Part shown: one piece after another, positions 1-64,000 of the stretch
How the letters are laid out: each line of letters begins with the position of its first letter
How positions within the stretch are numbered: the stretch's first letter is position 1
NCBI GenBank assembly: GCA_965214095.1
Contig: OZ243938.1
Location: 5,056,001 to 5,120,000 of the forward strand
From: Candidatus Poribacteria bacterium
GTDB taxonomy: Bacteria; Poribacteria; WGA-4E; WGA-3G
Length of the DNA stretch: 64,000 nucleotides
Direction of reading: 5' to 3'
Program-made: the position numbers and the translations under genes
Notes under the pieces: model-generated
Databases searched by the model: none
What the model saw: the letters and a program-made list of their open reading frames with translations, nothing else
What the model was told of the DNA's origin: nothing

Positions 1-34
1 ACTATAATAAATTTAATGTCAAGGAGGAAGAATA

Positions 35-1030
35 ATGTCCAAATATCGAAATATTACCTTTATACTATTTATTGCCATTCTTGCAACGCTTCCCTTCGTC
101 TACAGTTGTGGCGACAAGGCTATCGGTGCAGATGGCACTATCATCGCTGAGTTTGAATGGGATGGAAAACACAAGATCACACTTGAAGAAATGATGCAAG
201 AAATCAGCGAACTCCCAGAGTACAAACAACGTCAATACAAAGATAAAGCAGGTCTTGAAGAATACATGACGCTTATGGCGGAAAGCCGAATGATTCTATG
301 TCTTGCAAAAGACAAAAACCTAAATGAAGATCAGGAAATTCTCAAGAAAGTTCAAGATTACCTTCAGGATCTAATGATTGAAAGGATTACTACACAAGAG
401 GTAGAAAGCAAACTGATCTTGGGTGAGGCGGATTATCAAGCCTATTACGAGGCACATAAAGAAGATTATGTTCGTCCTGAACAGGTCAAACTGATGTGCA
501 TCACATTGATGAACAAAGAACGCGCCGATGAAGTCTTTGCTGAACTTAATGCGGGGAAAGATATTGCTGTTGCTGCACAAGAACTGTCTGACAGAGGTGA
601 GTTGGTCGGACCGGGAGCGAATCCTGCTGCACCCGGCGATACTGACTTCATAAGCAGAAACTCGTATCCACCCGGCACGGAACCTTTTCTGGATGCTGCT
701 TACAACGCTGAAATCGATGTGCTTCATCCTTCTGTTATTGAAGTGGAAGTTCAAGGCGAGAAATATTTCATGATGTTCGTGAAGAAAGAAGCAAGAGATG
801 AATTTCAGCGACCTTTCAATGAAGAAGATGTCCGTAAAGATGTTATCAGAAGTTCCGAACGTCAAAAGCGCGAGACTTTGATGAAAGATTGGATTACACA
901 ACTCCGACAACGGGCAGAAGTCAAAACCTTCATTGACCGGATACCGGAAGATAAGAAACCTGAAGAAGAAGGAACTGAAACACCTCCAGAACAAACTTCA
1001 CCTTCAGAAGAAACCACTCCAGAGGAATAG
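35..1030 (+). CDS. Parvulin/PpiC-type peptidyl-prolyl isomerase-like lipoprotein (PrsA/SurA-like foldase)
   Basis: RBS AGGAGG; lipobox-like VYSC; SurA_N-like helical region, then 'YYEAHKEDYVRPEQVKLMCI..A..VFAEL..GKD' rotamase pattern; precedes surA. Confidence 0.75.
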   Translation: MSKYRNITFILFIAILATLPFVYSCGDKAIGADGTIIAEFEWDGKHKITLEEMMQEISELPEYKQRQYKDKAGLEEYMTLMAESRMILCLAKDKNLNEDQEILKKVQDYLQDLMIERITTQEVESKLILGEADYQAYYEAHKEDYVRPEQVKLMCITLMNKERADEVFAELNAGKDIAVAAQELSDRGELVGPGANPAAPGDTDFISRNSYPPGTEPFLDAAYNAEIDVLHPSVIEVEVQGEKYFMMFVKKEARDEFQRPFNEEDVRKDVIRSSERQKRETLMKDWITQLRQRAEVKTFIDRIPEDKKPEEEGTETPPEQTSPSEETTPEE

Positions 1031-1054
1031 CGGTACACTTTACAACGTTTGTAT

Positions 1055-1078
1055 GGTGGAGTCTACGGCTCCACCTAC
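1055..1078 (-). repeat. GTAG-type REP palindrome
   Basis: Minus strand GTAG-GTGGAG-CCGTAGA-CTCCACC, intergenic. Confidence 0.6.
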
Positions 1079-1117
1079 ATTCACCCTACGCACAAAACCA
1101 ACAACTGAGGTGCACTT

Positions 1118-2449
1118 ATGAAACCCAATACATTCATGCCTGTACTGTTAATTGTGATCGCAATCTGTTGTATCGTAACACCAAGTTCAGCACGGATATT
1201 TGATAGAATCATTGCTTATGTCAACGATGATGTCATAACCAAACGTCGTCTTGATCTACTTGTCAATCAACGTGCCTATGAACTTCAACAGATTGAAGGA
1301 TACAGTGAACGTGAAGCACTAAATACAGCAGAAAAAGAACGAGGCGAACTACTTGATAGACTCATACGGCAAAAGTTGTTGTTAGAGGCTGCATTAACAC
1401 TAAAAATTCAGATAACCGATGCTGAAATAGAGGAACAGATTCAGAAATTTAAAACACAATACCGAATACCATCCGATGAAGAGTTCAAAAAAGTATTAAA
1501 CCGCGATGGACTTACTTTTGAAGCATTCCGAGAGCAACTTCAAAGAAACCTTATGACTGAGAAATTAGTTATAGGAAGAATACTCTCACGTTTACAAGTT
1601 CGCGAAAGTGACGTTCAAACATTTTATGAAGAAAATAGGGATCAACTTCCAACTAAAGCAGATAGAGTGAGTTTGCGGCACATATATATCGCTTATAAGC
1701 CGAGTGACCAAGCAAAAGAGGCAGCAGCTGATGTTGTCAATCAGGCAATTGAAGAGGTCAAAGCGGATAAATCCCAATTTCAATCTGTTGCACAACGTGT
1801 CACTGCAAAACAGAATCCAAGTTCTAAAGCAGGAGCATTAATTGAGACAACACCTGCTGAAATACTTTCTTATCCCGAAATATTTCTGACTGTTCTCGCC
1901 AAACTCAAAGCAGGAGAAATCAGCGAACCAATTAAAGCAGATGATGGTATCCATGTTTTCATGGTTGAAACACGCACCGACGAAAAAATAACGTTGAGAC
2001 ATTTCACCGTGCAATATGAAATTAGTGATGAAGTCAAAAAGGCTGCAAGTGAAAAAACTGACGAGATATTCAAAAAATTGGAAGCTGGAGAAGATTACAT
2101 TGCTCTTGCTAAAGAACATTCCGATGATACCGAAACCCGCGAGAAAGGCGGCGATCTCGGCACGCACATCCTCACTACGTTAAATCCGAAAATACAGGAA
2201 GTCGTAAAATCTATTGAAATCGGAAAGTATAGTAAACCAATTGAAACAAATATAGGTCTATACATCTACAAAATTGATGAGCGCATTACACCTGAATTGA
2301 CGCAACAGGAAAAGCAACAAATTATGGCAATTCTACGCCAACAACTCTTTGAAAAAGAATGGATCGCATATACCGATACACTGATGGAAAACGCATTTAT
2401 CAAAATTAAACCGGATGCAATACCAACATCTGAAGTAAAAGAAAACTAA
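1118..2449 (+). CDS. surA: SurA-family chaperone/PPIase
   Basis: Signal peptide, 'DRIIAYVNDDVIT' SurA N-terminus, two parvulin domains ('LAKEHSDD..TREKGGDLG'), directly upstream of lptD. Confidence 0.85.
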   Translation: MKPNTFMPVLLIVIAICCIVTPSSARIFDRIIAYVNDDVITKRRLDLLVNQRAYELQQIEGYSEREALNTAEKERGELLDRLIRQKLLLEAALTLKIQITDAEIEEQIQKFKTQYRIPSDEEFKKVLNRDGLTFEAFREQLQRNLMTEKLVIGRILSRLQVRESDVQTFYEENRDQLPTKADRVSLRHIYIAYKPSDQAKEAAADVVNQAIEEVKADKSQFQSVAQRVTAKQNPSSKAGALIETTPAEILSYPEIFLTVLAKLKAGEISEPIKADDGIHVFMVETRTDEKITLRHFTVQYEISDEVKKAASEKTDEIFKKLEAGEDYIALAKEHSDDTETREKGGDLGTHILTTLNPKIQEVVKSIEIGKYSKPIETNIGLYIYKIDERITPELTQQEKQQIMAILRQQLFEKEWIAYTDTLMENAFIKIKPDAIPTSEVKEN

Positions 2450-2455
2450 TACTGT

Positions 2456-5400
2456 TTGAGTAAAAAAACTGTGCAGAAAAACGAAGATTATCCACCTATA
2501 TCCAAAAATCATCCTTCAAAATACAAGTTGTGTCATCTGTGTTATCCAGTAACAAAGTCAATTGAGAATACACATCGTCTTAATTGGTATATACGTGTCC
2601 TACTCTTGGCAGTAATGACATTAACTTTTCTTTTACTGCCAATACACTCCGTTCCTGCTCAGGAACAACAGACACCAGACGAACAGACTCCAATACAGGA
2701 ACCCTCTGAAAATCAATCACAACCTACAACTCCAACTGCAGCTAAAGAAGGTTTAGATATTGAGAAGATGTCACCTGAAGATGATACTGTGATTGGTGAT
2801 GGGGACGAGGTGATTTTGCAGGATAACCTCGTTCAGATACACGGCAATGCTCTCATCAAATTTGATAATGTAGTATTACGGGCTGACCATGTGTGGGCAG
2901 ACTTCAACGATAATATAATGCGTGCTGCTGGCAATGTTTATCTTAAAGTCGGCATCGAAGAAACATATTCAGACGAACTTGTTTTCAACCTTGAAACAAA
3001 GAAAGGAATTGCACGCAATGGTTACACATTTAGCGACCCGTGGTACTTCGGTGGTAGTGAAATTTTCAAAATAGAGGATAAGAAATCTTATATCCGAGGT
3101 GGTTCTCTCACAACTTGTTCCCTCAAACACCCACACTACCATTTCAGTGTATCTGAAGTAATCATCAAAATGAATCAGGAGATGATAGCAAAGAACATTG
3201 TCTTACGTATCGGTGGCATCCCTCTGTTCTATTTTCCCGCCATCCGCAGAGACTTACGCAAAGATAAAGTTGCCAAGATTATTGTTAGAGTTGGAACAGA
3301 TAGTTACCAAGGTCCAAACATCGGCATCATTCTACCCATAGCACGTAAAAGACGTTATGATGGCGCACTGCTCTATGATAGAAGTGCACGTAGAGGACAA
3401 GGTTACGGTTTTGAAGGAAAATATCGGTTCAGAGATACACAGTTTCAAGAGATACATATACCTATTCCACCTGATGCAACACAAGCACAACGCACAAAAC
3501 TTGAAGAGAAGGCAAAGGAGATATATGATCGTCTTGAAGGAGATTATGACCGATATTGGCTCAAGCAACTCTTTCTTGAATACAAAATTACTGAAGAAGA
3601 TGCTGACCGCGCACAGGAAGAAGCCGATGCGATCCTCAAACGTCTTACGGAAGAAGATGCTGACTTTTCGCAAATTGCACAGACAGAATCTAATCATACA
3701 GATACACGATACGACGGCGGAGATATGGGTTTCATCGCTCAAGGAGAAAAAGACAAGGATGGTAATCCATTACTTGCCCCAATCTTAGAAGAAGTCGCAT
3801 TTGCCCTCAAAGAAGGTGAAGTTAGCACTCTCTTACGAACAGAATCCGTTTTCCATATCCTCAAAGTTGAGCGCGTGCTTGAGATCTACGGTGAAAAAGA
3901 GATAAGACTAAGACGCATAGATATTGCTATAGAAGCAAGCGATGAGACTCAACAAACAACCCGAACGTTAGCTGATAAAATACATGAACGCGCACTTGCA
4001 GGAGAAACCTTTGAAGAACTTGCCGCTGAATTTCCAGAAGCAAAGTTGTCTGAAATAAATGAAGGAAACGGACTCCCGCTTAATGAGATGAATTCCGGAT
4101 GGCAATTCTCTGTTAGACGTATGAAAGAACCCGGAGATATTACAGAACGTAGTCCAGTATTTTCACCAGAAGGTCTTTATATTTTTCAATTAATCAAGAA
4201 AAATGAAACACCTGAATTTGAAGCACTTGCAGAACAGTTTAAAGCAGAATGGGAAATCTTTGAAGCGGAGGTGCTATCAACACCCAGCGAAGAAGAAAAA
4301 CCCACTACAACTGACGATAATGACACGTCCTCTGAAGAAGATACTACGCCACCACCTGTACCGACAGAAGAACCAAATGAACTTACTGAAGAGGATACAT
4401 CCACACAACCTTCAACGATAAAAGTTGGTGAGAGTGAAAACGGTGAAGAAGAGGAAGAAGAGGAAGAAGAGGCAACCTTTGAGGTATATCGTAAACACGG
4501 TTTTCGTGGAAGATGGGAAGACCCACGACAGGTCGCTTCCGATGCACAGAGTCTATATGCCGGAGAATACAGTCGCGTCATAAAAACCAAAGAATCGTTT
4601 CGTCTCATCAAAGTTGACAAGAAACGAAGTTACTATGGCGATATCTATCTCTACGGGGCAGACGAATATTCCTTTAGCAGACAGGATGCCTCGCGTATCG
4701 GTAGACGTTGGAATATGCGATGGGGACACAGGCAATCCTTCTATACACCTTGGGATAGCCGTCAAGAGGGGCGCCGTCCGTTGAGTTTTGTCGGAAGAAC
4801 TGCATGGCGGGCATTACATTATAAAGAAGATTTAGGACTCATCAACGAATCTTCTCTAAACTCTTTTGGTATTCTTACCTACGGCACTGCATTCTCAACA
4901 GCCAGTGATAAAGACATGGATGAAGACGGCAACCTAAGATACTCCAGGGAAACCATCGGGGACTTCACCAGTAGGCTGGAAATACGGCATATCCACGATT
5001 TCTCTGAAGAAGATAATACCGCACTCCAGAAATTGCCACAATTGTCTGTGAACTTTTCTCGGATGCGATTTAGTAGACTACCTGTTTTTGAAACTATAAA
5101 CAACGGGATGGTATACGTTTCAGAAAAACTAAAAACTGATCTACCGATTCTATCACTCCTTGCTTTCCCAACACTGGAAGACACCAGTTTTGATATGGAT
5201 GTTGAATTCGGAAACTTCTATAGACAGACATATCGTGGTAAACATGGCGAAGAGAGGAACGTATTCCTTCAGACTTTGGATTTAGGGTTCGACTTACGCA
5301 AACAAGCAAACGTATTCATTACACCATTGCGAGAATTAAAACTAAGTGCTAATCTCAATACAAATGCAATTTGGCACGCCAAAGACCAAGACAAAAATAG

Positions 5401-6307
5401 GAACATTATAAGAGGTGTCTACAATGTTAGAGCCCAAGCAACAAACACTTTATTCCGTATCTACAACACAAGATTAATACCCACAGTTAGAAAGTTACGG
5501 CATGAAATTCAATCTTCACTTACCTTTGATTATCAACCGCCTATTGATGCAGATAACAGTCTTTATCCATTTGGTCCCAGCACCTATTTTTATGAGCGTA
5601 AAAGGTTAACATACAACTTCAATACCAACATAGAAATCAAAACGCGCCGCAGTCAATCCGCACATCGCATCTTCTATTTTGATACGCGATTCACAGCCGA
5701 TTTCACGGAATTTGAATCGCTTTATAGACGTAAATACGAACCGATTGATAGCGATTTCACAATCGTCCCCCTACCCAGTCGCAACCTAAACATGACTGTG
5801 CGTCTGACACATGATCCAAATCCACATCCTGATGATGGAAAACAATTCAAGATGGTTGGTATTCGGACGAACATCAGGTACACCCGTCAACAATGGTATG
5901 TAAGCATCGGTAATTCCTTCAGCAAACGGCACACATCTATACGTGCATCACGTTCAATTACAGCTAATGGCAGATACCGTTTTAGCAAGGATCTGGAGTT
6001 TGATTTCAATCTCATCTACTATCCAATTGAAGGGCAATTTTACTCGCAACGTGTCAGTATAAACCGCAACTTACACGATTGGAACTTGCGTATCTCTTGG
6101 AGTAGGGTCGGTATTAAACGGGATCCTCCGTTTGACACTGTGCGACAAGATTTCACATTTCAGGTTAACTTGATTGGTGAACCGGCAGTATCTATGGGTG
6201 TCGGTTATGATGCGACAACCGATACGTGGGGAATGCACACCTTACCTGCGGGTGTTCCGTATAACGCGTTCGGATCGGGCAATTCACTGGGTCGTTCCTT
6301 CTTCTAA
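2456..6307 (+). CDS. lptD: LPS-assembly protein LptD with inserted parvulin-like domains
   Basis: OstA-like N-terminus, 'LTTCSLKHPHYHF..IGGIPLFYFP' motif, beta-barrel C-terminus; about 400-aa PPIase-like insert; TTG start uncertain. Confidence 0.8.
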   Translation: MSKKTVQKNEDYPPISKNHPSKYKLCHLCYPVTKSIENTHRLNWYIRVLLLAVMTLTFLLLPIHSVPAQEQQTPDEQTPIQEPSENQSQPTTPTAAKEGLDIEKMSPEDDTVIGDGDEVILQDNLVQIHGNALIKFDNVVLRADHVWADFNDNIMRAAGNVYLKVGIEETYSDELVFNLETKKGIARNGYTFSDPWYFGGSEIFKIEDKKSYIRGGSLTTCSLKHPHYHFSVSEVIIKMNQEMIAKNIVLRIGGIPLFYFPAIRRDLRKDKVAKIIVRVGTDSYQGPNIGIILPIARKRRYDGALLYDRSARRGQGYGFEGKYRFRDTQFQEIHIPIPPDATQAQRTKLEEKAKEIYDRLEGDYDRYWLKQLFLEYKITEEDADRAQEEADAILKRLTEEDADFSQIAQTESNHTDTRYDGGDMGFIAQGEKDKDGNPLLAPILEEVAFALKEGEVSTLLRTESVFHILKVERVLEIYGEKEIRLRRIDIAIEASDETQQTTRTLADKIHERALAGETFEELAAEFPEAKLSEINEGNGLPLNEMNSGWQFSVRRMKEPGDITERSPVFSPEGLYIFQLIKKNETPEFEALAEQFKAEWEIFEAEVLSTPSEEEKPTTTDDNDTSSEEDTTPPPVPTEEPNELTEEDTSTQPSTIKVGESENGEEEEEEEEEATFEVYRKHGFRGRWEDPRQVASDAQSLYAGEYSRVIKTKESFRLIKVDKKRSYYGDIYLYGADEYSFSRQDASRIGRRWNMRWGHRQSFYTPWDSRQEGRRPLSFVGRTAWRALHYKEDLGLINESSLNSFGILTYGTAFSTASDKDMDEDGNLRYSRETIGDFTSRLEIRHIHDFSEEDNTALQKLPQLSVNFSRMRFSRLPVFETINNGMVYVSEKLKTDLPILSLLAFPTLEDTSFDMDVEFGNFYRQTYRGKHGEERNVFLQTLDLGFDLRKQANVFITPLRELKLSANLNTNAIWHAKDQDKNRNIIRGVYNVRAQATNTLFRIYNTRLIPTVRKLRHEIQSSLTFDYQPPIDADNSLYPFGPSTYFYERKRLTYNFNTNIEIKTRRSQSAHRIFYFDTRFTADFTEFESLYRRKYEPIDSDFTIVPLPSRNLNMTVRLTHDPNPHPDDGKQFKMVGIRTNIRYTRQQWYVSIGNSFSKRHTSIRASRSITANGRYRFSKDLEFDFNLIYYPIEGQFYSQRVSINRNLHDWNLRISWSRVGIKRDPPFDTVRQDFTFQVNLIGEPAVSMGVGYDATTDTWGMHTLPAGVPYNAFGSGNSLGRSFF

Positions 6308-6354
6308 GTCAATAACTTCAAGTAAAAACCACACGCGTGTTTCACCAAAAGCAA

Positions 6355-6384
6355 TTGACAAGTACAACCGTGAAGATGTATAAT
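6355..6384 (+). promoter_or_regulatory. sigma70 promoter
   Basis: TTGACA-18 bp-TATAAT upstream of AGGAGG RBS and ATG 6412. Confidence 0.6.
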
Positions 6385-6411
6385 ATCAACAAGGCAATGA
6401 GGAGGACACCA

Positions 6412-6624
6412 ATGCTCAAAATCAACCCGCAATATCTTGTTGATGACAAAGGCGAAAAAACCGCTGCGTCCCTGACAATCAAAGAATTCCAACTGATCAT
6501 GCAGCGTCTTGAAGATTTAGAAGATATTTCAGAGATGAATGCTGCAGTCGAAACCGAAACCAAGCAGAACTTATGGAATATGCCGAGACACAACTTTGAA
6601 AGTTATGTGCCTCGCGCAAGTTGA
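6412..6624 (+). CDS. Small antitoxin-like protein, probably truncated or chimeric
   Basis: 'INPQYLVDDKGEKTAASLTIKEF...LEDLEDI' resembles small TA antitoxins; no toxin follows; C-terminus looks divergent. Confidence 0.5.
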   Translation: MLKINPQYLVDDKGEKTAASLTIKEFQLIMQRLEDLEDISEMNAAVETETKQNLWNMPRHNFESYVPRAS

Positions 6625-6687
6625 ATTGGGATAAGATGGACGAGGCGGAGCATGAAACTTTTGTTAATTACCTCATCCATGAGGATC

Positions 6688-7016
6688 TTCAGGCACCCAA
6701 GCCTAAAGGCATGGGATTGTGTTAATCTTCTGCCAGGCTTGATGTTCTTCGGTCTTGGCTCGTAACTTTACCTGTATGCCACCGAGGGGTCCCAGCGACC
6801 CACGATACAGAACCTCAGACACTTCCGACTTTGGAAGTTGTTCAAGCGAACTATCGTCTTCGAGTTACTTGGACACGGATATAATCAACGTGCCCCGATA
6901 TGCAAGACACTTCCGACTTGCTTGGGCATATAATAACAGACTTGACGTTTTCTGTCAAGCAAAATATAGGAACAGGCATTCCTCCCACACCTAAAGAAGT
7001 GGGCTTCCTGCCTGAA
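6688..7016 (-). mobile_element. Non-autonomous IS200/IS605-type mini-element (no tnpA/tnpB)
   Basis: Left end CAGGCA-GGAAG-CCCACTTCTTTAGGTGTGGG-AGGAA-TGCCTG; right hairpin CCCATGCCTTTAGGCTTGGG; left end homologous to the element at 26170. Confidence 0.7.
6930..6958 (-). promoter_or_regulatory. Internal sigma70 promoter of the mini-element
   Basis: TTGACA-17 bp-TATTAT; same position as the promoter in the 26170 element. Confidence 0.65.
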
Positions 7017-7040
7017 ACGTTGGTGAGTGAGAGATATATT

Positions 7041-7391
7041 ATGGAAAAGCAGAACCCTGTGGAACTTGAAAATATGTTTGACTTTATAAATCCAACGGCA
7101 ATCCGAATAAAAGGGACACGCGTCGGTATCGAAATTGTCATTGAGCAATTTCTTAAAGGGGCAGACCCAAGGGAAATTCAACGGCTCTATCCGAATCTGA
7201 CGTTGGGGCAGATTTATGTTACGATTACCTATTATCTGTTCAATAAGGAGAAAATTGATGCCTATATTGCAAAGGGCATCAAACAAGCTGAGGCTGCTTA
7301 TGAGGAACAACTAAAAAACCCGTCTCCTGGTGTCAAACGCCTCATGAAAATTAAAGCGGAACTTGAAGCACAAGGACATTATTCAGCGTAA
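7041..7391 (+). CDS. DUF433-family antitoxin
   Basis: 'IRIKGTRVGIEIVI...GADPREI...YPNLTLGQIY...YY'; ATG 7041 preferred because the ORF from 6900 runs through the mini-element. Confidence 0.85.
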   Translation: MEKQNPVELENMFDFINPTAIRIKGTRVGIEIVIEQFLKGADPREIQRLYPNLTLGQIYVTITYYLFNKEKIDAYIAKGIKQAEAAYEEQLKNPSPGVKRLMKIKAELEAQGHYSA

Positions 7392-7393
7392 TA

Positions 7394-7762
7394 ATGAATA
7401 AATACCAAATTCGCTTTCTGCTTGATGAAAACACCTCGCATGTTATCCAAGATGGACTCAAGCGAAAACAACCAGAAGTTGAGGTTCGGGTCATTGGAAG
7501 TGAAGGTGTACCACCACTCAGCACAAAAGATGAGGATATTCTTGAATTTCTGGAACGTGAGGGATACATCCTCGTCTCATCAAACCGAAGTACAATGCCG
7601 GTACATTTGCGTGAACATCTTCAAAAAGGCAGACATATTCCCGGTATTTTACTATTACGTCCTCGTGCCTCTTACCAGCAAATTATTGATACGCTTGAAT
7701 TGATATGTCTAGCAAGTGTGCTAGAAGATTTCCGAGATCAGATAACATATATTCCGTACTGA
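7394..7762 (+). CDS. DUF5615/PIN-like toxin (VapC45-like)
   Basis: 'IRFLLDEN...DEDILEF..REGYILVSSN...HIPGILL'; coupled to DUF433. Confidence 0.85.
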   Translation: MNKYQIRFLLDENTSHVIQDGLKRKQPEVEVRVIGSEGVPPLSTKDEDILEFLEREGYILVSSNRSTMPVHLREHLQKGRHIPGILLLRPRASYQQIIDTLELICLASVLEDFRDQITYIPY

Positions 7763-7774
7763 TATTCAGTGATT

Positions 7775-8020
7775 ATGCAAAACCCCTACAGTGAAAACCA
7801 ACTTGTAGAACAACCCGCAATCGCGCTTCTTAAAGAAATAGGGTGGTATACCCAGGATTGTTCAAACGAATTTGAGGACAATAGCGAAATTAGAACTGGC
7901 AGAGAAGCAAAATTGGAAGTGCTACTAACAGATAGACCCCGCGCAATGTTAGAACGGTTCAACCCCGATGCACCTGAACACGCTATTGAGTCCGCTATTG
8001 AAGAATTGATGCAATCACGT
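7775..8020 (+). pseudogene. hsdR: N-terminal remnant of type I restriction subunit R
   Basis: 'YSENQLVEQPAIALLKEIGW...GRE...VLL..R.RAMLERFNPDAPEHAIESAIEEL' matches an HsdR N-terminus; only about 80 aa remain. Confidence 0.7.
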
Positions 8021-8040
8021 AAAGTAAGGAAATGCTATTT

Positions 8041-8814
8041 ATGCTACTCAAAGACCGTATCAGCATCATAACAGGCGGGAGTTCAGGTATAGGACGTGGA
8101 ATCGCGCTTGAATTCGCACGTGAAGGTGCAAACGTGGTCATTGCCGATAAACAAGAATCCCCACTACAAGGCAAATTTCACGAAAAAGACACAACAACCC
8201 CCACCGTCCAAGAAATAGAGAAATTAGGTTCTCAAGGGATATTCGTCCAAACTGATGTCTCCGATGAATCTCAGGTTACCCGACTGGTCCAGCAAACCGT
8301 TGATCATTTCGGTGGAGTAGATATCCTCGTCAACAATGCAGGTATCCATATTCCCGGTGGTTCACAAGACATATCTATTGCTGAGTGGGACAAAGTTGTG
8401 GGAGTAAATCTGAGAGGTGTTTTCCTAACTACTAAACTGACTATCCCGCACCTAAAAAAGTCTGATTTTGGTAGGATAATCCAAATTGCATCTATACATG
8501 CCTATGGTGGTGGTGCAGGTCCTGCTTATGCTTCTGCAAAAGCCGCTGTCGTCAATATGGTTAAGGACACTGCATTAGAGGTGGGGAAATATGGAATCAC
8601 AGTCAACGCAATCTCACCAGGATACATTGAGACTGCAATACAAGATTACCTTACTCTTGAACAGATTGAGTCGTCATTGGAAAAGACACCGATGCAGCGT
8701 TTAGGTCTGCCGAAAGACATCGGACGTGCAGCAGTATTCTTCGCATCTGATGATGCTGAATGGATAACTGGCACCTCACTTCTTGTTGATGGCGGAGCCA
8801 GTGCAAAAACGTAG
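8041..8814 (+). CDS. SDR family oxidoreductase
   Basis: TGGSSGIG, NNAG, YASAK motifs. Confidence 0.9.
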   Translation: MLLKDRISIITGGSSGIGRGIALEFAREGANVVIADKQESPLQGKFHEKDTTTPTVQEIEKLGSQGIFVQTDVSDESQVTRLVQQTVDHFGGVDILVNNAGIHIPGGSQDISIAEWDKVVGVNLRGVFLTTKLTIPHLKKSDFGRIIQIASIHAYGGGAGPAYASAKAAVVNMVKDTALEVGKYGITVNAISPGYIETAIQDYLTLEQIESSLEKTPMQRLGLPKDIGRAAVFFASDDAEWITGTSLLVDGGASAKT

Positions 8815-8841
8815 CAGGAAAGTTTCAAACATAAGAATATC

Positions 8842-8864
8842 GTAGGAGGGGTTTCAACCCCGAT
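8842..8864 (+). repeat. GTAG-type REP
   Basis: GTAGGAGGGGTTTCAACCCCGAT; relatives at 20601-20622 (-), 40263-40286 and 58236-58260. Confidence 0.65.
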
Positions 8865-8878
8865 TGTCTGATAGCCAA

Positions 8879-9424
8879 ATGCCAAACAAAACACATACCA
8901 CAGCCGTTGTCCTCATCCCACCGCAAGAAATACAACCCCCTATCCAAGCCATACGTGAAGTGCATGATCGCAACTATGTGCGATGGATGCCGCACATAAC
9001 ATTGCTCTATCCATTTGCACCACAGCAAGAATTCCAAGATATAATCCCATCACTTGCAGAAGCTGCACAACAGACAGATTCGTTTTCTATATCATTTGAA
9101 TCATTTGATGCATTTAAACATCGTAAATCGAGTACACTTTTCCTTGTCCCCGAACCAAAAGACGCAATCGTGGATTTGCACAGAACATTGACACAACAAC
9201 TGCCTGACTACGACGACACCGCAAGGTTCCCAAGTGGATTCAATCCTCATCTATCTGTTGGGCAATTTGCACACGGATTACTTGACCATGCACAACAGAA
9301 ATTACAGAATGAGTGGAAACCAATACAATACCAAGTTGAATCCCTATCACTTATCTATAGGTCAGCAGAAACGAATGATAGGTTTGTCGTAGCCGAAACC
9401 TTTACCTTCAGCAAAGGAGTTTAG
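8879..9424 (+). CDS. 2H phosphoesterase (2'-5' RNA ligase family)
   Basis: PHITL and PHLSV HxT/S motifs. Confidence 0.85.
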   Translation: MPNKTHTTAVVLIPPQEIQPPIQAIREVHDRNYVRWMPHITLLYPFAPQQEFQDIIPSLAEAAQQTDSFSISFESFDAFKHRKSSTLFLVPEPKDAIVDLHRTLTQQLPDYDDTARFPSGFNPHLSVGQFAHGLLDHAQQKLQNEWKPIQYQVESLSLIYRSAETNDRFVVAETFTFSKGV

Positions 9425-9426
9425 AA

Positions 9427-10596
9427 ATGAACAAAAAATATATGATCTTTTCCATCTTAACCTCAATTTTAGTCTTAGGTTTTTCTCTATCAGGTTGCGA
9501 AAGGCTCAAACAGGTAACTACACCTGAAACTACTCCTACGATTAAAATTGGTATCATCCAACCATCAGGTTACTACACCAGTTTTGCCAAGGGTGCACAA
9601 CTTGCTCAAACCCAAATCAATAATAGCGAAGGCATTTTGGGAATGGAGATTGAATTACTCATCAAGGATAATCAAGAAGCACGTCCAGTTCCAAATGCTG
9701 AAGAGAGTGTCAAGATTGCAAAAACATTGATTCAACAGGAAGATGTTCTTGCCATACTCGGTCCCATTTTCTCGAACAATTCCATCCAAGTTGCCCCTGT
9801 AGTACAACAACTTGAACGGCCTATGATTTCCGGTTCTGCTGGTAATGATGTGACCTCAGCAGGCGATTTTATCTTTCTCGTCGTTCCACCAACTTCCGTT
9901 CAAGCCGGAGCAACTGCTGAATTCGCTTATGATATATCCGAACTCGGCGCGAAAACTGCAGCGACCATATTTCATAGCGACAGTGAATATACCGAGACAC
10001 TTGCACAAGCCTTTGAAACTCACTTCCAAGAACTCGGTGGGAAAATCGTAGCAAGCGAAACCTATCAAATTGGCGATCAGAAATTTGACACACAATTAAC
10101 AAATGTCCAAGCTGCATCGCCTGATGTTCTATATATAGCAGGTGTGTTACCGGATGTTCTCTTTGTAACCGCACAAGCCAGAGAAATGGGTATTGAAGCG
10201 ACCTTCCTTGGAACCGGTAGTTGGGACGAACCTCAGAAACTATTCTCCATTTTAGATAACAATGAACCTTTAGAAGGAAGTTACTTCGCATCTAATTTTA
10301 GTCCAGAATTACAACATACTGAAAAGTTTGTTAATGCTTATGAGAGTATGTTTAACGAAAAACCCGACAGTACTGCAGCGTCAGGATACGACGCTATGTC
10401 AATTTTAGCGAATGCAATTGAAAAAGCACAAACGCTCAATCCCATAGCAATTCGTGATGCATTAGCAAATATTACTGACTATCAAGGTGCATCCACCATA
10501 TTACACTTTGATGAGAACAGACATCCGGTCAAAAGCCTGTCGCTCCACACAATACGCGATGAACAGATCGTTCTCTATAAAGTGATTGATCCGTAG
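9427..10596 (+). CDS. Branched-chain amino acid-type ABC substrate-binding lipoprotein
   Basis: Lipobox LSGC; LivJ/Peripla_BP_6 pattern. Confidence 0.85.
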   Translation: MNKKYMIFSILTSILVLGFSLSGCERLKQVTTPETTPTIKIGIIQPSGYYTSFAKGAQLAQTQINNSEGILGMEIELLIKDNQEARPVPNAEESVKIAKTLIQQEDVLAILGPIFSNNSIQVAPVVQQLERPMISGSAGNDVTSAGDFIFLVVPPTSVQAGATAEFAYDISELGAKTAATIFHSDSEYTETLAQAFETHFQELGGKIVASETYQIGDQKFDTQLTNVQAASPDVLYIAGVLPDVLFVTAQAREMGIEATFLGTGSWDEPQKLFSILDNNEPLEGSYFASNFSPELQHTEKFVNAYESMFNEKPDSTAASGYDAMSILANAIEKAQTLNPIAIRDALANITDYQGASTILHFDENRHPVKSLSLHTIRDEQIVLYKVIDP

Positions 10597-10690
10597 TCCT
10601 ACGTATCTTCTCCGCATCAAATAGACCTAAATTGTCCAGTTACTTAGTTAATCTACAAGGTGCTCTACCCCAATAGACCAGAGATTTTAC

Positions 10691-10719
10691 TTGACGCACA
10701 TCTAACTCTCCATTAGAAT
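10691..10719 (+). promoter_or_regulatory. sigma70 promoter for glpK operon
   Basis: TTGACG-17 bp-TAGAAT. Confidence 0.55.
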
Positions 10720-10749
10720 TGAGAAAAAACACATCTCTACCAGCTTAAC

Positions 10750-12249
10750 ATGTCAAGTTCTACACATATACTCTCAATAGATCAAGGAACAACAGGATCA
10801 ACCATACTCCTTGTAGATACACAAGGCAACATCGTATCACAATCATATCAGGTATTCACTCAACATTATCCGAAACCAGGATGGGTAGAACATGACCCTG
10901 ATGAGATTTGGAGTGCTACACAAAGTGCTATCGTTGAAGTGCTAAATTCCTTGGAAAATAAGAAGAGTATTGCCGCAATTGGTATCACTAATCAACGTGA
11001 AACCACTGTCGTATGGAATCGAAAGACAGGGAAACCTATTCACCCAGCAATTGTGTGGCAATGCAGAAGGACAGCAGATGTCTGTGAAAATCTCAATGCT
11101 CAAAAGGGTGTTGCATCACAAGTAAAAGCAAAAACTGGACTTGTGATTGATCCTTATTTTTCAGGCACAAAGGTAGCGTGGATCCTTGACAACATCAGTG
11201 GTGCGAGAGAAAAAGCAGAACGTGGTGAACTCGCTTTCGGAACTATTGATACTTGGTTGCTATGGAAGCTGACAAATGGCACCGTCCATAAAACTGATTA
11301 CACAAACGCATCACGAACGTTACTATTTAACATAGAAACCCTTGCTTGGGATGAAGATCTTTTAGATATTTTTAATGTTCCGAAGCCTATTTTACCTGAA
11401 GTTAAGCCATCGGCATGCAACTTTGGAAATGCTAAAATCGCACTATTAGACGGAATTCCCATTGCTGGGATTGCGGGTGATCAACAATCTGCGTTGTTCG
11501 GTCAATTATGTTGGCAACCTGGGATGGTGAAAAACACTTATGGCACAGGGTGTTTCCTGATGCTAAATACCGGTACAGATAGAGTTGAATCCAATTCAGG
11601 TCTATTAACGACATTAGCTTGTAGTTTAGATGAGAAACCAGTCTATGCATTGGAAGGTAGTGTGTTTATTGCTGGGGCAGCAATACAGTGGCTCAGAGAT
11701 GAACTACAAATAATAGAATCTGCTGATGAGACAGAAGGGATTGCGAACCGTGTGAACGATTCAGCAGGTGTCATCGTTGTACCAGCATTTACTGGACTCG
11801 GTGCCCCATATTGGGACGCTGAGGTACGAGGTGCTATCTTTGGATTAACACGAGGGACAAACCGTGAACATATCGTTCGTGCTACACTGGAATCCATTGC
11901 ATATCAGACTGCTGATGTAGTCTCTGCTATGGCAGTAGATGCGGGGACTCCGCTCAAGAAGTTACGTGTAGACGGTGGTGCTGTGGCTAACAATTTCTTG
12001 ATGCAGTTTCAAGCGGATATATTAGGTATAGACGTGGAACGACCTACACAAATTGAGACAACGGGTCTCGGTGCTGCTTACCTTGCTGGAATCACTGCGG
12101 GTGTATGGCAAGACATTGATAAGCTTGAGTTACACCGAGAAATTGATCGTGTGTTTTCACCTCAGATGGATCCTACACAACGTCAAGAGAAACTTGCACA
12201 CTGGTGTAACACAATACAAAGGTTGAGCAATGCTGCACACGGAGAATAG
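10750..12249 (+). CDS. glpK: Glycerol kinase
   Basis: [32 protein letters not shown] motifs. Confidence 0.95.
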
Positions 12250-12251
12250 CG

Positions 12252-14075
12252 ATGCGTCTCCAGTGGAAATACTCTTTGATAATAAACTTGACAGTTATTG
12301 CTGTCCTTGTCGCTTTCTATTTCTTTGACAGTTATAGGTTGCGGAAAGAGATGAGTGCACTTCACGCAGTCGGAGTAGAACAAGGTACAGCCATAAAACT
12401 AATTGCTGAGAACACTATTCTCAATCCAATTGTTGATGAAATTACTGCGTCACAAGCATTTAATCCAGACCGTATTGATCAAGTGATCAATAGACTCAAA
12501 GATGAAAACCCAGATATGAAGGATGTATTGAATGTGGAAGTCACATTAGGTGATTCGCGTGTGCGTGCCAGTTTATTATCACGCGTAATCCCAACACATA
12601 TACATTTAGGAGAGGAACACTTTCTTGAGATTGATACAAAAGGAGCAATCACCGATACGATTGAGGAGAAAAACGTTACATATATCATTTTACCATATAC
12701 AATTCCACCGAAGAAGTTAGAACCTACGCATCTGGAAGCTCAAAAATCGATGAAAGTTGAAGACATTCCGATGGAATTCTGGCAAATGTTTTTGTCTCAA
12801 GATGTTGTTTTGCCACCTGATACATCCGTACAAATTGAGGGAATCCAATCTGAATTACAAGACCAAATTGATCTTCTTAATCAAGGCAAGTTCTCATTCA
12901 AACTATGGCGGATGTTCTTCGCAAACCAGATATATTTATCTCCTGATGCTTCGGTGAATATAGATCTGAAAAACAACCGATGGCAAATTTCAGATTCAGT
13001 GAATAAGCACATGTATGATTTTTGGCTTGAGGATGACACCTTCTGGATTCACATGTCAAACGTCAATACTGGCTATATACGAGTGCTATACGATGTGCCA
13101 TCTATTGCAAAATCTATACGTTCATCCCTGTTAATGCACGCAATTTTCATCGTCATTGTCGGTATATTGTTGGTGGTACTGTTTGATTTGATGACGAATA
13201 AACTGATTATTAAACCGCTTGCACGCATGACAGAAATCATCCAAAATGCTGAAACTGGAAATCTTTCATCCTACTTAAGACGAAATTATGCATCAGACGA
13301 GATTAGCAAGGCTACTCGTAATTTAGTGCGAATGTTTATCCAACTGAAAACATCTCATTCAAGAAAAATAGCAGCACTGGGACAATTCGCCGGGGGTGTC
13401 GCACATGAAATACGGAATCCGCTTAATTCTATCGGAATGACCGCACAACATCTTAAATCAATTTTTTCACAACCCGATGTCAAACCAGAAGATATTGAGG
13501 AAGCCAGAGAATTATTAGACATTGTTGATGAGAAAATAGGAGAATTAAAGCAAACTTCAGAACAATTTTTGACGCTCAATCGTCCACGAAAACTTGATCT
13601 AACAACGGTAAATCTAAATCAACTCTTAGATTCCGTCTTATCCGAATTCACACTGATTTCGGAAGGGTCTAACGTCCAAATCAACAAGATATACAACGAT
13701 GAACTCCCAGATTTGCAATTAGATGAAATGTTGATGCGTCAGACGATATTTAACTTCGTGCAAAACTGCATTCAGGCAATGCCGAAAGGTGGAAGTATTT
13801 ATCTCACCACATCCGTTGAAGAGATAAATGGAGCGACTTATGTTTCACTTGAAATACGAGATACAGGTATCGGCATTCCAGAAGAGTATCAGGAACGGAT
13901 TTACGATGCGTATTTCACCACTAAAGACGAAGACGGCGGAATAGGTCTTGGACTTGCAATTTCACATCAGATAATCACCGCTCATCAAGGTAAGGTTGAA
14001 CTCAGGAGCAAAATCGGTATGGGAACTGCGTTTAAAATAACTTTTCCTGTCAAAAAAACAGCGATTGAACAATAA
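12252..14075 (+). CDS. Membrane sensor histidine kinase (HAMP, HisKA, HATPase)
   Basis: Two TM segments; 'GVAHEIRNPL'; 'DTGIGI', 'GIGLGL'. Confidence 0.9.
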   Translation: MRLQWKYSLIINLTVIAVLVAFYFFDSYRLRKEMSALHAVGVEQGTAIKLIAENTILNPIVDEITASQAFNPDRIDQVINRLKDENPDMKDVLNVEVTLGDSRVRASLLSRVIPTHIHLGEEHFLEIDTKGAITDTIEEKNVTYIILPYTIPPKKLEPTHLEAQKSMKVEDIPMEFWQMFLSQDVVLPPDTSVQIEGIQSELQDQIDLLNQGKFSFKLWRMFFANQIYLSPDASVNIDLKNNRWQISDSVNKHMYDFWLEDDTFWIHMSNVNTGYIRVLYDVPSIAKSIRSSLLMHAIFIVIVGILLVVLFDLMTNKLIIKPLARMTEIIQNAETGNLSSYLRRNYASDEISKATRNLVRMFIQLKTSHSRKIAALGQFAGGVAHEIRNPLNSIGMTAQHLKSIFSQPDVKPEDIEEARELLDIVDEKIGELKQTSEQFLTLNRPRKLDLTTVNLNQLLDSVLSEFTLISEGSNVQINKIYNDELPDLQLDEMLMRQTIFNFVQNCIQAMPKGGSIYLTTSVEEINGATYVSLEIRDTGIGIPEEYQERIYDAYFTTKDEDGGIGLGLAISHQIITAHQGKVELRSKIGMGTAFKITFPVKKTAIEQ

Positions 14076-14092
14076 ATTTGGAGATAATAGAC

Positions 14093-15487
14093 ATGCCATC
14101 AATACTGATTGTAGACGATGACAAAGCACAACTCACCATTCTGCAACGAATCTTACAACGCGAAGGGTACGATGTTGATACGGTAGAAGATAGCACATCA
14201 GCACTTGAAAAAATAAAGGAACAGATGTTTGATGTCGTCATCAGCGACATGTGGATGTCCTCACGATTTGAGGGACGCGACCTGCTACGAGAAATAAAAA
14301 AGGTTGATCCTGCGTTACCTGTCTTGATTATCACGGCTTATGCAGAATTGAACGATGCAGTCAATCTCGTCGCTCATGAAGGGGCATTCTACTACCTCGA
14401 AAAACCGATTGATGATATTAATGTGTTGAAACGTGAGGTTAATCGCGCCTTGCAAACTCGCGGTGCCTTTGCTGAAGGTGAACCTAATACGGATGACAAG
14501 ATATCAGTGATTGATGTAGACTATATTGTAGGGGAAAGCGATAAGATGCAACAACTCTTCAAGAATATGTCTCGTGTCATTCACCGAGGGGTTAGACAAG
14601 TGCTCATCACAGGTGAGACAGGTAGTGGGAAAAGCCTTGTTGCGCGCGCACTTCACGAATTTGGAAATCGCAAAGATAAACCTTTTGTGTCTATTAATTG
14701 TGGTGCCATTGCAGAAACCTTAATTGAGAGTGAACTATTTGGACATGAAAAAGGAGCATTTACTGATGCAGTTCAGCAGAAGAAAGGTATCTTTGAAATT
14801 GCGGATACTGGCACGTTATTCCTTGATGAAATCGGAGATATTTCCGTTCAAATGCAAAGCACACTGCTGCATGTATTAGAAAAACATGAGATACGGAGAA
14901 TTGGTGGTAGTCAGACTATAAATGTTGATGTGTGCGTCATCGCCGCAACCAATAAAAACCTTGTGGAAGCAGTGAAAGACGGCACTTTTCGTTCTGATCT
15001 CTACTTCAGATTGAACGTTATTCCGCTTCATCTGTCACCGCTTCGTGAACGCGTTGAGGACATTCCGATTCTCGTGAATTACTTAATACAAAAGTTTAGC
15101 AATGAGTATGTGGATGCAGAACCGAAACAGGTCTCACAACGTGCAATGTCTGCTCTATGCCGATATGATTGGCCAGGAAACGTGCGACAATTGGAAAACT
15201 ATCTGCATCGTATCTATGTTCTCTCCGAAAACGCTTCTATTGACTTAGATCAACTCCCTCCTGAAATAATAGATACTTCGCTTCCCACCACAGATTTTGA
15301 CATTGACATTCCAGAGAGTGGTGTTTCCTTGGAAGAGATTATCAAGGAATATGTGAGTGCTGCCTTGACAAAAACGAATGGCACACAAACCAAAGCAGCG
15401 GAATTGTTAGGTATCTCGCGCCGTCAACTTCAGCATCGTATGCAGAGTTATGGATTGCAGAGTCAAGATTTTAAAGGTGAGGAATAG
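14093..15487 (+). CDS. sigma54-dependent NtrC-family response regulator
   Basis: REC domain, GETGSGKS, ESELFGHEKGAFTDA, WPGNVRQL, Fis-type HTH. Confidence 0.92.
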   Translation: MPSILIVDDDKAQLTILQRILQREGYDVDTVEDSTSALEKIKEQMFDVVISDMWMSSRFEGRDLLREIKKVDPALPVLIITAYAELNDAVNLVAHEGAFYYLEKPIDDINVLKREVNRALQTRGAFAEGEPNTDDKISVIDVDYIVGESDKMQQLFKNMSRVIHRGVRQVLITGETGSGKSLVARALHEFGNRKDKPFVSINCGAIAETLIESELFGHEKGAFTDAVQQKKGIFEIADTGTLFLDEIGDISVQMQSTLLHVLEKHEIRRIGGSQTINVDVCVIAATNKNLVEAVKDGTFRSDLYFRLNVIPLHLSPLRERVEDIPILVNYLIQKFSNEYVDAEPKQVSQRAMSALCRYDWPGNVRQLENYLHRIYVLSENASIDLDQLPPEIIDTSLPTTDFDIDIPESGVSLEEIIKEYVSAALTKTNGTQTKAAELLGISRRQLQHRMQSYGLQSQDFKGEE

Positions 15488-15493
15488 GTTTAG

Positions 15494-15937
15494 TTAGTAA
15501 CGCTGTAGGTTTTGATCAATCTCATTTGCCCACCGATCAATTCCACCGACAACACTCAGCACAGACTTGAATCCAAGTTGTTGTAGCAGATATGCGGCAT
15601 CCAAACTCCGCATGCCGTGATGACAATAAACAACGATTCCATCTATTGGTGAGAGTTCACCAAACCGCTTCGGTAGTTCTCCGAGAGGAATAGACACTGC
15701 ACCCTCAATATGCACGAGTTGATACTCCCATTCTTCCCTGACATCAAGTAACACAAAATCCCTGCCTGAATCAATCATATATTTTAACTCATTGGGGTGA
15801 ATGGTGTATTCTTCAGGATCGTAGGGAAAGATAGCCTCTTCTACGCTGGGTGCTGCTTTCGGCAATGCTCCGTTACGTGAGGCAATGCGGAGGGAATCCC
15901 AGATTTTATACAACATTTCTCTGATACGTCTAAACAT
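15494..15937 (-). CDS. Rhodanese-domain protein
   Basis: 'LLDVREEWE', 'YCHHGMRS', 'GGIDRW'. Confidence 0.88.
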   Translation of the reverse strand: MFRRIREMLYKIWDSLRIASRNGALPKAAPSVEEAIFPYDPEEYTIHPNELKYMIDSGRDFVLLDVREEWEYQLVHIEGAVSIPLGELPKRFGELSPIDGIVVYCHHGMRSLDAAYLLQQLGFKSVLSVVGGIDRWANEIDQNLQRY

Positions 15938-15965
15938 GTCCTGTTCTCATCCAAAATGCAAATAC

Positions 15966-17990
15966 CTAAAATGTAACTGTTATACCTAAAGTTGGAACGA
16001 TAGGAAATAGCGGTTCTTCTTCAATAACACAATCTGTAATGGTATCTGTTTCCTCATCTCGCTCTTCACCGAAAGCGTATTGATCAACATTGGTGTGATT
16101 ATATAAATTCAAGACTTGAAAATACCATGTGAGTGTCCATCGTCTATAGGGACTCCGTTTTGTTATCCGAAAATCAAGACTGTGATAAGATGGTAATCGT
16201 TCCGTATGTGTTTCACCAAATAGTCGGTTACAAGCAATAATGGTATTGCCATCATCTGAAAGCACATTCTTGTGTTCCAAAGGTGTTCTTGGATCCCCTG
16301 TATGGAAACGCCAACTGAAATAGAGATGCCACGTTGAGGTGATCTGTTGACTGCAGCTCAAAAAGATGGAGTGCCTTCGATCATACTGTCGATAGATGGT
16401 CTGGTCTTCAGATGTTTCTTCTGCAATACCGTAAGCATATCCAAGTCCCCATGTCAACCGAGATGAGACTGCTTGTGTAGCGAAGATGTCAAATCCTTTT
16501 GCCTCCGCTGATTCAGCGGGGGTAAAAATCTGCAATTGTCGTCCGAATTCTCTTAATCTGCCTACCAGGTTGTCATATTTCTTGTAGTAGCCTTCAAGTC
16601 GAATGAGGAAATTGTTTTTGAGACTATATTCCCCACCGAGAATGTAATGAGTTGCTTGTTCTGCACGTCCAACGGTCTGAATATCATCTTCCACAGGAAT
16701 AGACATCATGTCAACAGGTTGGTGATAAAGACCCCACGCTGCTCGTAGGATAAGGTTATCCATTGGACGGAATGCGAGTGCAACGCGTGGACCAATCTCG
16801 TAGTTTTGAATATCCGAATCCCTATAGTTTTGAACAACATAACGTCCACCTAAGTTGACAGCAAGTTTCGGATGAATCTGCCACTCATCTTGTAGAAACA
16901 ACTTGACATCACTCCCACTATCGTCAATGTCAGCGAGTATTGGGTCGCTATAGTTGTTAATTCCCGCCCTTCTCTCTCGGACAAAGTAATCGTATTGTGC
17001 TGCTAACCAACGCCACTCTATACCGCTACGGAATGTATGTTTATCCCAAACGTTTGCGGTTAGTTCTGCTTTTGTTCCAACAAAACGGAAATCACGGATA
17101 TCACGATTTGCTTCACCAGACATCCTGTCTCGACTTGAAGTACCACCGAATACATAAACATCTGTCAGGTATGAAGTTCCAAATGCATGCCGCCACTTCA
17201 ACCACACCGTTGAATTGTTATACAGCGAATCCAAGTTGTTATCAACATCATCAATGCGTATCAGATTCTTATCCCATCCGTATATACCGTTTAACGTGAG
17301 TGTATCTGCTTCTGATAACTGATAAGTCATTTTTCCGTAGACATCAGCATATTGCGGTTTGTAGTTTTCGTCAATATCCATCAGTGCGAGAATTATGTCA
17401 ATGTATCCACGTCTTGCTGAGAGTAGCCATCCACCTTTATCTGTAAGAGGACCTTCCATCATTGCAGTTGCGTTTATTAGGTCTATGCCAAAGTTCGCAG
17501 ATACCTTTTTGGAATTTGGCATCTTTGTTGTAATATCAAACACACCGGACATTTTCTGTCCGTATTCTGCTGGGAATCCGCCCATCAGTAGATCTGCGCG
17601 GTGGATTAGGCCGAGTCCAATCAACGAAATAGCACCCCCGAAATCCTGCAGATGATACGGATCATAGAGTTCCATGCCATCCAACCTAACAGCGACACCG
17701 TCCTTTTCACCGCCTCTCACGCTGAAACGCGCGCTATAATCGCTTGCCATCACTCCCGGTAAATTATGTCCTGACCGCATTATATCGTTGTCAACTAACG
17801 GGAATCTTTCTATTTCTTGTTTTGAAAGAGAGAGTTGTGGTGTGGGACCGTCATATATCGTAAAACGTCCCGGCGTGACAACAATTGGATCCAGTTCAAT
17901 CGGTTTCTGGTTCTCTTGGGCATGCACCCAAAGAAAACTTGTGATATGTATAAAGAGGATAAGGAAAACGAGACATTTGATGGTGGACAT
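15966..17990 (-). CDS. TonB-dependent receptor
   Basis: Signal peptide, plug 'FSVRGG...GGFPAEYG', barrel, C-terminal Phe. Confidence 0.85.
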   Translation of the reverse strand: MSTIKCLVFLILFIHITSFLWVHAQENQKPIELDPIVVTPGRFTIYDGPTPQLSLSKQEIERFPLVDNDIMRSGHNLPGVMASDYSARFSVRGGEKDGVAVRLDGMELYDPYHLQDFGGAISLIGLGLIHRADLLMGGFPAEYGQKMSGVFDITTKMPNSKKVSANFGIDLINATAMMEGPLTDKGGWLLSARRGYIDIILALMDIDENYKPQYADVYGKMTYQLSEADTLTLNGIYGWDKNLIRIDDVDNNLDSLYNNSTVWLKWRHAFGTSYLTDVYVFGGTSSRDRMSGEANRDIRDFRFVGTKAELTANVWDKHTFRSGIEWRWLAAQYDYFVRERRAGINNYSDPILADIDDSGSDVKLFLQDEWQIHPKLAVNLGGRYVVQNYRDSDIQNYEIGPRVALAFRPMDNLILRAAWGLYHQPVDMMSIPVEDDIQTVGRAEQATHYILGGEYSLKNNFLIRLEGYYKKYDNLVGRLREFGRQLQIFTPAESAEAKGFDIFATQAVSSRLTWGLGYAYGIAEETSEDQTIYRQYDRRHSIFLSCSQQITSTWHLYFSWRFHTGDPRTPLEHKNVLSDDGNTIIACNRLFGETHTERLPSYHSLDFRITKRSPYRRWTLTWYFQVLNLYNHTNVDQYAFGEERDEETDTITDCVIEEEPLFPIVPTLGITVTF

Positions 17991-18138
17991 CTTGTAACCT
18001 AACTATCAGAAATGAAGACATGCGAATTATAACATTCTTTTGAGTGAGAGTCAATGAATTAGGTGTTAGGACTGGCTATTTAGTTTTAGGATTTTGGTGG
18101 TTCAGACAAAAGGGAACAAAAGTACCCACATACAATAA

Positions 18139-18252
18139 TCAGTCGGTAGATTTTGTCAAAAACTCAACACATTCCATGTCAACTTTATGGTCTGCATTGT
18201 CAATCTCAGTCCCAACGAGTCTATCTTCTGCATCATAATCAAGTAGGATACC
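18139..18252 (-). pseudogene. DUF2283-like small protein remnant
   Basis: Manual translation GILLDYDAEDRLVGTEIDNADHKVDMECVEFLTKSTD*; in-frame TAG immediately upstream and no start codon. Confidence 0.55.
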
Positions 18253-18312
18253 CTAACCAGCTGGAAACAGGAAGCGGGACCATGTGTCTCCATGATTGAA
18301 GCATACCGTGAA

Positions 18313-18642
18313 CTAAACAGCAACCACCCGCTGCTGTCCTTCTCTATTCTCTGAAGGAATAATCCGGATCTCAATATCGCGATTCAACTGATTAAGAAAC
18401 CTCATCAATTGCTCAACGTTGTAGTCAGAAAGTTTAGCGGCTTTAAGGCGAGAAACTTCAGTGTTTTTAATGCCAAGGAGTTTCGCAGCCTCGACCTGAG
18501 TGAGTTTTCGTTCCTTCAGAATTCGGAAAATCTCAGCTCCCAACTGAGCTTTTAGCAGTTCTTTCTCCGAGACCTCATCAGAAAAACCCAAATCCTTGAA
18601 GATATTCCCGCTGCCTTCTTCAACTTTAATGTTACTGCTCAT
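18313..18642 (-). CDS. higA: HigA-like XRE HTH antitoxin
   Basis: 'EEGSGNIFKDLG...LTQVEAAKLLGI' pattern; overlaps toxin stop. Confidence 0.85.
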   Translation of the reverse strand: MSSNIKVEEGSGNIFKDLGFSDEVSEKELLKAQLGAEIFRILKERKLTQVEAAKLLGIKNTEVSRLKAAKLSDYNVEQLMRFLNQLNRDIEIRIIPSENREGQQRVVAV

Positions 18643-19001
18643 AATTCTTTCTCCATCTCCTTAGCTCGTCTTAATCTTCGTTTAATCAAGTCAATATCCT
18701 TCTTTGGGGTTCTAATTCCACGTTTTGATTTCTTTTGAAAACAGTGCAGTACATACATGCTTCGACCAATTTTAACCGAGTAAACGACTCGGTAAGTATC
18801 CGTAGCGTAGGTATCGACAAGTTCAAACACTCCAGATTCTATACCCTTCATGGGTTTTGCCGATGGCGGGGTCTCGCCAATTTGTACACGATACAAAGCG
18901 TGTCCAATATCCTTACGCACCTGCTCCGGGAAAGCCTGTAACCTTTCTTTTGAATCACCAACCCACTGAACGTTTCTGGGGGTTGTTATCTCATGTTCCA
19001 T
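18639..19001 (-). CDS. higB: HigB/RelE-ParE family toxin (Gp49-like)
   Basis: 'YRVVY...YVLHCFQKKSKRGIRTP'; toxin-first order. Confidence 0.88.
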   Translation of the reverse strand: MEHEITTPRNVQWVGDSKERLQAFPEQVRKDIGHALYRVQIGETPPSAKPMKGIESGVFELVDTYATDTYRVVYSVKIGRSMYVLHCFQKKSKRGIRTPKKDIDLIKRRLRRAKEMEKEL

Positions 19002-19063
19002 ATCCTATTGTAACGCATTAACTTATATTTTTGCAAGTCCAAAGTTATCAAATGGTTAATAGG

Positions 19064-19211
19064 GTGTGTATAGTTTTTGGCTAATATCTCGTTATCCATT
19101 GTTGTACAAGGTCTCTGTGTCCTACCATCTGACAATTACACAACAACGGCAGGGCACAGAGCCCCTGCACTATAATAAGTAGTCCGAAATTAATGCCAAA
19201 ACTATACACAC
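19064..19211. mobile_element. TIR-bounded cassette carrying an inverted REP pair (REPIN-like)
   Basis: 14-bp TIR GTGTGTATAGTTTT / AAAACTATACACAC; internal inverted pair GTACAAGGTCTCTGTGTCCTACC / GGCAGGGCACAGAGCCCCTGCAC. Confidence 0.55.
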
Positions 19212-19216
19212 TATCT

Positions 19217-20530
<1,314 letters not shown>

Positions 20531-20600
20531 TCAAGCGGGTAGACACTGTTTATTGTTGAAAGAAATAATCTCCGTTATTTCTGATATTTAAGAATATAAA

Positions 20601-20622
20601 TCGGGTTGGAAACCCCTGCTAC
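20601..20622 (-). repeat. GTAG-type REP
   Basis: Minus strand GTAGCAGGGGTTTCCAACCCGA. Confidence 0.55.
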
Positions 20623-20640
20623 AATAGACAGGGCATGGAT

Positions 20641-21786
20641 TTAATACTCGCGTTTATGCCAATCGTCTTCCCACAAGTTGAATGAACCTTCGCGATAGGG
20701 GTGTTGTGCGATGAGTTCCTCATTCAGTTTCATCCCAAGCCCCGGACCATCGGGTAGACTAAAGTATCCATCAATGACTTCGGGACAACCCGTTGCTGCT
20801 TCTTTTACCCATGCCTCAGAGAAATCGTTGAAATGCTCCTGAATTTTGAAGTTCGTGGTGCATGCGGCGAAGTGCAATGCAGTAGCAGTTGAGACTGGAC
20901 CACCAACATTGTGTGGTGCTACTGTCATATAACACATGTCCCCCATTGCAGCGATTTTCTTCGTTTCTAAGAATCCTCCCGTCTGTGTAATATCGGGTTG
21001 TAGGATATCTGCAGCTTGAAGGTTAATCAATTCGCGATACTCGTATTTATTGTGGAGACGTTCACCTGTGGCAACTGGTAGGTTGATACTATCGGATGCT
21101 TTTGCGAGTGCTGCGATGTTATCGGGAGGTACAGGTTCTTCAACCCAACTCGGTTTGAATTGTTCCAATTCTGCTGCGATTTCTATGGCTGTGTATGGAC
21201 TAAATCGACCATGCATCTCTACCAGTATTTCAACATCTGGTCCCACTGCACCACGCACAGCTTCTACAAGAGAAACGGATTTCAGTTTCTCCTCATAAGA
21301 GAGTTCATAGTAACCCGCTCCGAATGGATCAAATTTGAGTGCTTTATATCCTTTTTCAATCACTTTTTTGGCGGCATCGTGAAACTCCTCTGGTGTGCGT
21401 TCAACACGATACCAACCGTTGGCGTATGCTTTGATTTTATCACGGCAAGCACCCCCAAGCAGGCGATATACCGGTTGATTCAATGCTTTACCGATAATAT
21501 CCCAACATGCAATTTCAATGACGCTTATGCCAGTAGCGACGATTTCACCCGCGCGTCCATAGTCGTCACGAAACATGCGTTGATAAAGGTCTTCTGTATT
21601 AAACGGGTCACTTCCAATGACGTGCCTGCGTTTTGCACCGTCGATATAAGCCACAAGTGCGTCTGTGCGGTTATTCATACGCACTTCACTGATACCTGTT
21701 AAACCTTCATCGGTTTCAACTTTTACGAAGGTCAAATTCCGCCAACTTGTTCCCATGACAAGGGTAATAACATCTGTGATTTTCAT
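20641..21786 (-). CDS. Mandelate racemase/enolase superfamily dehydratase (galactonate dehydratase-like)
   Basis: WDIIGKAL.QPVY.LLGG, KFDP, E.HGR, EEP, ATGER, APHN. Confidence 0.88.
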   Translation of the reverse strand: MKITDVITLVMGTSWRNLTFVKVETDEGLTGISEVRMNNRTDALVAYIDGAKRRHVIGSDPFNTEDLYQRMFRDDYGRAGEIVATGISVIEIACWDIIGKALNQPVYRLLGGACRDKIKAYANGWYRVERTPEEFHDAAKKVIEKGYKALKFDPFGAGYYELSYEEKLKSVSLVEAVRGAVGPDVEILVEMHGRFSPYTAIEIAAELEQFKPSWVEEPVPPDNIAALAKASDSINLPVATGERLHNKYEYRELINLQAADILQPDITQTGGFLETKKIAAMGDMCYMTVAPHNVGGPVSTATALHFAACTTNFKIQEHFNDFSEAWVKEAATGCPEVIDGYFSLPDGPGLGMKLNEELIAQHPYREGSFNLWEDDWHKREY

Positions 21787-23145
21787 CTAATTTCTCACTT
21801 CTCCTTCCGTAACTCTGCGTTGTCCACTGCCCTGTTGTGGTACGGGTTCAATCGTCGGTGCATCTTCTCCTGCTTCAACCATTCTACGTATCAATCTTTC
21901 ACGCATTGCCTCCGATACTGTTTCATGTGAACGCAATCCGATAAGATTTCGTAACTCGTACGGATCGGCTTGCAGGTCATAGAGGTATTGTTCAACATAT
22001 ACATCAGAACCACCACCACTACCACTTCCTTTAGGTGCATCTACGCAGTATTTCCATCGTTGTGTTCGCACCGACCGTCCGATTTGTGCTTCACTAATTT
22101 GGACAAACACCTCCTCTTGCCAATCCTCAGTCTCACCACGTGTAAGTGGAAGAATGGATCTTCCTTGCATCTCATCAGGAACTTCTAATCCTGCTGCATC
22201 CAGCAGTGTCGGGGGAAGGTCTACAAGACTTACAAGTTGTTGTATCTGTCCACCTCCTGTGAAATCTGCACCGTGAAATGCAGTCGGAACGCGTATAGAA
22301 CTTTCGTGACATGAACGTTTATATTCACTATTGCGAGTCTTGAAATGGCACCCGTGGTCTGAAGTGAACAGAATAATTGTATTATCTAAGAGATCAAGGC
22401 TTTTCAACGCATCCAATAGTCTTCCGAGTGCTTCATCAAGCCTTTTCACCATGCCATAGTAGCCACCTAAATGCTGGTGTGTTGATCCACCCAGCGCGGC
22501 AAGGTCAGGTGGTATCCATTTCCCCGTGTATCTTTCTCTATATCCATCTGGCGGTGGGTAATCGTCAAGATGGTTTTGGTGATGTGGTTCAATATAGGAT
22601 GTAAATAGATAGAAAGGATCGTCTTTGTTCTGGTCCACATACCTTATCACAGCATCGGTTAACGCATCTACACGGTAACCGGGTAAGTCAACAGGTTCAC
22701 CGTCATTATCAAATAGTCTTGTTTGGTATGCATCAGAAGTCATTTCCAAGACATTGGAGGCTAACCAATAATCGTATCCACCACGATTTTCTTGTGGAAC
22801 TGCACCAGTGCTACCTGTATGGAGGTGCCACTTGCCTATGTATCCAGTATTGTAGCCTGCATCTCCGAAGTGATGTGCGAGTGTTTTTAGGTCTGGCGAT
22901 AGTGGAATTCCGTTTCGGTGACATCCAGTTGTGGTCGCGTATAACCCTGTCTGCAAACATGATCGGGCAGGTCCACAGACGGGTTGGCATGTAAAGGATC
23001 GGCGGACATGTGTGCCTTGTTGTGCCATTCGGTCAAAGTTCGGCATCAAGTCAAGCGGATTACCGTGCAATCCTGATGTGTCCCACCGTTGTTGGTCAGT
23101 GAAAAAGACAATGACATTCGGTTGATTTTTGTCGGTTTGTGGCAT
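21787..23145 (-). CDS. Sulfatase
   Basis: TDQQR, CGPAR FGly motif, GKWHL, TSDHG. Confidence 0.9.
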   Translation of the reverse strand: MPQTDKNQPNVIVFFTDQQRWDTSGLHGNPLDLMPNFDRMAQQGTHVRRSFTCQPVCGPARSCLQTGLYATTTGCHRNGIPLSPDLKTLAHHFGDAGYNTGYIGKWHLHTGSTGAVPQENRGGYDYWLASNVLEMTSDAYQTRLFDNDGEPVDLPGYRVDALTDAVIRYVDQNKDDPFYLFTSYIEPHHQNHLDDYPPPDGYRERYTGKWIPPDLAALGGSTHQHLGGYYGMVKRLDEALGRLLDALKSLDLLDNTIILFTSDHGCHFKTRNSEYKRSCHESSIRVPTAFHGADFTGGGQIQQLVSLVDLPPTLLDAAGLEVPDEMQGRSILPLTRGETEDWQEEVFVQISEAQIGRSVRTQRWKYCVDAPKGSGSGGGSDVYVEQYLYDLQADPYELRNLIGLRSHETVSEAMRERLIRRMVEAGEDAPTIEPVPQQGSGQRRVTEGEVRN

Positions 23146-23182
23146 ATCTCTGTTTTCCTCTCTATTCAGTTTGGCTTATGTT

Positions 23183-23211
23183 ATTTTAATGATTTGTATA
23201 ATGGATGTCAA
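23183..23211 (-). promoter_or_regulatory. sigma70 promoter for the sulfatase-dehydratase pair
   Basis: TTGACA-17 bp-TAAAAT. Confidence 0.6.
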
Positions 23212-23297
23212 GTAGAAAGTGGAAGTAATCTTAGGGATACAGATGTAGGTGAAAAATGCAGTAAACAGTGATATAATTCCCAATTAGGTATAGATAG

Positions 23298-23957
23298 ATG
23301 AAAAACCTTTTGTTTGATTATCCCAGAAAAGACACTATAATTCAGATAGGTGATAGACAAATCAAACTCACGATTGTTGATGATCCAGATCGATTCTTGG
23401 ATACATTGAGTCGTGAGGATTGTGATGGGAGACTGTATCTACCGTACTGGACATACCTCTGGGAATCTTCTATAGGACTGGCACGTCACGCATCTGAGTT
23501 GGGTAATACAATTGCCGGACAACATATCCTTGAGATCGGTTGTGGTTTTGGACTTGCAGGAATAGTTGCCAGCCAAGTGGGAGCAGAGGTGATTTTTTCA
23601 GATTTTGAATATGATGCTCTTCTATTTGCACAACACAATGCACAGCAAAATGGTATTCGTTCTGTAGATTATGTTCAGGTGGATTGGAATACGCCGTGCT
23701 TTCAATGTCAATTTGATGTCATACTTGCATCTGATGTGATATATGAGGAACAGAATTGGCACCCCATAGTTCAATTACTAAAGAACTATCTAAAACCTGA
23801 TGGCATTGCTATTTTTTCTGAACCGAATCGCAAAAACGCAGGTGGATTTTTCAAAGATATTCGTAAAAACGGATTTACCTTTGAAAAATTCACTTGCTTT
23901 GTCACGTTAGACAATAAGGAAAGACAGGTTAACCTATACACAATTCAAAGGAATTAG
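23298..23957 (+). CDS. Class I SAM methyltransferase (METTL21/Methyltransf_16-like)
   Basis: 'PYWTYLWESSIGLA', 'LEIGCGFGL', 'DVILASDVIYE'. Confidence 0.85.
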   Translation: MKNLLFDYPRKDTIIQIGDRQIKLTIVDDPDRFLDTLSREDCDGRLYLPYWTYLWESSIGLARHASELGNTIAGQHILEIGCGFGLAGIVASQVGAEVIFSDFEYDALLFAQHNAQQNGIRSVDYVQVDWNTPCFQCQFDVILASDVIYEEQNWHPIVQLLKNYLKPDGIAIFSEPNRKNAGGFFKDIRKNGFTFEKFTCFVTLDNKERQVNLYTIQRN

Positions 23958-26161
23958 TCAGAATTCTCATCCTCAGGTTGTTTTGCTGGATGAATTTCAT
24001 AAGTGGTTCCCTTGTAAGAAACAATCACATGTTTTCCTATTGAAAGATATTGTGAGATATCAGGTTCTTTCTTTAGCAGATCAAAATATGCATCGGTACC
24101 AAATTCAATCTTCTTGGTCTTTGTCTCAGATTTATATGTGGTATCAACCCAAACACCATCTTTAAGATGGAAGGTTTTATTTTTCACCTGCTTAATTGTA
24201 ATTGCCGTTTCTGCTAACTGCTCACCTTTCTGGAGTTTTTGTAACTCTATACTTTCTAGAACCACCATTTCTCTTGCGCTTGGTGCAGTTACAGGTTGTA
24301 CCAAATCAACATTAACTCTCGATTCACTGACCTTTGGAGCATGGGTACTAACAGATCGTGCCATTTTTGCATAAAGATCTGATCTCCCTCTTTGTGAGCG
24401 ACTTAAAACTGGATTCTGTTTCTGTTCTTCTGTTACAAGAAATGACGTGTAAGGCGTCATGATCCCGTACTTTTCGCTGAGTCGCACAATTTCCTCTTCC
24501 AATTCCTTATTTTCTCCGTTTAGCCTAACTTCGTCAACAAGATATGCAACCTTACGTTGTGCCCACAACCTTGGGAGAAATTGGTGATCGGACTCATTCT
24601 TTGGGAACTTTGCATTATTGGAGAATTCCTTTCTTTCTCCGTTGATGTCTCCATGCAAAATCAATTCAGATTTCCCGCTGCCTACATATCTGCCAAGTAC
24701 AGTCAACTGGGAACCGCGAAATAGATGTGGTAACTTCCGCGGATAGAGATTTTTTGTTTTTATGTTCTCTATTTCCAAATCCAAATTGACGAGAATAGGT
24801 TCGCTCACCTTTGTGTAGAAAGATGAAACAACGACCTCTAAATCTTCTTGCGGTTTGACATACTGACGTGTGCCACCGTTTTGTTCAGCCATTTTGTCAA
24901 GTAGATTGACGTTTACATCGTATCCGACACCGAAAACGAATATACGCGATTTATCCCCATTTCTTCCAGAGACATTCTTGAGAATTTGCGTGGCATCTGT
25001 TACACCGACAGTTGCTTCTCCATCAGTGAGAAAGACTACGATGCGCGGTCGTTTTGGGTCTGGTGTGTCGGATATAGCAGCAAGTAGTGCGTCATTGATA
25101 TTTGTGCCGCCAGTCCCTGTAATATCATCAATAAACTCAATTGCATTTTTGCGTTCCTTTTTGACAGAAACTAATTCTTTAGAAAACGGTTCAACATCTG
25201 TATTGAAAAGGATGAGGTTAAATCGGTCTCCATCGTTTAGATTTTCTACACAAAAACGGAGTGCCTTTTTCGCTTGCTCTATTTTAGGTCCTTTCATGCT
25301 TCCAGAACGGTCAAGAATAAAGATAAAGTCTTTTTCAATTATCTTTTTCTTATCAATCTCATATTTTGGAGAGATAAGGAGCATAAAAAAGCCATCTTCA
25401 TCTGGATCATCGCGATGGGTTATTAGGTCAATCCCGAAATCTTTGTCGGATAGGGAATAGTAGCAGGCAAAATCTCGTACAACATTAACATTATTTCCCT
25501 CATAACTGATTGTCGCACGATGATCATCTTTGCGATTAACTGCAACTTCATGTGAGGGGGAATAGATTGTCTTGAGTTCATGCTTGCTCTTTAGGTCAAT
25601 TGAAACGGAGAGACTACCAACAGGAAAATTCGTGAATTTGTCGGTTTTTAGTGGATATGTATATCTTGCTAATGCCGAATCTACACCTATAACCTGAGAG
25701 TATTCCAATTGGATACGTCTTTCTCCGTTTGGAGGAATTGGGAACACTCTTGCCTGAAATGCACGAGTGCCGACATACTCCAACAGTGCGGGGTCTTGCA
25801 TGGAACGGACAATCCCTTCATAGATACTCTTTGCTTTTGCTTTCGCGAGTAGTTCTGCTTTTACAGGTTGTCCATCTATGTATAGCACAAAATTTGAAAT
25901 GGCAACTTCATCTTGTAATGGAAAGAGATATGTGCCTTCAAGTTGCATGTTGTTTGGATTAGCGAATACCTGATCAATTTTCGTTGTTGCGAGCTGGTTG
26001 TCAATAGAAACGTTCACATGGTGTTTTTCAATTCTTAGGTTTTGGATTTGCGGTGCACGTCGTCCAGTCGTCCTGATTATTATGCCTTGTGCCTCAGCAA
26101 ATTGGACTACTCCCGCGAGGAGTAGTATTAATATGGTCGTGAGGAAATTTAATTTTCTCAT
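23954..26161 (-). CDS. Secreted VIT + vWA domain protein
   Basis: Signal peptide; VIT 'TKIDQVFANPN..LEGTYLFP'; MIDAS DRSGS, TDG; 'YGIMTPYTSFL'. Confidence 0.88.
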   Translation of the reverse strand: MRKLNFLTTILILLLAGVVQFAEAQGIIIRTTGRRAPQIQNLRIEKHHVNVSIDNQLATTKIDQVFANPNNMQLEGTYLFPLQDEVAISNFVLYIDGQPVKAELLAKAKAKSIYEGIVRSMQDPALLEYVGTRAFQARVFPIPPNGERRIQLEYSQVIGVDSALARYTYPLKTDKFTNFPVGSLSVSIDLKSKHELKTIYSPSHEVAVNRKDDHRATISYEGNNVNVVRDFACYYSLSDKDFGIDLITHRDDPDEDGFFMLLISPKYEIDKKKIIEKDFIFILDRSGSMKGPKIEQAKKALRFCVENLNDGDRFNLILFNTDVEPFSKELVSVKKERKNAIEFIDDITGTGGTNINDALLAAISDTPDPKRPRIVVFLTDGEATVGVTDATQILKNVSGRNGDKSRIFVFGVGYDVNVNLLDKMAEQNGGTRQYVKPQEDLEVVVSSFYTKVSEPILVNLDLEIENIKTKNLYPRKLPHLFRGSQLTVLGRYVGSGKSELILHGDINGERKEFSNNAKFPKNESDHQFLPRLWAQRKVAYLVDEVRLNGENKELEEEIVRLSEKYGIMTPYTSFLVTEEQKQNPVLSRSQRGRSDLYAKMARSVSTHAPKVSESRVNVDLVQPVTAPSAREMVVLESIELQKLQKGEQLAETAITIKQVKNKTFHLKDGVWVDTTYKSETKTKKIEFGTDAYFDLLKKEPDISQYLSIGKHVIVSYKGTTYEIHPAKQPEDENSD

Positions 26162-26225
26162 CTAATCTTCGGGCAGGAGACCCAATCCTTTAGGTTTGGG
26201 AGGAATGCCCGCTCCTATGTTTTTC

Positions 26226-26254
26226 TTGACAATAAATGTCAAACTTGCTAAAAT
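26226..26254 (+). promoter_or_regulatory. Internal sigma70 promoter of the mini-element
   Basis: TTGACA-17 bp-TAAAAT. Confidence 0.7.
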
Positions 26255-26257
26255 ATA

Positions 26258-26566
26258 TTCGGAAAGTTCAATCACACGTAGTCGTGTGTGAGGTTGTCCG
26301 CAGTCTTTGGTGCTATATGTTGCGGAGCATAAAACTGAAAAACATATACGCTCTCACTACCATAGACACATAACAATTGAGTGGTAGGGACATGGGAGGT
26401 AAAAAACCCAGTCCGAAAACACACTCTCAAATAATAAGTTGCTCTTTTAGAGCAAGTGAGGTTGCTTAGAACCCACTGTGGAGACGAAATAAGACGGATG
26501 ATCCTTTTGGTGAAACGCAACGTCTATGAAGCACAAGTCCAACCCTTTAGGTTTGGGTACTATGAC
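26258..26566 (+). ncRNA. Putative structured non-coding RNA (multibranch domain plus omegaRNA-like 3' part)
   Basis: TTCGGA(26258)/TCCGAA(26412) closing stem around TCACACG/CGTGTG, TCCGCA/TGCGGA and CTACCA/TGGTAG stems; then TTGCTCT-TTT-AGAGCAA; directly after the promoter. Confidence 0.5.
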
Positions 26567-26627
26567 TGGAGACCTCCATCGTAATGTAAGGTTTGTCAGA
26601 AAGACTTTGTCAATTTTAAGAACAGAA

Positions 26628-28955
26628 TTAACTTGTCTGCATCGCTTCTAAATCCATCAAACGACGTGCCTTCCGTACAAGCTTGAACAATTCTTTTTCC
26701 TGCTCTTCACTTTCGGAATTCTTAGACTGTAGTTGAGGTAGAATGCCTTTGAGAATTCGCTGCACTGCACCTAAACTACCATCCTTTGCCCAATAACTTT
26801 CGCGTAGGATTTCAGCGAATTGTGCGACTGAGGCAGCAACCTGAAAATCCGGTGTAGTATCTTCAAATGAATCTTTCAGGTCTTCAACGCTGATTTTTTC
26901 ATTGACTTCCGTCACCTCTGCTGTGTCAGGATCTTCATGCCGAATAAAGACAGTGGCAAGTTTCTCTTTATCCACATTCTTGCAGAGTTTGACTTCATAG
27001 AGTGCGGTAACACTGTGTCCCGAACCGATTTCACCCGCATCTGCTTCATCGTTACGGAAATCTTCGTGTTCCATCTGACGGTTCTCGTACCCTAACAATC
27101 GGAACCGACTGACTGTATCCTCGTTGAATTCCACCTGAATTTTCGCATCCTTTGCAATAACCTGAAGCGTGCCTGTCAGATTTTGCACAAAGATTCGTTT
27201 CGCTTCTCTGAGGCTGTCAACGTAGGCATAATTTCCGTTGCCTTTCTTGGCAAGTTCTTCCATTAGGACATCGTTGAAATTGCCCATGCCGAACCCGACT
27301 GTAGTGAGGTAAATATCATCTTGATCCACATAATCACGGATTTCTTTGAGTAGCATAGCGGGATCTGTTACCCCTTGGTTTGCCACGCCATCTGAGCATA
27401 AGATAACACGATTGATACAACCTTTTTCCGCATTCTTACTGGCAAGTTCATATCCTTTGTGTATCCCGTCTTCAACATTGGTTACACCTTCAGGACATAG
27501 AGCATCAATTGCATTCAAAATATGTTTTCGGTTCACTGCACTTGTATGTGGCAGAACAACCCGTGCATCTGTGCCGTAGACAACAATGCCGATCTTATCA
27601 TTCGGACCAAGTTGCTCTACTAAGAGACGTAACGCTTTCTTCACAAGACCTAATCGATTTTCCATACCCATTGAACCGGATACATCTATGACAAATGTTA
27701 GATTTGCATCCTTTCGGTCAGTATCTTCTATGATTTTTCCTTGAATACCGATACGGACTAATTGGAGTCTTTTACCGTTTCCAAATTTTGAGGGTGCCCC
27801 TTCAATGTGAACGGCAAATGCATCTTCTGTTGGCGGTGTGTAGTTGTAATCAAACGCATTGATAAATTCCTCAACTCTGACAGACTCTGGTTGTGGGAGA
27901 TTGCCATCGTGGAGAAAACGACGCATGACTGCGTAAGATGCAGAATCTGTGTCCATAGCAAAGGTAGAAAACTTGTCATCTTCTGTGTCAATGAAAGGAT
28001 TGGTGCCATGTCCTTTGAAGAATACATCGTGATATGCAGTTCCGTTTGGTGGGGTTAATCCCAATCTTGACACGGACTGTCTGCGTAACACAGATTGCTC
28101 CATGAGCCTTTCAGTACCTCTCACATTCAGAGGTATAGACCTTGATAGTCGCTGTTCCATTAGCTCTGGAGAAGAATTCGCCTTAACGAGAGAATCCATT
28201 GCAACACCAACACGTCCGCTGCGGAATTCTAGTTCAGATACTTCTGACAATCCAAAATCTTCTTCAAATGAGAGGAGTTCTGCAGCTGTACGTGGACGTT
28301 CAACCAAGGAATATGAACATACAAAGTTTTTGTCTAACTGGACATCGTTGCTTTGGTAGGTCAGTTTCGCAAGCCCTTCAGATTCTTGGTCAATCTTGAC
28401 AGCGTGTGAAGGGGAATTGACAGTTTTTATCCCAATTCCATTATCTATAACTATGGACATCTCAAAATTACCAACAGATTGGTTGCTTTTTAATGGATGC
28501 GTGTAGGTGATATTTTCATCAGTAAAATTTAGACGTTCATCATACCTTATCTGAACACTACACGCGCCTCTAGCAGGAATCTTTAACACCTTCGTCTGTA
28601 AGTGTGAAGATGTAATCGACTCTAAAATGTCAGCATCTGAAGTCTGGAAGGCATCCCCATATATCTCTTTTAATTTTTTCTTATTTGCCAGTTTAATAGG
28701 AATTACCTTTTTATCAATACGGACTTCATATCCCTTGTTTCTTTCCTGTTTAGGTTGTGGAATAATGAACACACCCTCAACTGGCGAATTATTTGGATTT
28801 CTGAAAACGACTTCAACATCCGTCTGAGTAATTGCGTTTTGAATTCGGACATTCAAAAGGTAGTGTTCAATAAGCAGCTTTTCAAACTTGCGGGTTTCAT
28901 CTGGACGTTGAAGAAATAAAGTTTGTGCTAATGCACGAAGTTCTGATTTTTTCAT
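26628..28955 (-). CDS. Chimeric VIT-like + YfbK-type vWA protein
   Basis: N-half similar to the VIT region of 23954..26161; C-half similar to 29365..31050 (DVSGS MIDAS, IAKDAKIQVEFN, DAGEIGSGH). Confidence 0.85.
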   Translation of the reverse strand: MKKSELRALAQTLFLQRPDETRKFEKLLIEHYLLNVRIQNAITQTDVEVVFRNPNNSPVEGVFIIPQPKQERNKGYEVRIDKKVIPIKLANKKKLKEIYGDAFQTSDADILESITSSHLQTKVLKIPARGACSVQIRYDERLNFTDENITYTHPLKSNQSVGNFEMSIVIDNGIGIKTVNSPSHAVKIDQESEGLAKLTYQSNDVQLDKNFVCSYSLVERPRTAAELLSFEEDFGLSEVSELEFRSGRVGVAMDSLVKANSSPELMEQRLSRSIPLNVRGTERLMEQSVLRRQSVSRLGLTPPNGTAYHDVFFKGHGTNPFIDTEDDKFSTFAMDTDSASYAVMRRFLHDGNLPQPESVRVEEFINAFDYNYTPPTEDAFAVHIEGAPSKFGNGKRLQLVRIGIQGKIIEDTDRKDANLTFVIDVSGSMGMENRLGLVKKALRLLVEQLGPNDKIGIVVYGTDARVVLPHTSAVNRKHILNAIDALCPEGVTNVEDGIHKGYELASKNAEKGCINRVILCSDGVANQGVTDPAMLLKEIRDYVDQDDIYLTTVGFGMGNFNDVLMEELAKKGNGNYAYVDSLREAKRIFVQNLTGTLQVIAKDAKIQVEFNEDTVSRFRLLGYENRQMEHEDFRNDEADAGEIGSGHSVTALYEVKLCKNVDKEKLATVFIRHEDPDTAEVTEVNEKISVEDLKDSFEDTTPDFQVAASVAQFAEILRESYWAKDGSLGAVQRILKGILPQLQSKNSESEEQEKELFKLVRKARRLMDLEAMQTS

Positions 28956-29096
28956 CGTGATCTCCTTTATTGTATTTTTGGGTTTGTGATTTGTGTGACT
29001 TAGTTGTAAATGGAAGAGTTGTTTTGCATTTAGTTGGAATATATCTTAAACGCAATATGGGAAGAGAAAAGGTATCTCAACTCTACAATTACGCTA

Positions 29097-29121
29097 AGAC
29101 GTTTTAGTGGCAAAAAGGTTT
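29097..29121 (-). promoter_or_regulatory. Possible ECF-sigma promoter
   Basis: Minus strand AAAC-16 bp-CGTCT upstream of 28955. Confidence 0.35.
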
Positions 29122-29158
29122 AATATATTTGGAAGTAAATCATGGTATCAGACAGAAC

Positions 29159-29185
29159 ATAGGGCGGGCACAAGGTCCGCCCTAT
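29159..29185. repeat. REP-like palindrome / possible terminator
   Basis: ATAGGGCGG-GCACAAGGT-CCGCCCTAT. Confidence 0.55.
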
Positions 29186-29211
29186 AATCTACAAGGAACT
29201 AAGCAGAAAGA

Positions 29212-31050
29212 TTAACCCTCTTCCTGTTCTTTCAACTGACGTGCCTTTTGCACAAGCTCAAGCAACTCCTCTTTCCGCTCTTCTTGCTGAGGTGTTTTTG
29301 ACTCAATCTCCTGAAGAACGCCTTCAATTGTCTCTTGAACAGTAGTTAAAGAACCTTTTTTTGCTCAAAAACTTCCCCGAAGGATTTCAGCGAACTCCGC
29401 AATTGCACCGACAAGTTGAAACTCAGCAGATGCATCTTGATATGAACCTTTCAATTGTTCTGAGGAGATAGTTTCGCTAACCTCTGTAACCTTTTGTGTG
29501 TCGGGGTTTTCATGCCGAATAAAGACAGTTGCAAGTTTGCCAATCGCATCTTCATGAAGTTTAATCTCATAGAGTGCGGTTACGCTATGTCCAGATCCAA
29601 CTTCCCCTGCGTCTACATCGTCTTTGCGGAAATCTTCATGTGCAAGTGCACGATTTTCATATCCGAGTAGGCGGAAACGACTGACTGTGTCGGGGTTGAA
29701 CTCAACCTGTATCTTTGCATCTTTTGCGATGACTTGTAGTGTGCCAGTAAGATTCTCTACGAACACCCGTTTTGCTTCTTTAAAGGTGTCAACATAAGCA
29801 TAACTACCGTTCCCTTTATTGGCAAGTCGTTCCATCAAAACATCGTTGTAGTTACCCATGCCAAAGCCGACTGTAGTAAGCGTTACACCTTCCTTAACAT
29901 AGTTCCCTATTGTATTAAGGATAGCATCAGGACCTGTATTCCCAACGTTTGCTACACCATCTGAACAGAGGATTACACGGTTGATGCAATTTGACTTTGA
30001 GTTCTTTAGTGCAAGTTTGTATCCCATCCGAAGTCCTGCTTCCGCATTCGTTGACCCTTCTGAACGAAGTTGATTAATTGCCTCTGTGATATATTCACGG
30101 TTCTCTATACCAGTATGTTCAAGAACAACCCGTGAATCAGAACCATAAACTACGATCCCAACCTTATCAGTAGGACGAAGTTGATCAACAAGAAGTGTCA
30201 ATGCTCTTTTCACTAAACCTAACCGATTTTCCATGTTCATTGAACCAGAGACATCAACCACAAAGGTAAGTATAGCGTCTTTTCGGTCTGTATCTGGAAT
30301 GACGCGACCTTGAATACCGACACGGAGTAACTGAAGTCGTTTACCTTCTCCAAATTTAGAAGGAGCACCTTCTACGTGAACTGCAAATGCATCATCTTTG
30401 GGAGGCGTATAGTTGTAATCAAACGCATTAACAAATTCTTCAGCGCGGATAGCGTCTGTAGGCGGAAGGTTTCCATCTCGGAGATAACGACGCATTACAG
30501 AATATGAAGCAGTGTCTACATCCATCGCAAATGTAGAGAAGTTGTCATCTTCTGTATCAATGAAAGGGTTGGTGCCATGGTCTTTATAGAAAACATCTTG
30601 ATACGCTGCACCGTTTGGTGGGTTTAATTGCGGTGCTTGTAGTTGTAATGATGCTACTTGATTTGGTTGGCTCGCTGCACGCGAATAAGCCAATTGTGGT
30701 GTACTATTTACTACACTCAGGTTGGAGTGGATACTCGCTTTAGGCACAGGTACATTGGAAGCAATTGACTCTGACGATTTCATCATCCTTTGGGAAATTG
30801 GTTTAGATAGTCTTTTGGTGTGTGCAACCGTCTCTTGCACCGTAACATTCTGCGGACTAACTATACCTCTCACAATTGGTCTACTAAGTCTTGGTTTCGG
30901 TGGATCCGGTGGTTCAAACGTCTCTACTGCGACGACATCTTTGATTTGCTGGGTTTCTTGGTTATCTAAACGAAGGTTGATGATAGTTACAACGATGAGG
31001 AGGAGCGCAAGTGAAATAAAAAACGCCCCTGCGATTCTTTTGATACGCAT
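29212..31050 (-). CDS. YfbK-type vWA protein with N-terminal anchor; premature TGA at 29365-29367
   Basis: vWA/DUF3520-like; frame continues 50 codons past the TGA with homology to the paralog's C-terminus. Confidence 0.8.
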
Positions 31051-31096
31051 TGCTTTTTACCTCCAAAAGTAAAAACAGGTGATTTAGATTGTTAAT

Positions 31097-31112
31097 AGCA
31101 AATTGTATGCCA
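31097..31112 (-). promoter_or_regulatory. sigma54 -24/-12 promoter
   Basis: TGGCAT-ACAAT-TTGCT matches TGGCAC-N5-TTGCW; 47 bp upstream of the vWA gene; inverted repeats upstream. Confidence 0.75.
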
Positions 31113-31210
31113 ATACAAGAACGCAAAATTTAGGTCTTTTTGCAGGACTCTCGGCAGAATCCTGCACTAACCTGTGCATTTTCTATACAGTGCTGCACGA
31201 AAATGGACAA

Positions 31211-32740
31211 TCATCTTTCATTTTTTGTCTGAGTCTGTTGCAAGTATTCTGATATCTGTTTTGTTAATCTTTTTTCAATAGTCTTCATTTTCGGTACCCC
31301 CGCGAGATTGTTTGTTTCATTTGGGTCATCATGCACATTAAACAGCAGATAAGGGGTTCCTTCTCTATTTAATACCATTTTCCACTCTTGATTCAGCAGC
31401 ATAATTTCACGAGATATTTCGGAAATAGCGAATTCACGGTGTGGTGCTTCTGTGTCATCAAGAACAGGAGACAAGGACTTTCCGAACTGTCTATGCTTCA
31501 ACTCCCCTCCCGCCATTTCAACGAGTGTGGGTCCGATATCAATCCATTCAACAGGACTATCACAAGTGCGATCAGTGGTTGTGTCTTTTAAGGTATCAGG
31601 TGTACGCACAAGAAATGGAATTCGGACTGCTCCATTTAGGAGGTTACTTTTGTAAATCAACCCATAATCTCCGTTCATCTCACCATGGTCAGAACAGAAA
31701 ACGATGACAGTATTATCCAGTTCTCCGCGTTGCTCAATTGCACCCAAGATTTCGCCAATTTGATCATCAATGAGGGTAACATTTCCAGCATAATCCGCAC
31801 GCATTTTTGCCACATCACCTGCGTCAAATTTAGGACTTTTCTTCTTATTTTTCATAAGGTTGTCTAAACTTCCACGAGGACGGTTTTCTGCAGCTTGACG
31901 AGGTACGGGTTGTGGCATATCATCCGGATTATACATACTTGAATAAGGTTTTGGACAATCCCAAGGTTCGTGAGGTCCACCGAAACTCACCCAGCAAAAC
32001 CAAGGTTCTTTGCGGTTATAGTCTTGAAGATATTGCTTTGCTTGTTGTCCAACGTATACATCCGCATCATTTTCAAGTCCGAGTGGAGTGGGACGAACAA
32101 GATGAGGTCTCGTTTTGAAACGTTCCTGATAGTCCTCACGGTATGCTTTCCAGATACCTTTCTCTTCCCACATTTCTGTCATATAGGATAGGCATTTCAT
32201 ACTTGCTCGGGGACCACCAATCTCATTCACATCGTCTAATCCGTAAGCGTGCATCAAATGCTCACGTTTACGAAGATCACCAGTATTCGTGTGGAGATGT
32301 GTTTTACCGAATAGACTCGTGCGATATCCTGCCTCTCGGACAGCTTGCATCCATGTTGGAGTATCAGGTTTCATCTTATGCTTTTGGTTGTTCCAAACGC
32401 CGGTGTTGTGTGGATACAATCCTGTTGCTAAACTGAGGCGTGCAGGAACACAAACAGGTGATGTAGTAACACAATTAGTAAAACGTACACCCTCGTTTGC
32501 AATTCTGTCCATGTTTGGTGTTTGAACCCAATCACCACTGCACCCCATGGCATCCCACCGTTGCTGGTCTGTCATCAGAAGAAGGATGTTCGGTTTCTTG
32601 GACTCACTTGCAGGTTGTTGATCTGCCTTCGCTCCCTGTACACCAGTGTTTGTGGCAACAAGTGATATAGCACCTGCTCCTGCTACACCTAGATTCTTGA
32701 TGAACGTTCTGCGATTGATTTTATCGGATTTAGTCTTCAT
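31211..32740 (-). CDS. Tat-exported sulfatase
   Basis: NRRTFIK Tat motif; CVPAR; GKTHL; SDHG. Confidence 0.9.
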   Translation of the reverse strand: MKTKSDKINRRTFIKNLGVAGAGAISLVATNTGVQGAKADQQPASESKKPNILLLMTDQQRWDAMGCSGDWVQTPNMDRIANEGVRFTNCVTTSPVCVPARLSLATGLYPHNTGVWNNQKHKMKPDTPTWMQAVREAGYRTSLFGKTHLHTNTGDLRKREHLMHAYGLDDVNEIGGPRASMKCLSYMTEMWEEKGIWKAYREDYQERFKTRPHLVRPTPLGLENDADVYVGQQAKQYLQDYNRKEPWFCWVSFGGPHEPWDCPKPYSSMYNPDDMPQPVPRQAAENRPRGSLDNLMKNKKKSPKFDAGDVAKMRADYAGNVTLIDDQIGEILGAIEQRGELDNTVIVFCSDHGEMNGDYGLIYKSNLLNGAVRIPFLVRTPDTLKDTTTDRTCDSPVEWIDIGPTLVEMAGGELKHRQFGKSLSPVLDDTEAPHREFAISEISREIMLLNQEWKMVLNREGTPYLLFNVHDDPNETNNLAGVPKMKTIEKRLTKQISEYLQQTQTKNER

Positions 32741-32744
32741 AGGA

Positions 32745-34121
32745 TTATTTTTTGGTTTGTGTGTGAAATAGGTGTTCTAAAATTTGCAGCCTTAGTTCTG
32801 TTTCTAACTCTTTCATTTCGGGTTGTCCAGCAAGGTTATTTATTTCATCTGGGTCATCTTGCACATTAAAGAGAAGATAAGGTATACTATCACCGTTTAG
32901 CGCAATCTTCCATTCCTTATTGAGCAGCATGATTTCACCCGATATTTCAGAGATCGCAAACTCACGGTGCGTTGCTTCGGTGTCAGCAATAGCGGGACAT
33001 AACGACTTGCCATACTGCCGATGTTTCAATTCACCGTCAGCCATTTCAACAAATGTTGGACCGATATCAATCCATTCAACAGGATTGTCGTTGATTATCC
33101 CTTCTGTGCCATTTTTTACTGTTTCGGGAGTTCGGACAAGTAGAGGGATACGCACTGATCCATTGAGGAAGTTACCTTTGTATATCAGTCCGTAATCTCC
33201 GTTCATTTCACCGTGGTCTGAAGTGTGAATGATGACGGTATTATCAAGTTCACCCCATGCTTCAATTGCTTCAAGTATTTCACCAATCTGATCGTCTATG
33301 AGTGTTATATTACCAGCATAGTCTGCACGTAACCTTTGTTCCTCACCCTCTTCAAATTTGGGATTCATCCGATTCATCATATTGTCTAAATTACCACGAG
33401 GACGATCTCCAGCAGGTTGACGTGGAATAGGTGGTGGCATATCTTTTGGGTCATACATACTGGCATAAGGTTCGGGTGTATCCCACGGTTCATGAGGTCC
33501 ACCGAAACTTACCCAGCAGCACCACGGTTCTTGTCGGTTGTAATTCTGTATATACTTCTTTGATTGTTGACCGACGTAAACATCAGCATAGTTTTCAAGA
33601 CCAAGTGTTGAAGGACGAACTATGTAGGGTTTTGTGCTGAATCTTTCTTTATAATCCTCACGGTAACCTTGCCAAAGTCCTTTCTCCTCCCACATCTCTG
33701 TCATGTGAGACAGAACTCGACTACTTGCTCGTGGTCCGCCTATTTCATCAACATCATCTAAACCATACGATTTCATTAAATCTTCTCTGTCACGTAAATC
33801 TCCGTTGTGCGGATGAAGGTGTGTTTTTCCGAAAAGACTGGTGCGGTAGCCTGCATCACGTACCGTCTGCATCCAAGTTGGAGTATCAGCAGACATCGAA
33901 TGATGCATGTTATTCCAAACACCCGTATTGTGCGGATATAAACCCGTTGCTAAACTGAGACGTGTAGGGATACAGACCGGAGATGTGGTCACGCAGTTAG
34001 TAAAACGGACACCTTCATTTGCAATTCTATCTAAATTAGGTGTTTGCACCCAATCACCACTGCAACCCATTGCATCCCATCGTTGTTGGTCTGTCATGAG
34101 GAGAAGTATATTTGGTTTCAT
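32745..34121 (-). CDS. Cytoplasmic sulfatase (close paralog of neighbour)
   Basis: CIPTR; no signal peptide; long identical blocks with 31211..32740. Confidence 0.9.
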   Translation of the reverse strand: MKPNILLLMTDQQRWDAMGCSGDWVQTPNLDRIANEGVRFTNCVTTSPVCIPTRLSLATGLYPHNTGVWNNMHHSMSADTPTWMQTVRDAGYRTSLFGKTHLHPHNGDLRDREDLMKSYGLDDVDEIGGPRASSRVLSHMTEMWEEKGLWQGYREDYKERFSTKPYIVRPSTLGLENYADVYVGQQSKKYIQNYNRQEPWCCWVSFGGPHEPWDTPEPYASMYDPKDMPPPIPRQPAGDRPRGNLDNMMNRMNPKFEEGEEQRLRADYAGNITLIDDQIGEILEAIEAWGELDNTVIIHTSDHGEMNGDYGLIYKGNFLNGSVRIPLLVRTPETVKNGTEGIINDNPVEWIDIGPTFVEMADGELKHRQYGKSLCPAIADTEATHREFAISEISGEIMLLNKEWKIALNGDSIPYLLFNVQDDPDEINNLAGQPEMKELETELRLQILEHLFHTQTKK

Positions 34122-34212
34122 AGATATCCTTATATGCTATTTGAAATGTTTGGCAAGATGTAATCGGTGGAGACGTAGGAAACTAACAAAAATTAGAATC
34201 TATATTCTTCAA

Positions 34213-35055
34213 TTAATTTCGCTCAATACCAGCATCAACAAATGCTTTTGACAACGTTTCATAAGAGAGGGTCGCAGCAGCAAGTGGATCATAATTCTCG
34301 CGTGCTTGCACCATAAAACTCACTTCGGCAGTGATGAATCCATCATAACCTTCTGCTTGCATCTGCTTTAGATAATCCACATAATCAAAAGTGCCTTCAC
34401 CGGGAATTAGGAATTCAAAATCTGGATGGATACCGCGTTGATCTTTGACATGTGTATGTGCCGAAACTGCTGCTAAAGCGGATACTGTCTCCTCAGTCGG
34501 CATGCCAACAATGTCAAAATGGCTAATGTCAAAGTTGACTTTGAGATATGGGGAATTGACGATATCAAGAAGTTCAAGCACTTTATTTGGAGTGTCAACA
34601 ATTGCACCGATGTGCGGTTCCATTGCGATGGTCACACCGCGGGATTCCCCATACTCCACCAACTCACCGAGACGTTCAGCAAGGAAATCTTTTTTGGCAT
34701 CCCACATGTCAGGCTTCCCACCAGGTGTCGTATTCACTGCTGGTAGTTCTCCATCTTGTGCAAGGTCAACTGCCAAGTCAACACCACCCTTGAGTCGCCA
34801 CATATTCTTTGCATGTGCTTCTGGGTCTGTTTCCAGCAAACTGGAGTGCGCAGCAATCGCAGGTAATGCTAAATTATTCTGTTTCAACAGAGAGGCAATT
34901 CGTTTCCGTTCTGCTGTATCAAGAGAACTGAGTTCGGTAGTGAAACGTGGGATGATAGTCAGTTCAATCCCATCAAATCCGAGTTGTGCGAGATGTGATA
35001 TTGCAGTATCAATGGCGACTGTCGGCATTCCCCATGTGCTATATCCGAGTTTCAT
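34213..35055 (-). CDS. Sugar phosphate isomerase/epimerase (AP_endonuc_2 TIM barrel)
   Basis: GFDGIEL, MEPH, NFDISH, HTHVKD, PGEG, AE. Confidence 0.85.
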   Translation of the reverse strand: MKLGYSTWGMPTVAIDTAISHLAQLGFDGIELTIIPRFTTELSSLDTAERKRIASLLKQNNLALPAIAAHSSLLETDPEAHAKNMWRLKGGVDLAVDLAQDGELPAVNTTPGGKPDMWDAKKDFLAERLGELVEYGESRGVTIAMEPHIGAIVDTPNKVLELLDIVNSPYLKVNFDISHFDIVGMPTEETVSALAAVSAHTHVKDQRGIHPDFEFLIPGEGTFDYVDYLKQMQAEGYDGFITAEVSFMVQARENYDPLAAATLSYETLSKAFVDAGIERN

Positions 35056-35108
35056 GTGCTATACTCCTTATAGTTGAACATAATGATGTTGGGGTTATCA
35101 GGTCTTCA

Positions 35109-35801
35109 TCAGAAAATGCTACCCATCCAATCATTCAATAGGAAACCAACACGGTGAATCAAGAGAGCAAGACGCCCCATAACGGTATTCCCAAATGCAG
35201 CTCCAAATCCTATCATTAGGAAAGCAATACCTACCTTTGAAAGCAACTTGATAGGACCGCGGTGTTCCACAGAAAAGAAAAAATATGTAAGGGTGCATAT
35301 TACACCAATGACTATGATGACAGCTCCGAAAGTATCCCAAGCGGAAAGCGTTCCTGCATTCATTGCAGCAAAGGGTTCAATTGTTCCGCGTGTCTGAGCA
35401 AAGATATTTGCCTGCAACACATTTGGAATTGCGACACCAGCCCCAAATCCGATCAGAATAGCTATAGGATAACGAATTAACCACGTATGACGCGAGGACA
35501 AACGGGCAAAAAACAATAAACCGATGGCAATTGGTAATATTCTAAATAACCCCCAAAGTGCATTTCGTGTTTCTGGTGTTGTTGTCCCCACTATCTCTGC
35601 CCAGAGCGCGCTGGTTGCTTCAGATAAAGGTTCCCAAGCTAATGGTATAACCCCTTGATGGATACTAATAATAATAATGTATCCAACCGAAATTCCTACA
35701 AAGAGATGTTCTGCAAAACGATAGAATGGATTATCTCTATAAAGAAAACTATAAATGCAGAGTGTTAAGAAAGCTGCAACCCAGATTCCAATAATTTCCA
35801 T
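35109..35801 (-). CDS. Uncharacterised multi-pass membrane protein (cluster gene 4)
   Basis: About 6 TM segments; 'YSFLYRDNPFYRFAEHLFVG'; ATG 35801 after GGAGG-like RBS. Confidence 0.75.
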   Translation of the reverse strand: MEIIGIWVAAFLTLCIYSFLYRDNPFYRFAEHLFVGISVGYIIIISIHQGVIPLAWEPLSEATSALWAEIVGTTTPETRNALWGLFRILPIAIGLLFFARLSSRHTWLIRYPIAILIGFGAGVAIPNVLQANIFAQTRGTIEPFAAMNAGTLSAWDTFGAVIIVIGVICTLTYFFFSVEHRGPIKLLSKVGIAFLMIGFGAAFGNTVMGRLALLIHRVGFLLNDWMGSIF

Positions 35802-35805
35802 CAAT

Positions 35806-36621
35806 TTAACCCTCCCTTCTTCGCTGAATAAAAAATGCAATATTGCCTAGAATGACCAAACCGATAATCAAAAGATGTGCATAGGTTGCGGTGTTTAATC
35901 CTATAGTTCCATCCCCAGGTGCATTCAACAGTTCCTCATAATTTGCGGCTCCTAAATAACCGGGCATTAAGCCTATCAACTGTCCTGTTTGCAAATAAGG
36001 ATACATCTGGGCAATAATTACTGCTGTAACGCCTGCAGCAACCTTCAAACCGTACCTTGTGTTGGCATAAATGATCCAAGCTTCGGTTGTACTTCCGGAA
36101 GCAAGATCAAGCAACAAATCAATCTGATCATAGTTTGTGATATTTGCCATCATCGGAATTTCGTCAACAGTTTTATTTTCATAGTCGGTTTCAAAGACAC
36201 TGCTGATGTCGGTTCCCATACCAAGGATAACTTGTAATGTTCCGGGACGGTAACCCAGAAATACATAATCTTCACCATAGACAGCATTGTTTTCTGCAGC
36301 AATCTTTCGCATGAGTTTATGAGCCAAGGTTGGTGTATTAGGGAGAAGGGTCATACCGATGATTTTTATCCCTTTACTGAAACAGTGTTGCATTACTGCC
36401 TTTGCCATCGGTTCTGGTTCGGCGAGAGAAGATGGTCCATAGTCAAAAGCAATCATAATCGTTGATCCTGAGGGGAGTGCTTCAATAAAATCGTAAAGAT
36501 TTCGTGTTGGTTCTGAAACTGTAATTGGCATCCTTACTGGGACAAGGGTTGGAAAGATAACAACTAAAGCAACTAATATAAAAATTACTCGTCTGTCCAT
36601 ATTCATGATTTTTTCAAGCAT
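35806..36621 (-). CDS. Uncharacterised membrane-anchored protein (cluster gene 3)
   Basis: N- and C-terminal TM segments; 'YGEDYVFLGYRPG', 'YPYLQTGQLIGL..G..GAANYE'. Confidence 0.75.
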   Translation of the reverse strand: MLEKIMNMDRRVIFILVALVVIFPTLVPVRMPITVSEPTRNLYDFIEALPSGSTIMIAFDYGPSSLAEPEPMAKAVMQHCFSKGIKIIGMTLLPNTPTLAHKLMRKIAAENNAVYGEDYVFLGYRPGTLQVILGMGTDISSVFETDYENKTVDEIPMMANITNYDQIDLLLDLASGSTTEAWIIYANTRYGLKVAAGVTAVIIAQMYPYLQTGQLIGLMPGYLGAANYEELLNAPGDGTIGLNTATYAHLLIIGLVILGNIAFFIQRRREG

Positions 36622-36624
36622 TGA

Positions 36625-37275
36625 CTAATCTCCTCCACCAAGATACGACCGTTCAATTCCTAATATAATTCGGATAGATTGTGAAATGACCCCTAAACTT
36701 ACACCAAGAATAATACCACGTCGTGCAGCATTGTTTAGAACATCTAAAATCCATTGGCGTAACCATGATGCACCGTCTGTCCAAGGCATCCAAGACATTA
36801 CCTTATTCCAAACGAGATCGCCAACGGGGACATTTCCGATCATGACAATCATGGCAGTAGCAAGAAGTAAGAAAGCCTCAAACGACCGTGCACGGAAAGC
36901 ACGAAAAGCCGCTGAAGCTATAAAAAAGGCAAGCAAAGAAAACATCGTTGCATCCATTGGGACTTGGACGTTATTATATAACCACTCAACTGTTGAGTTT
37001 TGCGGTCCATAGGGAATACCAATTAAAACCATCACTATCATGCCAACGAATACAATCAGACTGTATTGCCAATGTTCTGTACGAAGGTTGATGCGTGTAA
37101 CGTGTGTCTGGATGAGCGTCACTACTGCCAATACCATAGCGAATGGCGATATTATTAACCCCCAATCGATCACTTCTTTGTAAACTGCTTGGGAATATGA
37201 ATGTGGACTAAATTGGGTGAAGATCATCGCTATGCCAAAAAGAAAGCAGAATGCTAAGGGTATTTGTCTCTTCAT
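36625..37275 (-). CDS. Uncharacterised multi-pass membrane protein (cluster gene 2)
   Basis: About 6 TM segments; 'TMFSLLAFFIASAAFRAFRARSFEA', 'RIILGIER'. Confidence 0.75.
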   Translation of the reverse strand: MKRQIPLAFCFLFGIAMIFTQFSPHSYSQAVYKEVIDWGLIISPFAMVLAVVTLIQTHVTRINLRTEHWQYSLIVFVGMIVMVLIGIPYGPQNSTVEWLYNNVQVPMDATMFSLLAFFIASAAFRAFRARSFEAFLLLATAMIVMIGNVPVGDLVWNKVMSWMPWTDGASWLRQWILDVLNNAARRGIILGVSLGVISQSIRIILGIERSYLGGGD

Positions 37276-37283
37276 ATATTCTC

Positions 37284-38441
37284 CTATCTCACACTCTGTA
37301 AAAGTGTAGTAATCCAGTTGATACCGAACAACTCAAGAGTCACACCAAGGATGATCGTCACAAAAATGACGATTTTACCCCAGTCTTGTCCTCTGAGACT
37401 TCCTAGAAGCATTGGTTCTTTGGAAAGATACGCACTTGCTGCATAGAGTTCTTCACCTATCAAGGTATAGTCACAGGCTGCGATGAAGAAGGGGAGTTGA
37501 TGTTCTGAATCTGTGCCAGCAATTTGTATGGCACCGATGGAATTACCGGTTTCAGCCATAAGAAGTGATTCCGCATAAAATGTACCTTGTAGAAAGACTG
37601 CTGCTGGTTTTTCGCGAATCATCATACCATCAACACCTGCTGCATAAGCGAATTGATCACCGGTAAGATAGAAGATGTTCTGTTCCTGGTAGGCATCTGG
37701 ACGACCTTCGTCAATGTAAGAAGTTTTAACCATCTCCCGAACAACGTTCAACACAATGGGATCATTACAAGGTACGCGTAGGGGTGTTTCATAGTCAGCA
37801 GTTCGTCGTGCAACCTGTCCAAGAATGGTCATACTGGCAATAGTTGCAACATTTTCAACACCTCCTAACCCTAACACATATAAAATTGAACGGCCCATCT
37901 CGGTTGCCCTTCCGATTGCTTCATCGACAGCTTCAAGTCCAGGAATACGACGAACAAATACATCTTGATTATTACGGCAAAGGTATATACTTACAAGAAT
38001 TGCTGCACATAAAATTATCATGACAATAAAAAGTGAGGTCTTACCCGTGTGAAACCATTGTCCAGTAGCTATTACTCCTTCTGTCTGTTGCGAATTTACT
38101 ATCGCTTCAGAATCAGTAATTGCCTGTACAAAATATGCATGTGTTTTCCCTTTTTCTATATAAGAATCCTTATATTGAGTCGTAGTCGGTTTTAACTGTT
38201 CACCAATCTCCTCAAACTCACCCGAATCAGTGTTGCGTAGGATTTTGTATCCTGTTATCCCACTATCCTCAGGTGCAGCATCCCATGTGACGGTGATACT
38301 TGAGCCATCGTCATTAGGTGTATCTTTCGCAGTGACGTTTGTCGGAGGTGAAAACGTCGGTTCTTGACTAAATGCATAAGTGCCGCATAAAAAAATAAGC
38401 AAACATGCGGCTATACATATAAATGTCTTGTTATGTGTCAT
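37284..38441 (-). CDS. Fibronectin type III + DUF6754-like membrane protein (cluster gene 1)
   Basis: FN3 'PPTNVTAKDTPNDDGSSITVTW'; 'VRRIPGLEAVDEAIGRATEMGR', 'QLPFFIAACDYTLIGEELYAASAYL'. Confidence 0.7.
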   Translation of the reverse strand: MTHNKTFICIAACLLIFLCGTYAFSQEPTFSPPTNVTAKDTPNDDGSSITVTWDAAPEDSGITGYKILRNTDSGEFEEIGEQLKPTTTQYKDSYIEKGKTHAYFVQAITDSEAIVNSQQTEGVIATGQWFHTGKTSLFIVMIILCAAILVSIYLCRNNQDVFVRRIPGLEAVDEAIGRATEMGRSILYVLGLGGVENVATIASMTILGQVARRTADYETPLRVPCNDPIVLNVVREMVKTSYIDEGRPDAYQEQNIFYLTGDQFAYAAGVDGMMIREKPAAVFLQGTFYAESLLMAETGNSIGAIQIAGTDSEHQLPFFIAACDYTLIGEELYAASAYLSKEPMLLGSLRGQDWGKIVIFVTIILGVTLELFGINWITTLLQSVR

Positions 38442-38471
38442 TTATTCCCTCAAAAGAATTTGGGTTAAGAA

Positions 38472-39560
38472 CTAATTACATTGTGAAATTGCTTCAATAA
38501 TTTGTGTATCAGTTACATCGTCTCGGATAACTACTTCCCCAATACGAGTCGGCAAAATAAGACGTAGATTGCCATCCAATGCTTTTTTGTCATAATACAT
38601 AGTTTCACATATAGTTTTTGGGGTAAGATATGATGGAAAGGTTAACGGAAGTTGTGCCTGAATTAATAGATTACGTTGACGTTCAAAATCAGTTTTCGAA
38701 AACATACCCAAATTGACTGCTAATCGTGCGGCGCAATTCATGCCGATAGACACTGCTTCTCCGTGTCTTAATCCATCGTAGTCTGTCAATGCTTCAAGTG
38801 CATGTCCAAATGTATGTCCATAGTTTAGCACCATCCGTAACCTGCTCTCTTTTTCATCTTTCGCGACTATATCTGCCTTGTTTGCACAAGCACGAGCGAT
38901 CAATTCAATGAGTGTTTCTGCATCTAAGTCTAATATTGCGTCTAAGTTTTCCTCCACCATCTCAAACAAGTATTCATCTCTGATGACCCCCATTTTTATC
39001 ACTTCAATCAGTCCTGCGCGTAGGTCTCGCTCCGGTAAGGTTTTGAGCGTGTCAACATCAATCAATACTAATTTAGGTTGATGAAACGCACCTATAAGAT
39101 TTTTTCCTTTTTCATGATTAATTGCTGTCTTTCCGCCAACACTCGCGTCAACTTGTGCTTGTAAAGTCGTAGGAATTTGAATGTAATCTATCCCTCGCAT
39201 GTATATTGCTGCAGCAAATCCAGCTAAATCACCCACAACCCCACCACCAAGAGCAATCACCATTGAACTCCTATCAAGTTGATGGGCAACCAAACTATCC
39301 AATACGCTGGTTAATTGTTCTAACGCCTTACTACTTTCACCAACAGGCACTTCAATCATAGCAGTATCAAAACCTACCTGTTTCAAATACGCGAGAACTG
39401 AAGGTGCATAATGTTGTTGGACGGTCGTGTCTGTAACAATGAGCACTCTCGTAGATTTACTCAGTGATTTAAGACATTCACCAATTCGGGTTAAATTCCC
39501 TGAACCAACGATGAGAGGGTAACGGTTTTCTTTGAGTTCTACGTGTAATGTCTTTTCCAT
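38472..39560 (-). CDS. aroB: 3-dehydroquinate synthase
   Basis: GGGVVGDLAGF, PTTL.AQVDASVGGKTAIN, LNYGHTFGHALE, HGEAV. Confidence 0.95.
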   Translation of the reverse strand: MEKTLHVELKENRYPLIVGSGNLTRIGECLKSLSKSTRVLIVTDTTVQQHYAPSVLAYLKQVGFDTAMIEVPVGESSKALEQLTSVLDSLVAHQLDRSSMVIALGGGVVGDLAGFAAAIYMRGIDYIQIPTTLQAQVDASVGGKTAINHEKGKNLIGAFHQPKLVLIDVDTLKTLPERDLRAGLIEVIKMGVIRDEYLFEMVEENLDAILDLDAETLIELIARACANKADIVAKDEKESRLRMVLNYGHTFGHALEALTDYDGLRHGEAVSIGMNCAARLAVNLGMFSKTDFERQRNLLIQAQLPLTFPSYLTPKTICETMYYDKKALDGNLRLILPTRIGEVVIRDDVTDTQIIEAISQCN

Positions 39561-39561
39561 T

Positions 39562-40122
39562 TTACGCATCGGGATTTTTGGGCACAAATGTTTTCATCTT
39601 CCTGAAATAGATGTTTTTTATATGAACAACTATTTCATCAAAGGACCTTCCAGTGGTATCCATCGTATAGTCAGCCTTGGCATAGTAAGGGGCGCGTTCA
39701 TCTAACATGGTTCGAATTGTTTCCAATGGATCGGGGGTCTGCAATAAAGGACGGTGTGTCTGATGGCCAACGCGTTCATATATCTCTTCTGGAGATGCCG
39801 TTAAGCAAAAAACAATTCCATTTTCTTTAAGTTTAGCAACGTTTTCCTCTTTTAAAACAACGCCACCGCCTGTTGATATAACAAAATTGTATAGATTAGA
39901 TACTTGTTCGACCGCTTCACTCTCAAGTTGACGAAACACTGATTCTCCATCTTTTTCAAAGATATCGCTAATTGCCCGATCATTATCCCTTTCAATCACA
40001 CTGTCCGTATCAATATACCGCATCCTCATAAGTGATGAAATCCGTTTACCGACAGAGGTCTTTCCAGTACCCATAAAACCGACAAGAACAATATTGGGTT
40101 TATTTTTAGAAGTTCTATTCAA
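39562..40122 (-). CDS. aroK: Shikimate kinase
   Basis: GFMGTGKTSVG, GE..FR..E, STGGG, RPLL; TTG start 40122 chosen from GAGGT RBS. Confidence 0.92.
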   Translation of the reverse strand: MNRTSKNKPNIVLVGFMGTGKTSVGKRISSLMRMRYIDTDSVIERDNDRAISDIFEKDGESVFRQLESEAVEQVSNLYNFVISTGGGVVLKEENVAKLKENGIVFCLTASPEEIYERVGHQTHRPLLQTPDPLETIRTMLDERAPYYAKADYTMDTTGRSFDEIVVHIKNIYFRKMKTFVPKNPDA

Positions 40123-40262
40123 CTGATCCACCTCTATAGAATAAAAACAATTTAGTGCTTTTTGATTGATACCGATATATGTAATTATAGCATTATCCAT
40201 AATTAATGTAAAGGTATTCGTTAAATTGCACCCGAACCATTCAAGTGTCACATATAGTTATT

Positions 40263-40491
40263 GTTGGAGGGGTTTCTAACCCCGATATTCAGAATCTCAA
40301 CAATTAAGTACAAGACCATTTAGTCCTGATAAGTTATGATTTCAACCGTCTACATCCCACAAACTACAGCATGGGATTTGACGGAATAGTGTTAAATTCG
40401 GTTGTGAGAAATCAACTTCAATTCAGGATGGGGTCTCTGTGTCCCACCTGAACCACTAATCATGAGACATGGCGGGACACAAAGATACCGC
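40263..40491. repeat. Cluster of small palindromic elements (REP, IS605-end-like hairpin, REPIN-like pair)
   Basis: REP 40263-40286; hairpin CCGTC..ATCCCA...TGGGAT..GACGG 40346-40384; inverted pair GGGTCTCTGTGTCCCACC / GGCGGGACACAAAGATACC. Confidence 0.5.
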
Positions 40492-40603
40492 AATAAAATG
40501 TGGTATGGTGCTGTGAAAACTTAAAATCCGACGCGACAATGTGGTGGTAGGTTGGGTTAGGAAAGTCGTATATTCTTGGAAATCAAATAATTCGAATCAA
40601 CTA

Positions 40604-41371
40604 TCAATTTTTTAGTTTGAGATCAACAGCGATGGCTTTCTTCTTTTCTATCAACATCTTGTATTCTGCTTTCCCCAAATCCTTTTCAATCTTTGCTACT
40701 TCTTTCATCACAGTTTTTATTTCCTTCTCATTCTTTTTCATCATTTTCGCCAATCTCTTCTTTTCTGCCGCAATGTCAGTTGATTTAGAGCGAGATCTTC
40801 TTTGATTGTTTCTTTCATTATCACTGTTTTTTTCGTATTGAGAAGATGAACTTGAGCGGGACGGACTATTACCGGTCTTGAGAAATCCCGTACTATCAGT
40901 ATTGAAGGTAATCATTTCACCATTTTTGTATAAAGTTATCTTTTTATCATCAATGTTCTTAACTACAGCATCACCAATTTCATCACCAACACTAACAACA
41001 TAAAACTGATTTGAACGTCTTTCCACTACAAAAGCCTCTGAATTCGTTCCTAAAGTGCCAATAGCAGTTCCAATCAAGGTATATTCTGGTTCTTCCTTAG
41101 GAGGTGTCCATCCAAGAGGACGAAAAATATTATTCTCTACTATAACCTGATAGAAACCTGAATTATCTTTGGATTTTTCACTATGGGATTCTTGTTTACG
41201 CTTTTCATACGCCACCAGTTCCTGTTTCAGTTGTGCTTTTGATGCGTTCACATCTGCATCATCTGTTTCCATTTTCGCAAGATTTCCCCACTGTAGGTCT
41301 ACACCAAATACGAAAAGAAAACCTACAACAGAAGCAATTCCCAATAGAATTAAGACTTTTGAATATTTCAC
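40604..41371 (-). CDS. Hypothetical protein with GspC/PilP-like domain
   Basis: N-terminal TM; 'YTLIGT...AFVVE......VVSVGDEIGDAVVKNIDDKKITL' pattern; coiled-coil tail. Confidence 0.5.
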   Translation of the reverse strand: MKYSKVLILLGIASVVGFLFVFGVDLQWGNLAKMETDDADVNASKAQLKQELVAYEKRKQESHSEKSKDNSGFYQVIVENNIFRPLGWTPPKEEPEYTLIGTAIGTLGTNSEAFVVERRSNQFYVVSVGDEIGDAVVKNIDDKKITLYKNGEMITFNTDSTGFLKTGNSPSRSSSSSQYEKNSDNERNNQRRSRSKSTDIAAEKKRLAKMMKKNEKEIKTVMKEVAKIEKDLGKAEYKMLIEKKKAIAVDLKLKN

Positions 41372-41443
41372 AACAATTCACTTTCTTAGTAAAACGGTCA
41401 GTAGAAAAATCCGAGTATTTTATAAACGCTCAACTTTAACTTA

Positions 41444-41555
41444 TACCATTTCTAATAGAAAACGCCGCATTTTTGTAGCACAAACTGCCAGTTTGTGCCG
41501 TCGTTCAAGACATCCTTAAGAAATGTTAATGGGATAAACATTTATAGAAATGGTA
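41444..41555. mobile_element. TIR-bounded cassette carrying a GTAG REP
   Basis: TACCATTTCTA / TAGAAATGGTA 11-bp TIR; internal GTAGCACAAACTGCCAGTTTGTGC. Confidence 0.55.
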
Positions 41556-41758
41556 TTATTCTCTTAACAGTAAATATTGTACTATGTTTCTAATAGAAAA
41601 GCAATAAAAAAATACAATTTATCTGAAATTGCATGTGTGCGCGATGTTGATAAATGTATTGCATTAGTGGGGACAGGGAAGCGCGCTTCAACGGTATGAT
41701 TGGTATGTAGCCGGAAACCACGCGATACAATCATTTATGAGATACGATCACATTTCTA

Positions 41759-42808
41759 TTACGTATGGTCTCTATGCCATTCCTGAACTGCTCTTGGAAT
41801 TTCCTGCAGGTTTTCAATAGTGGTTTGAAGGGGGATAGCACACTCAGGACCAATCAGCGGGACACCTGCATCAAGATTTTTCATAACTTCTGCTCTTACG
41901 TCTTCCGGTTCTTTGGCAAAAAGCGTTTCAGGATTGTTGATATTGCCAACCAGGGCGATCCGTTTCTGGACAATATCCATAGATTCTTTCGGTTCGTTCT
42001 TTGAGTCGTAGTGGAAGGCTGCCATTCCTGTTTGCGCAATGTATTCCATCCGATCCACAGTGCGTCCACAGATATGTAAAATTAATGGTATAGGAATTCT
42101 ATCTACAAATTCAATGTGTAGGTCGCGGAGATAACGTTGATAGTATTCTCCACTCACAAGGTCACCTGTTGCGTGATCGGGGAGTGTAAGAGCATCTGCA
42201 CCTGCTTCTATCTGTGCAATACCAAACTGCACTGTCGCTTCCTTCATACGATCCAATGCGAGTTTTGTTTTACCCGGATCATCAAGCGATAACAACAGGA
42301 ATGGTTCTACACCGAAGCAGTGGTATCCGAGCGACCAAGGTCCCATCGTCTTACCGATGACAGCAACTTCATCACCATATTCTTTTTTCAATATCTTAAT
42401 CGCTTCAAGCACACATTGAGTATCGGGATGTGTGAGGAAATCATTGGGAATAGAAATGTCGTCAACATCTTCCCATATCGGTTCACGCATCTTGACGGTG
42501 GGCCAGTTATCCTTCTGTTCCCACTGTATTTTGCAGCCGAGAGCACTGGATTCTTGGATAATCGTGAAAACTGGCATAATCGTGTCAAAACCGAGTTCCG
42601 TATAACCTGTAGCGGCAAGCCTTGCCATTAGTTCAGGTTCACGATTTGCTTGTGGAAAGGGGGCATCAACTAAATCCATCAATTCCACTGTTGCAACGGA
42701 GGTAGGATTGCAAACAGGGGTGCGGTCAGTCGGTTCATTGCGGAGAGCAGCAAGAACACGTTCACGACCTGTCATCGCCTTTATGGTTTCACCATCTTTA
42801 TTATCCAT
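41759..42808 (-). CDS. MtaA/CmuA-family methyltransferase (uroporphyrinogen decarboxylase fold)
   Basis: 'MTGRERVLAAL', ILHICG Zn motif, GNINN, PECAIP. Confidence 0.85.
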   Translation of the reverse strand: MDNKDGETIKAMTGRERVLAALRNEPTDRTPVCNPTSVATVELMDLVDAPFPQANREPELMARLAATGYTELGFDTIMPVFTIIQESSALGCKIQWEQKDNWPTVKMREPIWEDVDDISIPNDFLTHPDTQCVLEAIKILKKEYGDEVAVIGKTMGPWSLGYHCFGVEPFLLLSLDDPGKTKLALDRMKEATVQFGIAQIEAGADALTLPDHATGDLVSGEYYQRYLRDLHIEFVDRIPIPLILHICGRTVDRMEYIAQTGMAAFHYDSKNEPKESMDIVQKRIALVGNINNPETLFAKEPEDVRAEVMKNLDAGVPLIGPECAIPLQTTIENLQEIPRAVQEWHRDHT

Positions 42809-42817
42809 TACATTAAC

Positions 42818-43456
42818 CTATATCTGTTGACTGGGTGCAGAAAGCACACCACGGGAAGCAGTTGTTTCCTCTTCACGCATAATAACACGGACATTTGGCG
42901 CACGAACTAATAGCAAACCGACAAGTGCATCATGGGACCGTCCACACGGAAAAGAGACAGTATCACCATCACTATCCAGTCCTGCATGCATTTCACCAAG
43001 CTTCATCAATCCACCAGCAATCGCAGATACACGCCGTTCAGCACCGCGTCCCTCACCATCGGAAGTTACACGGTAAGAGCCGCTTCCTAACGAATCAACA
43101 GTCATCATTAACTTAGATTTTTTGTCAAGTGTATTCAATGGACGGGGTTCGGCCGGTGTGTTCGGTGGAATTTTGCAGGCTTCTAAAAAGACTCTACGAC
43201 ACGCTGCCTCATGACTGTCACCACAAGAAAAGAAAACCTTCTCATTTGACAACTCACTCATTCCACCTAAGACCTGCATAGAATTGGCAACTTCCTGAAT
43301 TCTCCCAGAGGCACCTTCTTTACAGCTGTAAGTGTGGATTCGGAAAATAGTACACGCGTCAAGCTCCTCTAGGTAAAGTGCAATCGTAATATCATGAAAA
43401 TGAGTGTCAATCGGAACGAGTTCAATACGTCTACCGATATTTACTACTGATGGCAT
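42818..43456 (-). CDS. Hypothetical protein with duplicated C-G-x-S-H motif
   Basis: FFSCGDSHEAA and SFPCGRSHDAL; 9 bp upstream of the MtaA-like gene. Confidence 0.65.
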   Translation of the reverse strand: MPSVVNIGRRIELVPIDTHFHDITIALYLEELDACTIFRIHTYSCKEGASGRIQEVANSMQVLGGMSELSNEKVFFSCGDSHEAACRRVFLEACKIPPNTPAEPRPLNTLDKKSKLMMTVDSLGSGSYRVTSDGEGRGAERRVSAIAGGLMKLGEMHAGLDSDGDTVSFPCGRSHDALVGLLLVRAPNVRVIMREEETTASRGVLSAPSQQI

Positions 43457-43490
43457 ATATTTGTCCTAATGGTGGATCATTGGTGAAAAA

Positions 43491-44387
43491 CTACCAGCGA
43501 TATACGTTATTTATATAATCATACACCTTTTCAGATACTCTTCGTAGCACATTTGCACGTTGACCGACCCAGGCACCAAATGAAATACGCCGTCTACGTG
43601 TGTTTGTTTTTGATTTATCCTCTATCAATCCCGTAAAGACATAAGGTCTGAGTTTACCGTTTGCATCACGCATCACAATAATGCCGCTATCTCCAATCAG
43701 TCCATATACAGTACCCGTTTTATTGTAGACCTTGACTGATGCAGGGATGCGCGTCTTTTTATAGATATAATCACCATTCGGAAGTTCAAAGTAATACTTC
43801 ATCTTATCCGAGTATGGAAGTGTTTTATTCCACATCTGAACATAGAATTTATTCAGATCACGTGCACTAGTCATATTCTTGTAAGTCCGTCCATTACTAG
43901 GTATAGTTTCAACGATTTCTGTCTGTTTGAAATAAGGATAGTTTGCTTTCAACTTACGATGCATCTGCCGAGGTCCCCCGACCAATCGAATAAAGTAATT
44001 CGTTGAAGTGTTTGAACTATAGCGGATCATCTTTTCCAAATGGTATCGATTTCTATTAGTATGTTGTAAACGTCCATGCTTAACTTCATGAAAATATACA
44101 AGCATCACAAAGTTTTTGATTAATGATGCAGCCATCCGTGGTTTTTCCTCATTAATGGAAACTAATTTAACATCATTTGAAAGATCATATACCACAAAAC
44201 TTGTCCGGTCAGAATGGGTTAACCCTCCTCTGGGACGGAATTGTTTTACAAGTCCATCAACTTTTGCTTCAAGTGGGGAATCAATTGAAAGATCGCGTGT
44301 TGCCTGAACACTTGTGATTCCACTGAGTAAGACGGTGAGACTACAACATACCAGTAATATGATGAGTTTAAATATATAGGTTTTCAT
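43491..44387 (-). CDS. Class A beta-lactamase-like serine hydrolase
   Basis: Signal peptide; SLIK (SxxK), SSN, KTG motifs. Confidence 0.8.
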   Translation of the reverse strand: MKTYIFKLIILLVCCSLTVLLSGITSVQATRDLSIDSPLEAKVDGLVKQFRPRGGLTHSDRTSFVVYDLSNDVKLVSINEEKPRMAASLIKNFVMLVYFHEVKHGRLQHTNRNRYHLEKMIRYSSNTSTNYFIRLVGGPRQMHRKLKANYPYFKQTEIVETIPSNGRTYKNMTSARDLNKFYVQMWNKTLPYSDKMKYYFELPNGDYIYKKTRIPASVKVYNKTGTVYGLIGDSGIIVMRDANGKLRPYVFTGLIEDKSKTNTRRRRISFGAWVGQRANVLRRVSEKVYDYINNVYRW

Positions 44388-44475
44388 CTGTTATATGTCA
44401 TCCTCTTATTGTATAATATGTCCCAATATGGGGTAATAAATGCTCGTGAAAAATTGTGTATTGACTATATAAACT

Positions 44476-45990
44476 CTAATTGGTAGAAAGTCGGTAACAG
44501 GCTGCCTCTCGATTATTGCGAACAAGTAGATAATTACCTACGAGGGCAGGATTGTTCCAAGTCTGTCCATTAATTGCTTGGAATCGTGCCAGTTCTTTGT
44601 GCTTATTAGGATTGGGTTCTAATAAAACGAGTTCACCCGATTCTGTCAGGACTAATAATATATCAGAGATTAACATTGTTTGACCATGTCCGTAACGACC
44701 GCGTTTCCATTGCCGCTTGCCATCGTCTGCATTGATACATGCAAAAATTCCATCGTCAAGACCGTATAAATAACCGTCATGATATATTATAGTAGAGAAT
44801 TTAACTTTAAATTGGATAGTTTCCCATAGTAGATTAACGCTAAAATCTCCCGATGGGTTACCTCTTGAAATCTGAAAAAGTTTAGAACCTATACCGTAAG
44901 CAGTAGAAATAAGAAGTTTGTCACCAGGAAGAGGAGTCGGTTGTGCGGCACATTCTGCAGCAGGCCATGACTGCTTCCATAAGAGTTCACCTGTGACAGG
45001 ATTATGTGAAGTGACAAGACCGTTGTCAAATAATACAACTTGCTCAGTTCCTACAAAAGATAAAAGTGTTGGAGAACTATAACCACTCTGATGTTTGTGT
45101 CCTTTCCAAGCGATATCACCTGTATCCTTGTAATATGCAATAGCACCACCCGCACTGAGGATCACCAAATCATCATACACAAGAGGAGAACAACTGATAC
45201 CCCATGGTGGTTTATTTGCCTTGTTTTCTTCAAAGATGTTGGTAGACCATATCCTCGCACCTGTTTCAAAATTTAAGCAATTCAAAATGCCAGTAGAACC
45301 GAGAGTATACACATATTCACCATCAATGGTTGGTGTTGCACGTGGTCCAAGTCCACCAAGCGCGGTATAATATCTCGCATTATCTCTATGTGTCCACTTT
45401 TCCTTGCCGGTAAGTAAGTCATAACAAACAACCTTTTCCCATTCGTCCTCCTGTTCCTGTGTAATTGCAGAATTACCTACTACAGCAAAACCACCCCAAC
45501 CATCACCTATTGGTTGTTTCCATATCAATTCTGGCGGATGTTCTTTCCAATCTGTATTTAACTTTATACTAGTAATAACTGCGTTGTGATTCGGACCGAG
45601 GAACTGTGGAAAATCTGTCAGAGGTATTCCGGTTGTTTCATTTGTCAAAGATGAATCAATGGAACTTGTTGAGAAATTACCCCAACGGTATGCAAATCTG
45701 GGGACAAGGTCTCCACTGAACCCATCAAAACGGAATAGGAAAAAAGATGCAACAACGGATAAAAGGAATACAATAAATGAGGTAAATCTAACTTTCCACT
45801 TTAAACGAGAAAATCCAACTAACCAAATTAAATCAAGAACAACTGTAATGAAAAGAATAAAAACCGTAAGTGCTACTTTATCTTGCCGATGTCCGGCTTC
45901 CATTAACCACACAAAACCTATTGCTAAAACTGTGAGGCAATGAATGAGGAATAAAGGCCACAAACGGATACCTTTTTTATCTTGGTTCAT
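44476..45990 (-). CDS. Membrane-anchored PQQ-like beta-propeller protein (BamB-like)
   Basis: Three N-terminal TM segments; 'FPQFLGP', 'GPRATPTIDG', 'GYSSP', 'TWNNPAL'. Confidence 0.85.
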   Translation of the reverse strand: MNQDKKGIRLWPLFLIHCLTVLAIGFVWLMEAGHRQDKVALTVFILFITVVLDLIWLVGFSRLKWKVRFTSFIVFLLSVVASFFLFRFDGFSGDLVPRFAYRWGNFSTSSIDSSLTNETTGIPLTDFPQFLGPNHNAVITSIKLNTDWKEHPPELIWKQPIGDGWGGFAVVGNSAITQEQEDEWEKVVCYDLLTGKEKWTHRDNARYYTALGGLGPRATPTIDGEYVYTLGSTGILNCLNFETGARIWSTNIFEENKANKPPWGISCSPLVYDDLVILSAGGAIAYYKDTGDIAWKGHKHQSGYSSPTLLSFVGTEQVVLFDNGLVTSHNPVTGELLWKQSWPAAECAAQPTPLPGDKLLISTAYGIGSKLFQISRGNPSGDFSVNLLWETIQFKVKFSTIIYHDGYLYGLDDGIFACINADDGKRQWKRGRYGHGQTMLISDILLVLTESGELVLLEPNPNKHKELARFQAINGQTWNNPALVGNYLLVRNNREAACYRLSTN

Positions 45991-46174
45991 AAATCCGAGT
46001 TTTACTGTATACCTTTCTACAGATTAACGTTAATTATATAATAATAATTTATATAATTTTTGTCAAGTAAAAAATCTCTTAAACAGAGTTATTTTGTCTT
46101 ACAGAATCTTTCATTGTTTGGGTTATTTGAAAATCCTAAAACTAAATATCGCTCCTTACAACTAAAATTTAAAA

Positions 46175-46203
46175 TTGACACTACGCTATGTTGGTGTTAC
46201 AAT
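46175..46203 (+). promoter_or_regulatory. sigma70 promoter for serA
   Basis: TTGACA-17 bp-TACAAT with extended TG. Confidence 0.7.
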
Positions 46204-46240
46204 GTTAACAGATTGATGCGTTACCGGAGGAGATACTATT

Positions 46241-47824
46241 ATGGACAAGGTGTTGGTGAGTGACTTGCTTTCACAGCAGGGGTTAGATGTTCTCATCAAG
46301 AGTGGCAACTTTCAGGTAGATGTTGCATTAGACTTAACACATGAAGAATTGATAGAACGTATTTCTGACTATGACGCATTATTAATAAGAAGTGGAACAA
46401 GAGTAACAACAGATGTGATTAATGCAGCACAGCGACTAAAGGTAATTGGTCGCGCGGGAGTTGGCGTAGATAACATTGATGTGGAAGCAGCTACGCGTAA
46501 TGGAATTTTAGTTGTCAATACACCTACCGGTAATACGATTGCTGCAGCAGAGCACACAATTGCCATGTTATTGGCACTTGCTCGAAACATTGTCCCCGCA
46601 GGAATCTCTCTTAAAAATCGCACATGGGAACGCAATGACTTTATCGGTGTTGAACTCTACGGTAAAGTATTTGGTACAATCGGTCTTGGTAGAATCGGAC
46701 GCGAAGTTGCCAAACGCGCACAAGCTTTCGGTATGCAACTTATAGCCTTTGATCCGTTTATCTCCGCAAATGCTGCAGACGATTTGGGTGTTCGTCTCGT
46801 TGATCGAGAGACCTTGTTTCAAGAATCAGATTATATCTCAATCCATACCATCCTTGACGGTGAAACGTACCATAGTATCGGTGAATCAGAATTTCAGCTC
46901 ATGAAACCGACCACTCGCCTGATAAACTGTGCCCGGGGTGGTATTATTGACGAAAAAGCACTTTATACTGCCCTAAAGGAAAGACAAATTTCTGGTGCCG
47001 CTTTGGATGTATTTGAGAATGAACCTGCTACTGATAGTCCACTGCTTGAATTAGATAATTTTCTCGCACTACCACATCTGGGAGCATCAACAACAGAGGC
47101 ACAGGAACATGTTGCTGTTGAAGTAGCACAACAGGTCATTGATGCCCTACGTGGGAAACCCGTTGCTAACGCTGTTAATCAACCTAAACTTGACCCGAGA
47201 GTCTTTGAAATCTTGGGTCCATATCTTGAACTTGCAGAAAAAATAGGTAGTTTCCATGCACAAATTGTAGAAGGACAGATGTCAGCAATAAAAATACACT
47301 ATAGCGGTTCACTCTTTCAGAAAGAGGATGTAACACCTATCACCGTAGCACTACAAAAAGGCCTATTGTCTCCTGTATTAACAGAAGTAAATTATGTTAA
47401 CGCACCTTTTTTAGTAAAACAAAGAGGGATTTCTGTCACGGAAACCAAGAGTGAATCGCAAGCAGATTTTGCTAACTTGATGACAGTGACCATCATCACA
47501 GATAAAGGTGAAACAATACTGGCAGGGACAACATTTGGAAAGAAAGATATACGCATTGTCCGCATAAATCAGCTGCATCTGAATGCAACACCGGATGGAT
47601 ACATACTTTTGATATATAATCGTGATCATCCCGGTATGATCGGATTAATCGGAACTATCTTAGGTGAACATGACATCAACATAGCGGATATGACGGTTGG
47701 ACGGTCCCGTGTTGAAGATGTTGCACTTACATTGATCAATATTGACAGTTTAGCTCCGCGTGATGTTATACAAAAAATCGCTTCACAAGATAAAATAGCT
47801 TTTGTTAAGCAGGTCATCCTATAG
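46241..47824 (+). CDS. serA: D-3-phosphoglycerate dehydrogenase
   Basis: GRAGVGVDNID, GLGRIG, NCARGG, PHLGAST, C-terminal ACT domain. Confidence 0.95.
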   Translation: MDKVLVSDLLSQQGLDVLIKSGNFQVDVALDLTHEELIERISDYDALLIRSGTRVTTDVINAAQRLKVIGRAGVGVDNIDVEAATRNGILVVNTPTGNTIAAAEHTIAMLLALARNIVPAGISLKNRTWERNDFIGVELYGKVFGTIGLGRIGREVAKRAQAFGMQLIAFDPFISANAADDLGVRLVDRETLFQESDYISIHTILDGETYHSIGESEFQLMKPTTRLINCARGGIIDEKALYTALKERQISGAALDVFENEPATDSPLLELDNFLALPHLGASTTEAQEHVAVEVAQQVIDALRGKPVANAVNQPKLDPRVFEILGPYLELAEKIGSFHAQIVEGQMSAIKIHYSGSLFQKEDVTPITVALQKGLLSPVLTEVNYVNAPFLVKQRGISVTETKSESQADFANLMTVTIITDKGETILAGTTFGKKDIRIVRINQLHLNATPDGYILLIYNRDHPGMIGLIGTILGEHDINIADMTVGRSRVEDVALTLINIDSLAPRDVIQKIASQDKIAFVKQVIL

Positions 47825-47863
47825 TCAAATTGTCAGCATTGCATACCACAAGGGAGTTTTAGT

Positions 47864-49273
47864 TTGGATGAAAAACAATTATGTCTGTTTATAAATAATG
47901 AAATTCCAAAAGAGAAGTTATTCTCTGCTGAAAAAAGGGAAATACACCCCAACTGCAATACTTCATGGAGAATCTCACCGGAACCTTTCCTGATTTCCAA
48001 AGAGGAGTTAGATTGGTTTGAGAAACTTGGTCCGCATCTTTTACAGTTCTATCGTGCATGTAATTTACTCTATTCGCAAAGTGTACGAGGAATCCAACCG
48101 ACTTGGGTATCGGAATATTTAGATATAGGAAAACCAGAAAGTGTTATCCAGCAGGGTCGAATGAATCGCTTTAAGAGTCAAATCCCCGGTGTAATTCGTC
48201 CTGACATTTTGCCTACATCAGATGACACAAGAATGATTACAGAGTTAGATTCTATCCCAGGTTTCATCGGCGCGACAGGGTCCTTAGCAAGACTATATAC
48301 GAAACTCGGTTATTCTATTATCGGTGGAAAAGATGGTATGGTGAATGGATTTGCCGAGATGATACGCGCTTTGGCGAAAAATGACGATCCTAATCTGGCG
48401 ATTGTCGTTTCCGATGAATCTGAAGATTATCGACCGGAAATGCTATGGCTTGCCAACGCACTTTGTGATGCTGGACTCAAAACAGCAGCTGTGCAACCAC
48501 ACGAGGTAATCTTTACTGAAGATGGTCTAATCGTTGAAAGTCAATACGGGAAAATCAACGTTGATGTGGTCTACCGGTTCTATGAAATGTTCGACCTTCC
48601 TAATATTCCAAAGGCAGAATTAATCTTCTATAGTGCCAAGAAGCGCACGGTTGTAATGACACCGCCACCAAAGACATATTTGGAAGAGAAATTATGTCTG
48701 GCACTTTTCCATCATCCTTCTCTGCAACCTTTCTGGCAACGTCAACTCGGTAAGAAAACCTATCCTTTTCTACAAGAAGTTATCCCACAAACTTGGATAC
48801 TTGATCCACGTCCGCTACCACCTCATGCTGTCATTCCAAATTTGGAAATAGACAATTTTCCTGTAACTGATTGGCGGCAACTCAGCAACATTACACAGAA
48901 ACAACGTGAGTTGGTTATCAAACCTTCAGGCTTTTCGGAGCTTGCATGGGGAAGTCGTGGGGTAAAAATCGGACATGATTTACCTACGGAGGAGTGGGAA
49001 ACCGCAATTGAAGATAGCCTTAGAAACTTTGAAAAGACACCCCACGTCCTTCAAGAGTTCCACACCGCGCATCGCGTTCGTATGCAATACTACGATTTTG
49101 AGACTGAGGAAATACAGGAAATGCCATCACGACCACTCCTGCGCCCATACTATTTTGTCTCTGGTAATACTGTAAAACTTGGTGGAATTCAAGCAACCGT
49201 TTGTCCTGCAGATAAAAAATTGCTACACGGAATGGTAGATTCTATTATTGTGCCTTGTGCACTTAGAGACTAA
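47864..49273 (+). CDS. Uncharacterised ATP-grasp-like ligase (GSP-synthase/circularly permuted type)
   Basis: 'IRPDIL...ITELDSIPG', 'VIKPSG...WGSRGV', 'VLQEF'. Confidence 0.55.
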   Translation: MDEKQLCLFINNEIPKEKLFSAEKREIHPNCNTSWRISPEPFLISKEELDWFEKLGPHLLQFYRACNLLYSQSVRGIQPTWVSEYLDIGKPESVIQQGRMNRFKSQIPGVIRPDILPTSDDTRMITELDSIPGFIGATGSLARLYTKLGYSIIGGKDGMVNGFAEMIRALAKNDDPNLAIVVSDESEDYRPEMLWLANALCDAGLKTAAVQPHEVIFTEDGLIVESQYGKINVDVVYRFYEMFDLPNIPKAELIFYSAKKRTVVMTPPPKTYLEEKLCLALFHHPSLQPFWQRQLGKKTYPFLQEVIPQTWILDPRPLPPHAVIPNLEIDNFPVTDWRQLSNITQKQRELVIKPSGFSELAWGSRGVKIGHDLPTEEWETAIEDSLRNFEKTPHVLQEFHTAHRVRMQYYDFETEEIQEMPSRPLLRPYYFVSGNTVKLGGIQATVCPADKKLLHGMVDSIIVPCALRD

Positions 49274-49282
49274 CTGAGATGT

Positions 49283-50305
49283 CTAATTTTCTGTCTTTAC
49301 ATGCCCCCAGAAAGTTAAGTATCTGCTTAATGCTGTTACATCCAGACTATCAATATTATATTCCTCTACAGTAGGTAATATTTGAGGACCAAGACCCTCC
49401 GCAACACCACCAATAGCGTAAATGTGATTATCTACAACATCTGAGCCCAAAAACACACGTGCAGTTGGCATATCTGCCCCTTTTTGCCATTCGTCTGTTA
49501 ACGGGTCGTAAATTTCAACCGTCATTTCGCCTGCACCTTGAACAACTGTAGTCCCACCAATTGCATAGATTTTAGAATTAACAACACTTGCTGTCAATGC
49601 AGTTCGGGGTGTGGGTATCGCAGCTTTTTCAGTCCAAGTGTCAGTCTTTGGATCGTATTCAGCAACGTTTTTAATAAAAGGTCCCGCAACCCCTTCAACA
49701 CCACCAATTAGGTATATTTTACCATGATGTTCTGCAGCTGCCATTCCAGAACGAGGGTTAGGCATATCCGTTTTTTGTGTCCATTTGTCCGTGGTTGGAT
49801 CATACTCCTCAACAACCGATAACACAGGACCCACATTCATGGCAACGCCTCCAAAAGTGTATATTTTCCCTTCCACAGCAACAGCGGAGAAAAATGAACG
49901 TGGTGTTGGCATATCTGCCTTTTGCGTCCAAGTATCAGTCTTAGGGTCATATTCTTCTACTGTGCCAACAGCAGGATTTTCACCATCCCATCCTCCGATC
50001 GCATATAACTTACCATCTACTTCACATGTTTCTACACCAGCACGTGCAGATGGCAAACTTGCTTTCTGAACCCATTCGTCTGTTTCTGTATTGTATGCCT
50101 CCACACTGTCTATCGGTTGAGCAAGCATTCCTCCTACAGCATAAACCTCTTTGTCTACTGCAGTAACAGAAAAGAAAAGTCTCGGATTTATCATTCCCGT
50201 TTTCTCAACCCATTCTTGAGCATTGACACTGTTAATAAATAAGAATAATATCAAAATGCAAAATAGCCAACTTGATCTACGAATAAAATTATGATGTGCT
50301 TTCAT
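49283..50305 (-). CDS. Secreted Kelch-repeat protein
   Basis: Six 'KIY.IGG...VEEYDP.TD.W..K..MP..R' repeats; C-terminal 'DVTALSRYLTFWGHVK'. Confidence 0.9.
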   Translation of the reverse strand: MKAHHNFIRRSSWLFCILILFLFINSVNAQEWVEKTGMINPRLFFSVTAVDKEVYAVGGMLAQPIDSVEAYNTETDEWVQKASLPSARAGVETCEVDGKLYAIGGWDGENPAVGTVEEYDPKTDTWTQKADMPTPRSFFSAVAVEGKIYTFGGVAMNVGPVLSVVEEYDPTTDKWTQKTDMPNPRSGMAAAEHHGKIYLIGGVEGVAGPFIKNVAEYDPKTDTWTEKAAIPTPRTALTASVVNSKIYAIGGTTVVQGAGEMTVEIYDPLTDEWQKGADMPTARVFLGSDVVDNHIYAIGGVAEGLGPQILPTVEEYNIDSLDVTALSRYLTFWGHVKTEN

Positions 50306-50341
50306 ATAAATCCTTTCAATTGTTAAAATTAGATTTTTACT

Positions 50342-50941
50342 TTAACTACGATAAATCGTTACTTCCATGCCGTCTCGTCTCCGTTCCCTTTGTCCTTCCC
50401 CATCATTACTGCCACGTCTTCGTCTCCAACTTTCAAACCAGTGTGTTTCTGATTCATAGTTGGAACGCACATGCTCCAGATAATCTGCCATCTGATCCAC
50501 TCTACTGACATTATCTGCCACAATCGTTGCTGGATTTGTGAGTCGTGATTCAATAGCTTGGAAGCATGGAAAATACCCATCTTTGTTGTTATCAAGAAAC
50601 AGAAAATCAACAGGTTCCTCTATAGTCTTCAAGACTTCTGCAGCATCTCCGATTCGGGAATCCACAAGGTCCGAAACACCTGCTCTTTCAAAATTAGCAC
50701 GAGCACGTTCCGCATTTGCATCCTCTATTTCAACAGTGATCAACTTTCCGGACCCAATTGTTTGCAAAACGCGAGATATCCACAAACCTGAATAACCGAT
50801 CGCTGTTCCACATTCAACAATCAGAGAAGGTTTTGCCTTCTCAATACAACTCGCGAGCAGTTTTGCTTTATCAGGTCCGAGCATCGGCACCCGTTCTGCT
50901 CTACACTGTTCCTCAACTTCTTCTATAACCTTATCTAACAT
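50342..50941 (-). CDS. O-methyltransferase (Methyltransf_3-like)
   Basis: VECGTAIGYSG, DFLFLD, VADNV. Confidence 0.88.
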   Translation of the reverse strand: MLDKVIEEVEEQCRAERVPMLGPDKAKLLASCIEKAKPSLIVECGTAIGYSGLWISRVLQTIGSGKLITVEIEDANAERARANFERAGVSDLVDSRIGDAAEVLKTIEEPVDFLFLDNNKDGYFPCFQAIESRLTNPATIVADNVSRVDQMADYLEHVRSNYESETHWFESWRRRRGSNDGEGQRERRRDGMEVTIYRS

Positions 50942-52131
50942 TAGCGTTTCTCCATGTTTTCTGAATTATGCAGACTGACTATAGTATAATCAAACAACAT
51001 ATCACTCTTTTTATGATGATCTTCATGAACGTAATGTTCAAAAAGTGTTCTTGGACCGTTATTTAACGCAAAAATACCGTAGTCCTTTCCATTGGGTGAA
51101 CGGGTAACTGTATGGACGTGGTTCGGTCTACCGTCGTTCCGAGCTTCATCATTGAATTCAATCCATATTGCAGGATTAAAGACACGATAGTAGATGGAAT
51201 CAGTTTCGGTTGTACCTCCAATCCAAACAAAATATGTATCCTCTAAATCTGTTTCAATATCAGTCATCCAGATGTCAGCAAACTCAGATTCAAGATTGTA
51301 GACATACGATTTGATCAGATCTCTTAGTTTCTCTTTTTGAGCATCATTCATGGCTGATGCCTTTAAACCAACACCCACAAAATCAGAATAATCGTAATTC
51401 AGAAACGGATCGGTTGTACTCCCAGGACCCACTTTCAACCCACGTCGACCTGTCTGAATCGCAATTTCTTTTTGTTCCTTCTCAAGACTATTCAGAAGTG
51501 ATAATGCGTTACCTCTTTCACCTTCAAGCACTTCAGTGCCGTTAACAAATGTTGGCTGCGTTCCAAAATGTGCAGGAACAATTGAGACTTCATCTCCGTG
51601 CACTAAAAAGTTAAGTGACAGATGATGTCCATCTAACTGGAATCCCCACGAACCGTCTGTTCTTGGATTTCCAAATAACGCAATAAAGTAGGGACGTGAT
51701 GACCAAAATCCGTGGGTAACATTGATGAAATCTGTATCAGATCTTGTTGTAATTAGAGAAACTTTTGTGTAACCTTCATCACTCAAGAAAGCATCTAACA
51801 CTTTTTGAAAAAGAGACAATTGATCAACTGACAACTTACTGAATTCAATGCCACCACGATCCTGATTCCTTGATGGCGGCAAATTAGACCAAGAATACAT
51901 TTCTTTATGTCCCAATGGATAGGAGGCATCAGTAAGCAGATCTTCACTCAGCGAATCGCGAAAATTATTCATAACTGTTGCTAACACGACAATGGAAGGT
52001 TTCTTGGAAATTTTAGCGATTTCTATCTCTTTCTCTGCATCCACTTCAGCAGAATTATATATGTTCAATACTGCTGCTATGATGCAGGCTGCCAAAAATA
52101 CAATCAGGATGGAAACTATTTTTCGTAACAT
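50941..52131 (-). CDS. DUF3500-like protein
   Basis: 'WSNLP', 'FGNP..DGSWGFQLDGHHLSLNF', 'YYRV..P..WIEF', 'NHVHTV.R.PNGKDYG'. Confidence 0.75.
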   Translation of the reverse strand: MLRKIVSILIVFLAACIIAAVLNIYNSAEVDAEKEIEIAKISKKPSIVVLATVMNNFRDSLSEDLLTDASYPLGHKEMYSWSNLPPSRNQDRGGIEFSKLSVDQLSLFQKVLDAFLSDEGYTKVSLITTRSDTDFINVTHGFWSSRPYFIALFGNPRTDGSWGFQLDGHHLSLNFLVHGDEVSIVPAHFGTQPTFVNGTEVLEGERGNALSLLNSLEKEQKEIAIQTGRRGLKVGPGSTTDPFLNYDYSDFVGVGLKASAMNDAQKEKLRDLIKSYVYNLESEFADIWMTDIETDLEDTYFVWIGGTTETDSIYYRVFNPAIWIEFNDEARNDGRPNHVHTVTRSPNGKDYGIFALNNGPRTLFEHYVHEDHHKKSDMLFDYTIVSLHNSENMEKR

Positions 52132-52162
52132 ACAAACCCTTTTTTATTTTTATACATAACTG

Positions 52163-52254
52163 ATACCAAATCAACCTAAATTGTAGGGGCAGGGTTCCCC
52201 TGCCTGTCCGTGTTCTCAGCATCAAAAGCAATACAGATCTCGTTAATTTGGTAT
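52163..52254. mobile_element. TIR-bounded cassette carrying a GTAG REP
   Basis: ATACCAAAT / ATTTGGTAT TIR; internal GTAGGGGCAGGGTTCCCCTGCC. Confidence 0.5.
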
Positions 52255-52264
52255 GACAATGAAT

Positions 52265-53617
52265 CTATTCCAGTGAAAGAGTTACATCAATCTGTTCACC
52301 ATTACGTAGTAATTTCACCAGCAAAGACTTTGCTTGTGCTTGTTCTTGTAACACATAACCGATTACACCGCTTTCTGAAAGGCGGTCTGTACGTTCACCG
52401 AAACCAACAATGATGTCACCACGACGGATTCCTGCCCTTTGTGCATTCGTCTGTCCACCACCTCTACGTCTATCGCGACGAGCAAGATTCTCAACATGTA
52501 ATGCCATCGCAGTGTGATCAATCCCACTTTGTTTTCGTTCAGCATCAGACAAGTCTTGAAGCGTCATCCCACCGAGGGCAACAAGACGCAGTTCACCTGT
52601 TGTCGTACGCCAAGAGATATCGCTCTGTTTACGCCAACCAGGGTTGAGTGTAAGATTGAGAGAAATCTCTTCTCCATGACGATTTACTTTTGCCGGTAAT
52701 GTAGTGTTTTCTGGAGAACGGTGCAACACCCACTGCAAATCTGCAATAGAGATGATCGGTTGTCCAGCAAGCGTTAAGACTTCATCCGCCCGTTCAAATC
52801 CATCTTTTTCTGCAGAAGAACCTGGTGTGACTCTACTAACTTTCGCACGATGTTTTGAAGAAAAGTGAATACCTAACAGGTCTGGCATTGGAAAAGGATA
52901 TAACACTTCATCTGGCACCGGTTTCCTATCATACCAGTGAATCTCACGCCTTGCTTCACCAATTTGATGGCAATGAATACACTGTCCTCCAAGCCGTTGA
53001 TTGAGATTCACATCGGATGGAAAACGTAATAAAGCAGGATAAGCCTCGGGTGTTTTCTTTAACGGTTCAGGACCTGTTTTGGCTGCTAAAATATCCTTGT
53101 TCTCTGGGTAACCTTCATGTAATTCAAGAGCGGCTTCAAGTGCAAGTTTAAATCCCTCTATAGATATATCTTTGCCAGCATTTCGGAAGTCAGTCCGTGT
53201 TCCGAAACGTCCGTAAATTGTTCTGTCTGCATTCATGAAAAATACTGCAAAAGTGAGATCATAATCAAATTGAAACAGAGATAGATCAATTCCGTTTCCC
53301 TGTACAATCCGAACCCGTACAAACTGTTCCATTAAATCTTTGATTTCTTTATCGTGACGAACAACCTGTTCGTCAAAGTCTTGGCAAGACACTCACGGCA
53401 CTCAGCGGAAAACTACTAATAACGGTTGTTCTGTCTTTTCCGCTTGTTCAATCCCCTTATCAAGGTCGTTATAGATCCAATAGCCAGTAGATTTCACCAT
53501 CACTTGATCTTGTGCGACTTCTCTGTCTCCATCTCCAAAACACAGGATAACTGCAGACACGAAAATCATAAAGATCAAAAAATGTTTCAATAATTTCATC
53601 AACGTTTCAAACTCCAT
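52265..53617 (-). CDS. Thioredoxin-like/PDZ selenoprotein with two in-frame UGA codons (UxxUxxC) and CxxCH
   Basis: ORFs 53402..53617 and 52265..53392 are in frame; junction CGC TGA GTG CCG TGA GTG TCT TGC = R-U-V-P-U-V-S-C; SECIS-like hairpin follows; two PDZ-like domains. Confidence 0.8.
53355..53375 (-). promoter_or_regulatory. Candidate bacterial SECIS element
   Basis: TGACGAAC-AGGTT-GTTCGTCA perfect 8-bp stem with G-containing loop, starting 17 nt after the second UGA. Confidence 0.6.
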
Positions 53618-53752
53618 ATATCAAAAAAATGTAATGTGTTTTACATGTTTTTTGATATACAAGTATTGAAATTGTTCGTTATTTTCAAAATGTTTTGTTT
53701 GACAAGAAATTTGGAATCTTTGGATAAGAAACGCTTACTCTATGACATTCTA

Positions 53753-56002
53753 TCATTTATCTGTAATATCCCAAATGAGTACCGTGCCATCCAAACTGCC
53801 ACTCGCAAGCGTGCTTCCATCAGAACTATATGCAAGGGAAGTTAACCCGAACTGCCCACTAAAGGACGAAATGATTTGAAATAAATTCATGTCCCAAAAG
53901 TGGATAGAACCATCACCATTCCCATTTGCCAGTATTTTTCCATCAGGACTGTAAACGAGTGAGGATACCTTACTTCGACCTCGCGCAGTGATATTTGGTG
54001 GGTCATCAATTTCCCTTGGCAGACTCGGAGACGGGTCAAAAAGATCGTTTCCAATAAGAGAAACTTTGTGCTTACCTGTATTTGGATCCCATAAATGGAT
54101 TGAACCATCTCCACATCCACTTGCAAGTGTTCTCCCATCAGGACTGAAGGTGACAGTCTGTATTCTATCTGTATGTCCTTCAAGCGTAGTAATAAGTTTC
54201 CGATTACGTACATCCCATAGACATATAGTTTTATCCTTACTACCACTTGCAGCTATACTTCCATCTGGACTCAAAGCAACTGAAGTGATTTGGTCTGTAT
54301 GTCCCTTTAGTTTTGCTTTCTGGGGACCAATGAAAAATCCCAAAACTCGTTGGAATATTGAATCTGATTCTGCAGCCTTTGCATCCCAAATTCGTAGCAT
54401 TCCATCTGAACCACCTGTTACAAAGATATTGCCTTCGGTATTATACGATATTCCACCACCATGTGATATATGATAACTATTCTTATCTATTGCTTTACTA
54501 TGTCCTTTTTGAGTCTTCTGATATGCGCCTGTTTCCGCGTTCCAAAAGAAGATTTCTGCTTTTCCTGCAGGACGCATATTTAGGCTTGCTAACGTTTTTC
54601 CGTGTGGAACAAATGTCAGAGATTGAATATATAATTGATACGGATACCCATCACAAGTAGTATTGAGTTTTCCATTTACCACATCCCATAGCCTAATCTT
54701 CTCTAGATGATGACCACTTGCGAGAATATTTCCCTCATTATTAAATGCAATAGAACTTACTTCACCGTTATGGCGTTTAATGATATGACGTAGTCCAGAT
54801 TTTTTTGTATTTTCTTTATCTATTTTCCATAAGTAAATACGTGTTTCTTCATTATTCATAGAACTTCGTGCAGCAAGCGTGCGTCCATCTGGACTAAACA
54901 TTAGATAATAGAAGTGTCCATTTTCTCTAAATAAAAATTTGGGTTCTCCATCCTCAGTATTCCAAAAGATTATACCACCATTTGTTGATACAGCGAGTGT
55001 GCGTCCATCTGGACTGAATTTAATTGATGTAACTCTTTTTGTTGGATAATTCACTATCTTAGGTATGTTATTAGCTATAGCCAGGATTTTTAAATTTCGT
55101 GGATCGTTGGCCAGTGTATTCTTCAGTTGACCTGTCTGTGTATCCCATAACTGCACCTTATAATCATCGATTCGTGCCGTAGCGAGTGTCTGCCCATCTG
55201 GTGATATTGTAAATGGATGTCGATAATGACCTTCAAGTTCAATTCTCATTTGCAACTTACCAGTATTTGAATCCCAGAACTTCGCTTCATTTTTAGAAAA
55301 ACAGAATAGAGCACTCCCATCGTTGATAAAAACAATGTTATTAGCACCTGTTGTATCTTCTAATTTTGCTATAAAACTTCCAGTTTCAATGTCCCATACC
55401 AGAACTTCTTTTTTTTTGCTACTTACTATAGTTTTTCTATTCGGACTAAACATCACACTGGAAACTCTTTTGTGGGGTGTTGTAATCACACGGTGTTCCC
55501 CATTTTCAATGTTCCATAGCCTTATTTTGTTCGAATAATCTGTACTTGCAAGCATTTTTCCATCAGAACTAAAACTGACTGATAAAACTCTATTGGTATG
55601 ACCCTCAAGGGTGGTTTTGATTTGGTTGGAATTTAAATCCCATATATCAATCTTATGCTTTCGCATATTTGCACAGAGTTGTAAATCTGGACTTAGAATG
55701 ATATTATCTGTCAAATATCCATTTATTTTTGATAAACTTATCTCTTTTCCTGTCATAACATCGTATAACCAGACACCAATAGAAGTTATCACAGCAAGTT
55801 TCGTATTGTCAGATGAAAATTGATATGAATTTCCCTTTCCTATAGTCGTGAGATGGCTTTCCAGGTTTGCCATTTTGCCCTTACCAAGTCTCAACTTTGC
55901 ACCTTTTGGCAATTCCCATAGTGTGTAGTCATCCGAATATGAGTATGAAAGAAATGTCAAAGTTAATAGAGATATTGCAATCATTGCATGAATCGTTCTC
56001 AT
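53753..56002 (-). CDS. Secreted WD40-repeat protein
   Basis: 'W.LPKGAKLRLGKG' N-terminus; many 'GHT..V.SV.FSPDG..LASG..D..I.LWD' repeats. Confidence 0.92.
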   Translation of the reverse strand: MRTIHAMIAISLLTLTFLSYSYSDDYTLWELPKGAKLRLGKGKMANLESHLTTIGKGNSYQFSSDNTKLAVITSIGVWLYDVMTGKEISLSKINGYLTDNIILSPDLQLCANMRKHKIDIWDLNSNQIKTTLEGHTNRVLSVSFSSDGKMLASTDYSNKIRLWNIENGEHRVITTPHKRVSSVMFSPNRKTIVSSKKKEVLVWDIETGSFIAKLEDTTGANNIVFINDGSALFCFSKNEAKFWDSNTGKLQMRIELEGHYRHPFTISPDGQTLATARIDDYKVQLWDTQTGQLKNTLANDPRNLKILAIANNIPKIVNYPTKRVTSIKFSPDGRTLAVSTNGGIIFWNTEDGEPKFLFRENGHFYYLMFSPDGRTLAARSSMNNEETRIYLWKIDKENTKKSGLRHIIKRHNGEVSSIAFNNEGNILASGHHLEKIRLWDVVNGKLNTTCDGYPYQLYIQSLTFVPHGKTLASLNMRPAGKAEIFFWNAETGAYQKTQKGHSKAIDKNSYHISHGGGISYNTEGNIFVTGGSDGMLRIWDAKAAESDSIFQRVLGFFIGPQKAKLKGHTDQITSVALSPDGSIAASGSKDKTICLWDVRNRKLITTLEGHTDRIQTVTFSPDGRTLASGCGDGSIHLWDPNTGKHKVSLIGNDLFDPSPSLPREIDDPPNITARGRSKVSSLVYSPDGKILANGNGDGSIHFWDMNLFQIISSFSGQFGLTSLAYSSDGSTLASGSLDGTVLIWDITDK

Positions 56003-56037
56003 AATTAAATACTCCTCACATTAACAATCTATAACAA

Positions 56038-56457
56038 TTAACCCATCTGATACAGCATCAGATAAATTAGAACTCCAGTAACAGAAACATATAGCCAAAT
56101 TGGCAAAGTGATTTTAGCAATACGTCTGTGTTTATCAAACCTTTCTCTCCACGCCAAATAAAGCGTGACCAAGGCTAAAGGAATTATAATAAACGCTAAT
56201 ATTATATGCGAAATCAGTATCGTAAAGTAGACTGGTCGTATCCATCCCTCATGCAAAAACTTTGTAGATCCAGCATTGGCGTGATATATACAATAACTTA
56301 TCAAAAAAAGTATTGAGACACCGAATGCAGCAAGCATACACTTCTTATGCTGTTCAATTTTCCGATTACGAATAAAGACATATCCTACAATTAAAAGGAC
56401 AGCACTGGTTGTATTTAGGATTGCATTGACAGTAGGTAGATTTGATATTTCAAACAT
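56038..56457 (-). CDS. DUF420 membrane protein
   Basis: 'LPTVNAILN', 'YF.ILISHI.LA', 'H.RIAK.T.PIWLYVSVTGV'. Confidence 0.88.
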   Translation of the reverse strand: MFEISNLPTVNAILNTTSAVLLIVGYVFIRNRKIEQHKKCMLAAFGVSILFLISYCIYHANAGSTKFLHEGWIRPVYFTILISHIILAFIIIPLALVTLYLAWRERFDKHRRIAKITLPIWLYVSVTGVLIYLMLYQMG

Positions 56458-56471
56458 GTTTTCTCTCTATC

Positions 56472-57350
56472 TTACCGAAGCCATCGGTATGCTTGCACAC
56501 CTTTGGAATTCTGCAGGGCAAACTCCCACCTTTTACACCATGTTTCATAATCTGTTTGACATGCTTCAGGACGCAGACGACTCCGCATCAAAAAAGATGG
56601 GTAGTAGGGTCTACCTGTCGGTTGATACACATCGTGATAACGCAAATCTAAACTCCATCGAACTGTATCAGATTTATTCGGTTTAGCACTGTGTAGCGTG
56701 TAATTATGAAACAAAATTACACCACCAGCGCGTATTGGCAAAACCTCTGGTGTTAAGTTCGGTGGTTGATGTTCAGGTGGAACTGCTAATCCTGCTTCAT
56801 TCCAACCGTGCGTTAACAACCCAAATTTATGACTACCCGGTAGCACTTGTAGACACCCATTTTCTTCAGTCACATCTACAATTGGAATCCAGATCGTAAG
56901 CATGAAGTATGGGTCTGTGTCTGGCCAACACACTCCTGCGTCCTGATGCCAAGGTATCGGCAATTGTTGAGTCTTCTCTATTGGTAGAATTGGACGGATA
57001 TGTTGTATTGGATTACACACAATCTCAGAACCAACAAGTGATTCTGCAAGATCAAGGATCTTTGGATTTTTGAGGAAGTTGAACGTTGCTTCTCCGCGCG
57101 CTCGCATAATGTCTAAGTCTGATGTTACCTCTGATGCTTCGGCAGCAAGGCACAGCAGACGTTCAGTGAATGGTTTTTCAGTGTATGTAGAAGTTGTCTT
57201 CCCTCCCTTGTATAGTTTCTCAGCACGTTTATCAATAATATCAGAATACTCATCAATCACAGAAGCTAAGTCCCTCTCATCCAATATATCTTCAAGTAGA
57301 AGATACCCGTTCTCATGGAAAAACGATACTTCCGATTCAGTTAGACGCAT
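56472..57350 (-). CDS. Phytanoyl-CoA dioxygenase (PhyH) family protein
   Basis: PWHQD, NGCLQVLPGSH, LH.A..N....RWS; ATG 57350 after GGAGG. Confidence 0.88.
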   Translation of the reverse strand: MRLTESEVSFFHENGYLLLEDILDERDLASVIDEYSDIIDKRAEKLYKGGKTTSTYTEKPFTERLLCLAAEASEVTSDLDIMRARGEATFNFLKNPKILDLAESLVGSEIVCNPIQHIRPILPIEKTQQLPIPWHQDAGVCWPDTDPYFMLTIWIPIVDVTEENGCLQVLPGSHKFGLLTHGWNEAGLAVPPEHQPPNLTPEVLPIRAGGVILFHNYTLHSAKPNKSDTVRWSLDLRYHDVYQPTGRPYYPSFLMRSRLRPEACQTDYETWCKRWEFALQNSKGVQAYRWLR

Positions 57351-57372
57351 AAAAACCCTCCATGTGTCGTCT

Positions 57373-58179
57373 TTATCCCCATCTCTGTTCAGGCGGATCA
57401 AAGACAAATCCGTGAAAAAACTTACGTTGTTCAGGTGAAAGTTGTGAGTTATAGAAGTCTTTTGGATACCCCCAATGTTCTTGTGAGGCAATCATCCATG
57501 GATGTTCATAAGCGTAATATAACATTTCACGTGTCGCTTCCGGCTTGGTAAAAATACCGGCTGAATGCCAGAGCGCGTTATGAAACAGTATAGCACTGCC
57601 TGCAGGTGCACATACCTCCAATGCTCCAGGATATTGATACGGATAACGCAAGTCTTCATGATTTGGTTCATTCAACGCTTTATGACTACCCGGTATGAGC
57701 CAAAGATTACCTTGTCCACTATCTGTCATATCTGTGAGATAGTACCCAACTTTGAGTTGTAGCAAGGGAATTGGACGCAGGTTGCGAAAACCATCATCAT
57801 GTCCATCAATGTGCCATCCCATCGGACGATCCATAAGTTCCTCGCCAAATTCAACAAGGGCATCTGATGCGTGGTGGTGCGGCATCTGATTGAGAAGACC
57901 CGCGACATAAGGTAGCATCGGCTGCCAATCCAACAGTTCTAAGAACAGCGGATGATCACCAAGAATATAGAAGATACGTGTGCTCTTCTCTCCGTGAATA
58001 TGTGTCATTCCTGTTTGCTGTAAACCTTTTTCCTCACATTCACGACGTTTATCAATTGTGTCTGCAAGGGTACTTCTAAGAGAAGTTATATGTGCTTCTT
58101 CAAGAAAAGACTCTAATACCAAATATCCGTTGTTTTCAAAGAAGAAACGTTGTGCATCCGTTAACTCGTGTGTCATCAT
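57373..58179 (-). CDS. Phytanoyl-CoA dioxygenase (PhyH) family protein
   Basis: GWHID, IPGSH, LWH. Confidence 0.85.
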   Translation of the reverse strand: MMTHELTDAQRFFFENNGYLVLESFLEEAHITSLRSTLADTIDKRRECEEKGLQQTGMTHIHGEKSTRIFYILGDHPLFLELLDWQPMLPYVAGLLNQMPHHHASDALVEFGEELMDRPMGWHIDGHDDGFRNLRPIPLLQLKVGYYLTDMTDSGQGNLWLIPGSHKALNEPNHEDLRYPYQYPGALEVCAPAGSAILFHNALWHSAGIFTKPEATREMLYYAYEHPWMIASQEHWGYPKDFYNSQLSPEQRKFFHGFVFDPPEQRWG

Positions 58180-58235
58180 ACTTTTCCTTTAGACTATGGT
58201 GAAGCATAGAATTATATCTACACTTTCTATCAACG

Positions 58236-58260
58236 GTAGGCGAGGTTTCCTAACCTCGCC
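58236..58260 (+). repeat. GTAG-type REP
   Basis: GTAGGCGAGGTTTCCTAACCTCGCC. Confidence 0.65.
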
Positions 58261-58289
58261 TAAGCAATGTATAGAATTAATTCAATAAT

Positions 58290-59261
58290 TTACCATAAAT
58301 CAAATAGTGCGGCTGCGTTTTCTCCAAATATCCGTTCTTTTGCCTTTTTAGGAATATCCATTTCTTCAATTAAGGATACAAATCTCGGCATATCCACCCA
58401 AGGATGATCTGACCCAAAAAGAAGATGGTTCTCTCCAGAAAACTGATATGCAAAATGCAGTGCCTGAAGCGAAGGTGATACAGTGTCCAGATAGACGCGA
58501 CGCAAATATGCACTCGGTGGTTTTGTAATGTTCTCCCTTGCTCTACCCAATACTTCTGTTTGGTGATCTATACGACCGCTCATATAAGGTAGAATCCCAC
58601 CCACATGTGGCAGAACAATTTGTAATTCTGGTAGCCGTTCCAAGATACCACTCAGAATCAGTCGTAATAACGCGAAACTGCTATCGACTTGTAATCCCAT
58701 CATACCGATCATCCAGTGATCTTTTATCGCATCCCCCCAAGTTGGTACCGTGGGATGCATGACAATAGGCATCTGCAATGAAACTGCATGAGCAAAAACT
58801 GGTTCAAATTCAGGTGCATCAACAGGTTTCCCACCAATATGAGAATAGAGCATTATCCCACGGAATCCCATTTCCTTCACTCTATCCATCTCTGTTATGG
58901 CTTCATCAGGGTTCTGCCAAGGTAGGCATGCCAATCCCGCAAATCGGTGAGGATACTGTGCTACAAGTTCAGCGATAGCATTGTTTATGGCTTGTGCTCC
59001 TTTGTTACCAAATTCAGGCGAGAGCATGCATGGAGGCGGTATATTGGTACTAAGCAGTGCCATGTCCACCTCTGCTACATCCATATCCTTGAGTTTTTGC
59101 TTCGGGTCATATACATCGTTCTGCAGTCGAAATGTTTGGACATTACCATAGGTAACGATAGACTCCTTTCCACGACGAATTACCTGCGGCGGATGTGGGT
59201 TTTGTGCAAGTATTTCAATGTATTCGCTTGGAAATATGTGACTTTGACAATCAATTCGCAT
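58290..59261 (-). CDS. Amidohydrolase_2 family (ACMSD-like decarboxylase)
   Basis: IDCQSH, MHP, PHVGG, FGSDHP, 'IFGENAAALF'. Confidence 0.88.
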   Translation of the reverse strand: MRIDCQSHIFPSEYIEILAQNPHPPQVIRRGKESIVTYGNVQTFRLQNDVYDPKQKLKDMDVAEVDMALLSTNIPPPCMLSPEFGNKGAQAINNAIAELVAQYPHRFAGLACLPWQNPDEAITEMDRVKEMGFRGIMLYSHIGGKPVDAPEFEPVFAHAVSLQMPIVMHPTVPTWGDAIKDHWMIGMMGLQVDSSFALLRLILSGILERLPELQIVLPHVGGILPYMSGRIDHQTEVLGRARENITKPPSAYLRRVYLDTVSPSLQALHFAYQFSGENHLLFGSDHPWVDMPRFVSLIEEMDIPKKAKERIFGENAAALFDLW

Positions 59262-59315
59262 TATTCATCAATCATAATTGGACAGAAATCTAATCAAATG
59301 CTAAAACTACGTGTA

Positions 59316-62300
59316 TTACATTCCTCCACGCGGACTCCATTGTACCATATAATCGGAAGGCACTTCGCGGATGAACATAGACGTAGAAAGCTCACGATCA
59401 CCATATCGGTAGATTGTAGATGACAGAAACAGTTGCTTCTGAGCACGAGTCATACCTACGTAAAAAAGCCGACGTTCCTCTTCAAGCTCAGCATCAGTGG
59501 TGTCCTGTTTCCACATCGGAAAACTCCCTTCCTCCATTCCGATGATTATGACAACAGGAAATTCCGTGCCTTTTGCAGCATGAAGTGTCATTAATGTAAT
59601 CTGTTCTGTGTCATCATCTATCTCATCATAATTCGTCAGTAATTTCTGAAAACCCAAGAACTCTAATAGGCTGTTCCCTTGATCTGACTTCAGATATTGC
59701 AAAAGTAGAGTCCGAAACTTTGATTTAGTTTCTATCCAAGCAGTGTCCTCTTGCATAATAGGAACATCAGTCTCTTCTAACTCTTTAAAGTAAGCTTCAA
59801 CTTGTTCCTCTTCTGTTGACTCAAAGGGGAGATCTTCATGTATCTGTTGAGAACCTTCCTTGACCACACGTATAGCAGCGTTTAAAAATGCCCTCTCTTC
59901 TGTAATATTCTTGTCGTTTTTAACTGAAATATCTGTTTTGTCAAGAATACCAAGACCAACAAACGGCAATAAATCGGTAAGTGATTGCACTTCTCGCTTC
60001 TTTAGGTCAATCCTTATCAATTCCTTGAAAATTTGTCTGTTTACTTCAACATCTTCCATAGCACGATGTAAAGTTTTGTGTTCAATTCCAAATTTCTCAG
60101 CAAGTGATTCAATACCACATCGTTGACGAGGAAATAGTCTACGTGCGGTGACAAGTGTATCGTAGTAGGGATTTGTCAGATTCTGATCTAAACAATCCTG
60201 TAATCCACGTTCCAGAATTGGGTTGTCATACTGCGCGACATTATGTCCAATTAGGATACGATCTTGAATGAAACTATAGAATTTCGGGAGAACCATCTCA
60301 ATACTCGGTGCGTCCTTTACATCCTCACTACTTATACCGTGAACTTTCGTAACTGACGGTGGTATGTATCCACCGGGTGGTTTCACTAAGCGAGAAAACT
60401 TCTCAACTTCATTGCCAATTACATTAAGCCGTTTCGCTGCAATCTCAACAATATTTGCGCGTCTGATATCAACACCTGTAGTTTCTAAATCATAAATCAC
60501 CATATCAGACATATTCGGTGTTTCAAATCTACTCAATAACCGTTGGCAAAGTTTTAATGCGGCGATACAACGTATCTTACCTGAACCAAGTTGAATCACA
60601 TCTGACTGTTCAGAGATGGTAGTACCGATAAGAATTGATCTCGTCTCTATACCCTTTTCTCCCAGTTCTCCAAAGTCGCCAATAAGTATATTAACTGCAT
60701 TTCTGTTGAGTAGCTGTTCACTGTCACCATCTGAGGTTTCATTTTTGGGTAAATATTGGACTTCTACATTCTGATCAAGATAAGATTGTAGTGTTTGACT
60801 AATTATATATGCTGAACAATATTCATCTATGCCATAACTTGCAGTGATCTGAATTTGTTCACCACGATCAAGAACACTATACAGAACATCTTGGGCCAAA
60901 CCCAAATTTGATAAATCCGACTTATTCTCAATAGCAGCTAACTCTTTGTTGCGGTATGGACTTCGTATCATGTCTAATTTTTCAAATAGAATATTGACAA
61001 TTTTATCTATTTTTTTATCTTCAATTTCATCTTCCAATGTTGCCAATTGTTCCCAAAAACTACTGATGTTCTTTCGTGTTAATGGACCGACATCCTCTGG
61101 ATACTGTTCAATATTCCGTAGGAGTTCTTCCAATTCTAATTTTTCACGTTTTGCTAACCACTTCAGTCGCACCCAAGTAAGATCGTCAACCCTTTTTTCA
61201 GGAAAGTTAATTGCGATTTCTAAGTCACGTGGAAGTCGCCACTGAATATAACAGAGATATGAAAGAATACCCTTCAGTCTTTCGTCATCAAAGGAATTGG
61301 TTGGTCGTATCCGTTGAAATTTTATTTTAGATCGTATCAATTCTTCTGTCAGAACATCCGCGAGTCTGTGTGTCCTGTAAAATACGGCAATGTCGCGATA
61401 TGAAACATTCCGTTCACTAATCAATTTACTGATAATCCTGATAATAGTGCGTGCTTCCTCAACAGGAGTCATAAATGTATAGTGAAATATATCCCGTCCT
61501 TCATCTTTGTGGGATATAAGACTGTGCTGAGCCTGTCGCAAAGGATTATTCGCAATTACTTCTTCTGCAGCGCGTAGAATCGTTTCACTACATCTATAAT
61601 GATCGTCTAATTCAACTGTATATGGAGAGTAATTAGTTTTGAAATCGTCTATGAACTGCGGATTTGACCCGCGCCAACTGTAGATAGACTGGTCAGCATC
61701 CGCAACAACCATCAGATTGTTCTCTGGTGGAGCAGTAAGGAAACGAAGAAGTTGGTATTGAACTTCGTTCACATCATGATATTCGTCAACAAGGATGTGT
61801 GAAATCTTTTGATGGTATTCCTGCTGTACTTCAGCAACTTGTTCAAAAAGTATCACCGTTCTTATCAACAGATCATCAAAATCAAAGGCATTGTATTCAT
61901 TAAGTTTGCTATGATAGGCATTGAAGGCATTTACTATATTCGCTTCAGCATCAGGATCGTCTATTTCCGCGATATAATCCTGTTTAATCTCTATATTATT
62001 CTGAGCATAATCAAGTTTGCATTTTGCGTCGCTGATTGCATTCCGTAGTAACCACACAGGATAATCATTTGGGTGAAGATTCAACTCCTTTATGACTTCT
62101 ACGAGTATTTCATCCTGTATTTCTTGGTCAAAAATAGCAAAGTTTTCACTCAGACCGATGTGATGTACGTGACTTCTGAGCACCTTCACACAAAAAGCAT
62201 GAAATGTGGAAACATTAATATTTGAACCGTGCGGTTCTCCAATTTCATTGTTGACACGATCACGCATCTCTTGTGCGGCTTTATTCGTAAAAGTAATCGC

Positions 62301-62465
62301 AAGGATATTACCAGGCTTGATTCCGTGATGACGAATTAGGTAAGCAATACGGTGCGTAATGACTTTTGTTTTACCCGTACCAGGACCTGCAATTACAAGT
62401 ATCGGTCCAGTGTTGTGTTTTACTGCTTCTGTCTGTTTTTCATTTAAATCGTGGAGAATGTTCAT
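59316..62465 (-). CDS. UvrD/PcrA-family helicase with inserted RecJ-like and DEDDh exonuclease domains
   Basis: AGPGTGKT, DEYHD, DQSIYSWRG, MTLHAAKGTEF, EERRLFYVGMTRA; insert with DLETTG..HNVAQYD..HRAMED. Confidence 0.88.
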   Translation of the reverse strand: MNILHDLNEKQTEAVKHNTGPILVIAGPGTGKTKVITHRIAYLIRHHGIKPGNILAITFTNKAAQEMRDRVNNEIGEPHGSNINVSTFHAFCVKVLRSHVHHIGLSENFAIFDQEIQDEILVEVIKELNLHPNDYPVWLLRNAISDAKCKLDYAQNNIEIKQDYIAEIDDPDAEANIVNAFNAYHSKLNEYNAFDFDDLLIRTVILFEQVAEVQQEYHQKISHILVDEYHDVNEVQYQLLRFLTAPPENNLMVVADADQSIYSWRGSNPQFIDDFKTNYSPYTVELDDHYRCSETILRAAEEVIANNPLRQAQHSLISHKDEGRDIFHYTFMTPVEEARTIIRIISKLISERNVSYRDIAVFYRTHRLADVLTEELIRSKIKFQRIRPTNSFDDERLKGILSYLCYIQWRLPRDLEIAINFPEKRVDDLTWVRLKWLAKREKLELEELLRNIEQYPEDVGPLTRKNISSFWEQLATLEDEIEDKKIDKIVNILFEKLDMIRSPYRNKELAAIENKSDLSNLGLAQDVLYSVLDRGEQIQITASYGIDEYCSAYIISQTLQSYLDQNVEVQYLPKNETSDGDSEQLLNRNAVNILIGDFGELGEKGIETRSILIGTTISEQSDVIQLGSGKIRCIAALKLCQRLLSRFETPNMSDMVIYDLETTGVDIRRANIVEIAAKRLNVIGNEVEKFSRLVKPPGGYIPPSVTKVHGISSEDVKDAPSIEMVLPKFYSFIQDRILIGHNVAQYDNPILERGLQDCLDQNLTNPYYDTLVTARRLFPRQRCGIESLAEKFGIEHKTLHRAMEDVEVNRQIFKELIRIDLKKREVQSLTDLLPFVGLGILDKTDISVKNDKNITEERAFLNAAIRVVKEGSQQIHEDLPFESTEEEQVEAYFKELEETDVPIMQEDTAWIETKSKFRTLLLQYLKSDQGNSLLEFLGFQKLLTNYDEIDDDTEQITLMTLHAAKGTEFPVVIIIGMEEGSFPMWKQDTTDAELEEERRLFYVGMTRAQKQLFLSSTIYRYGDRELSTSMFIREVPSDYMVQWSPRGGM

Positions 62466-62580
62466 CTATGAAAACCTATGTATTATAATGATAATTAAAT
62501 CTTATTTCAATGTTCTGATAGTATATCTAATATTATGTCATATTACAAGCATTTTGAGTGAAATAATTGCGTTTGTAATG

Positions 62581-63630
62581 CTATTTTGTGGGTCTAAAGA
62601 GTTCGTCCAACACAACCGTCGCATACCCTCCTGCCGGCAAAGTAAAACAGAGGTGTAACCCATGATCAATAGGTTGAATCTCATGGACTTCCATTTTTAT
62701 ACGAAATGGTCGACGAGTACCGGGTAACCTTATCCCAGCTACCTTGCGAAATGTTTCCAGTTTCACATCTTCCTCTAATAGGAGTTCCATTTCCATCTTT
62801 TCCACATGACCAGTAGGTTGCCGCATCTTGTAGCCGAAGATAGGACCTGTCGGACTAATCTCAAATACATCTGCTCGCATCTGTTCAACTGAAGCGTTGT
62901 CAACATTGAACGGAGCACCGTTGCTGTGCTTAACTGCTACATCTCCATCTAAAAGTTCTCCGATATTAGGAAAACGTCTTGCCAAAATGCAATTAAACAG
63001 ATGTGCTTGATAAGCAGACAAATACAACTTTCTGAGTCGATGTGGAATATATCTAATCGCTTTTACTTCATCTAATCGCTGTGGAAGCCTACTGATTTGT
63101 CCTGTCTCGTTTGTTGATAAATGCACTATTACTTCTTCCCAATTACCTTTCATCAACGCTTTGCCAATCAGGTGGGTGTTTTGCTTGTTCCCAAATCTTT
63201 GTGAACCAAACCAATTTGGAACTCCCTCTTTTGCCAACTGTTCTAATCTCTCAGAAATAATTGAGTAATCATCTCTAACAACATCACGCAATGTAATAGT
63301 GAATCTATTCCCTTGAAGATGACCAACCCGCAATTTATGTTCATGTCTTTCTGCCCACAACACCTCTATAGATGGCAGTTCTATGGTCATTATCTTTTCT
63401 GGTGTGATTCCATCTATTGACAAAACTTGGGTAGTGATTGCCCTTTTATCCTTCAATCCTGCATAACCTATATCTCTTTGATTGACTTGTAAAGTCTCTG
63501 CGATTTTCTTAATCGCATCAAAAGTGCTGATATTCCGTTTGAGAATTGCAAAATAGGTATGTGTACCAATACCGGTCGGTTCATATAATGGTATTTCTTC
63601 AACAATGAAATCTTCCGGTTCAAATTGCAT
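62581..63630 (-). CDS. truD: tRNA pseudouridine(13) synthase
   Basis: PEDFIVEE, GYAGLKD, G.L.GNRF, PNWFG.QRFG, F.LPAGGYAT; start set after GGAGG. Confidence 0.92.
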   Translation of the reverse strand: MQFEPEDFIVEEIPLYEPTGIGTHTYFAILKRNISTFDAIKKIAETLQVNQRDIGYAGLKDKRAITTQVLSIDGITPEKIMTIELPSIEVLWAERHEHKLRVGHLQGNRFTITLRDVVRDDYSIISERLEQLAKEGVPNWFGSQRFGNKQNTHLIGKALMKGNWEEVIVHLSTNETGQISRLPQRLDEVKAIRYIPHRLRKLYLSAYQAHLFNCILARRFPNIGELLDGDVAVKHSNGAPFNVDNASVEQMRADVFEISPTGPIFGYKMRQPTGHVEKMEMELLLEEDVKLETFRKVAGIRLPGTRRPFRIKMEVHEIQPIDHGLHLCFTLPAGGYATVVLDELFRPTK

Positions 63631-63712
63631 CATTTCCTCCGTTTGTATCATAATGCTTATTGTATCTGATTGTCAAGAATTAATAATGTGGTAAAGGGTG
63701 ATTCATATACAC

Positions 63713-63741
63713 TTGACAATTCCACATGAATGTGCTAAATT
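63713..63741 (+). promoter_or_regulatory. sigma70-like promoter for mutL
   Basis: TTGACA-17 bp-TAAATT with extended TG; a divergent TTGACA-18-TATGAT for truD lies on the minus strand. Confidence 0.5.
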
Positions 63742-63790
63742 AACTACCAATTAATGATAGAAAATCCGTGTCAAATTCTTGGAAAAACAC

Positions 63791-64000
63791 ATGCCAAAAA
63801 TCAAAATACTCTCAGCCGATGTGGCAAATAAAATTGCTGCAGGTGAAGTCGTTGAACGACCTGCCTCGGTTGTCAAAGAACTCATAGAAAACGCCGTTGA
63901 TGCTGATAGCACCAGCATCCGTGTTGAAATACGCGCAGGTGGAAAACGACTCATACGTGTCACTGATAACGGCACAGGTATGGAACGTGAGGACGCACTC
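63791..64000 (+). CDS. mutL: DNA mismatch repair protein MutL (5' part, runs off the window)
   Basis: [38 protein letters not shown]...[10 protein letters not shown]. Confidence 0.95.

Follow-up and report, generated by a model that had tools for sequence, protein, structure and literature searches.

The 335-bp element at positions 6688-7022 of a 64,000-nucleotide stretch of Candidatus Poribacteria DNA (the window) is probably a non-autonomous mini-transposon of the IS200/IS605 family, of the PATE kind, and its cargo is most likely a guide RNA. The boundaries, copies, and empty site of this element were observed, as were covariation of its hairpin, a consensus promoter, conservation and covariation of its RNA, and tnpA and tnpB genes elsewhere in the genome. 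It is referred to here as type A, and a sister element located in the same window as type B (Table 1).

Table 1. Positions in the window of the type A element, its parts and immediate flanks, and the type B element
Feature	Positions	Strand	Description
Type A mini-element	6688..7022	-	335 bp, probable non-autonomous IS200/IS605 element (PATE-like); copies, empty site, and bridging RNA-library contig
Target / transposon-adjacent motif TCAC	7023..7026	-	Immediately precedes the left end, which was inserted without target duplication; TCAC kept in the empty site
Left-end nested hairpin	6973..7014	-	Outer stem CAGGCA/TGCCTG, 5x5 purine internal loop GGAAG/AGGAA, inner stem CCCAC/GTGGG, loop with CTTTAG
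Sigma-70-type promoter TTGACA-17-TATTAT	6930..6958	-	Extended -10 TG; 11/12 matches in promoter scan
Structured RNA, ~235 nt	6688..6923	-	Start near 6923 predicted from the -10; runs to the right end
RNA helices	P1 6902-6921; P2 6871-6896		Conserved core from AGUAACU at 6869
Direct repeat copy 1	6817..6831	+	RNA strand AAGUCGGAAGUGUCU, 3' side of internal hairpin P3b; conserved in family alignment
Direct repeat copy 2	6905..6919	+	Loop of hairpin P1 on RNA strand
Right-end hairpin CCCA-T-GCC-TTTA-GGC-T-TGGG	6696..6715	-	Followed by TGCCTGAA to the right boundary at 6688
Flank beyond right end	6668..6687	-	Putative guide segment, from its position only, if the RNA acts as an omega-RNA (GATCCTCATGGATGAGG...)
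Type B mini-element	26162..26566	+	Left end and promoter as in type A; target TCAT (26158-26161); terminates on the right in ...GGGTACTATGAC

Five copies of type A (339-345 bp, 96.5-100% identity) with unrelated flanks were recovered from the source genome by using BLAST. An empty site was found in a related genome (G051), where window position 6687 was joined directly to 7023 (...CTCAC/GATCCTC...), and the same joint was bridged by one contig from an RNA library. The empty site therefore delimits the element to 6688-7022, inserted 3' of TCAC without duplication, and extends to 7022 the end that the initial annotation had placed at 7016. Insertion 3' of a short motif without duplication is the signature of IS200/IS605 peel-and-paste transposition. 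The motif preceding the left end was TCAC in 5/5 type A copies, TCAT in 5/5 type B copies, TTAC in 5/5 copies of a third left-end type, and TTCAC in 4/4 copies of an autonomous element. The flank beyond the right end was different in every type A copy and lies directly after TCAC in the empty site.

Read along the minus strand, the layout of type A is TCAC / CAACGTTT - CAGGCA GGAAG CCCAC TTCTTTAGGT GTGGG AGGAA TGCCTG - TTCCTATATTTTGC - TTGACA GAAAACGTCAAGTCTGT TATTAT - RNA - CCCATGCCTTTAGGCTTGGG TGCCTGAA / GATCC, with the left-end hairpin (CAGGCA through TGCCTG) running from 7014 to 6973. Both subterminal hairpins (6973-7014 and 6696-6715) have a common CCCA..CTTTAGG..TGGG core on the minus strand and covary across the family; they are imperfect hairpins on the same strand and not terminal inverted repeats. 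The right end resembles that of an autonomous element carrying tnpA and tnpB (AATCCCAATGCCTTTAGGCTTGGGTAGTTGAA), with a near-identical hairpin and terminus. Neither of the two internal ORFs of type A matched a Pfam family. Two other family loci in two species (L004 in G020 and L013 in G003) were followed by the same right flank, TTCACCAAATTATTATATCA, which begins with the TTCAC target motif; this common flank suggests an orthologous, old insertion.

Genes on the plus strand border the element on both sides. A small ORF (6621-6737) follows a RelB-like gene (6412-6624), and the insertion replaced its last two codons and stop (..HEDRE, then stop) with a 14-codon tail derived from the right end of the element (..HEDLQAPKPKGMGLC, then stop). 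Just past the left end (7041-7762) lie a DUF433 gene and then a DUF5615/PIN-like gene, likely a toxin-antitoxin pair. The type A copy studied here sits 19 nt upstream of the ATG of the DUF433 gene, whose native ribosome site it does not disrupt.

The initial annotation had pointed to a left end of the same architecture at 26170, and this was recovered together with its AGGAA linker (CGGGCA...AGGAA-TGCCCG). The outer stems of the two had also been read as a compensatory change. That reading failed for the pair itself, given that the A-T pair is a substitution in the studied copy alone; the other four type A copies combine CAGGCA (TAGACA in one) with TGCCCG and thus have an A.C mismatch. At the level of the family, however, both stems covary: compensatory changes were found in each of them in an alignment of 49 distinct left ends, with outer-stem variants that include GGGCA/TGCC, GGTGT/ACACC, GGTAT/ATACC, AGATTT/AAATCT, GGGTT/AACCC, and GCAGT/ACTGC. 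Over a stretch of 75 nt, the two types share 83-84% identity at their left ends. Separately, in two type B copies (G000:C1:3279467-3279543 and C1:959508-959583), the 5x5 loop that is mismatched at window 26162-26211 (GGAGA/AGGAA) has become a perfect stem, converted towards the 5' arm in one copy and towards the 3' arm in the other. This looks like hairpin-templated (quasipalindrome) correction.

Within the promoter, the -35 TTGACA is located at 6958-6953 and is separated by a 17-nt spacer from the -10 TATTAT at 6935-6930, which has TG in front. The TTGACA-17 module claimed at the outset is thus present both here and at 26170, although the -10 reads TATTAT and not TTATAT; the type B promoter is TTGACA-17-TAAAAT. 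The TTGAC-N7-GTCAA palindrome over the -35 was also confirmed (6942-6958). A -35/-10 pair spaced at 17-18 nt was present in 31 of 52 distinct left ends, and an inverted repeat over the -35, with a variable spacer, in 30 of the 52; this repeat could be an operator. The third left-end type has CTTGA-N6-TCAAG where others have the palindrome. The same left end and promoter module also precedes the 373-aa tnpB of a full-length element (G000:C1:325901). Since the module also drives this resident tnpB, the promoter is taken to be the transposon's own. Left end and promoter together thus amount to the usual left end of IS200/IS605 (IS1341-type) elements of this genome, with its tnpB promoter. One candidate outward promoter on the opposite strand (TTGACA-17-YATAGG) has a -10 that lacks the final T and was set aside by inspection only as unconvincing.

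The interior of type A encodes a structured, conserved RNA. RNAalifold applied to nine sequences gave 58 pairs, six of them with compensatory change. In an alignment of 20 sequences, modelled with five nested helices and one pseudoknot helix, 96.7% of cells were able to pair, as compared to 34-44% when the partners were slid. Nine pairs were changed on both sides in this structure, and its covariation score, pseudoknot helix included, was reached by 0/500 shuffles. The internal pseudoknot helix itself covaries. Helix 1 is uninformative, since the search pattern demanded it and it is therefore invariant. Folding of the single sequence was only marginally better than that of shuffles (z-score -1.96). 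Among the stems proposed in the initial annotation, GCAAG/CTTGC and GGGTC/GACCC showed compensatory changes in the nine-sequence alignment, whereas TGCCC/GGGCA gave way to a pairing of GGGGCACG with CGTGTCC.

A 15-nt direct repeat (AGACACTTCCGACTT) had been noticed as well, as a conceivable protein-binding loop, and it is exact at both positions listed in Table 1 (0 expected in 100 shuffles). The stem of P1 covaries (GC to AU in two of nine sequences) with its loop kept, and this loop, which consists of the repeated 15-mer, is complementary to the 5' strand of P3b. Some lineages lack P1 and P2 or have other modules in their place, so these helices are accessory.

The distribution of the RNA was surveyed by using a covariance model (R1) of 177 positions with the right end left out (the full RNA has 232 positions), and by pattern scans. 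Model R1 found the RNA in 6/40 genomes of the genus. A pattern scan returned 21 loci with the RNA, all of them in MAGs titled Candidatus Poribacteria; the left-end hairpin was present no more than 260 nt upstream in 18 of these, two were cut by a contig end, and one had no recognisable left end. A relaxed-pattern scan of metagenomes also yielded 21 loci, of which only three were true relatives, each of them a mini-element. The search of Rfam 15, whose families include HEARO, the IscB omega-RNA, produced 0 matches at gathering score across the whole window, and so connected the RNA to no described family. A miRNA match in 6600-7100 (Rfam, E up to 10) had an E of 1.7 and was discarded as chance.

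Expression was read from contigs of sponge RNA libraries, which give no strand, ends, or DNA control. Short contigs of related family RNAs had a word depth of 192, versus 2.5 for a flanking-gene contig, in one run (X1), and a related-RNA contig reached 6854, versus 45 for a flanking-gene contig, in another (X6). The related-RNA contigs align over ~34 nt, to internal parts only and with four mismatches (85-90% identity), and their loose ends were matched by eye to L056- and L060-type members. Parts of the stretch that no library contig covered are not counted as untranscribed. These high word depths are consistent with strong expression of related family RNAs. Conservation, covariation, and probable expression of this RNA together indicate that it is probably not an inert remnant.

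Profile searches of the source genome identified 22 TnpB-domain matches and five Y1_Tnp matches. Four copies of a 1.8-kb autonomous element encode tnpA together with a 420-aa TnpB, and the TCAC target is common to these copies and type A. In one of the four, a different repeat of ~115 bp (G000:C1:4229804-4229918) with more than 30 genome matches (75-98% identity) was inserted in the left-end hairpin. The tnpB-only, IS1341-type element at G000:C1:325901-327290 has a nested left-end hairpin and a TTGACA-17-TATACT promoter with palindrome; a leader of 95 nt separates these from tnpB, whose 373-aa product has OrfB_IS605 and Cas12f1-like TNB domains. It is like type A in the architecture of the left-end hairpin, in promoter type (79% identity over 94 nt), and in its TCAY target. 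It differs in that the 95-nt 5' UTR and tnpB stand in place of the RNA, and in its right end (GGGTGCTATGAC). Open frames of 528-568 aa with a TnpB-domain match were also present; the one inspected has an overlapping 195-aa ORF that, read by eye and without a family scan, looks like an IS607-type serine recombinase. One contig of this assembly (G000 contig C2, 32,066 bp) has 64% G+C, versus 41% in the chromosome, and may be foreign or a binning contaminant.

The cargo RNA is most likely a guide (omega) RNA for a TnpB encoded elsewhere in the genome. It adjoins the right end, reads outward according to the direction of the promoter, and is of a size that fits an omega-RNA. Once the right-end hairpin had been excluded, comparison of the interior to the element carrying a 408-aa-frame tnpB gave a score of 53, reached by 0/300 shuffles and by one of 3000 random genomic windows; that single window scored 352 and was presumably a type A copy. 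The match covers the 3' coding end of tnpB (zinc-ribbon and RuvC-III codons), with the reading frame destroyed. The same comparison to the 420-aa tnpB of the autonomous element gave a score of 39, which was reached by 6/300 shuffles and 37/3000 windows. At their 3' ends, two resident tnpB genes thus bear a weak, above-chance resemblance to the type A interior.

TnpB of the autonomous clade (at least 50% identity) was present in four of six genomes carrying the RNA and in 4/34 non-carriers, these genomes being related and not independent. In two of the carriers, G016 (a remnant copy) and G046, no autonomous-clade TnpB was found with that query. The RNA was never found downstream of a tnpB in the 40 genus genomes, the 21 loci from MAGs, or the three from metagenomes, and no tnpB lay between left end and RNA in the 21 MAG loci. 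Model R1, applied without its filters, had no hit in 10 resident tnpB loci or in five autonomous-clade TnpB loci; the best E values were 1.2 to 8.8 and involved one short hairpin. A GGGnnGCUGnnCCC hairpin was seen repeatedly, at non-significant values (E 1.2-5.5), where autonomous-clade tnpB genes have their 3' ends. An nhmmer profile built from 18 diverse family RNAs likewise returned from the genome, besides the five copies, only right-end hairpins (E 0.44 to 2.3). For a terminal pseudoknot like that of ISDra2, the candidate pairings, of UACYUG with CAAGUA or YAGGUA, were judged by inspection only; they conflict with supported helices and have no covariation.

The type B element, of which four full copies and one truncated copy were found by BLAST, has a clearer relation to tnpB: its last ~150 nt are homologous to tnpB 3' ends (E 6e-16). 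The right ends of the two types differ (type A GGGTGCCTGAA, type B GGGTACTATGAC). The initial annotation had called their interiors unrelated, and by direct comparison they are not alignable above chance (a score as high was obtained for 823/2000 random genomic windows); unfiltered, model R1 also gave no hit on type B in the window. An intermediate element connects the two. A 450-bp element in another genome (L032, in G020) matched type B at a level reached by 0/2000 random windows, and the type A model matched L032 with an E of 6e-5 in 23 kb and 0.015 genome-wide. Because L032 links both interiors, the cargos of type A and type B are probably distant relatives, as far as these alignments indicate. 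Against the 408-aa-frame tnpB element, L032 matched at the ends and nowhere else.

These observations bear on three other accounts of the RNA. It might belong to an RNA-only mini-transposon and have a role apart from TnpB, as a trans-acting regulator, in antisense or read-out effects on a neighbouring host gene, or in the control of transposition. We regard this as unlikely. Such a role would suit an RNA that was never found linked to tnpB and for which profile and covariance-model searches gave no tie to tnpB 3' ends; it would also suit the optional nature of the 5' modules P1 and P2, the complementarity between the internal repeat and the RNA's own helix, and the placement of members beside host start codons, where local regulation is conceivable. 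A fixed right-end position and outward direction are, however, needed by a guide RNA and not by a trans-acting RNA, the interior does bear a weak likeness to tnpB 3' ends, type B has a clear tnpB 3'-end homologue, and a target or partner for this role is yet to be named.

That internal deletion from a tnpB element produced type A as an inert derivative, with ends kept for TnpA and an interior of decaying tnpB 3' sequence, is very unlikely. The initial annotation had named deletion derivatives of a tnpB gene as a competing origin, and this was borne out in part: a weak alignment joins the interior to tnpB coding sequence at its 3' end, with the frame destroyed, and no protein family was recognised in the internal ORFs. 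Decay is nevertheless at odds with the cross-species conservation, the nine covarying pairs and the 0/500 shuffles that reach their score, the persistence of the RNA in many diverged lineages whose ends also changed, the promoter retained in 31/52 distinct left ends, and the abundance of related RNAs in RNA libraries. The idea first put forward, a mobile cassette system that keeps ends and promoter while swapping unrelated structured RNA payloads, is likewise given little credence. Its premise of a gene-less family with a shared, covarying left end and promoter was borne out, the similar left ends of types A and B do adjoin interiors that direct alignment leaves apart, and type A mixes a left end like that of the tnpB-only element with a right end like that of the autonomous one. 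But the right ends differ between types, so that ends are not kept as a pair, L032 ties the interiors together, and no unrelated payload occurred among the 21 + 3 family loci. Both interiors moreover occupy the guide-RNA position: the RNA module sits next to the right end, the place of TnpB guide (omega) RNAs, which speaks against a freely swappable cargo.

Under the preferred reading, in which type A carries a guide RNA for a TnpB supplied in trans, the Y1 TnpA of resident autonomous IS605 elements would move the mini-element as single-stranded DNA by way of the left- and right-end hairpins, with insertion 3' of TCAC and without duplication. An RNA of ~235 nt would be transcribed from the left-end promoter towards and across the right end, its start being predicted from the -10, and the read-through would append 16-20 nt of flanking DNA past the right end as the guide. 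A TnpB nuclease from elsewhere in the genome would then load this RNA in trans; it would cleave the empty site, flanked by TCAC, that excision leaves behind, and recombination would restore the element. Retention would thus be the proposed function of the RNA.

Insertion sites were also surveyed with regard to neighbouring genes, using loci L002-L104, left-end sites of the source genome, and window 26158-26566. The complement of the TCAY target is ATGA or GTGA, and this codon opens a long ORF in divergent orientation at 26/41 distinct insertion sites, against a baseline of 14.9% of random ATGA sites (binomial P ~2e-12, with some sites orthologous and not independent). Many of the abutting ORFs have clear N-termini, for example signal peptides or argininosuccinate synthase-like and acetolactate synthase-like starts, and two further metagenome copies also abut start codons. 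An empty site in another genome (G021) places type B between the native GGAGG and the ATG of the gene at 23954..26161; in the direction of this host gene, the type B left end reads AGGAGC, a 42-nt hairpin, 8 nt, and ATG. Left ends of the TTAC type are without the GCTCC motif, and 0/5 abut a start codon. We hypothesise that the reverse complement of the left end gives the host gene a split ribosome-binding site (Shine-Dalgarno). A full-text literature search found no report of a split ribosome-binding site of this sort.

A broader picture is offered tentatively and with low confidence: far from being casual deletion products, the RNA-only IS605 mini-transposons of Poribacteria may make up a long-lived lineage that has a promoter-driven and never tnpB-linked guide-like RNA and settles exactly between ribosome-binding site and start codon, and they would rewire host translation initiation while an RNA-guided nuclease holds the element in place. 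If real, the start-codon bias would represent a new way for an insertion sequence to inhabit the translation-initiation region without killing the gene. In Salmonella, the left-end hairpins of IS200 act in gene expression besides transposition: they block transcription from outside and occlude the tnpA ribosome site. The left-end stem-loops of the present family may also have a part in gene expression, but a different one, the putative supply of a ribosome site to a host gene by the reverse complement of the left end.

Type A provides a clean natural example of what is probably a guide-RNA-only transposon, which fits two hairpin-bearing ends, a strong promoter, and an RNA into 335 bp and comes with an empty site, an alignment across several species, and covariation. 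Use of the RNA by a resident TnpB in trans would support a modular view of TnpA, TnpB, and omega-RNA and would make the element a compact natural expression cassette for such RNAs. The family also extends the mobile-element biology of Poribacteria, for which a full-text search found no paper on TnpB or on a named RNA motif.

Omega-RNAs are located at the right end and read outward, according to the ISDra2 study (Nakagawa 2023, PMC10097598). As described there, the ISDra2 TnpB omega-RNA derives from the 3' end of tnpB plus the right end, and its pseudoknot joins the last scaffold bases before the guide (-5..-3) with -103..-105. Type A RNA is like it in being long and structured, in lying at the right end behind an outward-facing promoter, so that the flank would be the guide, and in having a pseudoknot. 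It differs in the absence of tnpB in cis, in the internal position of the pseudoknot, and in the motif, which is TCAC and not TTGAT; neither sequence nor covariance-model searches gave a match.

The closest counterparts are the PATEs (palindrome-associated transposable elements) of Geobacillus stearothermophilus, gene-less derivatives of IS200/IS605. According to Meers et al. 2023 (PMC10055086), these often encode omega-RNAs whose use depends on TnpBs supplied in trans by other elements. Type A agrees with PATEs as presented there in its IS200/IS605 ends, in being without a protein gene, and in the mobilisation by TnpA in trans that would be expected of it. Relative to PATEs as described in the text of that study, the type A family differs in occurring in Poribacteria, in carrying its RNA directly behind a near-consensus left-end promoter, in the lack of a detected tnpB-linked RNA counterpart in the genomes searched, and in persisting and diversifying across species with most members abutting host starts. 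To the extent that this published description applies, the finding adds a member, in Poribacteria, to an already published kind, namely PATEs with omega-RNAs.

Follow-up and report, generated by a model that had tools for sequence, protein, structure and literature searches.

Why should a bacterial gene have its start codon parted from its ribosome-binding site by 405 bp that encode no protein? The gene is the first of two minus-strand VIT/vWA genes (23954 to 26161 and 26628 to 28955, from open reading frames and Pfam) in the 64,000-nucleotide stretch of Candidatus Poribacteria DNA analysed here, which we call the window. The ORF-less, IS200/IS605-family intruder, W1 below, lies in the 466-bp gap between them, at positions 26162 to 26566 on the plus strand. 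Very probably it is a PATE-like derivative, non-autonomous and protein-less, of a tnpB-only element of the IS200/IS605 family in Poribacteria. The initial annotation had seen an ORF-less IS200/IS605 mini-element with a tnpB-type right end, and that much of it stood; what did not stand were a helix said to close much of the RNA, an extra 5′ RNA domain, a link to TldR-type proteins and the implied novelty. In what follows W2 is a second mini in the same window, and L-numbers denote loci in reference genomes. The features, with the interrupted gene first and W2 last, are these.

23954 to 26161, minus strand: VIT/vWA gene, 735 aa, with Pfam VIT and VWA matches; its start codon is CAT 26159 to 26161.
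26158 to 26161, plus strand: TCAT, target site or TAM-like motif, immediately left of W1; CAT or CAC stands before the left end in 33 of 33 rows.
26162 to 26212, plus strand: left end, a nested imperfect hairpin; 58 nt are 100% identical to L001, and identity to other loci is 90–98%.
26225 to 26254, plus strand: predicted sigma-70-type promoter; 11 of 12 consensus positions and a TG extension.
26261 to 26377, plus strand: variable leader of the predicted transcript; local hairpins, not conserved.
26378 to 26459, plus strand: omegaRNA-like scaffold, 5′ half; pair probabilities 0.67–1.0, identity to the L030 mini 68%.
26460 to 26538, plus strand: omegaRNA-like scaffold, 3′ half; corresponds by homology to the final 33 nt of tnpB and its 3′ flank, with 79% identity to class B.
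26539 to 26566, plus strand: right-end hairpin (26539 to 26557) and terminal TACTATGAC (26558 to 26566); the element ends after ...TGAC.
26567 to 26586, plus strand: flank, the would-be guide and displaced vWA leader, from direct reading.
6687 to 7022, minus strand: W2, a second, diverged ORF-less mini; it shares left end and promoter with W1 but not the interior.

The right-end hairpin of W2 is at 6714 to 6696, and its right boundary is uncertain. The 735-aa vWA protein has an N-terminus that resembles a signal peptide.

What fixes the boundaries of W1? Its start had been put at 26170, and is corrected to 26162 as the left end includes CTAATCTT; TCAT precedes the left end in almost all copies, and the CAT or CAC found in all 33 rows is mostly part of (T/C)TCAT. 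Its end had been placed correctly at 26566, precisely where the element stops. Six full-length class-B copies, independent and set in different flanks, have ...GGGTGCTATGAC in common and diverge beyond it, W1 terminates in the same way, reading ...GGGTACTATGAC with 26566 as its last base, and the match of a covariance model, R1, considered below, likewise stops there. Deletion of 26162 to 26566 in silico joins ...ACGATGGAGGTCTCCA to ATGAGAAAA on the minus strand and, by direct reading, restores GGAGG-N6-ATG with the ATG at 26161, a rejoining that supports the boundaries. CCTCC at 26573 to 26577 is the reverse complement of the GGAGG Shine-Dalgarno that stands 6 nt before the ATG in this empty site; as GGAGG lies beyond the right end of W1, the insertion separated the vWA gene from its ribosome-binding site. 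The proposal that the flanking, guide-equivalent sequence is the vWA gene's own leader is thereby upheld, since the flank, TGGAGACCTCCATCG..., reverse-complements to GGAGG-N6. There is no target-site duplication, the flanks TTCTCAT and TGGAGAC not being repeats, and no match to the 405 bp was found in plasmid and phage collections.

The left-end hairpin is nested just as had been read, with an outer stem of CGGGCA (26170 to 26175) and TGCCCG (26206 to 26211) and an inner hairpin, CCCAATCC-TTTA-GGTTTGGG, at 26181 to 26200, whose loop is TTTA. A near-identical hairpin, on the same strand, is present at the right end (26539 to 26557), and in the window the 19-mer hairpin pattern has two exact and two three-mismatch matches against 0.02 expected. 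Among loci the right-end stems covary (CCAATCC/GGTTTGG, CCCTACC/GGTAGTGG, CCCTGCC/GGCAGTGG, CCAATGC/GCTTTGG), and the end-hairpin stems keep one mismatch or bulge. Closely following the left end is the promoter, first noted as TTGACA-17-TAAAAT and now strengthened by its consensus match and its occurrence in relatives: a −35 TTGACA (26226 to 26231), which is also half of the palindrome CTTGACA-N5-TGTCAA at 26225 to 26242, a 17-nt spacer, TG at 26246 and 26247, and a −10 TAAAAT (26249 to 26254), with a predicted transcription start near 26261. Relatives that carry tnpB have, in the same place, the same −35, a 17-nt spacer of varying sequence and a TAnnnT −10, a likeness that identifies the W1 promoter as the one that would drive tnpB in the full-length elements. 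That a retained tnpB promoter should directly drive a guide RNA would be a natural consequence of internal deletion.

Who else has such ends? In reference genomes the pattern TTTAGGNNTGGGAGGAATGCC was found at 34 loci, 31 with the full hairpin and three of them chance matches to half the pattern; the 31 comprise 28 labelled Poribacteria, two labelled ‘uncultured bacterium’ and one Woesearchaeota. In them the left end precedes tnpB or follows RRXRR genes, beside unrelated genes. Classes B and C have a plus-strand ORF of 373–434 aa downstream and a second hairpin 1.3–1.5 kb further on, and all seven of the ORFs tested matched OrfB_IS605 and Cas12f1-like_TNB. In class A there is a minus-strand, RRXRR-only (IscB/IsrB-like) ORF that ends within the left-end hairpin (RRXRR in 2 of 2 tested). 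Two ORF-less minis were also encountered, L030 of 389 bp (1659 to 2047) and L006 of 435 bp. Such comparisons identify the hairpin as the left end of an IS200/IS605-family group whose members carry TnpB, IsrB-like or no cargo. Of the cognate genes that had been anticipated with these ends, tnpB is present in other Poribacteria genomes, and neither the window nor the 4-kb relative loci showed a tnpA. The related TnpBs retain DFG...E...DRD motifs, which we take to be those of RuvC.

Does the interior harbour a gene or the remains of one? Mechanical ORF calling yields 45 aa on the plus strand and 82 aa on the minus strand; neither has a Pfam match and neither is kept in the L030 mini. The 64-kb window has no TnpB, IsrB or Y1 transposase gene, and for a TnpB-like gene tblastn with 14 queries gave two spurious matches there, both at E > 0.5, so the description of W1 as a mini-element devoid of transposase and TnpB ORFs is sound. 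Decayed tnpB coding sequence, raised from the start as something the interior might prove to be, was rejected: when 14 TnpB/IsrB proteins were compared with the four minis by tblastn, no match fell below E 0.01. The only recognisable coding pieces in the minis are the last few tnpB codons, which overlap the scaffold, and a peptide, ..GHSSQT, encoded by the left end.

By BLASTN the first 83 nt of W1, including the promoter, are 90–94% identical to class-B left ends. Class-B 3′ ends align with the last ~111–121 nt of W1 at 79% identity, from a point 33 nt upstream of the tnpB stop codon, and the L030 mini aligns with the whole of W1 at 68%. In a MAFFT alignment the ~190-nt scaffold runs collinear with the final 190 nt of tnpB elements and a three-tier hairpin of W1 falls opposite tnpB zinc-ribbon codons, which suggests collinearity and is not, alone, significant. 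By these alignments the right ~110–190 nt of W1 are homologous to the stretch that, in full-length relatives, takes in the 3′ end of tnpB and the right end, the place of omegaRNAs. The covariance model R1, built from seven tnpB-linked 3′ ends with W1 excluded, has a single strong match in the 64 kb, at 26419 to 26566 on the plus strand (53.4 bits, E 2.9e-13), its other matches being merely hairpins; with the 79% identity this bears out the omegaRNA-like right end of tnpB style that had been perceived. Over 32 sources R1 finds 13 tnpB-linked ends (178–224 bits), the L030 mini (78.9 bits), W1 and the right-end hairpin of L006, and does not match the class-C tnpB elements or, beyond hairpins, W2. 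W1 scores low because the hairpin with which the model begins, coding sequence in the relatives, has been replaced in it. In an unfitted MAFFT alignment of eight distinct sequences the consensus has 21 pairs, with 97.6% of cells paired versus 90.7% in shuffles and 30–48% when slid; five of the 21 pairs are compensatory, and none of 500 shuffles reaches the covariation score, the structure being derived from those same eight sequences. A covariance model had been called for, and its tnpB-linked version both matches W1 and has helices that covary, with the same reservation as to the source of the structure.

How is the rest of the RNA organised? Set against L030, identity is 92% in the left-end hairpin, 69% in the promoter, 42% in the leader (26261 to 26377), 68% in the 5′ half of the scaffold and 69% in its 3′ half. 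The 5′ half holds the three-tier hairpin, GAGTG/GGGA/ATGGG...CCCA/TCC/CACTC, at 26379 to 26426, which L030 also has, with TGGG/CCCA exchanged for CAAT/ATTG. It also holds TTGCTCT-TTT-AGAGCAA at 26439 to 26455 (pair probabilities 0.8–1.0), the extra hairpin that had been remarked on, in which the two minis differ by one G.U change. Conservation of this 5′ half is a matter of one comparison, W1 and L030, from different genomes, being the only ORF-less copies of this RNA type found. Folded as a whole, the W1 transcript is not significantly more stable than its shuffles (z = −1.55, 7 of 100 doing as well), and the long-range helix of the family (TGTG...CACA, GAGACG/CGTCT) has a probability of 0.01–0.04 in the single-sequence fold of W1; the evidence for RNA structure is comparative, not thermodynamic. 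Neither of the two larger features originally proposed survives. TTCGGA (26258 to 26263) and TCCGAA (26412 to 26417), supposed to close a multibranch region of ~160 nt, have probability 0.0 for all six pairs, forcing the helix costs 9.5 kcal/mol (−71.9 vs −81.4), and L030 retains just TCGG/CCGA of it. The extra 5′ RNA domain is unsupported as a conserved or functional unit, given the 42% identity of the leader against the far higher values for scaffold and left-end hairpin.

Descent of the leader from a diverged tnpB 5′UTR was considered and is not shown. Model R2, made from four tnpB 5′UTR sequences, has no match in the window with default filters and, with filters off on 551 nt, a best score of 5.9 bits (E 0.36). 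Local alignments of the leader to six tnpB 5′ regions are within the range of shuffles, the exception being L009, for which 3 of 200 shuffles score as high. Rfam 15 gives no match in the window at the gathering score, nor in 25900 to 26900 at E up to 10, and may lack a model for this subtype; on eight related loci it gives a weak HEARO match in L001 (23 bits, E 0.59) and a chance viral match.

Could W1 be a dead relic of internal deletion, its RNA no longer bound or used by any TnpB, which persists simply because nothing has removed it? Much in the preceding paragraphs could be so read: the 53 bits on R1 where tnpB-linked copies reach 178–224, the unconserved leader, the fold no better than that of shuffles and the want of partner genes in the window, to which can be added a C.T mismatch in the right-end hairpin where most copies have T.T. 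However, both ends are intact, the left end being identical to that of L001 over 58 nt, the promoter is near consensus, and the scaffolds of W1 and L030 have come to differ by ~32% and yet keep their helices through compensatory changes, which is unexpected under neutral decay. We regard the relic as unlikely, and return to a PATE-like derivative whose RNA has been kept.

How might such a derivative make a living? Transcription from the left-end promoter, itself a prediction, would give an RNA of ~300 nt, comprising leader and scaffold, with read-through into the flank. The 3′ part of this predicted RNA would be an omegaRNA of the TnpB type, with the flank TGGAGACCTCCATCG... as its guide. Should the genome encode a TnpB in a full-length relative at some other locus, that protein may bind this RNA in trans, a step put forward by analogy. 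TnpB trims its own transcript into omegaRNA, and the same trans-acting TnpB would trim the non-conserved leader of W1. Excision by a Y1 TnpA would leave the rejoined site TCAT + TGGAGACC..., and the guide-matched target would be TTCAT or CTCAT followed by TGGAGACCTCCATCGTAATG. Cleavage by TnpB of the rejoined TCAT and guide-match site would then permit recombination with a sister copy to restore W1, a retention (homing) mechanism of the kind described for TnpB and IscB (PMC10055086; PMC13565253). As long as W1 remains inserted, what stands before the flank is the right end, ...ATGAC, and not TCAT, so there is no TAM-adjacent guide target; it forms only after excision. A second guide target was not found in the 64-kb window, where the sole other 16-mer match has three mismatches and is at chance level.

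A bolder extension of this scheme, which we rate as rather improbable, is that the minis are no debris but selected guide-only parasites of full-length elements, which borrow both TnpA and TnpB in trans so as to move and be restored once excised, and which could act as scarlessly reversible translation off-switches. Since (T)TCAT, the target, reads ATGA(A) on the other strand, minis lodge between Shine-Dalgarno and start codon, as is the case for 21 of the 33 left-end copies, that at the vWA gene included. Excision by TnpA would turn the gene on and homing by TnpB-omegaRNA would turn it off again. A special mechanism that targets start codons was rejected as unneeded, for the motif together with loss of gene-disrupting insertions suffices; in the window TTCAT occurs at 14 gene starts, at 10 intergenic positions and 227 times inside genes. 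A different idea, that the element keeps its neighbour expressed by way of an outward promoter or portable Shine-Dalgarno, was discarded as W1 has no minus-strand promoter-like site. AGGAG beside the hairpin is not confined to copies at gene starts, as other copies have it too.

Might there be no mobile element at all, and the structured region be a minus-strand leader or regulatory RNA of the VIT/vWA gene 23954 to 26161? Its position directly upstream of the vWA ATG on the minus strand is what one would then expect, and 26455 to 26439 form a terminator-like hairpin on that strand. But the same ends flank tnpB or RRXRR beside unrelated genes in 31 loci, the gene's own Shine-Dalgarno is beyond the right end and rejoins the ATG on removal of the element, and within the element a minus-strand promoter-like site was not found, all of which makes this reading very improbable. 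No more credible is the suggestion that W1 is the guide RNA of a nuclease-dead, TldR-type repressor that regulates vWA genes. Its attraction is that a vWA gene once had the guide-equivalent flank as its leader; however, TldR guides are encoded next to tldR, as the review PMC13565253 describes them, whereas 14 tblastn queries found no TnpB-like gene within the window. Also against it, the W1 RNA stops where a transposon right end does, the hairpins of the element being intact, no TAM precedes the flank while W1 is inserted, and the related TnpBs keep their DFG...E...DRD motifs, so the TldR link once proposed is unsupported. An IscB/IsrB-type omegaRNA cassette on the minus strand, read from the right end inwards, is more improbable still, for although RRXRR (IsrB-like) elements have the same left end and an ORF-less mini of the RRXRR type, L006, exists, the right part of W1 matches the tnpB-linked model on the plus strand, the right-side BLASTN matches of RRXRR elements are just 29–37 nt and confined to the right-end hairpin, and no HEARO or other Rfam match is present in the window at the gathering score or in 25900 to 26900 at E up to 10.

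With W1 taken as a PATE-like tnpB derivative, how does it stand beside what is known? Miniature elements of the MITE kind are likewise short, non-autonomous deletion derivatives that keep only their ends for mobilisation in trans. Unlike them, W1 has hairpin ends on one strand, no target duplication and no terminal inverted repeats, and it carries what looks like a functional RNA gene. From end to end, the TnpB of full-length relatives can be aligned with ISDra2 TnpB (8bf8, 8exa, 8h1j), one relative matching that solved protein at E 2e-35, and the omegaRNA (reRNA) of ISDra2, as in the relatives, overlaps the 3′ end of tnpB, stops at the right-end boundary and takes its guide from the flank. 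The target of ISDra2 is TTGAT, whereas that of W1 is TCAT/TTCAT, and W1 is without tnpB. For IS1341-type tnpB genes, Gomes-Filho et al. 2015 (PMC4615843) described sense-overlapping transcripts at the 3′ end, which resemble the predicted W1 RNA in being non-coding RNAs at the tnpB 3′ end of tnpB-only elements; in that description they overlap an intact tnpB, whereas W1 lacks the gene.

The implied novelty has to be given up, for Meers et al. 2023 (PMC10055086) already described PATEs that have no ORF and encode an omegaRNA for TnpB to use in trans, the same paper giving TTCAT as the TAM of the ISGst5 IscB of Geobacillus stearothermophilus. As described there, the Geobacillus PATEs are like W1 in several respects: their ends are common to tnpB- or iscB-carrying elements of the same genome group, they have no protein gene and keep the omegaRNA region beside the right end, a TTCAT-type motif is 5′ of their left end, and it is presumed that TnpA mobilises them, and TnpB uses their RNA, in trans. 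The likeness is one of description, and W1 differs from them in belonging to the candidate phylum Poribacteria and in retaining, beside its left end, the tnpB promoter that would drive the RNA directly. No paper combining ‘Poribacteria’ and ‘TnpB’ was found in the literature searched.

The current view of IS200/IS605 biology is unchanged by W1. What it contributes is a cleanly bounded natural example of a putative omegaRNA gene, parted from its nuclease and under the element's own strong predicted promoter, from a little-studied, uncultured and sponge-associated phylum. It also documents a family whose TnpB elements, IsrB-like elements and RNA-only minis all use one left end. For annotation it means that the vWA gene 23954 to 26161 is to be seen as cut off from its ribosome-binding site by W1. 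Beyond that, the family to which W1 belongs could provide compact guide scaffolds and a test case for the loading of TnpB in trans.

Insertions of the left-end family, which includes the 405-bp ORF-less mini-element W1 (window 26162-26566, plus strand), often lie between ribosome-binding site and start codon, as two counts indicate. In 21 of the 33 copies of the left end, or at 19 of 31 sites when two orthologous pairs are merged, an ORF on the opposite strand, 70 aa or longer and with a typical N-terminus, starts with the CAT or CAC that adjoins the left end. On the far flank, 7-17 nt before the rejoined ATG, a Shine-Dalgarno-like tetramer is found in 11 of the 16 start-codon copies with known right end, as against 1 of 11 of the other left-end copies, those where the CAT or CAC does not start an ORF. 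The counts took in W1, at window 26158-26161 and 26567-26577, and copies at reference-genome loci L001-L034. What is needed to account for such a position? The choice of target suffices if insertions inside genes are lost, given the distribution of the window's own TTCAT sites: 14 are at gene starts, 10 are intergenic and 227 are inside genes.

The second mini-element of the window, W2, is preceded by TCAC. W2 resembles W1 at about 85% in left end and promoter, and its interior, which twice contains the 14-nt repeat AGTCGGAAGTGTCT, has no relation to the W1 interior. W2 was not matched by the tnpB-linked RNA model R1. Small toxin-antitoxin-like genes are present in window 6337-7762, and also in 18313-19001.

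W2 and the toxin-antitoxin-like genes of the window
6687-7022, minus strand: W2, mini-element without an ORF
6714-6696, minus strand: right-end hairpin of W2
6337-6624: RelB-like gene
7041-7391: DUF433 gene, paired with the DUF5615/PIN-like gene; its start (7041) is 18 nt downstream of W2
7394-7762: DUF5615/PIN-like gene
18313-18642: HTH_37 gene, paired with the Gp49-like gene
18639-19001: Gp49-like gene

Full-length tnpB relatives of W1 have a structured 5'UTR, about 90 nt long, that lies between the ATG and the left-end promoter and possibly has a role in controlling tnpB translation. An RNA-model search did not find it in W1.

Structured tnpB 5'UTRs of the first type
L003:413-507, minus strand
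L009:1854-1949, minus strand
L015:1746-1839, minus strand
L016:2080-2164
L027:2074-2171
L028:1830-1924, minus strand

In this first type a stem closes the structure, which has one long and one small hairpin, and an internal loop pairs with the loop of the small hairpin to form a pseudoknot. Compensatory changes occur in 15 of its 29 pairs, including all 5 of the pseudoknot, and none of 500 shuffles reached its covariation score. The second type, seen in L008, L022, L011 and L002, forms a three-way junction, and 6 of its 30 pairs show compensatory changes. Rfam gave no match on the three tnpB 5'UTR loci scanned (L009, L016 and L025).

Elsewhere in the family (L001, L007, L012, L014, L023 and L029) the left-end side carries IsrB-like ORFs of 340-374 aa that have RRXRR only, no HNH match being obtained in them. 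They point towards the left end and terminate within its hairpin, their last codons (..GHSSQT) and stop being the reverse complement of that hairpin and its TTTA loop. In L001, HEARO gives a weak match (23 bits, E 0.59) on the right-end side. L006 is a mini-element without an ORF, extending 435 bp as counted from its left end, and since its right ~120 nt have 75-88% identity to the right-end side of RRXRR-type elements, RNA-only derivatives exist for both nuclease types.

The left end of L011 is a perfect palindrome, GGGCATTCCTCCCAATCC-TTTA-GGTTTGGGAGGAATGCCC, apparently through conversion of its 5' arm into the 3' arm's complement. At L005 a DDE_Tnp_1 transposase gene (114-1319, counted from the left end) follows the left end, with a tnpB start (MRTYKYKIRNHSKNKK...) beyond, which suggests insertion of an unrelated IS into a member of W1's left-end family. 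L004, on contig CAYQKM010000012.1 of a MAG labelled Woesearchaeota, has a left-end hairpin of the W1 family preceded by TTCAT; its presence in an archaeal MAG could be due to a binning error or to transfer. A 273-aa ORF there, which by eye looks like a DNA methyltransferase, terminates inside the hairpin (..RHSSQA).

Around W1, three VIT/vWA/YfbK_C genes stand in succession on the minus strand (window 23954-31050), adjoined by three sulfatase genes (21787-23145 and 31211-34121). W1 itself contains, on the minus strand at window 26439-26455, a TTGCTCT-AAA-AGAGCAA hairpin followed by CTTATTATTT, with a terminator-like score. If this predicted terminator works, transcription running on from the upstream vWA gene would end before reaching the downstream vWA gene that W1 cuts off.

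Follow-up and report, generated by a model that had tools for sequence, protein, structure and literature searches.

A Trx7/PDZ oxidoreductase gene of Poribacteria with two probable selenocysteine codons in its active-site loop and a SECIS-type hairpin downstream

Gene structure and reading frame

The locus described here lies on the minus strand of the window, by which we mean the whole 64-kb stretch of DNA that was analyzed. It is a single reading frame, which begins at one of two ATG codons (53617 or 53599), extends to position 52265, and has the string TGA-GTG-CCG-TGA as its sole interruption. This string divides the frame into two called ORFs: an upstream one (53617..53402), which terminates at the TGA at 53404-53402 and is followed by GTG, CCG and the TGA at 53395-53393, and a downstream one, which starts at the GTG at 53392 and stops at the TAG at 52267-52265. 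The initial annotation had taken the two ORFs for parts of one gene, and the coordinates and the read-through translation confirm this: the product contains the string ...LVVFR-U-V-P-U-V-S-C... that it had derived, with U standing for codons 72 and 75, numbered from 53617. The features of the gene are as follows:

52265..53617, minus strand: whole gene of the probable Trx7/PDZ selenoprotein; 450 codons from ATG 53617 or 444 from ATG 53599, ending with TAG 52267-52265
53534..53599, minus strand: signal-peptide-like N-terminus (M-K-L-L-K-H, a hydrophobic stretch, then C-F-G), assigned from the sequence and from similar N-termini in homologs
53228..53479, minus strand: Thioredoxin_7 domain, residues 47-130 (PF13899, E = 1e-15)
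53402..53404, minus strand: first in-frame TGA, codon 72, a putative additional Sec position located three residues upstream of the canonical active site
53393..53395, minus strand: second in-frame TGA, codon 75, the usual Sec position of the family, equivalent to the first Cys of the Trx CxxC
53384..53386, minus strand: TGC for Cys78, which would act as the resolving Cys in the canonical U-x-x-C and is invariant in the alignment (23/23)
53378..53390, minus strand: small hairpin H1, a putative element of 5 bp with loop GCC; a hairpin is present here in 25/25 U-x-x-U genes, in shifting registers
53355..53375, minus strand: SECIS-type hairpin H2, with a stem of 8-9 bp and the apical loop GGU at 53366-53364, assigned from pairing, covariation and RNAalifold
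52877..53227, minus strand: helical linker, residues 131-247, outside any assigned family (AF2 model, pLDDT 94)
52646..52876, minus strand: PDZ domain 1, residues 248-324 (PF13180, E = 2.5e-12)
52274..52600, minus strand: PDZ domain 2, about residues 340-448 (TIGR02037 match, Foldseek tandem-PDZ matches and secondary structure of the AF2 model)

Judged from aligned sequences, the conserved start is more likely the second ATG, at 53599 (M-K-L-L...), than the one at 53617: Met occupies the corresponding position in 22 of 24 loci that likewise have TGA at both codons (U-x-x-U loci), and a stop lies just upstream in six. The signal-like N-terminus proposed in the initial annotation retains its hydrophobic stretch, which is also present in homologs, while its first residue moves to this second ATG.

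Before the first TGA, codon positions 1, 2 and 3 show 241, 149 and 567 differences, respectively, an excess at position 3 from which it follows that this frame is under purifying selection. This bears on the reading of a broken or split gene, in which the first TGA would end translation and the GTG after the second would start a distinct PDZ protein of 375 aa. Gene callers yield exactly these pieces, but the upstream one evolves as coding sequence in the same frame, the break would fall inside the active site of a Trx fold, and 24 further genomes, at identities as low as 66%, preserve the two TGAs together with the reading frame and the hairpin; we therefore consider such a split very improbable. 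In public annotation, 102 of the 120 best database matches are gene calls of 253-383 aa that do not contain the Trx7 domain, so the gene is split in close relatives, too. The public names given to relatives, such as 'serine protease Do' or 'peptidase', describe no more than the PDZ portion.

The chance that TGA encodes a standard amino acid here, by a reassignment like that of genetic code 4 or 25, is practically negligible. Nothing beyond the two in-frame TGAs would suggest it, while in the window TGA is the stop codon of 8 of 50 ORFs, among them ORFs with complete toxin-antitoxin-type domains. Domain matches run to completion ahead of these TGAs (a Gp49 profile is matched over positions 2-89 of 90, an arylsulfatase profile over 3-460 of 486), and the two TGAs of the present gene fall exactly on Cys columns.

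Domain architecture and family membership

The read-through protein scores 391.4 bits on the NCBIfam family NF041199, 'Trx7/PDZ domain-containing (seleno)protein' (cutoff 300), with residues 46-448 matching profile positions 1-389 of 390. This is the family type that had been named in the initial annotation, one with Cys at the TGA positions and with Sec variants. On NF040769 (SelL_rel_redox), the protein scores 14 bits, which is below the membership cutoff of 120.

In the AF2 model of the read-through protein (pLDDT 94.4), the N-terminal half matches the Trx-fold structures 3f9u, 1sen, AGR2, 3fk8 and DsbD-gamma in Foldseek. Two PDZ-like domains had been suspected downstream of the TGAs; the first (248-324) is found by Pfam, and the second is supported by the DegP-type profile TIGR02037, which spans residues 253-446 in its PDZ part only (55 bits; cutoff 416), together with Foldseek matches to the PDZ tandems of DegP, DegQ and RseP. 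A sequence search of the PDB with the family profile gave PDZ proteins only, among the 60 matches listed. The C-terminal half is thus a DegP-like PDZ tandem, as in DegP/DegQ/HtrA and RseP, but unlike in DegP/DegQ/HtrA, a trypsin-like protease domain is not found by Pfam on the whole protein, and the N-terminal half is a Trx fold.

The CIHCH motif that had been noticed downstream of the TGAs is located at 52981-52967 on the minus strand (C213-I-H-C216-H217), within the helical linker. C213 and C216 are present in 56/56 sequences and H217 in 55/56. Such near-invariance, in a protein whose signal-like N-terminus suggests export, would be consistent with a covalent c-type heme site at C213-x-x-C216-H217, which would make the product a heme-selenoprotein and is compatible with any reading of the UGAs; a weak match to Magnetochrome (PF18509, E = 0.08, 13 bits against a cutoff of 30.4) also extends over the motif. 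However, Pfam reports no cytochrome family at E <= 0.1 on the whole protein, no cytochrome is among the Foldseek PDB matches listed for the whole model or for its N-terminal half, and in the AF2 model the motif lies at the N-terminal end of a helix, a place that is also suited to another redox-active disulfide or to metal binding. Of the initial heme proposal, the conserved motif stands, but a cytochrome family or fold is missing from the matches, and we regard heme binding as possible but doubtful.

Active-site codons among relatives

An alignment of the read-through product with 18 full-length homologs, for which the initial annotation had predicted C or U at both positions, shows Cys at both TGA columns in 18/18. 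In the solved structures 3fk8 and 3f9u, the first Cys of WCxxC aligns with U75 and the second with C78, whereas U72 aligns with Ala or Gly in solved Trx-fold proteins. Since the canonical CxxC maps onto U75/C78, U72 is an extra, family-specific position three residues upstream. The placement of the TGA pair at the thioredoxin active site, as originally proposed, is thereby refined, with U75 as the residue that falls on the canonical CxxC.

We surveyed the motif in the best 80 of 571 confirmed genomic relatives. In these 80 loci, codon 72 is TGA in 24 and TGC or TGT in 56, and codon 75 is TGA in 45 and a Cys codon in 35; the resulting forms are U-x-x-U (24), C-x-x-U (21), C-x-x-C (35) and U-x-x-C (0). 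All loci titled Poribacteria among them (21/21) have the U-x-x-U form, which is also found in two Planctomycetota metagenome-assembled genomes (MAGs). The family tree needs two changes for U-x-x-U and is compatible with a single origin. A second 'C-x-x-U' motif match in one relative (L010, at about 5400) lies in a non-coding frame and was rejected as a chance match.

Within the 24 U-x-x-U loci, the downstream neighbors include DUF3500 (11 loci), methyltransferase (17) and Kelch (12) genes, which follow the gene in no C-x-x-U or C-x-x-C locus of the best 80 of 571 relatives. Outside Poribacteria, the commonest neighbors are sulfatase (8 loci), PSCyt/PSD1 (5) and DUF1501 (5) genes; as these are abundant in such genomes, we draw no functional link.

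A SECIS-type hairpin specific to the Sec forms

A perfect 8-bp hairpin had been described as starting 17 nt after the second UGA. The hairpin (H2, -11.0 kcal/mol) is real, but for its 8-bp stem the gap is 18 nt; 17 nt belongs to a 9-bp stem that includes a basal U-A pair, and the earlier figure therefore fits the 9-bp form. Its GGU loop follows the second UGA by 26 nt and the first by 35 nt. On its own, the 60-nt stretch is not more stable than its shuffles (z = -0.95; 30/200 shuffles fold as well), so the evidence for a hairpin beyond chance is comparative and does not come from this sequence alone.

This comparative evidence is extensive. H2 is found in 46/46 Sec-form genes, in which 98.6% of cells are paired and two pairs show compensatory changes from AU to GC. 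All eight pairs form in 24/25 U-x-x-U genes (window included) and in 17/21 C-x-x-U genes, the remainder forming seven of eight. The hairpin is absent from the Cys forms: C-x-x-C genes form only 2-6 of the eight pairs, and even seven of them that encode the same D-E-Q-V-V peptide form just 3-6. It is the only consensus helix predicted by RNAalifold, and in terms of stability its codon choice is among the best 0.5% of synonymous variants (median p of 0.005 in Sec forms, 0.22 in Cys forms). In the published bSECIS model (Fig. 2 legend of PMC13188914), the loop has 3-9 nt with a G in its first two positions, the stem has 4-16 bp, the loop lies 16-37 nt from the UGA and the minimum free energy is at most -7.5 kcal/mol (PMC13188914). 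Checked by hand, H2 agrees with this model in every respect, for both UGAs. The overall picture given in the initial annotation, an exported Trx7/PDZ gene with two Sec codons on conserved Cys positions and a SECIS just 3' of them, is thus supported by the family assignment, the Cys of all 18 homologs, the conservation of both TGAs in 24 other genomes and the covariation of a hairpin restricted to the Sec forms.

Decoding of the two UGA codons

We consider it quite probable that the gene encodes an exported NF041199 oxidoreductase, in which SelB and Sec-tRNA, directed by H2, read both UGAs as selenocysteine and in which U72 is a family-specific third redox residue. U75/C78 would then be the canonical Trx pair, with Sec as the attacking residue, and U72 would add a redox residue at a position where most relatives have Cys. 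A single H2 could serve both codons, as both distances to its loop fall within the published range. The product would be a periplasmic thiol/selenol-disulfide oxidoreductase with a signal peptide, a Thioredoxin_7 domain, a CxxCH linker and a DegP-like PDZ tandem, which most likely holds the substrate polypeptide.

In Escherichia coli, the distance between UGA and SECIS is reported to be tightly constrained, which would argue against one hairpin serving codons that are 9 nt apart. In an alternative reading, each UGA has an element of its own: H1, with a loop beginning 16 nt downstream of the first UGA, may help to decode that codon, and H2 would decode the second. A hairpin of -2.9 to -6.8 kcal/mol is indeed present at H1 in all U-x-x-U genes, those of the two Planctomycetota included, compared with a mean of -1.8 in C-x-x-U genes; its median percentile among synonymous variants is 0.09 in U-x-x-U, 0.59 in C-x-x-U and 0.44 in C-x-x-C genes; G is always first in the loop, and 16 nt is the shortest distance that the bSECIS model allows (PMC13188914). 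However, the register of H1 moves between close relatives, such that a fixed register pairs just 62% of cells; it is absent from the RNAalifold prediction, it is less stable than the bSECIS limit requires, and its signal may come from the S/A-C-Q/K-G codons. Moreover, the tree allows a single origin of U-x-x-U, and since these genes are related, the 25 occurrences are not 25 independent observations. Overall, two separate elements appear unlikely.

The proposed joint use of one SECIS has a parallel in Group 4 [NiFeSe] hydrogenases of the UXXU type, for which a 2026 study proposes that a single SECIS decodes both UGAs (PMC13582414). The hydrogenases resemble the present gene in having two UGAs with two codons between them and a CXXU relative with the same downstream SECIS, and the phylum Poribacteria is among their sources (PMC13582414). 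They differ in that they are unrelated cytoplasmic enzymes whose residues are Ni ligands, whereas the residues discussed here lie in the active-site loop of a putatively exported Trx fold.

Alternatively, one UGA of the present gene, with the newer first codon as the most plausible candidate, could be read as Cys by a tRNA-ReC (selC*-type) via SelB at the same SECIS, which would give a mature protein with one Sec, or a mixture. The study on hydrogenases reports that tRNA-ReC-like genes are enriched in genomes with UXXU hydrogenases (about 56% versus 2.3%) and notes that in such cases a different reading is possible for one UGA or for both (PMC13582414). The Cys codons at position 72 in 56 of the best 80 loci also show that Cys is functional there. 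On the other hand, scans of the window and of the 24 U-x-x-U loci found no tRNA at all, which leaves the idea without local support; the supplement of the study lists a Poribacteria MAG with a UXXU hydrogenase and two tRNA-Sec genes (PMC13582414); and if Cys were required, it would be wasteful for all Poribacteria loci to maintain a TGA for it. We therefore judge a Cys reading quite unlikely and favor Sec at both codons.

The machinery itself was not found nearby: selA, selB, selD and tRNA-Sec were not detected in the 64-kb window, in which Rfam and tRNA scans gave no match and NCBIfam identified no sel genes among 49 ORFs. A screen of the window for genes with in-frame TGAs found no other selenoprotein gene that would attest Sec use in this organism; three further plausible candidates proved to be ORFs of toxin-antitoxin type for which the TGA is a genuine stop.

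Relation to known selenoproteins

The NF041199 family is known in print as a selenoprotein with a single Sec in a CxxU motif (PMC2398784; table in PMC13188914), under the names 'putative secreted serine protease MucD' in the GOS study (PMC2398784) and 'PDZ domain-containing protein, pfam13899, CxxU' in a review (PMC9312934). The present gene shares with it the common architecture, the third Cys, the CxxCH motif and a SECIS hairpin at equal distance from the common Sec codon, but differs in that the first Cys is also replaced by UGA, which yields U-x-x-U-x-x-C. The gene as such is not new, since curated records already cover the family together with its SECIS and usual Sec position. New with respect to the family literature is the second probable Sec codon, three codons before the usual one, and the resulting U-x-x-U-x-x-C loop, a form that we did not find in the published accounts of NF041199 examined; nor did we find experimental detection of selenium in any member of the family in this literature.

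Two Sec residues in such an arrangement also recall SelL, which Shchedrina et al. reportedly described in 2007 as a selenoprotein with a UxxU diselenide motif. A diselenide between U72 and U75 is conceivable. UxxU sequences of the Prx-like 2 type are mentioned in PMC2398784. In all these proteins, UxxU is found in a thioredoxin-like fold, but SelL belongs to another family, and in the present gene the motif is shifted by three residues relative to the canonical CxxC, with a third Cys after it.

Discussion

Also new relative to the published accounts examined is that U75 and C78 form the canonical Trx pair, which leaves the putative added Sec outside it. The U-x-x-U-x-x-C loop is found in all 21 Poribacteria loci examined, which represent sponge symbionts, and in two Planctomycetota MAGs. 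For more than 100 close relatives, the TGAs cut the public gene calls short, and these calls carry peptidase names.

One may extend the interpretation further and suppose that H1 evolved together with the extra Sec as a second, minimal SECIS-like element, so that a stacked pair of hairpins would serve the UGAs 9 nt apart, and that the periplasmic protein operates a U-U-C selenol relay, possibly with a diselenide, that is coupled to a covalently bound heme at CxxCH. We give this extension little credence as a whole; if it were true, H1, the relay and the heme together would define a class of heme-selenoprotein oxidoreductases without a described counterpart.

Irrespective of such extensions, the U-x-x-U, C-x-x-U and C-x-x-C forms, which share or lack one and the same hairpin, constitute a natural series. 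This series could be used to test how a single SECIS allows the bacterial ribosome to insert two selenocysteines at a distance of three codons.

Gene structure

On the minus strand, the frame that opens at ATG 53617 is interrupted solely by TGA (53404–53402, codon 72; UGA1), GTG, CCG and TGA (53395–53393, codon 75; UGA2). Mechanical ORF calling returns the same two pieces that the initial annotation had joined into one frame split by TGA-GTG-CCG-TGA:

53617..52265, minus strand, whole gene, from ATG 53617 to TAG 52267–52265
53617..53402, minus strand, first ORF piece, 71 aa
53392..52265, minus strand, second ORF piece, 375 aa, with a GTG start immediately 3' of the second TGA

The read-through product has 450 residues and contains the stretch L-V-V-F-R-U-V-P-U-V-S-C, where U denotes an in-frame TGA read as selenocysteine (Sec). 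Over the stretch of 46 codons that precedes the first TGA, differences between the window and 24 related loci with both TGAs number 241, 149 and 567 in codon positions 1, 2 and 3, respectively; the stretch is translated in this frame. TGA terminates 8 of the 50 non-overlapping ORFs of at least 90 aa in the window, whose G+C content is 41%. The initial observation is confirmed: the two pieces are one real gene that is recoded. The core of the initial interpretation is supported, with the active-site assignment refined to U75/C78.

The first ATG (53617) is peculiar to the window. Relatives share the second ATG as their start, at 53599 (minus strand, M-K-L-L...): Met occupies the aligned position in 22 of the 24 related loci, and in six of the 24 a stop falls in the preceding six codons.

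Homologs and distribution of the two TGA codons

Among the 120 best matches in a 90%-clustered protein collection, 102 are gene calls of 253–383 aa without the Trx7 domain, 99 of which (P0002–P0100) are 66–96% identical to the query. The other 18 are full-length (439–457 aa, 44–48% identical). Aligned with the query, all 18 carry Cys at both TGA positions (R-C-[IV]-P-C-x-x-C), and the third Cys is invariant. Public gene calls of close relatives are likewise cut off at the TGAs, and public names such as ‘serine protease Do’ and ‘peptidase’ (P0014, P0037, P0115, P0119) mirror only the PDZ tandem.

Scanning a single genome for each species yielded 571 confirmed relatives. In the best 80 of these loci, positions 72/75 read U/U in 24, C/U in 21 and C/C in 35, and U/C does not occur. 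Each of the 21 loci with Poribacteria in the title is U/U, as is L009, a locus titled ‘uncultured bacterium’ that groups among them in the tree; so are two Planctomycetota MAGs, L025 (R-U-V-T-U-H-A-C) and L036 (R-U-I-S-U-H-A-C). The nearest relative, locus L001, shares 96% protein identity and neighbors conserved at 90–96%, a closeness that marks the window as Poribacteria-like. In the tree, every U/U gene sits in a single 40-gene clade that also holds 15 C/U genes, and the U/U form may have arisen only once.

Domain architecture and active site

Pfam places Thioredoxin_7 at residues 47–130 (E = 1e-15) and PDZ at 248–324, and the whole protein belongs to the NCBIfam family NF041199, ‘Trx7/PDZ domain-containing (seleno)protein’ (391 bits, cutoff 300). 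The NCBIfam DegP model matches only residues 253–446, far under its cutoff, and the protein has no protease domain. An AlphaFold2 model from 56 aligned sequences (mean pLDDT 94.4, pTM 0.90) has a C-terminal half that a Foldseek search of the PDB matches to the tandem PDZ domains of DegP, DegQ and RseP. Residues 40–245, modeled alone (pLDDT 88), resemble Trx-fold proteins of the Thioredoxin_7/AGR2/ERp18/DsbD-gamma kind.

The canonical W-C-x-x-C of 3fk8 and 3f9u aligns on U75 and C78, albeit at weak E-values (0.06–0.14), with both structures also recovered by fold comparison, and U72 aligns to Ala or Gly in solved Trx-fold proteins. The family motif is thus a canonical [C/U]-x-x-C to which an extra Cys or Sec is added three residues upstream. 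Position 75, the usual Sec of NF041199, would be the attacking residue, which is the Sec site in most Trx-fold selenoproteins.

All 56 aligned family members carry the C213 and C216 of CxxCH; H217 occurs in 55 of them and H215 in 51. The motif sits at the N-terminus of a helix (216–229) within a confidently modeled helical linker that no Pfam family covers; the single match there, Magnetochrome, lies over CxxCH itself (E = 0.08, 13 bits, cutoff 30.4). No cytochromes occur among the structural matches listed. The motif could bind heme c, form another redox disulfide or serve as a metal site.

A probable SECIS element

Every Sec-containing gene has, from 18 nt past the second TGA, an 8-bp stem of G-A-C-G-R-R-C-A and its complement with a G-G-U loop (H2; 53375–53355 in the window, minus strand). 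In the 46 genes with Sec, base pairing occurs in 98.6% of the 8 x 46 cells, and two pairs vary: 38–48 (A-U 39, G-C 5, G-U 2) and 39–47 (A-U 33, G-U 10, G-C 3). Unguided, RNAalifold predicts this helix alone. The 35 Cys-only genes form merely 2–6 of the eight pairs, and seven of them with an identical D-E-Q-V-V peptide form 3–6. The hairpin initially proposed 3' of the second UGA is therefore borne out by pairing that is kept in the Sec genes and reduced in the Cys-only ones.

The window's H2 (-11.0 kcal/mol) is among the most stable 0.5% of synonymous variants of its seven codons (p = 0.0052 of 1536); median p-values are 0.005 for U/U, 0.004 for C/U and 0.22 for C/C genes. By itself, the 60-nt window sequence folds no better than shuffles (z = -0.95), so the case for a SECIS rests on the comparison between genes. 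The bacterial SECIS model, as stated in the Fig. 2 legend of PMC13188914, specifies a loop of 3–9 nt with G in its initial two positions, a stem of 4–16 bp, a UGA-to-loop distance of 16–37 nt and an MFE of at most -7.5 kcal/mol. With its loop 26 nt past UGA2 and 35 nt past UGA1, H2 lies within all these limits for both codons.

Reading of the first UGA

The simplest reading would be that H2 serves both UGA codons. It does not differ between C/U and U/U genes (-10.65 and -10.0 kcal/mol on average, respectively), and the same single-element proposal has been made in PMC13582414 for both UGAs of UXXU hydrogenases. That source also raises tRNA-ReC, which inserts Cys at a UGA served by a SECIS; its use for one of the two UGAs here seems unlikely.

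A small hairpin between UGA2 and H2 (H1; 53390–53378, minus strand) could instead function in reading UGA1. Such a hairpin, of -2.9 to -6.8 kcal/mol, is possible in 25 of 25 U/U genes, the window included, its loop opening at the Cys78 codon's G, 16 nt past UGA1; the same stretch averages -1.8 kcal/mol in C/U genes, and codon choice given the peptide has a median percentile of 0.09 in U/U against 0.59 in C/U and 0.44 in C/C genes. However, closely related genes differ in its register (a fixed one pairs 62% of cells), RNAalifold does not call it, its energy is too weak for the bacterial SECIS model, and the U/U genes are related, sharing a single clade of 40 with the 15 C/U genes. We therefore consider a function of H1 unlikely and favor H2 as the shared element.

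Genomic context and Sec machinery

The gene is followed by DUF3500, methyltransferase and Kelch protein genes, which tblastn finds in 11, 17 and 12 loci, all within the 24 U/U loci and none in C/U or C/C loci. Outside Poribacteria, no neighbor is common to more than eight loci, and the gene apparently stands alone. There is a promoter-like site at 53774–53747, but sites of this kind are not enriched here. Upstream in the window (53753–56002), one WD40-repeat gene ends 136 nt before the gene, whereas L001 carries a tandem of two ORFs, each of roughly 770 aa, in the corresponding stretch (3152–7700).

No Sec machinery genes were found among the 49 ORFs scanned, no tRNA genes or further selenoprotein genes in the 64-kb window, and no tRNA genes in a tRNA scan of the 24 U/U loci. 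Indirect support comes from PMC13582414, where Poribacteria are listed among phyla with Sec hydrogenases and a supplementary row gives two tRNA-Sec entries alongside a UXXU hydrogenase for a Poribacteria MAG of a class not relatable to the window.

Small TGA-ending ORFs were considered as selenoproteins and rejected, as they resemble toxin-antitoxin pairs (regions 6337–8071, plus strand, and 18313–19001, minus strand):

6337–6624, plus strand, RelB-like ORF, ends in TGA
6900–7391, plus strand, DUF433 ORF, paired with the next
7394–7762, plus strand, DUF5615/PIN-like ORF
18639–19001, minus strand, Gp49/HigB-like ORF, adjoins 18313–18642

Elsewhere, the minus strand carries three arylsulfatase-type genes (21787–23145, 31211–32740, 32745–34121; region 21787–34121), with three large VIT/VWA genes resembling ‘marine sortase target’ proteins between them (23954–31050), and a 1049-aa ORF (59316–62465) combining a PcrA/UvrD-type helicase (residues 4–522) with a DEDD 3'-5' exonuclease domain (653–836). 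A MtaA/CmuA-family methylcobamide methyltransferase (41759–43456, minus strand; 260 bits, cutoff 244) adjoins an unassigned 212-aa ORF and is, to our knowledge, unexpected outside methanogens and acetogens.

Relation to known selenoproteins

The family was introduced as ‘putative secreted serine protease MucD’ in the GOS study, which counted 2 Sec sequences and 12 Cys homologs and gave the motif as CxxU (PMC2398784), and the tables of PMC9312934 and PMC13188914 give it as CxxU, the latter with one Sec and citing NF041199, whereas the window gene is U-x-x-U with two TGAs. UxxU is tabulated for other families (Prx-like, NF041115 metal-binding protein, FmdB; PMC13188914) and described in Group 4 hydrogenases (PMC13582414). 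A two-Sec form of NF041199 did not come up in the passages of the full-text literature consulted, although the NCBIfam entry text may mention one.

While the family and its CxxU motif are thus known, comparison of the genes indicates that this member has a predicted two-Sec form, fixed across Poribacteria, in which the extra Cys at position 72 appears to have been converted to a second Sec.

Follow-up and report, generated by a model that had tools for sequence, protein, structure and literature searches.

The window analysed here is a stretch of 64,000 nucleotides from a Candidatus Poribacteria bacterium (GCA_965214095.1 OZ243938.1:5056001-5120000). Close to its end, an open reading frame on the minus strand (59316..62465) encodes a product of 1049 residues, and the encoded protein is a PcrA/UvrD-type SF1A helicase. 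Its chain is interrupted by an insert of approximately 390 residues (499-887), which is bounded by the alignment of PcrA (1pjr) to residues 3-498 and 888-1040 of the query, and which is itself made up of an exonuclease domain and two flanks. The features of the locus, in the order in which they are met from the end of the window, are as follows.

63791..64000, plus strand: 5' end of mutL, read from the sequence; it runs off the window and is divergent from truD
62581..63651, minus strand: truD (tRNA pseudouridine synthase D; Pfam TruD, E 4.9e-96)
60972..62465, minus strand: helicase N-terminal part, residues 1-498, with domains 1A/1B and the first part of 2A and of 2B (Pfam UvrD-helicase, PcrA alignment)
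60510..60971, minus strand: insert N-flank, residues 499-652, a putative degenerate DHH (RecJ-like) domain (fold search and hhalign)
60006..60509, minus strand: DEDDh 3'-5' exonuclease domain of DnaQ/RNase T type, residues 653-820 (Pfam RNase_T)
59805..60005, minus strand: insert C-flank, residues 821-887 (hhalign against a RecJ profile)
59319..59804, minus strand: helicase C-terminal part, residues 888-1049, the rest of 2B and 2A (alignment to PcrA 488-646, Pfam UvrD_C_2)

In terms of the DHH domain, the N-flank spans motif I to the 'GVAF'-type helix. An earlier note, made from the sequence alone, had described the gene as a UvrD helicase holding a dead RecJ-like scaffold, which in turn holds an intact DnaQ exonuclease. 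Every string that it quoted is found in the translation, i.e. LSNLGLAQDVLYSVLDRGEQIQITASYGIDEYCSAYII at 517-554, CIAALKLCQRLL at 633-644 and LTDLLPFVGLGIL at 829-841 in the flanks, and DLETTG at 659-664, HNVAQYD at 741-747 and HRAMED at 800-805 in the exonuclease.

The helicase core and the site of insertion

Pfam recognises UvrD-helicase at residues 7-279 (E 4.7e-82), UvrD_C split across 285-1016 (E 1e-41) and UvrD_C_2 at 957-1014. PcrA 1pjr aligns through residues 8-489 with query 3-498 and through 488-646 with query 888-1040 (E 5e-102), and UvrD1, UvrD and Rep likewise align along the core in the PDB sequence search, as do the PcrA/UvrD models of NCBIfam along its whole length. The SF1A motifs follow one another in the expected order, i.e. 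Walker A GPGTGKT (27-33), motif II DEYHD (227-231), motif III DADQSIYSWRGS, HYRCS, motif V TLHAAKGTEF and motif VI EERRLFYVGMTRA, and they are invariant in all 30 close relatives, in which motif II reads DEYHD and not DExQD. The motifs flank the insert, and the claim of a UvrD helicase with a large insertion in 2B is borne out by both Pfam and the PcrA alignment. None of the curated equivalog cut-offs is reached (PcrA, 504.5 against 911.2 bits; Rep, 408.3 against 951.45; UvrD, 372.3 against 1144.45), and we therefore place the protein, by sequence, as a member of the PcrA/UvrD/Rep family outside the annotated equivalogs. The C-terminal Tudor-type extension is absent: residue 1040 of 1049 in the query pairs with residue 646 of 724 in PcrA, leaving nine residues. 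A helicase of this family would be expected to translocate and unwind 3'-5' in an ATP-dependent manner.

The insert lies between residues corresponding to UvrD1 515 and 569 in the PDB sequence alignment, where the aligned chain may come from another species of Mycobacterium and the numbering may be shifted by a few residues. Domain 2B of Mycobacterium smegmatis UvrD1 comprises amino acids 404-585 according to the available part of PMC13646824, and the predicted insertion site is thus inside helicase domain 2B.

The exonuclease domain and its likely substrate

Pfam RNase_T matches residues 656-813 across all 164 profile positions, with an E-value of 1.9e-29 and a score of 103.8 bits where the gathering cut-off is 24. 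The catalytic residues are D659 and E661 of the ExoI D-x-E motif, D747 of ExoII, and H800 and D805 of the ExoIII H-x4-D motif. All five are present in each of the 30 close relatives and in 11 of the 12 divergent sequences, a pattern that favours the retention of catalysis in most lineages; the domain, claimed from the outset to be complete, is accordingly predicted to be catalytically intact. The exception is the divergent Poribacterial cluster P0136 (seven members), which carries E661A, H800S and D805I and has lost three of the five residues while retaining the whole insert, implying that nuclease activity is dispensable in that lineage.

Among solved structures, the PolC exonuclease is nearest by sequence (2p1j, E 3.8e-22); DnaQ and the DnaQ-GIY-YIG family PRK07883 are also near. 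These relationships bear on the substrate. The DEDDh superfamily includes RNases such as RNase T and Orn, which would accord with an enzyme acting on RNA or RNA:DNA hybrids, for instance one whose motor removes R-loops or stalled transcripts as its nuclease shortens the RNA from the 3' end. PcrA/UvrD is reported to help suppress R-loops (available part of PMC8318588), which points the same way. Against this, the nearest exonuclease relatives (PolC 2p1j, DnaQ, PRK07883) are DNA-directed, and the missing C-terminal extension is the one that forms the RNA-polymerase- or Ku-binding Tudor domain in PcrA/UvrD1 (available part of PMC13646824). We regard an RNA substrate as highly improbable and take the domain to be a candidate DNA exonuclease.

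Ancestry of the insert flanks

The flanks are silent in direct searches. The N-flank alone gave no Pfam match, the DHH model included, at E <= 10, and no PDB match by phmmer at E <= 10; the C-flank alone gave no match in Pfam, and a look-up of residues 505-652 in the ESM Atlas returned no usable match. A family profile searched against PDB sequences, which spanned 1047 positions and hence the full length and not only the flank, recovered helicase and exonuclease relatives only, together with a chance Rossmann match on the flank (9mqy, E 0.077); no DHH protein is present among the 60 matches listed of 62.

Structure prediction was more informative. A first model, built for the whole insert, was of low confidence (pLDDT 61.3, and under 50 in the DEDDh part) and its fold search returned a mixture of SIS and DHH domains; for these reasons the N-flank was modelled again alone. 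The second model reached a pLDDT of 78.6 and a pTM of 0.77. In Foldseek searches of this model against the PDB, ranks 1-7 are all RecJ-type (TMq 0.54-0.64, E 2e-4 to 7e-4), the top group comprising RecJ-Cdc45 and the RecJ proteins of Thermus thermophilus (TMq 0.64, 20% identity), P. furiosus and D. radiodurans. The best SIS domain appears at rank 8 with a TMq of 0.50; the RecJ E-values are marginal (2e-4), with SIS (E 8e-4) closely behind.

Profile comparison separates the two folds more clearly. With hhalign, the N-flank matches a profile of 13 RecJ/DHH sequences with a probability of 86.2%, a P-value of 4.9e-6 and a score of 47.2, a score reached by none of 150 shuffles (mean 14.3, sd 2.4, maximum 23.0), whereas a profile of three SIS sequences gave a P-value of 0.11. 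In comparisons with 29 single-sequence templates, the nine best are all RecJ/DHH (nine of the 13 such templates), and SIS, flavodoxin, HAD and the other control templates score at background. The N-flank alignment is in register with RecJ motif I and its flanking helices, and the global hhalign alignment reproduces the strand-by-strand mapping to RecJ that had been proposed from the sequence. The best local match of the C-flank is RecJ 218-240, the motif IV segment, with a score of 20.5 that none of 100 shuffles attains (12.2 +/- 1.8, maximum 17.9), and it follows on co-linearly from where the N-flank alignment ends. Within the C-flank, residues 825-847 appear to continue the DHH relic through the motif IV region, and the remainder would be a helical linker returning to 2B.

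Alternatively, the flanks could be no more than a small linker domain of generic Rossmann type, either SIS-like or without a specific ancestry, whose likeness to RecJ reflects convergence at the level of the fold. This would account for the silence of the Pfam DHH model, for the SIS domain 3sho as the top match of the first model (E 7.6e-4) and for the SIS domains that score TMq 0.49-0.56 with the second, and the helices that normally join DHH strands 2-3 and 3-4 are missing or reduced in the N-flank model. The P-values and templates above set RecJ well apart from SIS, though, and the motif I register, the independent match of the C-flank to the next RecJ segment and the seven RecJ-type structures at the head of the Foldseek list also count against it. 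A generic linker is in our judgement quite improbable. The agreement of the fold search, the hhalign profile and the C-flank co-linearity supports the reading of the flanks as a relic of DHH (RecJ-type) ancestry, surrounding the DEDDh domain as the earlier note had it; this ancestry is assigned from remote homology and a predicted model.

A dead active site in a conserved flank

In the motif register taken from the hhalign alignments to the RecJ profile, only the last Asp of motif I is kept (D547, in 30 of 30 close and 12 of 12 divergent sequences). The motif II equivalent, D597, is Asp in 26 of 30 close and 7 of 12 divergent sequences, the DHH triad has become G-T/S/A-x with the His absent in every sequence, and the motif IV Asp position is occupied by K/R, the Asp not being conserved. 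No DHHA1 domain (GGGH) or OB fold was found by Pfam, and the chain re-enters the helicase at residue 888. Because the His-His pair is gone and there is no DHHA1 domain, the DHH scaffold is considered dead. The earlier note had described the DxD and DHH residues as lost; of these, only the last Asp of motif I is kept.

The flank is nevertheless well conserved: mean identity is 0.69 in its core (520-575) against 0.71 in the N-terminal part of the helicase, the C-flank being lowest at 0.48. Judged by these values, the core of the dead DHH flank is probably under selection, being as conserved as the helicase.

Such conservation also counts for a different view of the insert, namely that it is chiefly a regulatory or oligomerisation module, in which a bigger 2B changes how the helicase is autoinhibited, dimerises or binds its partners, and the exonuclease chemistry takes second place. 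Within the DHH family, enzymes such as NrnA and GdpP form dimers by way of their DHH domains, and P0136 keeps the whole insert despite its eroded exonuclease. In the helicases themselves, either 2B-2B dimerisation or a partner can release the autoinhibition by 2B, as stated in the available part of PMC13646824. This view fits poorly with the five DEDDh residues, which are invariant in the close relatives and kept in all but one of the divergent sequences, and we consider it unlikely, though deserving some weight. The reading that we prefer remains that of a dead scaffold carrying a live nuclease.

Distribution and origin

The full-length architecture is encoded at 25 of 25 related loci, in one full-length copy at each; 24 of these are titled Poribacteria and seven lie on complete chromosomes. 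An assembly chimera, which had been named as a possible source of error, is rejected on the grounds of this recurrence. The presence of the architecture in every full-length relative examined is far beyond chance, and the helicase with the nested insert appears, from these matches, to be specific to Poribacteria and to occur across the phylum.

A stand-alone or RecJ-hosted form of the flank was not found: 16 representatives match, all the long ones are helicases, and the shorter matches are internal gene fragments or unrelated DnaQ proteins covering at most 51% of the query. The suggestion that the insert was captured from a RecJ-DnaQ fusion consequently finds no extant donor, the flank being confined to these helicases. 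A literature search found no description of a nested helicase/RecJ-relic/exonuclease architecture; the available part of PMC3444138 names UvrD and Poribacteria, but its subject is Verrucomicrobia indels. The arrangement appears to be undescribed.

Genomic neighbourhood

The helicase lies among housekeeping genes (truD, mutL, an amidohydrolase and PhyH), in an order that is partly conserved in related genomes. On the same strand, truD is directly upstream of the helicase, and it is upstream in 14 of 25 related loci. It sits between the helicase and mutL, which agrees with the description of a divergent mutL one gene away. Among the related loci, mutL is found within 6 kb of the helicase in 9 of 25, divergent and never adjacent, and the 69-residue start of mutL is 93-100% identical in these nine. 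The related-locus MutL is of the nicking type in six of six full-length copies, and DQHV(X)2E(X)4E and CPHSRP are both present in the four of four copies inspected in detail; a strict endonuclease-motif pattern had missed nine of nine ORFs, a false negative, and it was a looser pattern that revealed the DQHV variant. No mutS was found in the 64-kb window. A role in mismatch repair, as had been proposed, is only suggested by the partial synteny with a nicking-type mutL: the neighbourhood is its sole basis, and there mutL is near in a minority of loci and divergent, with truD lying between it and the helicase.

The same neighbourhood speaks to whether the protein might be an anti-phage defence helicase-nuclease, Gabija-like or similar, instead of a repair enzyme. 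Among the PADLOC models, those of GajB match the helicase part, at best with E 1.9e-99, and one for a CRISPR-associated DEDDh protein matches with E 1.3e-33. These are generic matches to the UvrD and DnaQ families, and higher scores are obtained with the curated models of PcrA (504.5 bits), Rep and UvrD. The helicase adjoins no GajA-type (OLD-type) partner, its neighbours being TruD, the amidohydrolase and PhyH, and among the remaining large ORFs in the window no nuclease family is seen at E <= 1e-5. Together with the partly conserved housekeeping order and the single full-length copy at all 25 loci, this makes a defence function very unlikely.

Discussion

The results allow us to propose that this protein is a Poribacterial PcrA/UvrD with a two-level insertion in 2B, a dead RecJ DHH half hosting a live DEDDh domain, and that it probably works as a single-chain helicase-exonuclease. 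The outer level would be the N-terminal half of a RecJ-like protein that has lost its catalytic residues and is without its DHHA1 partner; the inner level would be the DEDDh exonuclease, placed in a loop that leads, within the relic, from the 'GVAF' helix to the motif IV segment. In this model, the motor would start at a nick or a 3' tail and move 3'-5' along one strand, and the freed 3' end would be hydrolysed by the tethered DEDDh domain, the net effect being that of UvrD plus an ExoI/ExoX equivalent in one polypeptide. The dead DHH domain may be a rigid adaptor by which the nuclease is held on 2B, a mobile and autoinhibitory domain, and it may add contacts to ssDNA or to partners, which would couple nuclease access to the conformational switch of 2B.

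In structures of PcrA/UvrD, 2B lies near the duplex ahead of the motor and the 3' end of the tracked strand exits on the 1A side. This geometry does not obviously satisfy the picture of a nuclease that trims the trailing 3' end. The model of the whole insert is too poor to place the nuclease, the relic and the helicase relative to one another. The most attractive setting for the proposed activity would be excision from nicks made by MutL. The 2B domain is autoinhibitory, and MutL activates Escherichia coli UvrD through 2B, according to the available part of PMC13646824. Taken to its furthest, the proposal would make the housekeeping UvrD/PcrA of Poribacteria a self-sufficient excision machine, in which a fossil RecJ, as a scaffold comparable to Cdc45 in CMG, mounts a live exonuclease on a MutL-responsive 2B and a nicking MutL licenses the unwinding and degradation of the error strand. 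We hold this extended version to be distinctly unlikely; if it were true, it would offer a concrete answer for excision in mismatch repair without MutH.

Comparison with known systems places the protein more precisely. It shares with PcrA/UvrD/Rep the end-to-end core, the SF1A motifs and the 1A/1B/2A/2B layout, but differs from them in the 390-residue insert in 2B, in DEYHD and in the lack of the Tudor-type extension. RecB, AddA and AdnB likewise have a nuclease on the same chain as an SF1A motor, and AddA, RecB and AdnB-type (UvrD/REP, 6ppr) chains were matched via the helicase part. Their nuclease is a C-terminal PD-(D/E)xK domain and they work in heteromeric end-resection machines, whereas the Poribacterial DEDDh domain would lie inside 2B and there is no sign of a partner subunit. 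A DnaQ-type 3'-5' exonuclease is also joined to a DNA helicase in Gram-positive DinG, such as that of Staphylococcus aureus, whose models match the exonuclease part here, and in WRN, in which the exonuclease is of the DEDDy type. S. aureus DinG has both activities, as reported in the available part of PMC12345164. DinG and WRN are SF2 enzymes with an N-terminal exonuclease, in contrast to the SF1A protein described here, in which the nuclease is internal and apparently nested in a second, dead nuclease fold.

The insert flanks appear to share the DHH fold, and probably a sequence ancestry, with RecJ, whose inactive relatives are archaeal RecJ-Cdc45/GAN and eukaryotic Cdc45. The relic would correspond to the DHH half of RecJ only, the linker helix, DHHA1 and OB being missing, and unlike RecJ it is embedded in an SF1 helicase and hosts an inserted domain. 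Cdc45 is a catalytically inactive homologue of RecJ and a structural subunit of the CMG helicase; there too, a dead DHH domain is kept as a scaffold within a helicase machine. PolC, the closest solved relative of the exonuclease and also DEDDh, is a polymerase with a different host fold; its exonuclease is inserted inside the PHP domain and provides a precedent for nesting. Helicase-nuclease fusions are thus already known, but no description appears to exist of an SF1A enzyme that carries its nuclease within domain 2B.

The protein would offer a natural experiment in how the movement of 2B can gate a second catalytic activity, and it is a clear marker for the phylum Poribacteria. If it is tied to MutL, it would bear on the poorly understood excision step of MutH-independent mismatch repair. 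The dead DHH scaffold would give a bacterial parallel to Cdc45, a domain derived from RecJ that a helicase has retained for its architecture alone, and the three-level nesting would show that multifunctional repair enzymes can arise by the insertion of one domain after another.

Domain organisation and surroundings of the helicase

The open reading frame claimed by the earlier note is present on the minus strand at exactly 59316..62465 and encodes 1049 aa; all peptide strings quoted from it occur in its translation. Pfam divides the protein as follows.

Residues 7-279: UvrD-helicase (E 4.7e-82)
Residues 285-1016: UvrD_C, match split in pieces
Residues 656-813: RNase_T, between the UvrD_C pieces (E 1.9e-29)
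Residues 957-1014: UvrD_C_2

In a search of solved structures PcrA aligned in two blocks, 3-498 and 888-1040, with the same pattern for UvrD1, UvrD and Rep; as the PcrA blocks end at 498 and resume at 888, the insert spans residues ~499-887. The alignment puts the insertion point between residues 515 and 569 of UvrD1 (the PDB chain is possibly from another Mycobacterium species, and the numbering may shift slightly). This site falls inside domain 2B of M. smegmatis UvrD1, aa 404-585 according to PMC13646824, and the proposed placement of the insert in 2B is therefore correct on that account.

The neighbouring genes and other features of the window are:

Adjoining upstream gene, same strand: truD (Pfam)
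From 63791 past the window end, divergent: mutL (read from sequence)
2456-6307, plus strand: 1283-aa ORF, sole Pfam match a PPIC-type rotamase at 378-472
21787-23145, 31211-32740 and 32745-34121, minus strand: three sulfatase genes
23954-31050, minus strand: three consecutive VIT/VWA/YfbK_C-domain proteins (735, 775 and 561 aa), a paralogous cluster
49283-50305, minus strand: Kelch-repeat protein
53753-56002, minus strand: WD40-repeat protein, 749 aa, signal-like N-terminus
56472-58179, minus strand: two PhyH-family dioxygenase ORFs with a 119-base overlap at 57373-57491

Sulfatases and eukaryote-like repeat proteins are typical of Poribacterial gene content, and the remainder of the window, with its sulfatases, its VWA, WD40 and Kelch proteins and its shikimate genes, resembles ordinary chromosome. 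No second uvrD, recJ or mutS was found in the rest of the window. A role of the helicase in a defence system is unlikely. The rotamase ORF adjoins a SurA-like chaperone gene (1118-2449). The downstream PhyH ORF has a TTG start and related loci often align over only ~293 residues, so that, given the overlap, translation of this ORF probably begins further downstream.

Helicase and exonuclease modules

Among 30 relatives (overall identity 61-92%), the helicase motifs are invariant, as are the five catalytic residues of the DEDDh exonuclease (D659, E661, D747, H800 and D805). The nearest relatives of the exonuclease are proofreading domains, PolC-type and DnaQ, and the DnaQ-GIY-YIG family. The helicase is nearest to PcrA (504.5 bits, under the equivalog cut-off of 911.2) but lacks its C-terminal extension, with 9 residues remaining past the position aligned to PcrA 646/724. 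Motif II (window 61776-61790, residues 226-230) reads DEYHD, His230 replacing the usual Gln of DExQ in all 30 close relatives; in 12 more distant family sequences, the divergent set, this position is His in 6, Gln in 5 and a gap in 1.

The exonuclease appears to split a DHH domain

In single-sequence searches the regions flanking the exonuclease had no Pfam or PDB match at E <= 10, and an ESM Atlas look-up of the flank gave no lead. The complete insert gave a model that was confident in the N-flank but poor as a whole (pLDDT 61.3), and the fold search with this model mixed SIS domains with many DHH-family proteins (E ~1e-3). The model of the N-flank by itself (pLDDT 78.6, pTM 0.77) starts with two helices, followed in order by strand-helix-strand-strand-strand-strand-helix; the loop past the second strand contains two helices of one turn each. 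Its Foldseek ranks 1-7 against the PDB are all RecJ-type proteins, comprising archaeal RecJ-Cdc45 (7bih, TMq 0.61) and RecJ of T. thermophilus (1ir6, TMq 0.64, 20% identity), P. furiosus and D. radiodurans, and the top SIS domain follows at rank 8 (TMq 0.50). Among the 39 matches listed, 21 bear the name RecJ, nanoRNase, NrnA or DHH-type phosphodiesterase, 11 are SIS-type, 2 are other, 4 are 'DNA replication protein', which we take to be GAN, and one, 7e15, is probably GAN; E-values are marginal (2e-4 to 8e-3).

For profile comparison, the N-flank alignment (29 rows: the window flank, flanks from 19 of the 25 loci with a relative, and those of nine other members of the family) was set against 13 RecJ/DHH sequences, i.e. 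E. coli RecJ and 12 plasmid- or chromid-borne homologues (identity 24-55%). In hhalign, flank 16-63 aligned with RecJ 50-97 (probability 86.2%, P 4.9e-6, score 47.2); none of 150 column shuffles reached this score (14.3 +/- 2.4, maximum 23.0), and reversing the flank gave 14.2. With E. coli RecJ as the sole target, flank 19-53 fell on RecJ 53-87, motif I (P 0.024), the stretch singled out in the earlier note. Its motif map is also reproduced by global alignment, which pairs motif II with IGDFG, the DHH triad with ILIGTT and the 'GVAF' helix of RecJ with IRCIAALKLCQRLL, with low posterior confidence past residue 63. The nine best of 29 single-sequence templates were all RecJ/DHH; three SIS proteins, a flavodoxin, a HAD protein and others gave background scores, and a 3-sequence SIS profile gave P 0.11. 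As an independent test, a C-flank profile of 38 sequences was compared with RecJ; the best local match covers the motif IV segment, RecJ 218-240, immediately past the end of the N-flank alignment (score 20.5; null 12.2 +/- 1.8, maximum 17.9, 0/100 shuffles). Taken together, the fold, profile and C-flank tests support the prediction that the flanks form one DHH domain split by the exonuclease.

By the register of these alignments, motif I has lost all but its last Asp, D547 (30/30 close, 12/12 divergent). Asp occupies the motif II equivalent in 26/30 close and 7/12 divergent sequences, no sequence has a triad histidine, Lys or Arg stands at the motif IV position, and no DHHA1 domain follows the relic. 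Judged from its residues, the relic cannot be an active RecJ. Conservation of the flank core (520-575) is nevertheless on a par with that of the helicase (mean identity 0.69 vs 0.71; divergent set 0.55 vs 0.55), and the 576-590 loop varies freely (0.24); the scaffold is under selection. The divergent Poribacterial P0136 lineage (7 cluster members, 1037 aa) carries E661A, H800S and D805I, so that both its nuclease folds are probably dead, yet it keeps the whole insert, which speaks for an insert whose role is in part structural or regulatory.

Distribution and origin

With scoring restricted to residues 505-905, 1655 matches were obtained. The best 120 of these are 56-93% identical, mostly ~1040-1060 aa with an identical Pfam set plus a few shorter fragments; contigs of 4-6 Mb carry some of them, and the named ones are 'Candidatus Poribacteria'. 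Relatives are encoded at 25 loci (one genome per species; 24 titled Candidatus Poribacteria, 1 'uncultured bacterium'; 7 on records titled 'chromosome: 1'), and at all 25 the whole protein aligns in one piece over 1045-1136 columns. When only the N-flank was searched, exhaustively, against 1.84 billion cluster representatives, just 16 matched at E <= 0.001. Seven are long (1037-1134 aa, N-flank near position 500-680); all six scanned with Pfam have the helicase and RNase_T architecture, the precomputed Pfam set of the seventh, P0018, is identical, and the most divergent cluster also carries a Poribacteria label. An assembly chimera is excluded by this recurrence of the full architecture. The 807-aa protein P0118 (1.46-Mb contig) joins a family fragment (400-782 equivalent, 78% identical) to a DDE transposase domain, PF01609, and resembles the product of a helicase gene disrupted by an IS.

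Within the N-flank search the flank occurs solely in these helicases, never standing alone. Insert-matching proteins under 576 aa are either internal fragments running on into helicase sequence (e.g. residues 392-950) or unrelated DnaQ proteins matched by the nuclease part alone. No extant form therefore supports the suggested capture from a RecJ-DnaQ fusion, and stepwise insertion is equally possible; intermediates may lie in metagenome and viral collections.

Possible role in mismatch repair and proposed function

A full-length MutL ORF of 626-637 aa occurs at six related loci. Four inspected copies, all on the minus strand, lie at:

L008: 1304-3184
L015: 1181-3091
L007: 447-2327
L018: 90-1967

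All four contain DQHV(X)2E(X)4E, ACR, CPHSRP and FHR; by these endonuclease motifs, the neighbouring mutL is of the nicking type. The Poribacterial motifs are variant, DQHVAAERVLYE having Val where Ala is usual and CPHSRP having Ser for Gly, and a strict motif search overlooks them. According to PMC13646824, E. coli UvrD is activated by MutL via 2B. These points lend some circumstantial support to the suggested role in mismatch repair; against it, mutL lies within 6 kb of the helicase at only 9/25 loci; it is divergently transcribed and at no locus adjacent. The gene truD lies within the same distance at 14/25.

Proteins that fuse a helicase to a nuclease are a well-known kind. Literature searches brought up no UvrD-family helicase whose 2B domain is described as holding a DEDDh domain or a DHH relic, and public names of relatives are generic ('UvrD-helicase domain-containing protein', 'exonuclease domain-containing protein, partial'). 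We propose that the protein would act as a single-chain helicase-exonuclease, in which the motor would unwind from a nick or 3' tail, the exonuclease would trim the freed 3' end, and access of the nuclease would be coupled to movement of 2B. In these helicases, a motor and a nuclease, both apparently active, are linked via a conserved dead scaffold within the regulatory 2B domain.
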